Of a stretch of DNA of 33,352 nt, positions 1 to 33,352 are shown in pieces. This stretch comes from a virus (Duplodnaviria > Caudoviricetes). The position numbers and the translations under genes were made by a program. Under the pieces are notes generated by a model that made no database searches, was not told the DNA's origin, and saw only the letters and a list, made by a program, of their open reading frames with translations. The stretch spans positions 1-33,352 of IMG/VR virus record IMGVR_UViG_3300038974_000355; one strand, 5' to 3'. Every line of letters starts with the position of its first letter. Within the stretch, counting starts at the first letter, position 1.

Positions 1-2
1 TC

Positions 3-20
3 GGGATGCTCCCTTTTTCT
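3..20 (+). terminator. Possible intrinsic terminator, probably truncated by the window edge
   Basis: GGGA-TGC-TCCC followed by TTTTTCT; only a 4-bp stem is visible. Confidence 0.3.
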
Positions 21-59
21 GTATATTGTGTGTTTTCGTATATAATATTAATTGTTATT

Positions 60-75
60 TGTTCCACATGGAACA
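60..75. promoter_or_regulatory. parS: parS-like centromere site
   Basis: TGTTCCACATGGAACA: 15/16 match to the parS palindrome TGTTCCACGTGGAACA, in non-coding DNA. Confidence 0.65.
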
Positions 76-105
76 ATTTTGTTTTTGTCGAAAGCATTTT
101 TTGCG

Positions 106-143
106 GATGCATATTTATGCAATATAATGTATAAATATACATG
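106..143. promoter_or_regulatory. Tandem ARG-box-like palindromes (putative ArgR operator)
   Basis: GA-TGCAT-ATTT-ATGCA-AT (106-123) and AA-TGTAT-AAAT-ATACA-TG (126-143); two 18-mers 2 bp apart, fitting TG(A/C/T)AT-N4-AT(T/G/A)CA. Confidence 0.55.
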
Positions 144-154
144 TTTATTTATTT

Positions 155-182
155 TAATCTGATAACTAGTATTATGTTAAAT
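155..182 (+). other. dif: dif-like XerC/XerD recombination site
   Basis: TAATCTGATAA-CTAGTA-TTATGTTAAAT: 11-6-11 geometry, right arm identical to the canonical XerD arm TTATGTTAAAT, left arm ends in the conserved ATAA. Confidence 0.75.
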
Positions 183-197
183 AGAATAAAACGCAAT

Positions 198-215
198 ATT
201 GAATGAATATACAAT
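198..215. promoter_or_regulatory. Third ARG-box-like site
   Basis: AT-TGAAT-GAAT-ATACA-AT, one mismatch from TGAAT-N4-ATTCA; overlaps the direct repeat CAATATTGAAT (194-204, 212-222). Confidence 0.4.
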
Positions 216-233
216 ATTGAATATTAAGTAAAT

Positions 234-284
234 ACCCCCCTCCTTTTTTAAATTGAGGGGGTGCTTTGTCGGTGTATAGCACCC
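234..284. repeat. GC-rich overlapping inverted repeats
   Basis: CCCCCTC (236-242) pairs with GAGGGGG (255-261); GGGTGCT (259-265) pairs with AGCACCC (278-284). Confidence 0.7.
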
Positions 285-624
285 AATATAAAAATTCATC
301 AAATTTTCATTTTTGCAAAATTCATTTGTTTATTTTTTCTCCAAGTAAGACTAATTTTGGTAAAAATTATGATTTTGAGTTACTCCTTATACATTATATA
401 TGAAAATTACATATATTGCGGTCTACAATTTATTAATAATCAATATTTTTTGTGTTTTTGTTATTTTTATACCATAAAAAGTACCTAAAATAATGATTGG
501 TTGCAAGCCTATCCTTAATATTCTCATCTAAGCATAAAAATTGTTGGTGTTTAAAGCAATTATTTTGTGAGTTGTAGTTCTTGATTTTTAAACATCCGAC
601 AAGAAAAATAACAAGATATATAAT

Positions 625-941
625 AAAAAGTATAAATCTGACCTATAATATTAATATATCTTATATTATATAATATGCTTTATATTGCATATTTTATCCA
701 TTGCAAGTCTAAAAAGTATATTTTAGTATATTTTTTTGTCTTTGCAACTTGCTGATTGTCAGCCAGTATACGAATTATACTTTTTTTTGCGTTATAATAT
801 TCTTCTCTATAGGAAAATATGTATTAATATTATATTTATAAGAAGTATAAAAAGTATACTATTAATGTAATGCCCTATTCATCGATGTTTCGTGGTATAT
901 TTTTAGTATTCTTTTAGTATTCTATTTATACTTTTTTTTGC
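625..941. repeat. Iteron-like AGTAT(A) repeat cluster, putative replication origin
   Basis: AAAAAGTATA at 625, 711 and 849; inverted copies within the exact 16-bp direct repeat TTATACTTTTTTTTGC at 775-790 and 926-941; tandem AGTATATTTT (715-734); tandem TTTTAGTATTC (901-922); palindrome GCTGATTGTCAGC (751-763); very AT-rich. Confidence 0.6.
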
Positions 942-1094
942 TTATTTTTTATTAAGCAATTGATTTTCTTCATTTTAGTTTTTTCACCTGCAACTAAGAT
1001 TCGAAACCGGATGAAAACAGACTGGGAAAATCATCCTAAAATTATCATTAAATTATTGCTATTTTATTTTTATCAAATAAAAATTATCTATTTA

Positions 1095-1126
1095 TTTGTA
1101 TATATAAAATATAAATCATATCTTTA
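1095..1126 (+). promoter_or_regulatory. Bacteroidota-type promoter for the replication operon
   Basis: TTTG (1095-1098)-N20-TATCTTTA (1119-1126), against consensus TTTG-N19-21-TAnnTTTG; just upstream of ATG 1154. Confidence 0.5.
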
Positions 1127-1153
1127 TACCGATATAATTAAATAATTTACACA

Positions 1154-2125
1154 ATGAAAACAGATAATGTTAATTTAAAAGGAGATAATATCTTTTCTCC
1201 AAGTTCAACTCCTTCTTATAAGCAGGGTATTCTTGATAGCCGTGTTGGATGTTTAGGTTCTTCGGATGCTTCTATGGTTGGAAAGGTAGGAATGTACGGA
1301 ATTGAATCTTTAAGTGAATCTGATTTACGCAGGCTTGCCGTAATGACCGGACAGGTAGCTCACATTGATTCATACAAGACGGAAGCAATGTTAAATGGAG
1401 ATGCCTTTGAAGCGTATTATTTTGAAAACTATTGCAATAATACAGCAAAGTCAAATCCGGAATACATTTCAAAACAAATGTCAAGTATTCTTGGATATAA
1501 ATGTATTACTCATATAGACATCGAGTATTATGTTGAATATACAAATGCTGTATTTTGGAAAGAATTGAAGTGCTTAAATGATATATCTATTTCAAAGGCA
1601 ATATCAAAGTATAAATATCAATTTGCTTGGCACTGGATGATAGGGAATGACTTGTATGATAATTTTATTCTTGTTGGAGTTTTAGGAAATCAAGATAATT
1701 TTGATAATATAGAAGAGTTTATATTTTGTCCTGATGATTTTAAATCAGAAATGATACATATAACAAAAGGGTTGGCTTTGATAGGAGATTTTGTCAAAGA
1801 TTTTGTTTATAAACCAAAAGAAGAACTTGAAGTATCTGATTTACTTGCTTGGGATGTTGAATTATGTGAACAAGCCGAAGCATATTTAAGACAGTTGTAT
1901 GATGCAGAAAACAAATTAAAGGAGTTTAAGGAAAAAATGCTCCAAATGATGAGTAGTAATGGGATAAAAAAAATAAGCAATGATTTTTTTAGCATATCTT
2001 ATGTTCCTGAATCATTTACTACAAGGCTTGATTCAGATAAATTATTTGCAGAAAATCCACAATTAAAAGGCAAATACGATAAAAAAACGAAAAAGAAAGC
2101 ATATTGTATATTAAAAGTTAAATAA
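1154..2125 (+). CDS. YqaJ/lambda-exonuclease-like recombination nuclease with C-terminal coiled-coil (Gp157-like) region
   Basis: R..CLGSSDAS, G..FE, HID, ELK and Y..Q motifs in PD-(D/E)XK order. Confidence 0.75.
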   Translation: MKTDNVNLKGDNIFSPSSTPSYKQGILDSRVGCLGSSDASMVGKVGMYGIESLSESDLRRLAVMTGQVAHIDSYKTEAMLNGDAFEAYYFENYCNNTAKSNPEYISKQMSSILGYKCITHIDIEYYVEYTNAVFWKELKCLNDISISKAISKYKYQFAWHWMIGNDLYDNFILVGVLGNQDNFDNIEEFIFCPDDFKSEMIHITKGLALIGDFVKDFVYKPKEELEVSDLLAWDVELCEQAEAYLRQLYDAENKLKEFKEKMLQMMSSNGIKKISNDFFSISYVPESFTTRLDSDKLFAENPQLKGKYDKKTKKKAYCILKVK

Positions 2126-2131
2126 TTTGCA

Positions 2132-2139
2132 TATCTTTG
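2132..2139 (+). promoter_or_regulatory. Bacteroidota -7 promoter element
   Basis: TATCTTTG in the intergenic gap 11 nt before ATG 2151. Confidence 0.55.
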
Positions 2140-2150
2140 TATATAATAAT

Positions 2151-2522
2151 ATGAAAACGAATAAAATTAATTTAAGGCTTGTCAAGAACATTGGAAATTA
2201 CGAGAGTGTTCATTTAGAGATTGAGGTTCAACTTTCTAAAGGAGATAATGCAAGTGATGCTTTTTGTTTTGCAAAAGAAGAGTTGGAAGAGTCGTTTATC
2301 GCTATCTCTAAATCAAGCAATGATACGAATAAAAATTCGAGTGATAATAGTAATAATAATCATGTTGATAAAAAGTGTTTAGTTCGAGGTACGAAAGAAT
2401 TTAACAATGTTGTTTCTTCTATTCTAAGTGGCAGAGCAACATTAGAACAAGCTCATCAATACTATAATATAAGCAAAAGAGATGCGTTGTATTTAGTAGA
2501 ACAATTAAATAATCAAAAATAA
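2151..2522 (+). CDS. Hypothetical phage protein
   Basis: ORF in the operon; ATG 2151 preferred over TTG 2127 because the latter overlaps the promoter element. Confidence 0.7.
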   Translation: MKTNKINLRLVKNIGNYESVHLEIEVQLSKGDNASDAFCFAKEELEESFIAISKSSNDTNKNSSDNSNNNHVDKKCLVRGTKEFNNVVSSILSGRATLEQAHQYYNISKRDALYLVEQLNNQK

Positions 2523-2544
2523 TACTAAGTTAAAAGAAAAGAGT

Positions 2545-2961
2545 ATGTTAAAAGGAAATAAAAAAGGCGGAAATTTATTAGGGTTACAGTATTTTAGGAA
2601 GAAAAAAGGGTTAAAGCAAACAGACATCTTGTTTGTTACCCAACCTACTGTTAGCCACATGGAGAGAGGTGGTAAGAATTTCACATTGACAACATTAGAC
2701 ATCTATTGTAATCAAGTTGGGATTGACTACGGATTTTTCAGCAAGTCGAGTGGATATACTTTTTCTATAAAAAAGAATGGTAATACCGTTATTGGATTTG
2801 TATTTCACTCAAAGAGAGCGCATCTTGACTTTGATATGGAACTCAAAATCGTTTCTGAATTTGATTACAAAGGAAATTTTGTTCGGAATATAAATTTCGA
2901 TTTTGATGAATCTTCATTTGTTGATATTATTTCATTTGTGGAAAGAGAATTTGCTAAATAA
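2545..2961 (+). CDS. XRE-family helix-turn-helix protein
   Basis: LQYFRKKKGLKQ..VTQPTVSHMERG...TLTTL pattern of Cro/CI-type HTH. Confidence 0.8.
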   Translation: MLKGNKKGGNLLGLQYFRKKKGLKQTDILFVTQPTVSHMERGGKNFTLTTLDIYCNQVGIDYGFFSKSSGYTFSIKKNGNTVIGFVFHSKRAHLDFDMELKIVSEFDYKGNFVRNINFDFDESSFVDIISFVEREFAK

Positions 2962-2969
2962 AAATAAGT

Positions 2970-3869
2970 ATGAGAAAGGCGTATAAATATTCTCTAAAAG
3001 GGAATAAGAAATATATTTGCCCTAAATGCGGAAGAAAAACATTTGTTCCATATTTCGATAACGAAACATCAGAGATTCTTAATTTAACTGTAGGAAAATG
3101 CGATAGAGAAAATAATTGTCAATATCATTTTACTCCGAAAGAGTTTTTTCATAGGAAAGGAGTTCCTATGCCTGAATATACTTTTGTTAAGAATAAAGAC
3201 GAAGATATTGTCAAACCGGTTTCTTTTATTGATGAATCATATTTTAATCCAACAGTAAGTGCATTTAAAGATAATAATTTATTCCAATGGATGATTAACT
3301 TATTTGATGATGATAAATGGAAAGAGGATTGTTATAATGCTATATCGAAATATAAGATAGGTTCTGCAAATGGTCGTTCGACTGTTTTTTGGCAAATAGA
3401 CATTGACAATAAAATAAGGTCAGGGAAAGTAATAACATATAAAAAAAATGGGAAAAGGAATAAAGATATTTTTCCTCCTGTAAAGTGGGTTCATGTCTTG
3501 CTAAAACTTAATGATTTTAATTTGAAACAATGCTTTTTCGGGGAACATCTTCTACTTAATGAAGAAGATAAAACAGTAGCCATTGTCGAAAGCGAGAAAA
3601 CAGCTCTTTTAATGAGTGTTTTTAGACCGAATATGATTTGGCTTGCAAGTGGAGGAAGTGAGGGGTTGTCTTCCGATAAATGTAAAGTTATTAAAGGTAA
3701 GTCAGTTATTCTTTATCCAGATTTAAAGCAATTTGATAAATGGAAAATAAAAGCAGATTTATACGGGTTTACAATAAGTACCGAGCTTGAATCGGTTGCT
3801 ACACAAGAGATGCGAGATAACGGGGATGATATTTTAGACTATTTATTGATGCAACATGGAAAGATATAA
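2970..3869 (+). CDS. Primase-like protein (Zn ribbon + TOPRIM-like; DUF6371-type of Bacteroidota elements)
   Basis: CPKCG..GKCDRENNCQYH zinc ribbon; QCFFGEHLL, IVESEKTA, WLASGG, LYPD motifs. Confidence 0.85.
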   Translation: MRKAYKYSLKGNKKYICPKCGRKTFVPYFDNETSEILNLTVGKCDRENNCQYHFTPKEFFHRKGVPMPEYTFVKNKDEDIVKPVSFIDESYFNPTVSAFKDNNLFQWMINLFDDDKWKEDCYNAISKYKIGSANGRSTVFWQIDIDNKIRSGKVITYKKNGKRNKDIFPPVKWVHVLLKLNDFNLKQCFFGEHLLLNEEDKTVAIVESEKTALLMSVFRPNMIWLASGGSEGLSSDKCKVIKGKSVILYPDLKQFDKWKIKADLYGFTISTELESVATQEMRDNGDDILDYLLMQHGKI

Positions 3870-5265
3870 AGCTATTTTAGAAGTAAATGATATTGATATA
3901 TCCGAAAACTCTGATTATGGTGTATTGCTAAGTCTAAATAACATAAATGTACTTGAATACCCAAAACATCCAAAATTCATTCGTTTATTGCCATTTTTAG
4001 ATATAACAGACTATCTTAAATCAATTGATTTTGAAAAGGAAAATGATATTTATTTAGCGATAAGAGAGATAGCTAAAATAGTTGTATCTGACCCTTCCGC
4101 AAGGGACGAAAAGTCGAGAAAAAATTTGAGAGTTGAATATGAGCTATTCTATACTCAATTTAAGAGAGTTTGTAGTACTTTAGATGGGTTGGAAAACTTT
4201 TGTAAGTCAACATCTGTGTATTTGTGGTCGAGCTACTTCTTGCCTAAAAAATTGAGAGAAAGAACTGAGAAGATGTTTTCAGTAGCTCCAGATAAAGACG
4301 AATTTATAAAATGGAAGAAAAAACTTATTGATATTTATTCTTTTTCTGACCTTGACATAGAGAAACTATCTTATTTTATATGCCAATGCAAAGATGATAA
4401 AATTCATCCATCATTAAATAAGGTATTATATGTTTGGGGTGGAAAGTTTACCGGAAAGACAACTATTGGAGGAACAGTAGTTAGCATATTAAATGGAGAG
4501 GAAGATTTGTCAAATATAAATATGTACACATCTGAATTATCCAGAGAATTGCAGATAGGACAGTTTGATATTCCTATATGCTCATCCTCTAATGCAGTAT
4601 TAATGGATGAAGCGTTCTATGCGGATATGAAGAGGACATACAATAAGTTTAAATCAATGATAACAAGCAGAGGTTGTAAGATGGAAGTTAAATTTAAATC
4701 TTCCGTTATCGTTGATTGCAGAAGAAATTACTTCTTAACAAGCAATGAGCCTCTTAGAAATTTTGTTAAAGATTGGGACGATAGGCGTTATTTAGAAATA
4801 CGAATGGATAATCGACCAAAACAAATATCTTTTTTAGAGATATATGATATTTGGAAATCTTTCATATTAAATTGTTATCCTCCAAATAATATAAGTATGA
4901 AAGAATGGTATGAGCAGTTAGCCGACAAGACTTTAGTTAAAGGAGCGTATGATGTAGAGAAAGAAGATGTATCTTGTGTGCTGTTCTCTTATGAGTTTTT
5001 AGATTCGTTAAGCGTGGATTCAGAGAATAAAAATTCATATACAATATCAAAGAAACAAATACAAAGGATATTAGAAGCATATTTGCCTAAGAAGATTATC
5101 AGCGATGATATATACGAAAAAGTAATAGTAGAAGCTTTTGGAGAACCAAACGCTCATAAAAAATGGAGAACTGTTAATATAAGAAATATCATATCAAAAA
5201 AACTATCAGAACAAGATTCTATTGATTATTCTACATTAGAATATGAAGATGAATCTCCTTTTTAA
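3856..5265 (+). CDS. P-loop NTPase, VirE/primase-associated helicase-like
   Basis: Walker A GGKFTGKTT, Walker B VLMDE, then LTSN and DDRRY motifs; overlaps the primase stop codon. Confidence 0.8.
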   Translation: MERYKAILEVNDIDISENSDYGVLLSLNNINVLEYPKHPKFIRLLPFLDITDYLKSIDFEKENDIYLAIREIAKIVVSDPSARDEKSRKNLRVEYELFYTQFKRVCSTLDGLENFCKSTSVYLWSSYFLPKKLRERTEKMFSVAPDKDEFIKWKKKLIDIYSFSDLDIEKLSYFICQCKDDKIHPSLNKVLYVWGGKFTGKTTIGGTVVSILNGEEDLSNINMYTSELSRELQIGQFDIPICSSSNAVLMDEAFYADMKRTYNKFKSMITSRGCKMEVKFKSSVIVDCRRNYFLTSNEPLRNFVKDWDDRRYLEIRMDNRPKQISFLEIYDIWKSFILNCYPPNNISMKEWYEQLADKTLVKGAYDVEKEDVSCVLFSYEFLDSLSVDSENKNSYTISKKQIQRILEAYLPKKIISDDIYEKVIVEAFGEPNAHKKWRTVNIRNIISKKLSEQDSIDYSTLEYEDESPF

Positions 5266-5285
5266 TTTTTAATTTTTAATTTTTA
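5259..5285 (+). repeat. Short tandem repeat (TTTTTAA) x ~4
   Basis: TTTTTAA TTTTTAA TTTTTAA TTTTTA between the helicase and the SSB-like gene. Confidence 0.6.
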
Positions 5286-5293
5286 TAAGTATT

Positions 5294-5998
5294 ATGGAAA
5301 TGACAAGTAGAGTAGGTAAAAAATACCTACAAATTAAACAGGGAGAAATATTTTTCCCAAGTAATGACAAAAGCGCTCCTAACTATCGTTCTGTTGATTG
5401 GACAAACAAATCGGGAGAAACAGGAACTTATGCCGGATTATTTTTTGATTCTATTAAGACAAAGATATTCTCTATTAAGTATTTTGACGGTAAATTCGGA
5501 ACTGTAATCAATATTGAAATAGAAGATGATTATATATTAGTTCTATCTGGAAGATATGCTGCTGCTATAGCTCCATTTATTCCAAGTATTGATGTTAGTA
5601 AAGAAGTTGTTATTAGACCTTACGACTTTGAAGACGAAAAGAAGGTCCGCCGTCAAGGAATATCTTTATCTCAAGACGGGAAAAAACTTTCTAACTATTA
5701 TGCTGTAAAAGATTCTAACGGGAAATTATCATATCCAAAAGGATTCCCTGAGCCACCAAAGCCAAAAGCAGGTGGCAAAATAACATCTCAAATGTGGACA
5801 TTGTATTTCAGACAATTAGAGGTTAAGTTTAGAGAAGAAAACGAAAATTGGATTGAGCAACAATCATTCCCAAATTTATTGAAATCATATAGAACGGAAG
5901 ATAACAAAAAAGATGATTTTGAGGAAGATTTAAATCAAAATCCTTTTGAAATAGAGACAGGAACTTCCGAAGAAGAAGTTAATTATTTGCCGTTTTAA
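5294..5998 (+). CDS. Putative single-stranded DNA-binding protein
   Basis: Beta-rich N-terminus, acidic C-terminal tail ending LPF, located in the replication module. Confidence 0.5.
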   Translation: MEMTSRVGKKYLQIKQGEIFFPSNDKSAPNYRSVDWTNKSGETGTYAGLFFDSIKTKIFSIKYFDGKFGTVINIEIEDDYILVLSGRYAAAIAPFIPSIDVSKEVVIRPYDFEDEKKVRRQGISLSQDGKKLSNYYAVKDSNGKLSYPKGFPEPPKPKAGGKITSQMWTLYFRQLEVKFREENENWIEQQSFPNLLKSYRTEDNKKDDFEEDLNQNPFEIETGTSEEEVNYLPF

Positions 5999-6000
5999 AG

Positions 6001-7335
6001 ATGGAACTTCATAAATATCAGCTTAAAATAGTTGATTTTATATTATCTCATACCAACAGCATTCTTGCTGTTGGTATGGGATTAGGTAAGACAATCAGTG
6101 TATTACACGCTATTGAAAAGGATAATCCAAATACATTGTTGATTGTCGCCCCGAAGAGAGTCGCCGAAACTGTTTGGATTCAAGAGGCTTTAAAATGGGG
6201 TTTAGTTGATATTGCAGATAAAATGATTCTTGTTGCTGGAACTCCATCTCAACGAAAATCAGCATTATTAAATGAAAGCAAGCCATACAAAGTTATAGGT
6301 AGAGATAATCTAAAAGATGTTGTCGGATTTAGCTTCAAATGGATAGTGATAGATGAACTTACCGGATTTAAAAATGTAGATTCAAACAGGAGTAAATATT
6401 TATCTACTATATCTCGAGAAAAAGCAATAGGGTTAACTGGAACATTTATTGCCAATGGAGCAATAGATGTTTTCGGACAATCAGCAGCCATATTTACACC
6501 AGTTAATCCATTAGGAGATAATTTTTATAGATGGAGAGCAACTATGTTTTACGATGCAGCACCTCCAAAAGTAAAATGGAAGAAATGGAAGTTGCTAAAA
6601 GGAATAACAATTGATGATGTGATTACTCCAATAAAAGAAAATATTATTACGCTTGATAGTTCTGATTATCTTAATATTCCTGAATTAACATCAGAAATAC
6701 ATTATGTTTCATTGTCAGATGAAGAACGGTCTAATTATGACATGATGCAATCATTTCTAATGTCTGATTTAGGAGCAGTAAAGAGTGAAGAGCAAAAATT
6801 TTCTAAGTTATGCACTATGTGCAATGGATTTGTATATACCAAACAAGAAGATGGATTAAGATTGTCAGCAAGGGGAAGCAAATCTACTAAACTTGACTTA
6901 ATTGCTGAGTTTTTAGAAAGGGCATATTCGGAAGGAGAACAAGTTTTGCTTTTTTATGCTTTTATAGAAGAGGCAATATGGTTATCAGAGAAACTAAAAG
7001 ATAGAGGAATTCCATTTTGTTCGGTAAGCAATAAAAGATTTAAAGAGCTATGGGATAATTATGAGGCTGGAGTTTTATTTGCTCATCCGGCAAGCGCAGG
7101 ACATGGATTAAACTTGCAAGATGGCGGTAGATTGTGCGTATGGAGTACGCTTACTTTTGATTATGATTTATTTGCACAAGCTAATGCAAGGCTTCAAAGG
7201 CAAGGGCAAAGAAGAGCAGTACAAAATCATTATTTTATTTGCAAAGATACTATTGAGGAACGACAATATAGTTCCCTACTAAAAAAAGACGCTGAATTTA
7301 ACGAATTTAAAGAATTAACAAAAATAAACATATAA
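6001..7335 (+). CDS. SNF2-family (SF2) phage helicase
   Basis: GMGLGKT, IVIDE, GLTGT, HPASAGHGLNLQ and QANARLQRQGQ motifs. Confidence 0.92.
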   Translation: MELHKYQLKIVDFILSHTNSILAVGMGLGKTISVLHAIEKDNPNTLLIVAPKRVAETVWIQEALKWGLVDIADKMILVAGTPSQRKSALLNESKPYKVIGRDNLKDVVGFSFKWIVIDELTGFKNVDSNRSKYLSTISREKAIGLTGTFIANGAIDVFGQSAAIFTPVNPLGDNFYRWRATMFYDAAPPKVKWKKWKLLKGITIDDVITPIKENIITLDSSDYLNIPELTSEIHYVSLSDEERSNYDMMQSFLMSDLGAVKSEEQKFSKLCTMCNGFVYTKQEDGLRLSARGSKSTKLDLIAEFLERAYSEGEQVLLFYAFIEEAIWLSEKLKDRGIPFCSVSNKRFKELWDNYEAGVLFAHPASAGHGLNLQDGGRLCVWSTLTFDYDLFAQANARLQRQGQRRAVQNHYFICKDTIEERQYSSLLKKDAEFNEFKELTKINI

Positions 7336-7339
7336 TAAC

Positions 7340-7630
7340 ATGAATAAAGAAGAGCTGATACTCGAAGAGAGATGCGTATTATACGCAAGGACAAAAGGGA
7401 TAGTAACAATAAAAGGCAATCCTGACGAGCATAGAGGAATACCTGATAGACAATTTCTAAAAGATGGTATAACGGCATTTGTTGAATTTAAGGTTGGAAG
7501 GAATAAAAGGACTAAGGCTCAATATGATTGGGAACGCTGGTGCAAGAATAACAACTTCCCGTATCTTTGTACAAAATCACAAATAGAATTTATTTATTTT
7601 ATTAATAAAACTTTTTCATTAACTTTGTAG
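7340..7630 (+). CDS. VRR-NUC domain nuclease
   Basis: GIPDR..FVEFK..Q motif; usual partner of the phage SNF2 helicase. Confidence 0.88.
   Translation: MNKEELILEERCVLYARTKGIVTIKGNPDEHRGIPDRQFLKDGITAFVEFKVGRNKRTKAQYDWERWCKNNNFPYLCTKSQIEFIYFINKTFSLTL
7620..7627 (+). promoter_or_regulatory. Bacteroidota -7 promoter element
   Basis: TAACTTTG 26 nt upstream of ATG 7654. Confidence 0.5.
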
Positions 7631-7653
7631 CGTATTAATTAAAATTTATATTT

Positions 7654-8100
7654 ATGGCAAGGACAAAAAGTAATGATTTTCAAACTTATATAGGTATCCG
7701 AACAACCGATGGATTGGGATGGCTGTATAATTATCGAGGCTCACAAGTAGCGCTATTTCTTGTAATGGCATCGATGAGCACAGGTATAGATAATGTTGTT
7801 GATTTTAGCGCAGCTAAAAAGAAACGAGTTCAAGCAATGCTTGGATTAACATCTCAATCGTTAATTCGCTTGCAACGAGAGTTAGAGCAAGGAGAATCTC
7901 CATTGATTGTTCGTATTTCATATACGGAATTTATGTTAAATCCGGATGCTTTTATTGGGCACAACATGTCAGTAAGATATTATCAACAAAATAGAGTTAA
8001 ATTCGCCAAAGCCTTACAATGGCGTAGGCAAAATGATTTTGGAAATGGCACAACGCGCAAAATCTACATGGAAGAAAACGAAGCAGTATCTGGCGAATAG
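7654..8100 (+). CDS. Winged-helix protein resembling the RepL replication/maintenance family
   Basis: HTH-like segment (VQAMLGLTSQSLIRLQRELE) followed by FMLNP motif. Confidence 0.5.
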   Translation: MARTKSNDFQTYIGIRTTDGLGWLYNYRGSQVALFLVMASMSTGIDNVVDFSAAKKKRVQAMLGLTSQSLIRLQRELEQGESPLIVRISYTEFMLNPDAFIGHNMSVRYYQQNRVKFAKALQWRRQNDFGNGTTRKIYMEENEAVSGE

Positions 8101-8797
8101 CGCTGCAAATAAGGCAAATCCAGATTACATTCCAAAAGAAATTAAAAGCAGAGTAAAAAACAGAAAATTGTCTGCCGAAATGCGTTTAGCTTTTGAGAAT
8201 GAGATAAAAGATGCTGAAAGGCGTGTTATGATGTTAAATGAAGGTAAGAGAACTCTTCCTAAAGTAAATCAGTCAGCATTAAGAATAGAAAAAAAGAATC
8301 CGAGCAAGTCCGTTTATGACATAATCGGCTTAAATACTTCTGTTCTTCCTGTTAGTTACACTAAATTGACAGATGGGAATAATATTATATTTACAGGCAT
8401 GGAAGATATTAGAGAAAAATTTGAAGATTATGTAAAATGGGCTGAATCAAACCCTATTCAGGTTGATAAGTTTATTCATTCCGGAGCACAAGCAGGGGCT
8501 AAAACGGTAGATATATCGAGGCCTATTTTATTAGAGAGTTTTCTCGCTCGAATAGGGATGACTCCTTCCCAATGGAAAAAGATGAGAAAAAACGATTTAT
8601 TTAAAGACGATTGTGAATATATTGAGAACAGAATAAATTCTGGGCTTATAGAGGGAGGAATGGTTGGTTCTCTCGACCCTGTAATGGTAAGCAAATTAAT
8701 TCCAAAAATAGAAGATGAAATTGAAACTCCGTCAAGCATAATCCCAATACAAATAAATTTAGGTAACTTAAAATCAGACAATAACCTTATTGAATAA
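8033..8797 (+). CDS. terS: Terminase small subunit (P22 gp3-like DNA-packaging domain) with N-terminal extension
   Basis: FEDYVKWAESNP..RP..LESF..IE..I..EGGMVG pattern; abuts terL; the start may be ATG 8045. Confidence 0.8.
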   Translation: MILEMAQRAKSTWKKTKQYLANSAANKANPDYIPKEIKSRVKNRKLSAEMRLAFENEIKDAERRVMMLNEGKRTLPKVNQSALRIEKKNPSKSVYDIIGLNTSVLPVSYTKLTDGNNIIFTGMEDIREKFEDYVKWAESNPIQVDKFIHSGAQAGAKTVDISRPILLESFLARIGMTPSQWKKMRKNDLFKDDCEYIENRINSGLIEGGMVGSLDPVMVSKLIPKIEDEIETPSSIIPIQINLGNLKSDNNLIE

Positions 8798-10212
8798 TGG
8801 CATCAGTTACATTAAATCCGAATCAACTATACTACACTATGTTGGAGTTTATGGTTGGTTCAAAAGAACGCCCAGTGGAAATAATAAATCTTGGTGGTAG
8901 CTCAGCTGCTAAGAGTTATGATTTTTTTCACTTGGCGTTCACTCTTTGTGCAAATTATAGGGTAAAAAATCTTCCTGATGGAGATTTAAAGCTATCTCCA
9001 GACGGAGACATGCCTTTAGTCGTACATTGCTTTAGAAATACATTAGATATGGCTAAAAACGCCTGCTATTACGATGCCCTCAATGTTCTTCGTTTAATGG
9101 GGATATTTGATATGGTTGAAAAGACCGAGCCAACAAGCCTTAGACCTAAAATAAAATTTCCTAATGGAAGTATTGTCGAATTTTTTGGGTTGCCAGAGTT
9201 TGAGGGTCAAAAAGAATGGGTCAGATACCATATAGGATATTTTAATGAAATTTTCGAAGTAGAAGATAAAGGGAGATTAAAAAGCATTATAACGAGATGT
9301 CGGATAGCAAATGTATATGATAGCAACCCTAAGCTTGCTGAACATTGGATAATAGACCAAATAAATCCAAACAATAAAAGACAACAATATAATCATCTTA
9401 TCTATAGAGATAATAAGTTTGTTCCAAAAGAATTTATTACATTTATAGAAAGTGAATGCCCATGGGATTTAAAAGATTTTGTTTATGACGAAGTGAATAA
9501 AAGATGGGGTTGGACTAAGCCTATATCAGAACGACTTCCGAACATTAAAAACATAGAAGCCGGAACTGTAGATAAACGACATTGGCTAATATACGGAGAG
9601 GGAGAAAGATATGCAAGCGAAGGCCAAGTTTTTGATGATGTCAATTTTATATCTTCATTCCCAAATCCAGAAATATTTGACGATATTTGTTTTGGATTAG
9701 ATTTTGGCTGGAATAAAGATGAATGCTCATTATCTATTAATGGAAAGAAGGATAATTCTATTACATCTCACTGTTTGATTTATGAGCCTGTAAATCATCC
9801 GGAAAAGTTATGCGATATGTGCAATATTGCAATTAAGGGAGTTTATCCGCAAATAGACAACATCCCGGAAGGAACTTATGTCTTTATATTTACAGATTCG
9901 CAAGATAAATTTGATGGGAAACAATTTGTAACACAAATGAATATTTATGCAGCAAGAAAAGGGTATAAAATTAGATTCCATAAAGTAAAAAAATCAGGGT
10001 CAAAGCTTGACAGAGCATTAAATCTAAAGAGGTTTAAATGGAATGTAGTCTATTCTTCTGTCACTAAAAGAGAAATATCTAAATACATTTACAAGGAAAT
10101 AGGAGGAAAACCAACAAACATGATAAACGAAAGAACAGGAAGAAACAATTTCGACCACTTTATAGATTCAGTTGTTTATCCCGTATGGATGCTTTGGCGA
10201 TACGCTGGATAA
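8797..10212 (+). CDS. terL: Terminase large subunit (PBSX/terminase_3-like)
   Basis: Walker A-like GGSSAAKS, Walker B YFNE, DSNP, nuclease GLDFG and DHFIDSVVY. Confidence 0.92.
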   Translation: MASVTLNPNQLYYTMLEFMVGSKERPVEIINLGGSSAAKSYDFFHLAFTLCANYRVKNLPDGDLKLSPDGDMPLVVHCFRNTLDMAKNACYYDALNVLRLMGIFDMVEKTEPTSLRPKIKFPNGSIVEFFGLPEFEGQKEWVRYHIGYFNEIFEVEDKGRLKSIITRCRIANVYDSNPKLAEHWIIDQINPNNKRQQYNHLIYRDNKFVPKEFITFIESECPWDLKDFVYDEVNKRWGWTKPISERLPNIKNIEAGTVDKRHWLIYGEGERYASEGQVFDDVNFISSFPNPEIFDDICFGLDFGWNKDECSLSINGKKDNSITSHCLIYEPVNHPEKLCDMCNIAIKGVYPQIDNIPEGTYVFIFTDSQDKFDGKQFVTQMNIYAARKGYKIRFHKVKKSGSKLDRALNLKRFKWNVVYSSVTKREISKYIYKEIGGKPTNMINERTGRNNFDHFIDSVVYPVWMLWRYAG

Positions 10213-10222
10213 TTTTTTTTTA

Positions 10223-10269
10223 AAATATAATTATTTTATTTTAAAAAACAAAATAAAATAATTATATTT
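10223..10269. repeat. Perfect 20-bp A/T-only inverted repeat with 7-nt spacer
   Basis: AAATATAATTATTTTATTTT (10223-10242) / AAAATAAAATAATTATATTT (10250-10269). Confidence 0.85.
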
Positions 10270-10270
10270 G
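10263..10270 (+). promoter_or_regulatory. Bacteroidota -7 promoter element for the head operon
   Basis: TATATTTG(C) 7 nt before the portal ATG 10278. Confidence 0.55.
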
Positions 10271-10277
10271 CGCAGAT

Positions 10278-11447
10278 ATGTTAGGTATAAAGTCGATAAG
10301 AGGATTTTTTAGGTCAACATTCAGGTCTATAGGTGGATTGGTGTTCCCTTTTAGTAGAAAAAGCGAGCCATTTACGACAAGCAATGTTGCTGGGGCTACA
10401 AGAGCATTCTCTTCTTGCACTCCAGTACTCGTATCTCTAAATAAGATTGGAGATGCTGTTGAACAAAGCCGATTGTGGGTTTATAATTCGTCTGACGATT
10501 CAATAAATATCAGCTTATCTTCTTCTCTTGCCGGATTTATGAAAAAATATCCATTTTTTGGAGATGTAGCTATTTGCTATAAGCTATACGGTAAGGCTTA
10601 TATTAGAAGAAAAAATTATATAGGGGCAGGATATGATTATGTCCACATCTTGAACCCATTTATAGAGGAAAATGAATTTGATGATTATGTAGGAATTGAC
10701 GGAAAAAAAAGAGTCAAAAACTATCGGATTACAAACGAAAATGGGACACAGTCTATTGTTAGTGCTAAAGACATATTAAAAATAGGAGAAGGATATTCGT
10801 ATGAAGTTTCTCCTGAAATAGCAGGATTAGAATATTTTATTAATGCTTATATATTCGCAGCAGAAACGATGAAAGAATCGTATGCTGACGGCGGAGCACG
10901 AAAACTTGTTTCTCTCGATGTTGGTGATGTTGATGCACTTGCAAGTGGAGTGCTTGATACAGAAAGAAATGTTCTTCAAAAGAAATTAGGAACAACTTAT
11001 GGGCAAAGAACAGGGCAATCTAAACTTATTGTTACGGCAGCAAAAGGGACATCAATTGACTTGACTACTCCTATTGCACAACTTGACGGGAATACGAATC
11101 TCAAGTTGTTCTTTTCTGAAATAGCAATAGCATTTGGAGTACCACCTGCGTTAGTCGGTATTAATACAAGTGCATATAAAAAGATTACAGAAGCTCGGCA
11201 AGAGTTTTATCAGCAAACAGTATCATCTGTTGCTCAAAAAATATTTCATCCTTTTTTAACATGGATAAATAAATCGTCAGAAGATACATATATAAAGGTT
11301 GATTTTTCTGAACTTGATTTTTATCAAGAGGCATTATCAAAGAGAGCATCCGTTATTCAGCAATCGGCACAAGGACTTTCCAATTTAGTTAATTCAAATA
11401 TACTTACAGTTGAGGAAGCTCGTAATGAATATTTTAAATTGATGTAA
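10278..11447 (+). CDS. Portal protein (HK97-like)
   Basis: Follows terL; 389 aa; LYGKAYI, IAIAFGVPPALVG and LTVEEAR motifs. Confidence 0.9.
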   Translation: MLGIKSIRGFFRSTFRSIGGLVFPFSRKSEPFTTSNVAGATRAFSSCTPVLVSLNKIGDAVEQSRLWVYNSSDDSINISLSSSLAGFMKKYPFFGDVAICYKLYGKAYIRRKNYIGAGYDYVHILNPFIEENEFDDYVGIDGKKRVKNYRITNENGTQSIVSAKDILKIGEGYSYEVSPEIAGLEYFINAYIFAAETMKESYADGGARKLVSLDVGDVDALASGVLDTERNVLQKKLGTTYGQRTGQSKLIVTAAKGTSIDLTTPIAQLDGNTNLKLFFSEIAIAFGVPPALVGINTSAYKKITEARQEFYQQTVSSVAQKIFHPFLTWINKSSEDTYIKVDFSELDFYQEALSKRASVIQQSAQGLSNLVNSNILTVEEARNEYFKLM

Positions 11448-11453
11448 TTAATT

Positions 11454-12200
11454 ATGAAAAATAAAATCATAGAAAAGGCTATTAAGGATTATAAAGATAA
11501 AACAAATCCTAACAATGTCGTAAAGAAACTTTTTGAATTGAAAGAACTCTCATCTGATAAACTTGATTTAACTGACGAGATTTCTTCGTTTAAAGAAAAG
11601 ACAGAGAAGAATATCATAAAGTATGCTGATTGCGTATCTATAAATCCGACAATAACTATTCAAACAAATAAGGATAGCGACGGATCAACAGATAATGATT
11701 CTGTTTTGCATTTAAAAGCAGTAATAAATAGCTGCAATTACCTCGATAGTCACGGAGATGTTCATCTCCCCGGATGCTGGGATGAAGATTTGAAGTCAAA
11801 CAACACAAGGAAATTGCTTAAAGAGCATAAAAGAGAATTTGAGTCTGTTATTAGCGATGATATGAAAGCTTCCGTACAAGAAATAGAAGAATTGGGTGGA
11901 GTTCAATGTCTTGTTTTCGAGGGAAATATTCATAAAGAAGATAATCCATTAATGTTTTCAAAATATAAACAAAAGAAAGTAAATCAACATTCTGTAGGAA
12001 TGAGATATTTAAAGACTTTGTTTTGTGTTAATTCAGATGAGCCCGAATACTCTCAATATAAAGAAAATTGGGATAAATATTCTTCTTCTGTTAAGAACCT
12101 AAAAAAAGATACAAAATATTTTACCGCAGTATTAAAATGTTCTTGCATTGAGGGAAGTGCTGTTTTATTCGGTTCAAATCAATATACTCCTGTTTTATAA
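11454..12200 (+). CDS. Prohead maturation protease (HK97-type)
   Basis: DSHGDVH, LLKEH, HSVGM and EGSAVLFGSN motifs; between portal and capsid. Confidence 0.85.
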   Translation: MKNKIIEKAIKDYKDKTNPNNVVKKLFELKELSSDKLDLTDEISSFKEKTEKNIIKYADCVSINPTITIQTNKDSDGSTDNDSVLHLKAVINSCNYLDSHGDVHLPGCWDEDLKSNNTRKLLKEHKREFESVISDDMKASVQEIEELGGVQCLVFEGNIHKEDNPLMFSKYKQKKVNQHSVGMRYLKTLFCVNSDEPEYSQYKENWDKYSSSVKNLKKDTKYFTAVLKCSCIEGSAVLFGSNQYTPVL

Positions 12201-12225
12201 ATTCGTTTAATTAAATATAAATATT

Positions 12226-13392
12226 ATGACTAAAGAAGAATTATTAAAATTATTCAATGAGGATGAAGCTAAAGGTGTAGCTGCAATCATTGATTTTGTG
12301 TTTTCCGAGGTAAAATCAGGGGTAAGCCTTGAGGACTTGGACAACAAAATAAAAGAATTAGATTTAGAAGAAAAACTCAAAGCTATACAAGATAGAATTG
12401 AAGATGCTAAATCAGAAGGAATAGAAAGCAAATTGCTTGCTGATATTAAAAAAGCCGTTTCAGACGGTACATTCAAAACCGGGAAAAGGGTAAGCTTTGA
12501 AACAAAAGAAGCAACTCCTATGACTACGGTATCTACTGGCGCTCAAACAGCAGGATTAACAGGTGTGCGCAGAATGTCTGGAATCAATGCTTTACCGGTG
12601 TATATTTCAGACCTTTACAATACTCTTGTAAAAGGATATATCGCAGAAGGTACTGTCGAGTGGGTAAATGAAGGTACTCTTGAAGGCGATTTCGCTTGGG
12701 TTGGAGAAAACGCCTTAAAGCCTTATCTTTCTACTACTTGGTCTAAAGAAGTGGCAAGTCCTAAAACTATCTCAGGACTTGCAAAAGGGTCAGTTAAAAT
12801 GGCTCACGAATGGTCGTCATTCTGGCGTGTGTTCCAAAACATAATGGTAACTCGTTTGAACAAAAAATTAGAACACGACTTACTGTTTGGAGATGGTGTC
12901 GGAGATAACTTGAGAGGTATTACGCTTGATTTTGCCGCTTATAACAATCCTGTTTTGGCGGGTACAGTATCTTCACCTAATCTTGTCAATGCCATTAATG
13001 CTGCTGCCGACCAAATTCGATTTGCCGGATTTATTCCGTCTGTTGTCGTTGTATCTACGCAAGATATGGCATCTTTAAAATATATTAAAGATGATAACGG
13101 TAGAGATATGTACAGCGAATTATCATCTCAATTATCTTGGGCTAAAATAATAGAAGTAGATATACCTGAAATGGTAGGAAATATCGCAGTTTTTGACGAC
13201 CGTTATTGGGAAGTTTACGAACACATGAGATTAAATGTGCAAGTAGCAGACCAAAATGACGATGATTTCGAAAAAAATATGATGACAATGCGCGTTGAAA
13301 TGATGTTGTATTCATTCCATAGCTCAATTTACAACTTGTCAGGAGTATATGCAAGTATTGCTGCTATTCTTGCAAGTATTGAAAAACAATAA
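12226..13392 (+). CDS. Major capsid protein (HK97 fold with N-terminal delta domain)
   Basis: Coiled-coil N-terminus; WVGENALKP, LLFGDG...LRGI, KDDNGR and DFEKNMMTMRVE motifs. Confidence 0.93.
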   Translation: MTKEELLKLFNEDEAKGVAAIIDFVFSEVKSGVSLEDLDNKIKELDLEEKLKAIQDRIEDAKSEGIESKLLADIKKAVSDGTFKTGKRVSFETKEATPMTTVSTGAQTAGLTGVRRMSGINALPVYISDLYNTLVKGYIAEGTVEWVNEGTLEGDFAWVGENALKPYLSTTWSKEVASPKTISGLAKGSVKMAHEWSSFWRVFQNIMVTRLNKKLEHDLLFGDGVGDNLRGITLDFAAYNNPVLAGTVSSPNLVNAINAAADQIRFAGFIPSVVVVSTQDMASLKYIKDDNGRDMYSELSSQLSWAKIIEVDIPEMVGNIAVFDDRYWEVYEHMRLNVQVADQNDDDFEKNMMTMRVEMMLYSFHSSIYNLSGVYASIAAILASIEKQ

Positions 13393-13401
13393 TTATTATA
13401 T

Positions 13402-13431
13402 AGTATTGCTGATTAAAATATCAGCAATACT
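13402..13431 (+). terminator. Stem-loop after the capsid gene (terminator or mRNA-stabilising hairpin)
   Basis: Perfect 12-bp stem AGTATTGCTGAT/ATCAGCAATACT with 6-nt loop; no clear U-tract. Confidence 0.6.
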
Positions 13432-13458
13432 GTTATAAACTTAAAAAAAATAAAAAAT

Positions 13459-13644
13459 ATGACAACAGCAGAACAAGCCGAATTGGCTAAGCAAAAAAAA
13501 GCAGAAAAAGTTGCTTATAAGGAGAATGTAGTTATTATAGGCACAGGAAAATCTTCTTTTTTAAAAGAAGGAGTAGAATATAAAACCGGTGTTTTAACCG
13601 CAAAAGAGTTGGTAAAATCAGGAAAGGCTACGGCTAAGAAATAA
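13459..13644 (+). CDS. Small hypothetical protein following the capsid gene
   Basis: 61 aa; A-rich leader; typical position. Confidence 0.75.
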   Translation: MTTAEQAELAKQKKAEKVAYKENVVIIGTGKSSFLKEGVEYKTGVLTAKELVKSGKATAKK

Positions 13645-13648
13645 TATT

Positions 13649-14179
13649 ATGGCATCCTTAACTTTTCTTTCAAGTTCTTATTTCTATGGCGTTTTAAAAT
13701 TAGACGACATTTGGAATTATAAAATGGATGAAGGCGCAAGCGCTATGCAAATATCGCTTGCTGCTAACAACCAAAAACAAATGAACGCTTATTTGCAAAA
13801 TTATGAATACGAAATTGTAAAGAAATATTTTGGAGTTGAAGTAGCTAATGGTATTTATAGTTCCGATTCCGATTATTCATCACAAAAGGATATAATATTT
13901 GGATTAATTGAGGGGTCAATTCCATCTTATCCTCGCAGTTGTATTGCAAATTTTATATGGTGTCTTGTTTATCGTGATTCAAGGAATCAGTTTACGCAAA
14001 AGGGATTTGTATCGCAAGATGTAGCGAATACTACTCGTAGGACAGCGAATACTCTTTATGTGTCTGCATTTAATCTCGGTGTAGATATATTGGTAGAAAC
14101 ATATAAGAAACTTAAAGATGCAAATCTTAGCTTTGAACCTACTTGTATTCCTGATTATGTAAATATATTTGGGATATGA
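13649..14179 (+). CDS. Putative head-tail adaptor
   Basis: Position and size; helical protein with SYF.G.L N-terminus and IANFI motif. Confidence 0.5.
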   Translation: MASLTFLSSSYFYGVLKLDDIWNYKMDEGASAMQISLAANNQKQMNAYLQNYEYEIVKKYFGVEVANGIYSSDSDYSSQKDIIFGLIEGSIPSYPRSCIANFIWCLVYRDSRNQFTQKGFVSQDVANTTRRTANTLYVSAFNLGVDILVETYKKLKDANLSFEPTCIPDYVNIFGI

Positions 14180-14826
14180 TTTACAGCAAAGAATTAATAG
14201 GCCACTTATCTTATCTTATGTCTAATACACTTAGATATGATGTAGTGTTTCAAACTGCTTTGAAAAAATATCAGTTTCAGATAAGTAATTCGTACTGGTT
14301 TATACCTATTCCCGGAACTGACCGAAGTGAGCATATTGCTATGTTTTTCTATTATTATGGTTCGCTAAAAGAATTATCTTCTTTTTATAATACAGGCAAT
14401 CCTGAATGTAAATATCCATCTTTATTCAATGTAGCTCCTACATTAATACAGAGAGGAATCGATGGAGATATTTATAATTTTAAATTTTTATTTACTTGTA
14501 TAGTAGATAAAGCTTGGAACACAGAAATAATTGAAAATCTTGTTGTAAAGCCTATTTTTTCAAGGATGGAATCAGCGATGAGAAAAGCTTTAGACGACAG
14601 TCCTTTTATTGTAGGTTGGAATCCGAATTATAAAATAATATTTGACAGCACAGATAATGTAGGTGGGTCTATCCACCAAAGTTATTTTGGAGATTTCGTT
14701 TCCGTAGCTATCATTGATAATCTTGAAATAATTGTAAATAATGATTATTGCGAAAAAGAGTATAAAAAGTTAACAGAAGATTATCAAAATTACTTACTAA
14801 AGGCTCTCGGTCGTGATATAGGATGA
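14176..14826 (+). CDS. Putative neck/tail-completion protein
   Basis: ATGA-coupled to the upstream gene; directly precedes the major tail gene; KYP motif. Confidence 0.45.
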   Translation: MIYSKELIGHLSYLMSNTLRYDVVFQTALKKYQFQISNSYWFIPIPGTDRSEHIAMFFYYYGSLKELSSFYNTGNPECKYPSLFNVAPTLIQRGIDGDIYNFKFLFTCIVDKAWNTEIIENLVVKPIFSRMESAMRKALDDSPFIVGWNPNYKIIFDSTDNVGGSIHQSYFGDFVSVAIIDNLEIIVNNDYCEKEYKKLTEDYQNYLLKALGRDIG

Positions 14827-14854
14827 TTTTTTAACATTTTAAATAAATAAATAT

Positions 14855-15799
14855 ATGAGTGGAAGAATTAATTACGCCCCATGCGTTGCTGGTGGCGTTG
14901 CAGACCTCGGGACGAAGTTCTGCGTTAAAGACAATTATAACCAATTTAGGGGTTTGATTGTTGCTCAAAAAGGGCAATCGTTTACGGCTGCCGAAGTGGA
15001 AACTATTGAGGCTTCATTAAAAAAAGCGCAATATTATACTGACGGTCGTATCGTATATATTCCTCTTGCAGGAGTATCTTCTGACGACACACAAGCAGCT
15101 ACAGAAACAACAACAGTAGATGGAGCTATTCACGGTCGCCAAGATAATGCACCTTCTTTTACTGCACAGCTGAAAACAAAATCAATTTATCTGACTAAAC
15201 AATTATTGAAATTAAACGGTCAAGAATTGGTTATCTATTTTATTACCGATACATCATTGATGTTGGGTAAAGCACTCGAAGATGGTTCGTTTACAGGAAA
15301 ATCAGGAACATTGTACACAGATACTTATCGTCCTGTTGCCGATAATAGCACTCGTATTGGAACTGTAAAAATCGTAGTAGATGATGCTGCTGAATTTGGA
15401 GCTTGGTTAGATTATATCGAAATTGACAATACTATTTTGTCAGAGTTGGCTATGATTAACGAGGTTAAACTTACAGCCACAAAAGGAGCAGGGCTTAGCA
15501 CGACAATTAATGTCGCTTCATTGGCTGACAACCATATTAATATTGGTTCTATCGAGCCAGAATTAGCTACCCCAGAGGCTTGGATTGTAGTTAATTTGGC
15601 AACCGGTGTTTTAATTCCGTCAGATGAATTGACATTCACTTTATTACCGGGAGGTAATGTTCAAATTGTTTCAACGACCGCTTATCCAAATGTGTCTATA
15701 TCTTTAGCGACACCAGAAACATTAATCGAAAATGGTATCGGTAGCATTAATGGTGGTACTTACGAGGGTATGCCTGTTAAAACAGGATTTTCCGCATAA
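14855..15799 (+). CDS. Major tail (tube) protein
   Basis: 314 aa, T/A/G-rich; position between neck genes and tape measure; long A/T leader. Confidence 0.7.
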   Translation: MSGRINYAPCVAGGVADLGTKFCVKDNYNQFRGLIVAQKGQSFTAAEVETIEASLKKAQYYTDGRIVYIPLAGVSSDDTQAATETTTVDGAIHGRQDNAPSFTAQLKTKSIYLTKQLLKLNGQELVIYFITDTSLMLGKALEDGSFTGKSGTLYTDTYRPVADNSTRIGTVKIVVDDAAEFGAWLDYIEIDNTILSELAMINEVKLTATKGAGLSTTINVASLADNHINIGSIEPELATPEAWIVVNLATGVLIPSDELTFTLLPGGNVQIVSTTAYPNVSISLATPETLIENGIGSINGGTYEGMPVKTGFSA

Positions 15800-15801
15800 T
15801 T

Positions 15802-16104
15802 ATGAAACATATTAAGGTAGGAACTACCTATATTTCAGAGGCTTTGTTTGATTTGAGTAAAGATGATTTTATATCGTCTTTATCTCCAATCTTCGGGAAC
15901 AGTGAAGATAAGAAAGAAGAGTTTATTGCTCTTTATGATAGTTTCCACGACAAAGAGAAAGAAGATGCTTTGGAAGATAAGAAAGAAGTTGAATCAAAGG
16001 AATATGAAAATACAACTTTTGATGAAAATGATTCTACATTAACTAAAGTTGATTCTATTTCCACGAAAGAAGAGCCAAGGAAAAAGAAGAAAACAAAAAA
16101 ATAA
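15802..16104 (+). CDS. Hypothetical protein (acidic with basic tail)
   Basis: ORF 2 nt after the tail gene, ending just before a terminator. Confidence 0.7.
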   Translation: MKHIKVGTTYISEALFDLSKDDFISSLSPIFGNSEDKKEEFIALYDSFHDKEKEDALEDKKEVESKEYENTTFDENDSTLTKVDSISTKEEPRKKKKTKK

Positions 16105-16109
16105 CTATT

Positions 16110-16153
16110 AAGTGCGCCTAATTATCCTCGTGTTTAGGCGCACTTTTAATTTT
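16110..16153 (+). terminator. Intrinsic terminator
   Basis: 12-bp stem AAGTGCGCCTAA (16110-16121)/TTAGGCGCACTT (16134-16145) followed by TTAATTTT. Confidence 0.75.
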
Positions 16154-16158
16154 ATACT

Positions 16159-16641
16159 ATGGATGCAGCTATAGCATGGCTTATGGAGATGAGAGATTAT
16201 GCTGTTTCTCAATTGCAAGAAGAATATCCTACGCAAGAATATACTTTAGAGCAAATAAAATGGGCAATATCTGTCTTATCAGTAGATATTGTTTCTTTAC
16301 TTATATCACAACTTGCTTCCGGAGAATTATCTGACGGAAGCAACACACCTATGTATGCTGATTCGACATTAAAGCGAAAACAATATTATCCTAAAACAAT
16401 TTTTGGAGATGGCATACATTGGAGCCTTAGAGATGAGGGAAATTTATATCGTTCGTTAAAAGCAGATACAGATGATGGTGAATCTATTATATTTGAAAAC
16501 AAAGCGACATTAGGATTGATTAATCAAATGACAAAACACGGATTAGTTATCGAGCAATTCCTATCTCTTAATGAATTGAACAAACAAAAAGCATTTGATA
16601 TGATTAATAAAAAACTAAGCGAAAAATACAATGGGTTGTAA
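16159..16641 (+). CDS. Putative virion morphogenesis/neck protein
   Basis: G..DG...P.YA.STLKRK and L.DEG.LYRSL motifs typical of phage morphogenesis proteins. Confidence 0.55.
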   Translation: MDAAIAWLMEMRDYAVSQLQEEYPTQEYTLEQIKWAISVLSVDIVSLLISQLASGELSDGSNTPMYADSTLKRKQYYPKTIFGDGIHWSLRDEGNLYRSLKADTDDGESIIFENKATLGLINQMTKHGLVIEQFLSLNELNKQKAFDMINKKLSEKYNGL

Positions 16642-16840
16642 ATGTCAAGAAAAAACAGTAAATTTGCTATATGAAAAAGCAAAGTCAGAAGTTGAAATTA
16701 TACTCAATAAATCAAATAAAACATCATATTATCTCTATCGTGAAAAATCGGATTGGTGGTATGTTGAGAAAATATCTTGCGTTCCTAAAAATGCTAAGAA
16801 TGTTGAATTTATCTACCGACCTAACAAAATTAAAAGTTAA
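16631..16840 (+). CDS. Small hypothetical protein (MGCKC start)
   Basis: Overlaps the upstream stop; 69 aa. Confidence 0.6.
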   Translation: MGCKCQEKTVNLLYEKAKSEVEIILNKSNKTSYYLYREKSDWWYVEKISCVPKNAKNVEFIYRPNKIKS

Positions 16841-17387
16841 AGATTATTTTTCTATAATAATTGGAGATTATAGAGCTATACAAAAGATAAAACTACCATT
16901 TCTTAATACTACATCTGATTTTTTTGATGCAAGCAGGTCTATATCAGACCAATATTCTAAAATCAGTTCTGATTCTTTATTTCCTGAAAGAAAATCACGC
17001 TCTGACGAACTAAAAGAGATGGTTGCTCGGATAGAAATATATAAAGGAGCTTTTTATGTTTTATCTTTAAAGGAAAGTGATGTTTGTATTAATAAGTTAA
17101 AAGAAATAAATTTTGTTGTTCCAGATAATAAGGAAAAACTACTCAAAGAGCTGGAAAAATCAATTATATCTTTAAGTAGAAAAATATCTGATTTAATTGC
17201 AGAAATAAAATTAACATCTAAAACTGATGCCCCAAAAGTAGAATCTAAAGACTTGACAAAGCAATTGCTTATTTTGCGTAAAAACGGAATTATGATTGAC
17301 GGTAATAGCACCGTTGAAGAATATATTGTTGGATGCAATATCCTTAACGAAGAATTTAAAGCATTAAAAAAACACCATAAAAAATAG
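16791..17387 (+). CDS. Putative tail assembly chaperone
   Basis: Immediately before tape measure; helical; frame is open from 16671 but an internal ATG (16761, 16791 or 16800) is the more likely start. Confidence 0.55.
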   Translation: MLRMLNLSTDLTKLKVKDYFSIIIGDYRAIQKIKLPFLNTTSDFFDASRSISDQYSKISSDSLFPERKSRSDELKEMVARIEIYKGAFYVLSLKESDVCINKLKEINFVVPDNKEKLLKELEKSIISLSRKISDLIAEIKLTSKTDAPKVESKDLTKQLLILRKNGIMIDGNSTVEEYIVGCNILNEEFKALKKHHKK

Positions 17388-17388
17388 T

Positions 17389-20300
17389 ATGGCTTCATCT
17401 AATTTTAACACATTCAAAGGAGAGATTGATAGCGCAAACTCATCTCTTAACACCTTTATATCAAACATAGATTCTTCTGTTTCTAAAGTTGAAAGCCTAT
17501 TCTCTTCTTTTTCTAAAATAACAATTCCTGTTAGTTCATTGCAGAAATTAATTAACATGAACGAAGAACTAAGGAATGGTATTGCAAAAACGAATAAATT
17601 ACTAACAGAAGAAGAAGCTATTTCTAAGCAATTAGCCTCAGCAACAAATGCAAATACAAAAGCACAAGTAGCATATAATTCAGCTGTTTCAACTCAAATA
17701 ACCGAGTTGACTAATAGCACAGCAATATTAAGGGCGAAAGTTAAAGAACAACAATTAGCTGCATTAGCTACTTCTGCTGAGGCGAGCGCATATACATCTT
17801 TAGTTGCAAGGTATAATTTAGCACGAACATCTGTTTTAGAATTGTCCGCTGCGAAAGGGATAGATAATGAAGAAACTCAAAATGCAATTGTTGAGTACCA
17901 AAAGCTATCAGCAGAAATGAGTTCTATAACTACTGCTATTGATGCTTATGGTATGGGAGCAGCAAAAGCTACTCCGGCTGCATTTTCATTCAATACAATT
18001 ATTACTGAAATACCTAACTTTGCCATTAGTGCAAGAACAGGGATTATGTCATTGTCTAATAATGTGCCAATGTTTATAACACAAATGCACGCCTTAACAA
18101 AGGCTACTAAAGCAGGAACAAATGAAGTTTTAGGATTATCAGGCGCATTGAAGTCATTAATATCTCCTACTTCTCTTGTAACATTAGGAGCTGTTGCCCT
18201 TATGACAGCTATACAGCTATTGCTTCCAGTTATAACAAAATGGTTTGATGAAATGAGTGGCGGAGTATCTATTATGGATAAAGCTGCTGGAACATTAAAA
18301 GCATTTACTGATGAAGCTAAAAATGGCAGTAGCCAACTTGTTTCAGATGTAGCTGCTTATGATGCTCTTAAATTTGCTATCGACCGATTAGAAAAATCAG
18401 GACAAAATATGCTTTCAACAGAAACGCATAAGAATAAAGTTATATCAGAGGGACAAAGACTTATTGGAGATGTGGTCGGTATCACGATTAATTCTTATGC
18501 CGATTTAACTAAAGCAATGGAAAAATACGGGGCAAAGGTAGAAAAATTTTGGAATCAACAAGCTGTTGCCAATGCGAGCTTAAGAAAATCATCGGAAGAA
18601 AGAATTAAGGCATTTAGTAATGAAGCCATAATAGAGCAAAATGGGTGGACAGATTTATATAATATTCTTAAAAAAGTTACAGCAGCAAGAACAGACGATG
18701 TTGAAAAAGGGATGACATTAAATGAGCGATATTCCAAAACAATGAAAGAATTAGCTACTACTGCAAGGCTGGCTGGGACTCAATTTAAAATGATTGAATC
18801 AGGAACTCAATCTACTCAAGCAATCGTACTTAGAACTAACAGTGTAAAAAGAATGGCATCTGAACTTGGGATAACTTTAGACCAACTAAGAGATTTTTCA
18901 TCTAAATTTAATGAATTGTCTTCACAAGATAAAGAAGCAATTGTCAATCTCACATCTGAAACAACAAGGGCTTTATACACATCGCAAGCAGCAGCAAAAG
19001 CAGCTAGAGAAACATATATACAGTTATTCGCATCAGTAAAAGACGGTGCAGGGGAAGCAGCTAAAGAATTAGCAGCATACAATAGAACACTACAAAATTT
19101 TGATTGGTATAACAGTTCGTTATCCAATATGTCTAAATTTTGGGAAAGTATTGCTATGAATGATAATATAGGATATAAAAGACGATTAGAAGCATTAGAA
19201 ACATATACTAAGGCAGAAGAATTATTATCTAAATCTGCTTTTACAAAACGCATTCAAGATGCAATCGACCAGAACAATAAAGAGATGCGAGAGGATGCTG
19301 TTAAGCACGCAAAGAATCTTGATAGAGCAAGTAAAGGGGCAAAAGCTGTTATTACTGTTGTAGAAGAAGGAGCTATTGAAATGTCTATGGCTACTGAGAG
19401 ATTCAGGAATGAAATAGCTTCCGGAATGGATATTTCATCTGCTGTTAACACATTTAAGGATTCTATCCAAAAAGGTATGCAAACAGTAAAATCTTCATTG
19501 AACAAGGATGGGAACACAATAGATGCAGAAACAAAAAATTATACTGACGCCGTATTGACGAACTATAAAAATATGTTCAATAAAATCAATAAGTTGATTA
19601 TTGATGAAATGGCAAAGCAAAATGAAAATATTCTTGATGTATTAAGAAAACAAGGAGAGATAATAAAAAGTGAACTTCAAAAGACATTTAACCAGATAGA
19701 TTTAGATTTAAATAAAGACATATTATCAAAAGACTTAGAAGAAATTACTGATAGAATAAATAAATTTAAAAAAGATATCTCCGGAGAGTCTGAGTTTAAT
19801 TTGTTTTTTACTTCTGTAGATATAGAGCCATCAGAAGAAAGAATAGATAGATTTAATAAAGCTATGGAAAAAGCGCAATTACCAATTGACGCAGTAAATA
19901 AAAAGATTGAAGAACTTGACATGGAAATTAATAGAGCAACAACATCTTTTGACTATATTGCAAAATTAGATGCCGAATTTACTAAAACAGCTGATTCTAT
20001 ACTATCAGCATTTAGAGCTGGCGAAATAGACGAAACAGAGTATAACGAAAGAAGCCAGAAATTGGCTCTTAATTATGAGAAAGAAAGAAATGCAGCCGTT
20101 TCTTCCGCCAAAATGACAAATGAGCAATTAGCGGACTTAAACGAAGAGCGTAAAAAGTTAGTTGATGAAAGAGCTGAATATGAGTTAGAAAAAGAATTAG
20201 AAACGGCTAAATTGATAGAAAAAGCTTTAGAAGAGCATTACGAAAATGTATTGAAACAAAGAGAAATATTTAACGCTCAACTTCGAGAATTAGTAGATAA

Positions 20301-21099
20301 TTTCTTTGTTACAATTGAAGTTTTATCTACAATATCAAATAAAAAGAAAGAAAAAGAATTTGAAGAGGAAGAAAAAAGAAACGAAAAATCAAAAGAGATT
20401 CAATTAAAATCAATTGAGGGACTTGAAGATGAGGCGTCATTAAAAGCAGAAATAAATGAACATTATGCTTTAAAGAAAGAAGAATTAGATAGACGGAAAG
20501 AAGAAGAAGAACAGCGACATACAAGAGTAATGGCTCAAATAGCTATCGGTCAATTCTTAATACAAGCTGCTGCTGATTTTGCTCAAATAAAGGCAGACAT
20601 GTTGGCTTTCCAATCAACATTAACAGCATCAAGAGCTGCCTTAGGTGTTGCTGGTGCTTCGTCAGCAGTTTCCGATACGCTTACTGCTTATGCCCCTATA
20701 TTAGCTATGTTTGCTGTAAATAAAGCCGTTGGTTTAGCATCTATAGTTGCAGCAAATTATGAGGCATTTGCTGCTGGTGGTACAGTTCAAAAAGACGGGA
20801 TAATATTAGTCGGAGATGGAGGAAGGAATGAGGTTCTGCTCGATAATTATGGAAATGTATCTGTTACGCCAGATAAAGATACATATACTTATGCTGAAAA
20901 AGGAACTCGAATATTTAAAGATATAAATGATTTTGCTACCTTTGTAGGTAAGAATATAAGTGATATGGATATTATGACGCATTCAGCAATAAATTATACT
21001 GGCTCTATACAAGGAATAAGCAAGACTTTAAATGCGAGCTACAAAGAATTAAAGAGAATCAATTCACCAAAAATAACAATAAAAAGAAAGTGGTATTAA
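17389..21099 (+). CDS. Tape measure protein
   Basis: 1236 aa, Ala-rich and coiled-coil; EIPNFAIS..SLSNNVP motif, hydrophobic segments, C-terminal FAAGG..VGDGG..E motif. Confidence 0.92.
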   Translation: MASSNFNTFKGEIDSANSSLNTFISNIDSSVSKVESLFSSFSKITIPVSSLQKLINMNEELRNGIAKTNKLLTEEEAISKQLASATNANTKAQVAYNSAVSTQITELTNSTAILRAKVKEQQLAALATSAEASAYTSLVARYNLARTSVLELSAAKGIDNEETQNAIVEYQKLSAEMSSITTAIDAYGMGAAKATPAAFSFNTIITEIPNFAISARTGIMSLSNNVPMFITQMHALTKATKAGTNEVLGLSGALKSLISPTSLVTLGAVALMTAIQLLLPVITKWFDEMSGGVSIMDKAAGTLKAFTDEAKNGSSQLVSDVAAYDALKFAIDRLEKSGQNMLSTETHKNKVISEGQRLIGDVVGITINSYADLTKAMEKYGAKVEKFWNQQAVANASLRKSSEERIKAFSNEAIIEQNGWTDLYNILKKVTAARTDDVEKGMTLNERYSKTMKELATTARLAGTQFKMIESGTQSTQAIVLRTNSVKRMASELGITLDQLRDFSSKFNELSSQDKEAIVNLTSETTRALYTSQAAAKAARETYIQLFASVKDGAGEAAKELAAYNRTLQNFDWYNSSLSNMSKFWESIAMNDNIGYKRRLEALETYTKAEELLSKSAFTKRIQDAIDQNNKEMREDAVKHAKNLDRASKGAKAVITVVEEGAIEMSMATERFRNEIASGMDISSAVNTFKDSIQKGMQTVKSSLNKDGNTIDAETKNYTDAVLTNYKNMFNKINKLIIDEMAKQNENILDVLRKQGEIIKSELQKTFNQIDLDLNKDILSKDLEEITDRINKFKKDISGESEFNLFFTSVDIEPSEERIDRFNKAMEKAQLPIDAVNKKIEELDMEINRATTSFDYIAKLDAEFTKTADSILSAFRAGEIDETEYNERSQKLALNYEKERNAAVSSAKMTNEQLADLNEERKKLVDERAEYELEKELETAKLIEKALEEHYENVLKQREIFNAQLRELVDNFFVTIEVLSTISNKKKEKEFEEEEKRNEKSKEIQLKSIEGLEDEASLKAEINEHYALKKEELDRRKEEEEQRHTRVMAQIAIGQFLIQAAADFAQIKADMLAFQSTLTASRAALGVAGASSAVSDTLTAYAPILAMFAVNKAVGLASIVAANYEAFAAGGTVQKDGIILVGDGGRNEVLLDNYGNVSVTPDKDTYTYAEKGTRIFKDINDFATFVGKNISDMDIMTHSAINYTGSIQGISKTLNASYKELKRINSPKITIKRKWY

Positions 21100-21100
21100 T

Positions 21101-21394
21101 ATGAAAAGGCGATTAAAGATATTAAGTAAATTAGCGGTGTTCTATTCTCAATCTATTATTTTATCGATTGCAATAGGAACTATTTCCGGCGGATTAGCTG
21201 CATTAATTATTGGATTTCCATTAAAAGAATCAATAATCATATCTATTTGTTCCGTGTTCTCCTTATATGTATTTCAATTTATTATTGGGTGTCTTAATAC
21301 TTTATTAGCTACTCTTATAGTTCGAGCATCGAATGAAATTAAAAACAAAGAGATAGATAGAAAGATATTTGAATACACACAAAATAAAGATTAA
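21101..21394 (+). CDS. Small membrane protein
   Basis: Two long hydrophobic segments with a basic N-terminus. Confidence 0.7.
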   Translation: MKRRLKILSKLAVFYSQSIILSIAIGTISGGLAALIIGFPLKESIIISICSVFSLYVFQFIIGCLNTLLATLIVRASNEIKNKEIDRKIFEYTQNKD

Positions 21395-21396
21395 TT

Positions 21397-23667
21397 ATGG
21401 CTGATATATTCGGACTTAAATATCGTTTTACGCTATTATTCAAGAGAGGAAATACCGTATTTGACAAATACACTATGGGCGTTGATGATGAGCCTGTAGA
21501 TAATCACGAAGCATCGGTAGACTTTGTTCGTGATGATAATTATTTTGTGATAGGCAGTAGCATAACCGGAGTAAGTACTTTTGTTAAAAGAGCTAAACAA
21601 TTTTTCCTTAAACTATTTCTGCTAAAAGCAGAATCAGATAAACTTACTATTTATGTAGAGAATAAAAATAATAACACATTTGAATATGAGCGTTATTACG
21701 AAGGAAAGATAGATACAGATACAACTGTAATAGATAGAGATACTATTTCTGCTGATGTTGATATAGATTCTATATGGACAACTATTAAAGCCAATCTCAC
21801 AAAGAAGATTGAGTTGCCTATGACAAGTAGATTCGATTATTTCGGTGCATATTTAGATAAGACAATTAAAGGCGTATTAGCTCAGTCATGGAGTATCACA
21901 GATTCAGAACAAACAGACAATTATAAAGTAGTCCCTAATATAGATAATAAATCTGAATTAGTATATGTTAAAGGAGGAACATCCAAATCTTTAAGAATAT
22001 CAATAGAAATACCTTATTTAGAGTGCTTTATGGAAAATAAGGCAAGGAGCATAGATGGCGCTCCTTGCTTATATCTTTGTTGTTACAATGACACATATAA
22101 CTCATCTCCATTAAGAAACGAAAAACCAGATGGTATTAATTCAAATATAATATTTTATTGGCGACTTGAACCATCTTTCATCGGAAAAGGAGCTCGGCCA
22201 GACGGGTCTGCGTATCAATATAGAACTATATACAATAATTTTAAAAGAGATATAGATTTGAGTAGCATTTCATCAAATCCTTCTATTAAAAATTGTTATT
22301 TTTACATATCTTGGTGTACATACGAAGGGCGTGGACTATTTACTACGCAGATAAAATCAGTACGATATAATACAAGAGCAGTCCCTAATACATTTGTTTT
22401 CAATAATAATACTTCTTCTTCGGAATCTCCTGCTACTCCTTGCAATGAGCTATTCAACCTTTTTGAGAGGTGCGTTTATTCTTTATTCCCAGATAAAGCA
22501 ATAAACATAAACTATGATATTGCTATGAAACGGCATAAAGTACAAGTATTGACGACAGGAGAACCGTTTCTACCATACAATAAAGAGAAGCTTAATAATG
22601 TAAATAACTTTACCATTACAACAACCATAAAAGACTTGCTTAAAACAATAGATAACATATATTGTATAGCCATATACGAGGATATAGAGAATAATACTAT
22701 AACATTATGCGACAGGCATAAACAGTTTAGTATGGGTAGTAACGGAGAATTATCAGATTACTCTGAGATGCAAATATCGTTTGATAAGACACATTATTTT
22801 GGCTCGTTCAAAACAGGTTCAGACAAAGGGCTTACAGATGATGAATCTGGACGGCTTGAATGTATGATGATTCAAGAGTGGAATATCGATAATAATTCAG
22901 AATCGCAATATGATATTACTATGCCTTATTACACATCTGTATATGGTATAACTGAATATATTGATAAATGTTACGGTAGAAAGGATCCTGATTCTAAAAG
23001 ATATTCAAGCCAGAATGACGATAAGATTATGATGTTCGGGTGCTCGCATAATAACGACCCGTCAAAATGTACTTTCTCTTTATCTTATCCGGTAGATGCA
23101 ACATCAGACCTTATAAATAGCCGATACTTTAATTTGCAATTCTCCCCAGTAAGGTGTTTGCTTGCTCATTTAAATTATATTGCCATATCAGGCATAAGTA
23201 CTGGTCTCGCTTTGCCTGATTCTTATTTTCCAAACTCTGAAACAATAATAAGAAGAACTAAGATTCAAGGAATATCAACTTTACCTGATGATACTTGGTC
23301 GAGATTTAGTTTTGAAAAAGCAGCAGTAGAAGAGTTCTTAAAACAGCATGTCCTCTATGATTCTTGGGCTTTATTTTTGCCGTTGAAAGCAAATTTTGTT
23401 TCTTATAAAGAAAAAGACACAGGGAAATATATTGGTGGATTAGACAAATATAAATCATTTGACATAAGAACAGATATATTGACTTATAATAAAGAACAAT
23501 TAAGCCCTTTGGAAGAAAATATTCCTAAATATTCTTGTTATGCAAATAAATTCAGTGTAAATTTGCAAGAGTCAAAAGAAAGAGAGTATGAAATGATTAT
23601 GGCAAATAATCAAAGGAGTACTTTATTTAGTTTTTACAATCAAGAATACGGAGTAAATGATTTATAA
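21397..23667 (+). CDS. Tail tip/hub structural protein
   Basis: 756 aa downstream of tape measure; FNLQFSP.RCL..H motif; function inferred from position. Confidence 0.55.
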   Translation: MADIFGLKYRFTLLFKRGNTVFDKYTMGVDDEPVDNHEASVDFVRDDNYFVIGSSITGVSTFVKRAKQFFLKLFLLKAESDKLTIYVENKNNNTFEYERYYEGKIDTDTTVIDRDTISADVDIDSIWTTIKANLTKKIELPMTSRFDYFGAYLDKTIKGVLAQSWSITDSEQTDNYKVVPNIDNKSELVYVKGGTSKSLRISIEIPYLECFMENKARSIDGAPCLYLCCYNDTYNSSPLRNEKPDGINSNIIFYWRLEPSFIGKGARPDGSAYQYRTIYNNFKRDIDLSSISSNPSIKNCYFYISWCTYEGRGLFTTQIKSVRYNTRAVPNTFVFNNNTSSSESPATPCNELFNLFERCVYSLFPDKAININYDIAMKRHKVQVLTTGEPFLPYNKEKLNNVNNFTITTTIKDLLKTIDNIYCIAIYEDIENNTITLCDRHKQFSMGSNGELSDYSEMQISFDKTHYFGSFKTGSDKGLTDDESGRLECMMIQEWNIDNNSESQYDITMPYYTSVYGITEYIDKCYGRKDPDSKRYSSQNDDKIMMFGCSHNNDPSKCTFSLSYPVDATSDLINSRYFNLQFSPVRCLLAHLNYIAISGISTGLALPDSYFPNSETIIRRTKIQGISTLPDDTWSRFSFEKAAVEEFLKQHVLYDSWALFLPLKANFVSYKEKDTGKYIGGLDKYKSFDIRTDILTYNKEQLSPLEENIPKYSCYANKFSVNLQESKEREYEMIMANNQRSTLFSFYNQEYGVNDL

Positions 23668-25060
23668 TGAAAATATAATTATACCAAAAACTTGTCCTTT
23701 CCAGTTCGATACAACAGGGAAGGAAGATTTTGTCATGCCTGTTTGTGTCGGAGATGCTTTGACTTTGTCGTTTTTCTTATATACTCATGGATTTCATCCG
23801 GCTGTTACTTCTACGACAAAAGTAGCTGTAATAGCTATTGATAATAAAGGAATAAAATTAGCTATATCAGAAGCAATAGAAATTACTCCTAAAGTTATTT
23901 CTTATGGACTTTCTTATGCTACTTTTGCCGTTCAGGATGGTAATTTTTTCACTAAAATTTCAAAGAACACAACATTTAAGTTGTGTATTTGTATGTGGAA
24001 TTATGTTACTGATAATAAAATTCCTGATTCGTTTTTCCCAGACAATATATTATGCGACAGTAATTATTTATGCGTTGTTGAGGACGAGGATAATACAACT
24101 CTTATTCAATATACTTCCGATGAGAATAAATTAAACACTCAATTTACAACTCCTATTATAGAAAGATATAATGCTTGCAAAGGAGATATTGTTATTATTA
24201 ATGATGATTTTTTCGGAGAAAAAGGAGATATTGAATTAAAAAGCGAAATAGTTACTCCGGTTAATAGCAGGAATCCTAATTCAACTGGCGATTTAGATAC
24301 ATTTATGATTGTTCTTGGTGGGTATTACAATAATGATGCTATAATGTGGCTTTTTACAGCTGGAGGCTGGAATTTTTATAATATGCGCGATAAAACATTA
24401 GCATACATGCAATTAGAAAAATTTCCTTATACTCCTACCGAAATGTATATCTATGGTTGGGGTGGAAATGTTTATTATTTGTCAGGTTACGAACAAATTA
24501 AATGGCTTTTATTTAAAATGATAGAGTGGGGGGATATATCAGCTAATGAATTTAATAATAGAAAATCTTTCTTCACTAAAGATTTTCTAGTGAAGAATGG
24601 AATTGATGTATATGTTTTAAATGTCATAGGTTACAACAATCTTCAATACTCTATTCGAGTACAAGGTATATTTGATACGGATTGCGATGAACAATCGGCA
24701 GAAAACACTCAATATCAAGGACAGGAATATCAAACAGTAAAAATGTTTCAACATCCTTATTCTTCATATACTGTTACTTTAGGTCATAAAACTGGACTAC
24801 CAATGTTTATGCGTGAAAAATTAAATTATATTTTTCAGTCAGATTGGTTGCGAGTAAATGGCGAGCAAGTAACTAAATTTAGCGATAATGCTACATTTGA
24901 AGTGAAAGATACAATGCCTAATGGGAATAAGTCATTAACAATATCATTCCAATCTCGAATACCATCACATACACAAGGTAGTGATTTTGATGCTACCGCA
25001 ATTGGCAACACAGCATTTATTTACGAGGATAATAATAAAAATACAATTTTAACATTATGA
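23657..25060 (+). CDS. Minor tail structural protein
   Basis: Overlap-coupled; C-terminal TLG...GLP.FMREKLNYIF..D...VNG pattern; function inferred from position. Confidence 0.55.
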   Translation: MIYNENIIIPKTCPFQFDTTGKEDFVMPVCVGDALTLSFFLYTHGFHPAVTSTTKVAVIAIDNKGIKLAISEAIEITPKVISYGLSYATFAVQDGNFFTKISKNTTFKLCICMWNYVTDNKIPDSFFPDNILCDSNYLCVVEDEDNTTLIQYTSDENKLNTQFTTPIIERYNACKGDIVIINDDFFGEKGDIELKSEIVTPVNSRNPNSTGDLDTFMIVLGGYYNNDAIMWLFTAGGWNFYNMRDKTLAYMQLEKFPYTPTEMYIYGWGGNVYYLSGYEQIKWLLFKMIEWGDISANEFNNRKSFFTKDFLVKNGIDVYVLNVIGYNNLQYSIRVQGIFDTDCDEQSAENTQYQGQEYQTVKMFQHPYSSYTVTLGHKTGLPMFMREKLNYIFQSDWLRVNGEQVTKFSDNATFEVKDTMPNGNKSLTISFQSRIPSHTQGSDFDATAIGNTAFIYEDNNKNTILTL

Positions 25061-28000
25061 TTACTCCATTTTCAAAAAAGAATCAAAGAGATTTACAATC
25101 AGTTTCAGGTGGAATTGATAATTTTTTTATAACAGCATATAACGGGCTTACAGCCGTTAAGATGAAAATAAAAGATTTAATTGCTTCTTTTTCTTCTTAT
25201 ATAGAATCAGTAGTTGCTCCAAATATAGCATTGCCATCTACTGACTTAGGCTATCCTGTATCCCAACAAACAGCTACGCAATATGCTCTTGTACAGGTAT
25301 TTGCTAAAGATGCAGTTTCTTATACTATTCAGTATAATGAAAATAATCCTCCTGCAAGTACAATAACAGTAGTCAAAGAAGATGGTTCGACGAACATCTA
25401 TTATGCGAAAGATATTCCAAATGGAGTATTTATGTTTAATAAAAATGAAAATAATCTTAATGCAAAGTGGCAGCTAAACAATGGAGTTGGTTATTTTGAA
25501 TGGATTGAGGTAAATCAATTTACCGATACAGGACTTCCTGTTTTTGAAAATTGGGGATTTGTTAATGATGATGGAATATTCCAAAATTACGACCCAGATA
25601 CCGCTACCGATACTGGTATATATTATCTTAAAAGCCTTATTGTATATACTTATTCTGACGGTAATACTGATGGTTTAATTAATGTACAATTAACAGTACT
25701 TAATAGCAGCTCTTCTGGTATTACAACACAAGTAGCAATAGGTAGAAGAGCAGGAAGAATGGCTAATTCATATAATCAAGAACCAGCGGTATATATCCGT
25801 AGAGCACCTATGGGGTCAACGAATGAGTGGACAAATTGGTCTTCCGCCTCTTCTGATGTATATAATGTTGTCCTTTCTGCATTGATGGATGTAAATAATA
25901 ATTTTTATAAATTAGAAGACGGACGAGTACGCTTATCTGTATCTGAAACGAATGATGTTTTTGTTTCTTTTTCTGATACGAATGTTCGTCGAGGGTTCGG
26001 TATAGATTCCGCAGGCGATTTCTTTTGGTACACTGAAACAGGCAAAAAAACAGTTCCTTTAACTGTTTATACCGATAGTACTTTAGTTGGAGATGGTTCA
26101 GCATCATCTCCTATTGGGGCTAAATACGCAAGCGAAACACAAGGAGGAATTATTTCTGCCGAAGATTATGTTAAGCTTACTAATATGAATCCTATTACAA
26201 GCACTGATGGAGATACTGTACTTGGAGATGGAAGCGAGAATGATAAAGTACGAACAAATGTTATGTCGCTCGATTTTTTAGATTGGGGAACATCTAATTT
26301 ATTGAGTGGGAATAACGAACCTATGCAGATTCGTGCTTATGATATTATGTCCCGTATATTGTGGAATCAAAAGCAATCAGGCGTATATACTATCACAAGG
26401 CAAACATATCCGTTTACTTCTTTTGTTCCTGAATGGTGGCGACAATATTTTAATTCAAAAAATGATGCTTTTTCGTTTATACCTGTTGTGAATAGCGATA
26501 CAGGAGAATTATTTTTTTATGTGACTTCATACGCAGCAACAAATGAACCAATGTCTCTTTTGTCTGGTATGTCTCAAAGATTATATGTTCCTTCTACTAA
26601 GAAAACATACTCTCGGTATATACCAGCTTCTCTTATTGATGTACCTACATCTGGAACTGATAGAGTTATGCTACCTGAATGGGTAGAAGATGAAGCAAAC
26701 GAAACATACCCTGCTTCATACTCTCCATTGGTAATATCAGCTGCATCAGAATATGATAGTTTTACTGATTTTGGAGTATATGGAATAAAGGACCCTCAAT
26801 ATAATCCTCTTGGCGACACAGAGGGGTATCTTACATTAATAGTAAATCCGGCAAGTAACGCAACGACAATAACACAAAAGATAATTTCTGCAAGTAGCGG
26901 TAAATCAATGCAACGCTTTAAAAGATTTGTTAATTCTCCTTGGTCTGAATGGGTTCTAACAGACACATATCAAGCTTATGATTGGGCAACAGATATTTCT
27001 AAGATTGTTAATTATGATTATGTTACAGAATTTGGGTCTGTTGGTATATATGATAGCTCAGACCCTCTTGCGCAAGGTAGTCCGCTTATGAATTTAAAGG
27101 TTGAACAGATAGGATACCGTTCGTCTTCTTCGCAGCCATATAATTTAATGCAAACAAGAACAGCTCCATTAAACGGAAAATCACAAATAAGAGTGAGAAT
27201 TAATGGAGTATGGGGTAATTGGATTGATGTATCAAATGGAGGCGGTGGAGTAATTGCCACTACTTATGCTGAACTTCAATCTTTAGTTTCTTCTTCTTCA
27301 TTAACTGTCGGTCAACAATATCTATTTGAATATGAATGTGTATATAAGGATAGAGGATTAAATACAGGAACGGCACGAGGAACAAGAAAATTTAATATTA
27401 TTGTTACCGCAATATCGGCCAACTCGTTTAATAAAAAAGTAGTTATTCCGGAGCAGCCTCTATGGGATGTTGAATATTCATTCACTCAAAATAACCCATA
27501 TATAGGATGGGCAAGAAGCAATGACTTTGGACAAATAACATATCTCAAAGACGAATGGGGAAATGAAGCCGGATTTGATTTTAAAAATATTAAGACAACT
27601 TTTTATAATGTAAGTTTAAGTAACAATTATACATTAGATAGATATGTATGGTTGCCTACTTTGAATAATTTCTCATTGGGAACTGAAAGCCCCGATATTA
27701 CAATAAGAACTACAATCAACGGTGAACCTTATGAAGAAAATATAAAAGTAGGAAATTTCAATACTTCGGCTGTTATAGATTTGACAACTAAAAAGTCATT
27801 ATTCCTTTTTGACAACGGAAATGGCATCGACATGTCATCGGAAAAACATGTAACTAATTGCAGTGTATTACCATCTTACGCAAATGTTAGGCCGAATAGC
27901 CGATTAGAGCTTCCAGCTATCTCTCTTGTTGGTTCTGACATACGAGATTGTAAAATTACCGATTCAGAAAGAATGCTTATAGCAGGAGATACTATAAAGA

Positions 28001-28917
28001 ATATTACAATAAACGACGCAAGAGTTGTCTTTATTGGTCGCTGCGAAAAGAATAGTTCTACTCTTTCCATAAGTGGAGTAATAAATGGATTTGTCAGCAA
28101 TCAACAAGGGATGAGAAATTCCGTTATCGGAACAAATAATGAAAACGTTAAGTCTATTACTGTAAGAGCGCTTGATTCAACTTATATTATGGACCAAATT
28201 GGAAATGTAGGCGCTGTTACTATTGATGCCGAACATTGTTACTTCTTGGCAATAGATAACGCGACAGTAAATGCAAATAATTCTGCCTTTATTAGCGTTA
28301 ACGATTCAGTTGTAGGTAAATGCGATGATTCAGTAATTTATTCGTTGAATCATACAAATGCAAAACGAATATTTTGTTCTCAATTAGGACAATTACAAAA
28401 TGTGAATAGTATAACCGCTATAGAAAGCTATGTAGATAATGGTATAAGCAAGTGTAACGATGTTCGTTTCGAGAAAACATTTGGTTATTCGACCATCTCT
28501 CAGTGCCCTTTAATCTCATTTGAAAATGTTAATTTTAATGGGTCAATAGACAACAGTTCTTTGAATCTGCAAGAATCAAATGAGTTAGACGAAATAAATC
28601 AAAGCAGAATAGATTATACAAAACATTTAGTAGGGAATGGATACAGTATAAGAAAATGCAACATAATGTCAGGTTGCGGACATATCGAATTATCCTCTGA
28701 TTTGGAAGATACATCTATTGGGCTTCATAATTATTGCGGTGATGGAGGTTTGGCTGTTTTAGGCGGAAAGAACAATGTAATATCAGACCATTGCATAATA
28801 CAGTCAATCCAAATTGACGGTAATAATACTGATTTTCCTATCGCTAATGATGCGACAAGATATTCTTTTATTTATAGAAGAGCAGGGTCTGTTTATGAAA
28901 AAGAAATAGGAGATTAA
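25057..28917 (+). CDS. Tail fibre/spike (receptor-binding protein) with repeated knob-like domains and a beta-helix-like C-terminus
   Basis: 1286 aa; L.GDG fibre motifs; repeated G.Y...Q...R...W..W units (WTNW, PEW, WSEW, WGNW); N/S/I/C-rich C-terminal third. Confidence 0.8.
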   Translation: MITPFSKKNQRDLQSVSGGIDNFFITAYNGLTAVKMKIKDLIASFSSYIESVVAPNIALPSTDLGYPVSQQTATQYALVQVFAKDAVSYTIQYNENNPPASTITVVKEDGSTNIYYAKDIPNGVFMFNKNENNLNAKWQLNNGVGYFEWIEVNQFTDTGLPVFENWGFVNDDGIFQNYDPDTATDTGIYYLKSLIVYTYSDGNTDGLINVQLTVLNSSSSGITTQVAIGRRAGRMANSYNQEPAVYIRRAPMGSTNEWTNWSSASSDVYNVVLSALMDVNNNFYKLEDGRVRLSVSETNDVFVSFSDTNVRRGFGIDSAGDFFWYTETGKKTVPLTVYTDSTLVGDGSASSPIGAKYASETQGGIISAEDYVKLTNMNPITSTDGDTVLGDGSENDKVRTNVMSLDFLDWGTSNLLSGNNEPMQIRAYDIMSRILWNQKQSGVYTITRQTYPFTSFVPEWWRQYFNSKNDAFSFIPVVNSDTGELFFYVTSYAATNEPMSLLSGMSQRLYVPSTKKTYSRYIPASLIDVPTSGTDRVMLPEWVEDEANETYPASYSPLVISAASEYDSFTDFGVYGIKDPQYNPLGDTEGYLTLIVNPASNATTITQKIISASSGKSMQRFKRFVNSPWSEWVLTDTYQAYDWATDISKIVNYDYVTEFGSVGIYDSSDPLAQGSPLMNLKVEQIGYRSSSSQPYNLMQTRTAPLNGKSQIRVRINGVWGNWIDVSNGGGGVIATTYAELQSLVSSSSLTVGQQYLFEYECVYKDRGLNTGTARGTRKFNIIVTAISANSFNKKVVIPEQPLWDVEYSFTQNNPYIGWARSNDFGQITYLKDEWGNEAGFDFKNIKTTFYNVSLSNNYTLDRYVWLPTLNNFSLGTESPDITIRTTINGEPYEENIKVGNFNTSAVIDLTTKKSLFLFDNGNGIDMSSEKHVTNCSVLPSYANVRPNSRLELPAISLVGSDIRDCKITDSERMLIAGDTIKNITINDARVVFIGRCEKNSSTLSISGVINGFVSNQQGMRNSVIGTNNENVKSITVRALDSTYIMDQIGNVGAVTIDAEHCYFLAIDNATVNANNSAFISVNDSVVGKCDDSVIYSLNHTNAKRIFCSQLGQLQNVNSITAIESYVDNGISKCNDVRFEKTFGYSTISQCPLISFENVNFNGSIDNSSLNLQESNELDEINQSRIDYTKHLVGNGYSIRKCNIMSGCGHIELSSDLEDTSIGLHNYCGDGGLAVLGGKNNVISDHCIIQSIQIDGNNTDFPIANDATRYSFIYRRAGSVYEKEIGD

Positions 28918-28920
28918 AAT

Positions 28921-29358
28921 ATGGATTTTTTATTGTCAATAATAAATATTATAACAACATTAATAATTGCTATTTTTGGTTCAATAATGTTTTATAAGTC
29001 TAAGAAACGACTATCAGAAGAAGAAGCTAATTTAAAAGCGCATGAATCGGAAGAGAAAGAAATAACTAACCTTAAACAGGTTATTGATCAGCTTAGAGAA
29101 GAAGTTTCTCGTCAAGCTAAGAAATGTGATGAATTAGAACGCAAAATAGACGATAGAGATAAGATAATAGAAGAACTTAGGATTAGCCTTTCTGATATAG
29201 ATTTGAAGTATTACATAAAGAAACAAGCTCTTACTTATGCTATCGGATGCGATAAAGGTAAAGGCAACTGCCCTGCATTACTTAAAATGGCTGAATTGGA
29301 AGAATCATATAATATTAGACGAATAGAGAAAGGAGAGAAAAATGAATCTAACGAATAA
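28921..29358 (+). CDS. Holin-like protein (single N-terminal TM + coiled coil)
   Basis: Hydrophobic residues 3-24 followed by a coiled coil; directly upstream of and overlapping the endolysin. Confidence 0.55.
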   Translation: MDFLLSIINIITTLIIAIFGSIMFYKSKKRLSEEEANLKAHESEEKEITNLKQVIDQLREEVSRQAKKCDELERKIDDRDKIIEELRISLSDIDLKYYIKKQALTYAIGCDKGKGNCPALLKMAELEESYNIRRIEKGEKNESNE

Positions 29359-29758
29359 CTTTACTTTAGAAGAAATGTGCGCCACGCATTACAAAATAAA
29401 TAATGTACCTACAGCAACAGAAATTGGTAATCTTAAATTATTGTGCGAAAAAGTATTGCAACCAATTAGAAATAAATTTGGATGTGTTAATGTTACATCC
29501 GGATTTAGATGTAAAGAACTAAATATTATTGTTGGAGGTTCATCATCATCTCAACACACAAAGGGAGAAGCTGCTGATATAAAATTACCAAATCTTCCTG
29601 TTGTATTTGAATGGGCAAGAAAAAATCTTGATTACGACCAGTTAATCAATGAATATGATTTTTCTTGGATACACATTTCTTATAAAAAGACAGGTAACAG
29701 GAAACAAACTCTAAAAGCAATAAAACAGAATGGCAAAACAGTATATATTCCTTGTTAG
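29342..29758 (+). CDS. Endolysin, peptidase M15A family
   Basis: NFTLEE, SGFRC..LN..VGG..SQH..GEAAD and WIHIS zinc-peptidase motifs. Confidence 0.93.
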   Translation: MNLTNNFTLEEMCATHYKINNVPTATEIGNLKLLCEKVLQPIRNKFGCVNVTSGFRCKELNIIVGGSSSSQHTKGEAADIKLPNLPVVFEWARKNLDYDQLINEYDFSWIHISYKKTGNRKQTLKAIKQNGKTVYIPC

Positions 29759-29772
29759 CTATAATATATAAT

Positions 29773-29812
29773 AAAAAAACGCAGTCATAATTGGCTGCGT
29801 TTTCACTTTTTT
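29773..29812. terminator. Bidirectional intrinsic terminator between convergent operons
   Basis: AAAACGCAGTCA-TAAT-TGGCTGCGTTTT; A7 on the left (U-tract for - strand), T-rich on the right. Confidence 0.85.
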
Positions 29813-29843
29813 CATACGGAAAATGATAACACATGAAAATCGA
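29773..29843 (-). ncRNA. Candidate ~70-nt small RNA
   Basis: TATCTTTG element (29854-29847, - strand), then a TTTTCATG/TATGAAAA hairpin, then the terminator with U7; no complete ORF inside. Confidence 0.4.
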
Positions 29844-29999
29844 TTACAAAGATAATAATTTCTCATTGTTTTTAAAATCAATTAATTGATTTTTTTCTTT
29901 TGCTCTCATTTTTCTTCTTCTTTCGAACTCGGATATATTCTTTTCTTTATTTAAGCGCCAAGAATATAATGATGAAAAATATGTTTTTTTACTATTCAT
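29844..29999 (-). CDS. Small basic hypothetical protein (51 aa, MNSKKTYFSS...)
   Basis: Hand-translated ORF preceded by TATATTTG (30011-30004, - strand). Confidence 0.45.
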   Translation of the reverse strand: MNSKKTYFSSLYSWRLNKEKNISEFERRRKMRAKEKNQLIDFKNNEKLLSL

Positions 30000-30028
30000 A
30001 TTGCAAATATATGTATATTATTTTATTT

Positions 30029-30217
30029 CTAAAAATTATCATTGAAAATATTTATTTTTATTTGCTTTAATTCCTCCATTCTTATTTTTGTTTCTTTTAC
30101 CCCTGACTTATTAGCGTAATATTCGCATGATAATTTTTGCAAATATTTTTTCAATCTAAATAATTCTTCGTCAATTGAAAGTATTCTAATTAGTATTATT
30201 TTTTGTTTCGATGTCAT
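30029..30217 (-). CDS. Hypothetical protein (62 aa)
   Basis: ORF co-oriented with neighbours; amphipathic helix. Confidence 0.5.
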   Translation of the reverse strand: MTSKQKIILIRILSIDEELFRLKKYLQKLSCEYYANKSGVKETKIRMEELKQIKINIFNDNF

Positions 30218-30228
30218 AATATAATATT

Positions 30229-30326
30229 AAAAAAAAGTAGGATTACCGCCTGTAATCACTTTTTATTTATGATTGTTTGATTATCCGGCTTATCCTACTC
30301 CAAAGTAGAGTGCTTCTTCACACTCA
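30229..30326 (-). other. Structured intergenic element (candidate ncRNA or attenuator)
   Basis: Several stems: GAGTG/CACTC, CTACT/AGTAG, AGTAGGAT/ATCCTACT closed by a U-run, and the alternative GATTAC/GTAATC. Confidence 0.4.
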
Positions 30327-30338
30327 TTTTATGTTTAA

Positions 30339-30947
30339 CTATTTACTCCTTCTTACAAAAATTATTAAGATTAAAAATAACAATAAAGCCGGAATATACT
30401 TAATTTTATTTGTTTTTTTTGTCTCTGTTGATACTTTTTTTGTTGAAATTTCTTTGTTTATTTCTTGTTTTTCGGCTATCTCTATTTGTTTCTCTAATTC
30501 TGCTTCTATTTTTTCTGTTGTCTTATTTAATTGATTTATCTTTTTTGATTCATTTGTTATATCAATTGATTTAATAGAAGATAAAGATTGAACAGATATG
30601 ATTCCGTTTTCGTCCATACTTATTTTAATGTCTGTTCCCATATCTGATTCAAACATTTCAACTAAAATATTCGTTTTATTTGTTGAATCAGATTCTAAAT
30701 TAAATATTAACTTTTGCTCCGAATAAGTTTCTGTTGCTCGTTCATCAAATTTCAATTCTGTCTTTTCTGCTGCGTTTTCTTTAACTTCTAATTCAGAATA
30801 GCTTATAATTTCTTTTTGTGCTTTGCAAGATGTAAACATAAAGAATATGGCAAGTGATACCGATATGTAAAATATAACACTAAATATTCTTGCCGACAAC
30901 TTACTTAGCAACGCATTTGTTATGATTGCTTTAAAATTTCTTTTCAT
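30339..30947 (-). CDS. Lipoprotein with C-terminal TM helix (unimolecular spanin-like)
   Basis: Hydrophobic signal ending FTS-C (lipobox), charged middle region, C-terminal YIPALLLFLILIIFV-RRSK; ATG 30947 preferred over TTG 30977. Confidence 0.65.
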   Translation of the reverse strand: MKRNFKAIITNALLSKLSARIFSVIFYISVSLAIFFMFTSCKAQKEIISYSELEVKENAAEKTELKFDERATETYSEQKLIFNLESDSTNKTNILVEMFESDMGTDIKISMDENGIISVQSLSSIKSIDITNESKKINQLNKTTEKIEAELEKQIEIAEKQEINKEISTKKVSTETKKTNKIKYIPALLLFLILIIFVRRSK

Positions 30948-30966
30948 ATTAAAATTTATTAGAATA

Positions 30967-30974
30967 CAAATATA
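30967..30974 (-). promoter_or_regulatory. Bacteroidota -7 promoter element
   Basis: TATATTTG on the - strand, 19 nt before ATG 30947. Confidence 0.5.
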
Positions 30975-30980
30975 CAAAAT

Positions 30981-31406
30981 TTATTTATAAAAAAGATTTA
31001 CCTCTTCTTTCCTCCAATCCCTTAATCTTTTAGACCTTTCTCCTGATATTATACACCATCCAATCCAATTTATTTTCACTAATGGACTATATTTATTTGA
31101 TTTTATGAGTTTGTATAAAATAGAAGATTTAAATGTGCCTATATTTGTAGCAAATACAAATGAGCATAGTGCGTCAAACTGATTTTGGCTTAATTTTAGC
31201 CCTAAATCATCTAAATTTGATGATATTATAGTCAAATCTATTTTAAGCAATTTTTCTGCCGTTTCTTTGCTTATTTCATCTGCATCTCCTTTGTTCCACA
31301 AATGCCCATATCCAATATTTATTTCTCCAAAATAATTTTCGTATGGTATAGCCGAAAATCCTCTATATTTTTTGATTAGTTCTACTGCTTTATCGGTGTA
31401 TTTCAT
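30981..31406 (-). CDS. GH24 (phage lysozyme-fold) protein with degenerate active site
   Basis: IGYGH, LSQNQFDALCSF, G.FKSS.L.K and R..E..LF motifs; the expected FEG is YRG and TIGYG is NIGYG. Confidence 0.85.
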   Translation of the reverse strand: MKYTDKAVELIKKYRGFSAIPYENYFGEINIGYGHLWNKGDADEISKETAEKLLKIDLTIISSNLDDLGLKLSQNQFDALCSFVFATNIGTFKSSILYKLIKSNKYSPLVKINWIGWCIISGERSKRLRDWRKEEVNLFYK

Positions 31407-31570
31407 AAATAACTTAAAATATGTTTTATTACTTCTACTGTCCAGCCATTACCGAGCATTTTGTATTGTTGCGTTTCGCTACATTCCCATTTATAACATT
31501 CTGGAATAGTTTGCAGTCTTGCGCATTCAGTTGGCATTAAATATCTTATTAAATCCGTGTTTTTCTGCAT
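31403..31570 (-). pseudogene. C-terminal remnant of a DNA (cytosine-5) methyltransferase
   Basis: Hand translation MQKNTDLIRYLMPTECARLQTIPECYKWECSETQQYKMLGNGWTVEVIKHILSYL contains C5-MTase motifs IX and X only. Confidence 0.85.
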
Positions 31571-31601
31571 ATTGTTCGGCAGCTTCTTCTTTTGTCTTCA
31601 T
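31527..31601 (-). pseudogene. Truncated 5' end of a small phage gene (MKTKEEAAEQYAEKHGFNKIFNAN)
   Basis: Typical phage small-ORF N-terminus that runs out of frame into the MTase remnant. Confidence 0.45.
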
Positions 31602-31625
31602 ATCATTAAAATTTTAAAAGTTTAT

Positions 31626-31745
31626 CTAAAAGAGCAGATTTCTATCTTTCCACTTGGACAATAAAACATTTCTGTTTCCAATCAACCCTAATTCTTTAAG
31701 TTTCTTTGCTTGTTCAAACGAGCATAGCTGTAATTGATTTTTCAT
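31626..31745 (-). pseudogene. Truncated/frameshifted small phage gene (MKNQLQLCSFEQAKKLKELG...)
   Basis: 39-aa ORF; the SFEQAKKLKELG start is typical of a longer phage protein family; paralogous start at 32883. Confidence 0.55.
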
Positions 31746-31751
31746 AATTTA

Positions 31752-31982
31752 TTATTCTTTAGATAGTTCTTCGAGTAAGGAATCTGCACATAATACTGCT
31801 GTTTTTGCGTGGATTTTCCAATTAGCATCTGATTGAGAAATTGTTGTTAAAAGTCCTTGCATTGCCATTGCAGCAAAATATTCTCTTTTTGTTAATCCGA
31901 AGTCATAATTTTCTGGCGCATTTACATATTCATTCGCTAATTGTTTTGCTTTTTCTGTCATAATGTTTTGTTTTCTATCCAT
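31752..31982 (-). CDS. Conserved phage hypothetical protein
   Basis: GLTKREYFAAMAMQGLL...AV..AD.LLEEL motif common in phage small proteins. Confidence 0.85.
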   Translation of the reverse strand: MDRKQNIMTEKAKQLANEYVNAPENYDFGLTKREYFAAMAMQGLLTTISQSDANWKIHAKTAVLCADSLLEELSKE

Positions 31983-32212
31983 TATTTTTTCAGTTTTAAA
32001 ATTGATTGTTTATATACTTCAACTCCTTCAAACCAAAAACAGAAAGCACAGTTTATCGTTGGCATTTTAGCAGTTGCATTATTACTCGCATCTTCTAATG
32101 CTTGATTATAAGCATCTTTTTGAGCCTCTTCAATCATTTCTAATGTCGTCATATATAGCGAATCATCAGATTGTAGTTCTTCCAAATATTCTTCTGGTGT
32201 TTTCATGCTCAT
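31982..32212 (-). CDS. Phage hypothetical protein
   Basis: Coupled ORF; DAYNQALEDA...KQSILKLK. Confidence 0.75.
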   Translation of the reverse strand: MSMKTPEEYLEELQSDDSLYMTTLEMIEEAQKDAYNQALEDASNNATAKMPTINCAFCFWFEGVEVYKQSILKLKK

Positions 32213-32214
32213 TT

Positions 32215-32610
32215 CTATTTAAAATATTCAATTAATTCTTCCACTGTGGCTTTATGCCATTTATCTTCTCTAAGAACTTTGTAAGCTGATTCATCTTTAG
32301 AATCACGATGTGCAGGAATATGACGATACCAGTCATTTTCATTATTCATTTTGAAAACCTGCATATAATCGCTGTCATCTCTTAATGCTGCTATTGCAAG
32401 GAGTAATTCTTCGTTTGTTCCACAGTCAATGTGGTTTCCTTTGGACAAATCAATGGTTATCAAATGATATGCTCCATTTAAAGTAGCAATACAATATCCT
32501 TCATAATTATCATCATCCCTTAATGGCAAATACTTTTCATATCCTAATTCTTCCAACTTCTTACGAAGCTCAGGAGTGTTTTTTCTTATAAAACATGAGT
32601 ATAAAAACAT
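32215..32610 (-). CDS. Conserved Bacteroidales-phage hypothetical protein
   Basis: CFIRKNTPELRKKLEELGY...DCGTNEELLLAIAALRDD...HKATVEELIEYF. Confidence 0.85.
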   Translation of the reverse strand: MFLYSCFIRKNTPELRKKLEELGYEKYLPLRDDDNYEGYCIATLNGAYHLITIDLSKGNHIDCGTNEELLLAIAALRDDSDYMQVFKMNNENDWYRHIPAHRDSKDESAYKVLREDKWHKATVEELIEYFK

Positions 32611-32614
32611 ATTA

Positions 32615-32806
32615 TTAAATTTTAGGTTTAGAAATTAATTTATTAAACTCTTTTTCTGCCTCCCACATAGAAGCTTTTTCCCCCATTCCATTATCTCTGT
32701 TTTTGCAAGCAAGATTTATTTTTATTCTTACTGATATAAGAACAAATGAAAAGGATGCCCCAATGATGAAAGCTAATAGAATAGATAAAATAAGTATTAT
32801 AGTCAT
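32615..32806 (-). CDS. Small membrane-anchored hypothetical protein
   Basis: N-terminal hydrophobic helix; coupled ORF. Confidence 0.65.
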   Translation of the reverse strand: MTIILILSILLAFIIGASFSFVLISVRIKINLACKNRDNGMGEKASMWEAEKEFNKLISKPKI

Positions 32807-32883
32807 AATTCAATGATTAAAAGTTCATCCAATAAAGCGGATTCGGCTTGCTCGAGAGAGCAAAGTTGTAATTGATTTTTCAT
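32803..32883 (-). pseudogene. Internally deleted mini-gene (MKNQLQLCSLEQAESALLDELLIIEL)
   Basis: 26-aa ORF with ATGA overlaps at both ends; 32/38 nt identical to the start of the 31745 ORF. Confidence 0.6.
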
Positions 32884-33137
32884 AACTCAAAATCGGGTGT
32901 TTTAGCATTTGAAACAAATTGACCTTCATAAGAGTAACCTGCATCTCGCCATTCTTTTGAACATTCTATTCTTTGTCTTTCGCAAGCCTTATTCCAAACT
33001 TCTTTTGCAAAGTTTTCGAGTGCTTCTTGGAAACAATCTTTCATAAAATTATCTACATCTAATGTATATTCAACGATTCTATCACTCGGTAGATATTTAC
33101 ACAACAATTCTGCTGCTGTATTTGGTAGCTCTTTCAT
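32880..33137 (-). CDS. Phage hypothetical protein
   Basis: 85-aa coupled ORF; ACERQR.EC...NAKTP pattern. Confidence 0.75.
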   Translation of the reverse strand: MKELPNTAAELLCKYLPSDRIVEYTLDVDNFMKDCFQEALENFAKEVWNKACERQRIECSKEWRDAGYSYEGQFVSNAKTPDFEL

Positions 33138-33138
33138 C

Positions 33139-33312
33139 TCACTCTTCTATTATATGAATAATAATATCTCCTACTCGTGGTTTCCCTTTTAACCAATCAA
33201 AAATCTCGCTTATTGGTTTGCTATCATCAAAAACTTTTGATATAGTTTCTTTTTCAAAATCATTTTGAGTAATTTGATAGCATGTTTTTGTTATTACTAA
33301 CCCGTAGTGCAT
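33139..33312 (-). CDS. Small hypothetical protein (57 aa, MHYGLVITKT...)
   Basis: Hand-translated ORF ending 1 nt before the next ATG. Confidence 0.55.
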   Translation of the reverse strand: MHYGLVITKTCYQITQNDFEKETISKVFDDSKPISEIFDWLKGKPRVGDIIIHIIEE

Positions 33313-33352
33313 TTAAACTACAAGTGATTTAATGTTGTTGATATTTCTGTTT

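Follow-up and report, generated by a model that had tools for sequence, protein, structure and literature searches.

Host-type parS, ARG and dif sites packed into a gene-free patch of a Bacteroidales-type tailed phage, and their possible use in the upkeep of an unintegrated phage circle

Why would a tailed phage pack three kinds of sites that its hosts use on their own chromosomes into some 160 bases, and which proteins would act on them? The window analyzed here is a whole IMG/VR entry, a linear fragment of 33,352 nt with a CheckV completeness of 38%, and the phage is a Bacteroidales-type tailed phage. The patch lies within positions 1–1153, a region with no credible gene. Six-frame searches and a scan of 39 ORFs in the 33 kb returned no tyrosine integrase, ParB or resolvase domain, which bears out the claim of an earlier first-pass annotation that the window encodes none of these; for ParA, the search consisted of ORF scans within the sequenced 33 kb. 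Because the patch has no matching genes in the sequenced part, borrowing of host proteins is likely. Judging from the sites themselves, positions 60–215 very probably bind host ParB, ArgR and XerCD, and we favor, with a probability of roughly 0.45, the reading that the patch would serve the upkeep of the phage DNA as an unintegrated circle. The patch consists of the following sites:

60–75, no strand: parS of the chromosomal ParB type with one central mismatch (motif match and shuffles)
106–123 (core 108–121), no strand: ARG box 1, symmetric, 16.4 bits on the host matrix
126–143 (core 128–141), no strand: ARG box 2, 17.6 bits on the host matrix
155–187, plus strand: dif-like Xer core, with XerC arm 155–165, spacer 166–171, XerD arm 172–182 and host-like flank 183–187
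198–215 (core 200–213), no strand: ARG box 3, weaker, single, on the XerD side, 12.9 bits

All five sites were confirmed at the positions and in the order given by the first-pass annotation, with stronger statistics than it could provide. The 16-bp palindrome of the host parS consensus is present at 60–75 with one mismatch; it is the sole match in 33 kb (0.05 expected), and no match arose in 5,000 dinucleotide shuffles of positions 1–1153. One Bacteroidales genome (G070) contains the identical 16-mer, with a canonical parS some 5 kb away. We read 60–75 as a parS and a candidate ParB site, with no cognate parAB on the same replicon as far as the sequenced 33 kb goes, in which there is no ParB domain.

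For the ARG boxes, a loose consensus proved uninformative, with 33 matches against 30.5 expected, which is chance level, and a host-derived matrix was therefore used instead. Of 30 argR loci fetched from Bacteroidales genomes, 26 were usable, and their leaders were searched de novo with no seeding from the window. The resulting consensus comprises two 14-base cores with a 21-base period (26 leaders), and its position in argR leaders suggests that it is the ArgR operator. The phage pair agrees with this motif at 27 of 28 core positions, with a period of 20 instead of 21. Its two cores are the best-scoring ARG boxes in the phage genome, the pair score was reached in none of 5,000 shuffles of 1–1153, and the runner-up pair in the genome reaches 2.3 bits against 16.4. 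Box 2 shares 16 to 18 identical bases with four argR leaders (L219, L225, L233 and L235). None of the 26 host argR pairs scores as high as the phage pair, in part since the first host box also serves as a promoter element; box 1 of the phage lacks the −7 element present there. Box 3 scores within the host range, is weak alone, and has one equal outside the patch. A box at 9938–9951 lies inside a gene and was taken as chance.

Tandem boxes are the form that the operator takes in host argR leaders, which speaks for separate action, with the ARG boxes forming an arginine-sensing operator of a phage promoter while dif and parS merely share the sole large gene-free region. The host Spo0A boxes in phi29 (PMC2731898; this and the other papers cited here by PMC number are represented by excerpts) provide a precedent, and similar parS and ARG patches elsewhere mostly occur without dif. 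However, no Bacteroidota −7 element overlaps the boxes, the nearest promoter match begins 110 bases past box 3, and the sites are confined to 160 of 1153 gene-free bases, closely flanking dif, all of which makes this explanation quite improbable.

The dif-like site has the layout of an 11-base XerC arm, a 6-base spacer and an 11-base XerD arm. It is the sole match in 33 kb (155–182; 0.06 expected), and 10 of 5,000 shuffles of 1–1153 reach its arm score when scored with a matrix built on 19 Bacteroidales dif sites. Its score of 15.3 bits lies under those of all 19 host sites (21.7–34.7), a consequence of its XerC arm, which is unusual for the order. This arm does occur in one Bacteroidales genome (G006), and a Marinilabiliales genome (L076) has a site in which both arms are identical to those of the phage. 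The same arms are found in 19 sites of a collection of 185,579 genomes, none of them with the phage spacer, which is also missing among the sites listed for 85 of 121 Bacteroidales genomes and departs at positions 1 and 4 from the spacer most frequent in hosts. The flank at 183–187 carries the majority base of 20 host dif sites at all five positions. The Bacteroidetes dif predictions in the supplement of PMC3025954 were left out of this analysis. A second perfect XerD arm at 7931–7941 is gene-internal and was taken as chance, and a lone XerC-arm-like sequence lies at 637–664 with no adjoining XerD arm. Separately, in a Bacteroidales genome (L252, G122:C16:35752-35825) a pair of dif sites is separated by 54 bases, and one of the two has a non-canonical spacer; an element once integrated by Xer may have left this scar.

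Could the patch be host DNA? It lies at the contig edge, in DNA of 24% GC, and no close relative confirms it, as would be expected of host flank, a misassembly or chance. Among 30 host dif loci, none had a parS within 1.5 kb or an ARG box within 300 bp, and among 30 host parS loci none had an ARG box or dif within 300 bp; hosts thus hold these sites apart, and the adjacency is indeed unlike a chromosome, as had been proposed from the sequence. Contigs of metagenome runs X1, X2, X4 and X5, from two studies, span dif with no loose end there. In three of these runs they extend leftward with the same letters and a copy of the phage motif at 819–840, so that this motif stands on both sides of the patch. 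Overall, assemblies extend 12–513 bases to the left of position 1, with no common end. Because hosts separate the sites and the assemblies cross them unbroken, the patch is neither host flank nor an integration junction. With the shuffle tests added, host flank or misassembly, which the earlier reading had named as its own refutation, is largely ruled out, and together with chance it is scarcely credible as an explanation. All eight strain differences among those listed (at 235–631) fall outside the patch, which is weak evidence because the list does not cover every difference.

The remainder of the window is laid out as follows:

234–262, no strand: C-run/G-run inverted repeat, read from the sequence
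325–359, plus strand: match to a Bacteroidota-type promoter
591–960, no strand: cluster of short AAAGTATA/AGTAT repeats (repeat statistics)
1154–7630, plus strand: recombination and replication genes, namely a RecE-like exonuclease, an HTH protein, DUF6371 and DUF5906 proteins, an SNF2 helicase and an endonuclease (ORF scan)
8033–21099, plus strand: terminase small and large subunits, portal, major capsid and tape measure proteins (ORF scan)
33298–33352, no strand: end of an IS982-family insertion sequence, which breaks the contig and cuts into a small phage ORF (33139–33312)

None of the phage ORFs matched a tail-sheath family, which fits a siphovirus without showing it. The terminase profile had no match among solved structures, and no Rfam family or KOPS motif was found. 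Two endolysins, a peptidase M15 and a lysozyme, lie on opposite strands at 29342–29758 and 30981–31406, and 31403–31570 is a short fragment of a C-5 methyltransferase. The genome continues beyond the record: a contig of 35,447 bases is on record for the terminase protein, other assemblies reach 513 bases further left and at least 931 further right, and the unseen part amounts to at least 1.4 kb. Because the contig is incomplete, an integrase could sit there. The runs that contain the phage are bioreactor and anaerobic-digester samples; X1–X3 are the best matches and possibly the source samples of the record, while in X5–X7 the phage share is small and has no bearing on habitat.

The insertion sequence bears on whether the phage resides in its host. 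A Bacteroides fragilis plasmid carries a 980-bp IS982, and 16 bases of the phage-borne end are identical to each of its two terminal repeats. In three runs a 986-base contig starts at this end and is common to the phage and another replicon. Contig depth is a rough measure; by it, the 986-base contig approximates the sum of phage and other replicon (133 versus 65+62.5, 33 versus 24+10, and 107 versus 98+9), and the ratio of the two (65:62.5, 24:10 and 98:9) is near 1:1 in one of the three runs. We infer that a host IS jumped into a resident phage whose copy number roughly equaled that of the other replicon in one sample, with amplification in the other. The episome or carrier state suggested by the first-pass annotation is therefore hinted at, as far as residence goes, by the shared IS982 and the 1:1 depth in one run, while two of the three ratios are not 1:1. 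In the contigs of the 1:1 run dif is intact, which argues against integration through dif. We rejected the idea that a 53-kb contig joined on the right is the remainder of an 88-kb genome, since the depth of that contig varies independently. The IS end pattern gave two weak matches in 301 genomes, and the one inspected was chance; the other flank of IS982 could name the phage host.

Integration at dif had also been put forward, and our results do not support it. Under that explanation, the phage dif would be an attachment site for XerCD-mediated integration at chromosomal dif, similar to IMEX (CTX, VGJ, TLC and Bacteroidetes microviruses), elements with no integrase that share with the phage a dif-like site and an altered spacer (PMC5357621, PMC3091885). 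The missing integrase in the sequenced 33 kb would suit this, as would the proposed integration of Bacteroidetes microviruses via dif (PMC3091885) and a metagenomic case, L326, with a near-canonical Bacteroidales dif where gene direction switches. Unlike the IMEX described in those excerpts, which are filamentous, satellite or small ssDNA phages integrated at dif, ours is a tailed dsDNA phage, and its contigs from four runs, the 1:1-depth run included, contain no attL/attR junction or copy flanked by hybrid dif sites, with the caveat that contigs drop rare forms. Moreover, the spacer is not identical to a host chromosomal dif and is mismatched in both halves, including the first XerC-side base, in a comparison with Bacteroidales genomes that may not include the true host. 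We consider integration highly improbable. Self-recombination is favored instead, because the phage spacer is unlike host spacers.

For upkeep as an unintegrated circle, the sites suggest the following steps. XerCD would recombine two phage dif copies and thereby close the circle or resolve multimers, while the altered spacer would disfavor recombination with chromosomal dif. ParB bound at parS would pass the circle to host ParA. ArgR might bend or bridge the DNA beside the core; this is the most speculative step and the weakest link. With regard to the proteins themselves, ArgR is found in 41 of 121 Bacteroidales genomes and a PepA-family peptidase in 40 of 61, with both present in G006. Borrowing of host SMC, as had been suggested, is not supported: no SMC hinge domain was found in 61 Bacteroidales genomes, against a hit in 10 of 14 controls, in a search that addresses the hinge and not divergent condensins.

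The closest model for the ArgR step would be ColE1 cer and pJHCMW1 mwr, where a mobile element likewise combines a Xer core with an ARG box on the XerC side and borrows host XerCD and ArgR (PMC2409434, PMC2699498, PMC5357621). At cer, whose spacer measures 8 bp, PepA binds about 180 bp of DNA, and a single ARG box lies within it, 98 bp from the core (PMC2409434). The phage is built differently: its tandem boxes lie 31 and 11 bp from the XerC arm, another box follows on the side of XerD, the spacer measures 6 bp, and a parS is present as well. A cer-like arrangement, as first proposed, is thus not supported in its geometry; ArgR and a PepA-family peptidase, a candidate DNA-binding protein, are encoded by part of the Bacteroidales genomes. 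According to the excerpt of PMC2409434, ArgR failed to bind an Arg box predicted next to loxP in P1, and the excerpt of PMC3878776 has no ArgR passage. Besides the departure from the cer spacing and from its 8-bp spacer, the single, imperfect parS counts against upkeep as a circle.

We then consider other phages. The closest terminase relative in IMG/VR has 36% identity, and ORF1 alone found no relative there. The patch is absent from 35 terminase loci and 9 ORF1 loci of distant relatives (≤39% identity), and parS from all five whole records of relatives. None of 301 Bacteroidales genomes held a terminase relative, and BLAST of the patch against cultured phages gave chance matches only. Exact parS sites occur in about 9,600 IMG/VR stretches, and for this reason phage borrowing of host sites may be common and largely unexplored. 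A parS with a full dif was found in three IMG/VR cases at the scanned spacings, where 0.4–1.0 are expected if there are 10,000–25,000 sites. A metagenome scan gave nine rows, eight of them independent, one of which had already been found; several of these have dif-like bases outside the pattern (9/9 in L326). A parS with an ARG box was found in 13 rows in 9 groups, two of them coding-looking, against 0.7–1.7 expected; several have further boxes, and most have no dif. Across 128 parS loci, the ARG excess (2 versus 0.05 expected) stems from one locus. No integrase or ParB domain is present in five such patch-bearing records, one of them complete.

Individual cases vary. In L340, two parS are accompanied by an ARG box and an imperfect dif. 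In L318 (1448–1675, oriented) and L320, a proteobacterial-type dif shares a 230-base stretch of a phage-like contig with parS and DnaA boxes. In L333 (723–767), L336 (7882–8062) and L327 (8297–8352), ARG boxes flank or abut parS with no dif, L327 being part of a complete 54.5-kb phage that has neither an integrase nor a ParB domain. L030 (680–1141) and L330 (4489–4560) have XerD half-site arrays with parS and dif directly upstream of terminase genes. XerD half-sites beside parS were also considered as SMC unloaders and rejected (1 versus 1.05 expected in 128 loci, with no SMC hinge in the 61 genomes of the order). Finally, three small linear phages (L015/L016, L018/L019 and L341/L342) have parS in both of their inverted terminal repeats, which are 133, 192 and 470 bp long.

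That unrelated phages repeat pairs of these sites speaks for the circle reading. Yet because similar patches occur in unrelated phages, some of them in linear terminal repeats, maintenance of an episome is not the only possible use. Indeed, the parS in terminal repeats and the prevalence of parS and ARG patches with no dif mean that these sites can serve other ends, and because unrelated phages carry either kind of patch, lytic end-handling and decoy roles come into play. In lytic end-handling, the patch would lie in a terminal redundancy of the injected DNA, where host ParB, ArgR and XerCD would protect, bridge or join genome ends or process concatemers, similar to the way in which Cre-loxP circularizes P1. 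Apart from the terminal-repeat phages, this is suggested by eight patches in other phages (L013, L030, L321, L330, L331, L332, L337 and L339) that have a PHROG-confirmed terminase gene no more than about 2.5 kb away, a figure to be read against the bias of short viral contigs towards terminase genes. C/G runs occur near 12 of 21 host-site patches versus 25 of 128 random viral parS loci, the pattern having been picked after the data were inspected, and ArgR alone has been suggested to synapse two boxes (PMC2409434). Here, however, the patch is 8 kb away from the terminase genes, and the assemblies that pass position 1 on the left share no end. We hold end-handling to be unlikely.

A decoy would work through many lytic copies that soak up ArgR, derepressing arginine synthesis, and ParB and XerCD, stalling host segregation and division. 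The high score of the phage ARG pair relative to the 26 host pairs would fit, with the reservation already made for the host's first box, as would L030, L330 and L018, whose XerD half-site arrays or several parS are not all able to recombine. Yet a sponge should favor many perfect copies, whereas the phage has a single parS and a single dif, both imperfect, and IMG/VR shows no excess of parS beside a single XerD arm (28 cases, where 14–35 are expected). A decoy is decidedly unlikely.

Among phages that keep themselves outside the chromosome, P1 and the proposed phage-plasmid state of crAssphage resemble what is inferred here, namely an extrachromosomal tailed phage in need of partition and multimer resolution (PMC2409434, PMC10983915). 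P1 encodes its own partition system and Cre, in contrast to the sequenced 33 kb here, in which ORF scans and six-frame domain searches found no such partition or resolvase genes. Bacteroidales are not known to sporulate. In the tailed Bacillus phage phi29, five dispersed host parS sites are used for spore entrapment, and the genome also has Spo0A boxes; phi29 thus carries in cis what host ParB (Spo0J) and a regulator of the host recognize, encodes neither protein, and differs from ours, where one parS is packed with dif and ARG boxes (PMC2731898). Each element therefore has a precedent in these excerpts: parS in phi29, ArgR with Xer at cer and mwr, and dif use in Bacteroidetes microviruses. 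In the open-licence literature, as covered by listings and the starts of abstracts, we found no tailed phage that combines parS with dif or carries the full set of three.

More broadly, and with considerable doubt, we suggest that tailed phages of several host groups may have independently built gene-free "chromosome mimic" patches (parS, dif, ARG, DnaA), with the present phage a plasmid-like prophage that has no partition, resolvase or integrase gene at all, ArgR a new kind of Xer accessory, and persistence possibly tied to arginine supply. Predictions of phage lifestyle rely on genes such as integrase and parAB, and a lifestyle that resides in cis sites alone would be invisible to them; if upkeep through such sites is real, plasmid-like phages would be miscalled lytic by every gene-based predictor, and it could account for how integrase-less Bacteroidales phages persist so long. 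To our knowledge, this patch offers the first handle on ArgR beside dif outside enterobacterial plasmids, and as a 160-base object it is open to direct testing.

A few further features lie near the patch. The repeats at 591–960 had been described as an iteron-like origin; the cluster is real (matched in 2 of 2,000 shuffles), and no evidence points to an origin, so that it stands as a candidate origin or operator of a phage protein. The C-run/G-run repeat at 234–262 is possibly a packaging or terminus mark, and similar motifs adjoin the patches of L030, L324, L330, L331 and L340. Finally, a 12-base AT-rich motif, a possible phage promoter or operator, occurs at 41–52, 644–655, 823–834, 855–866 and 30220–30231, on both sides of the patch, as well as to the left of the contig.
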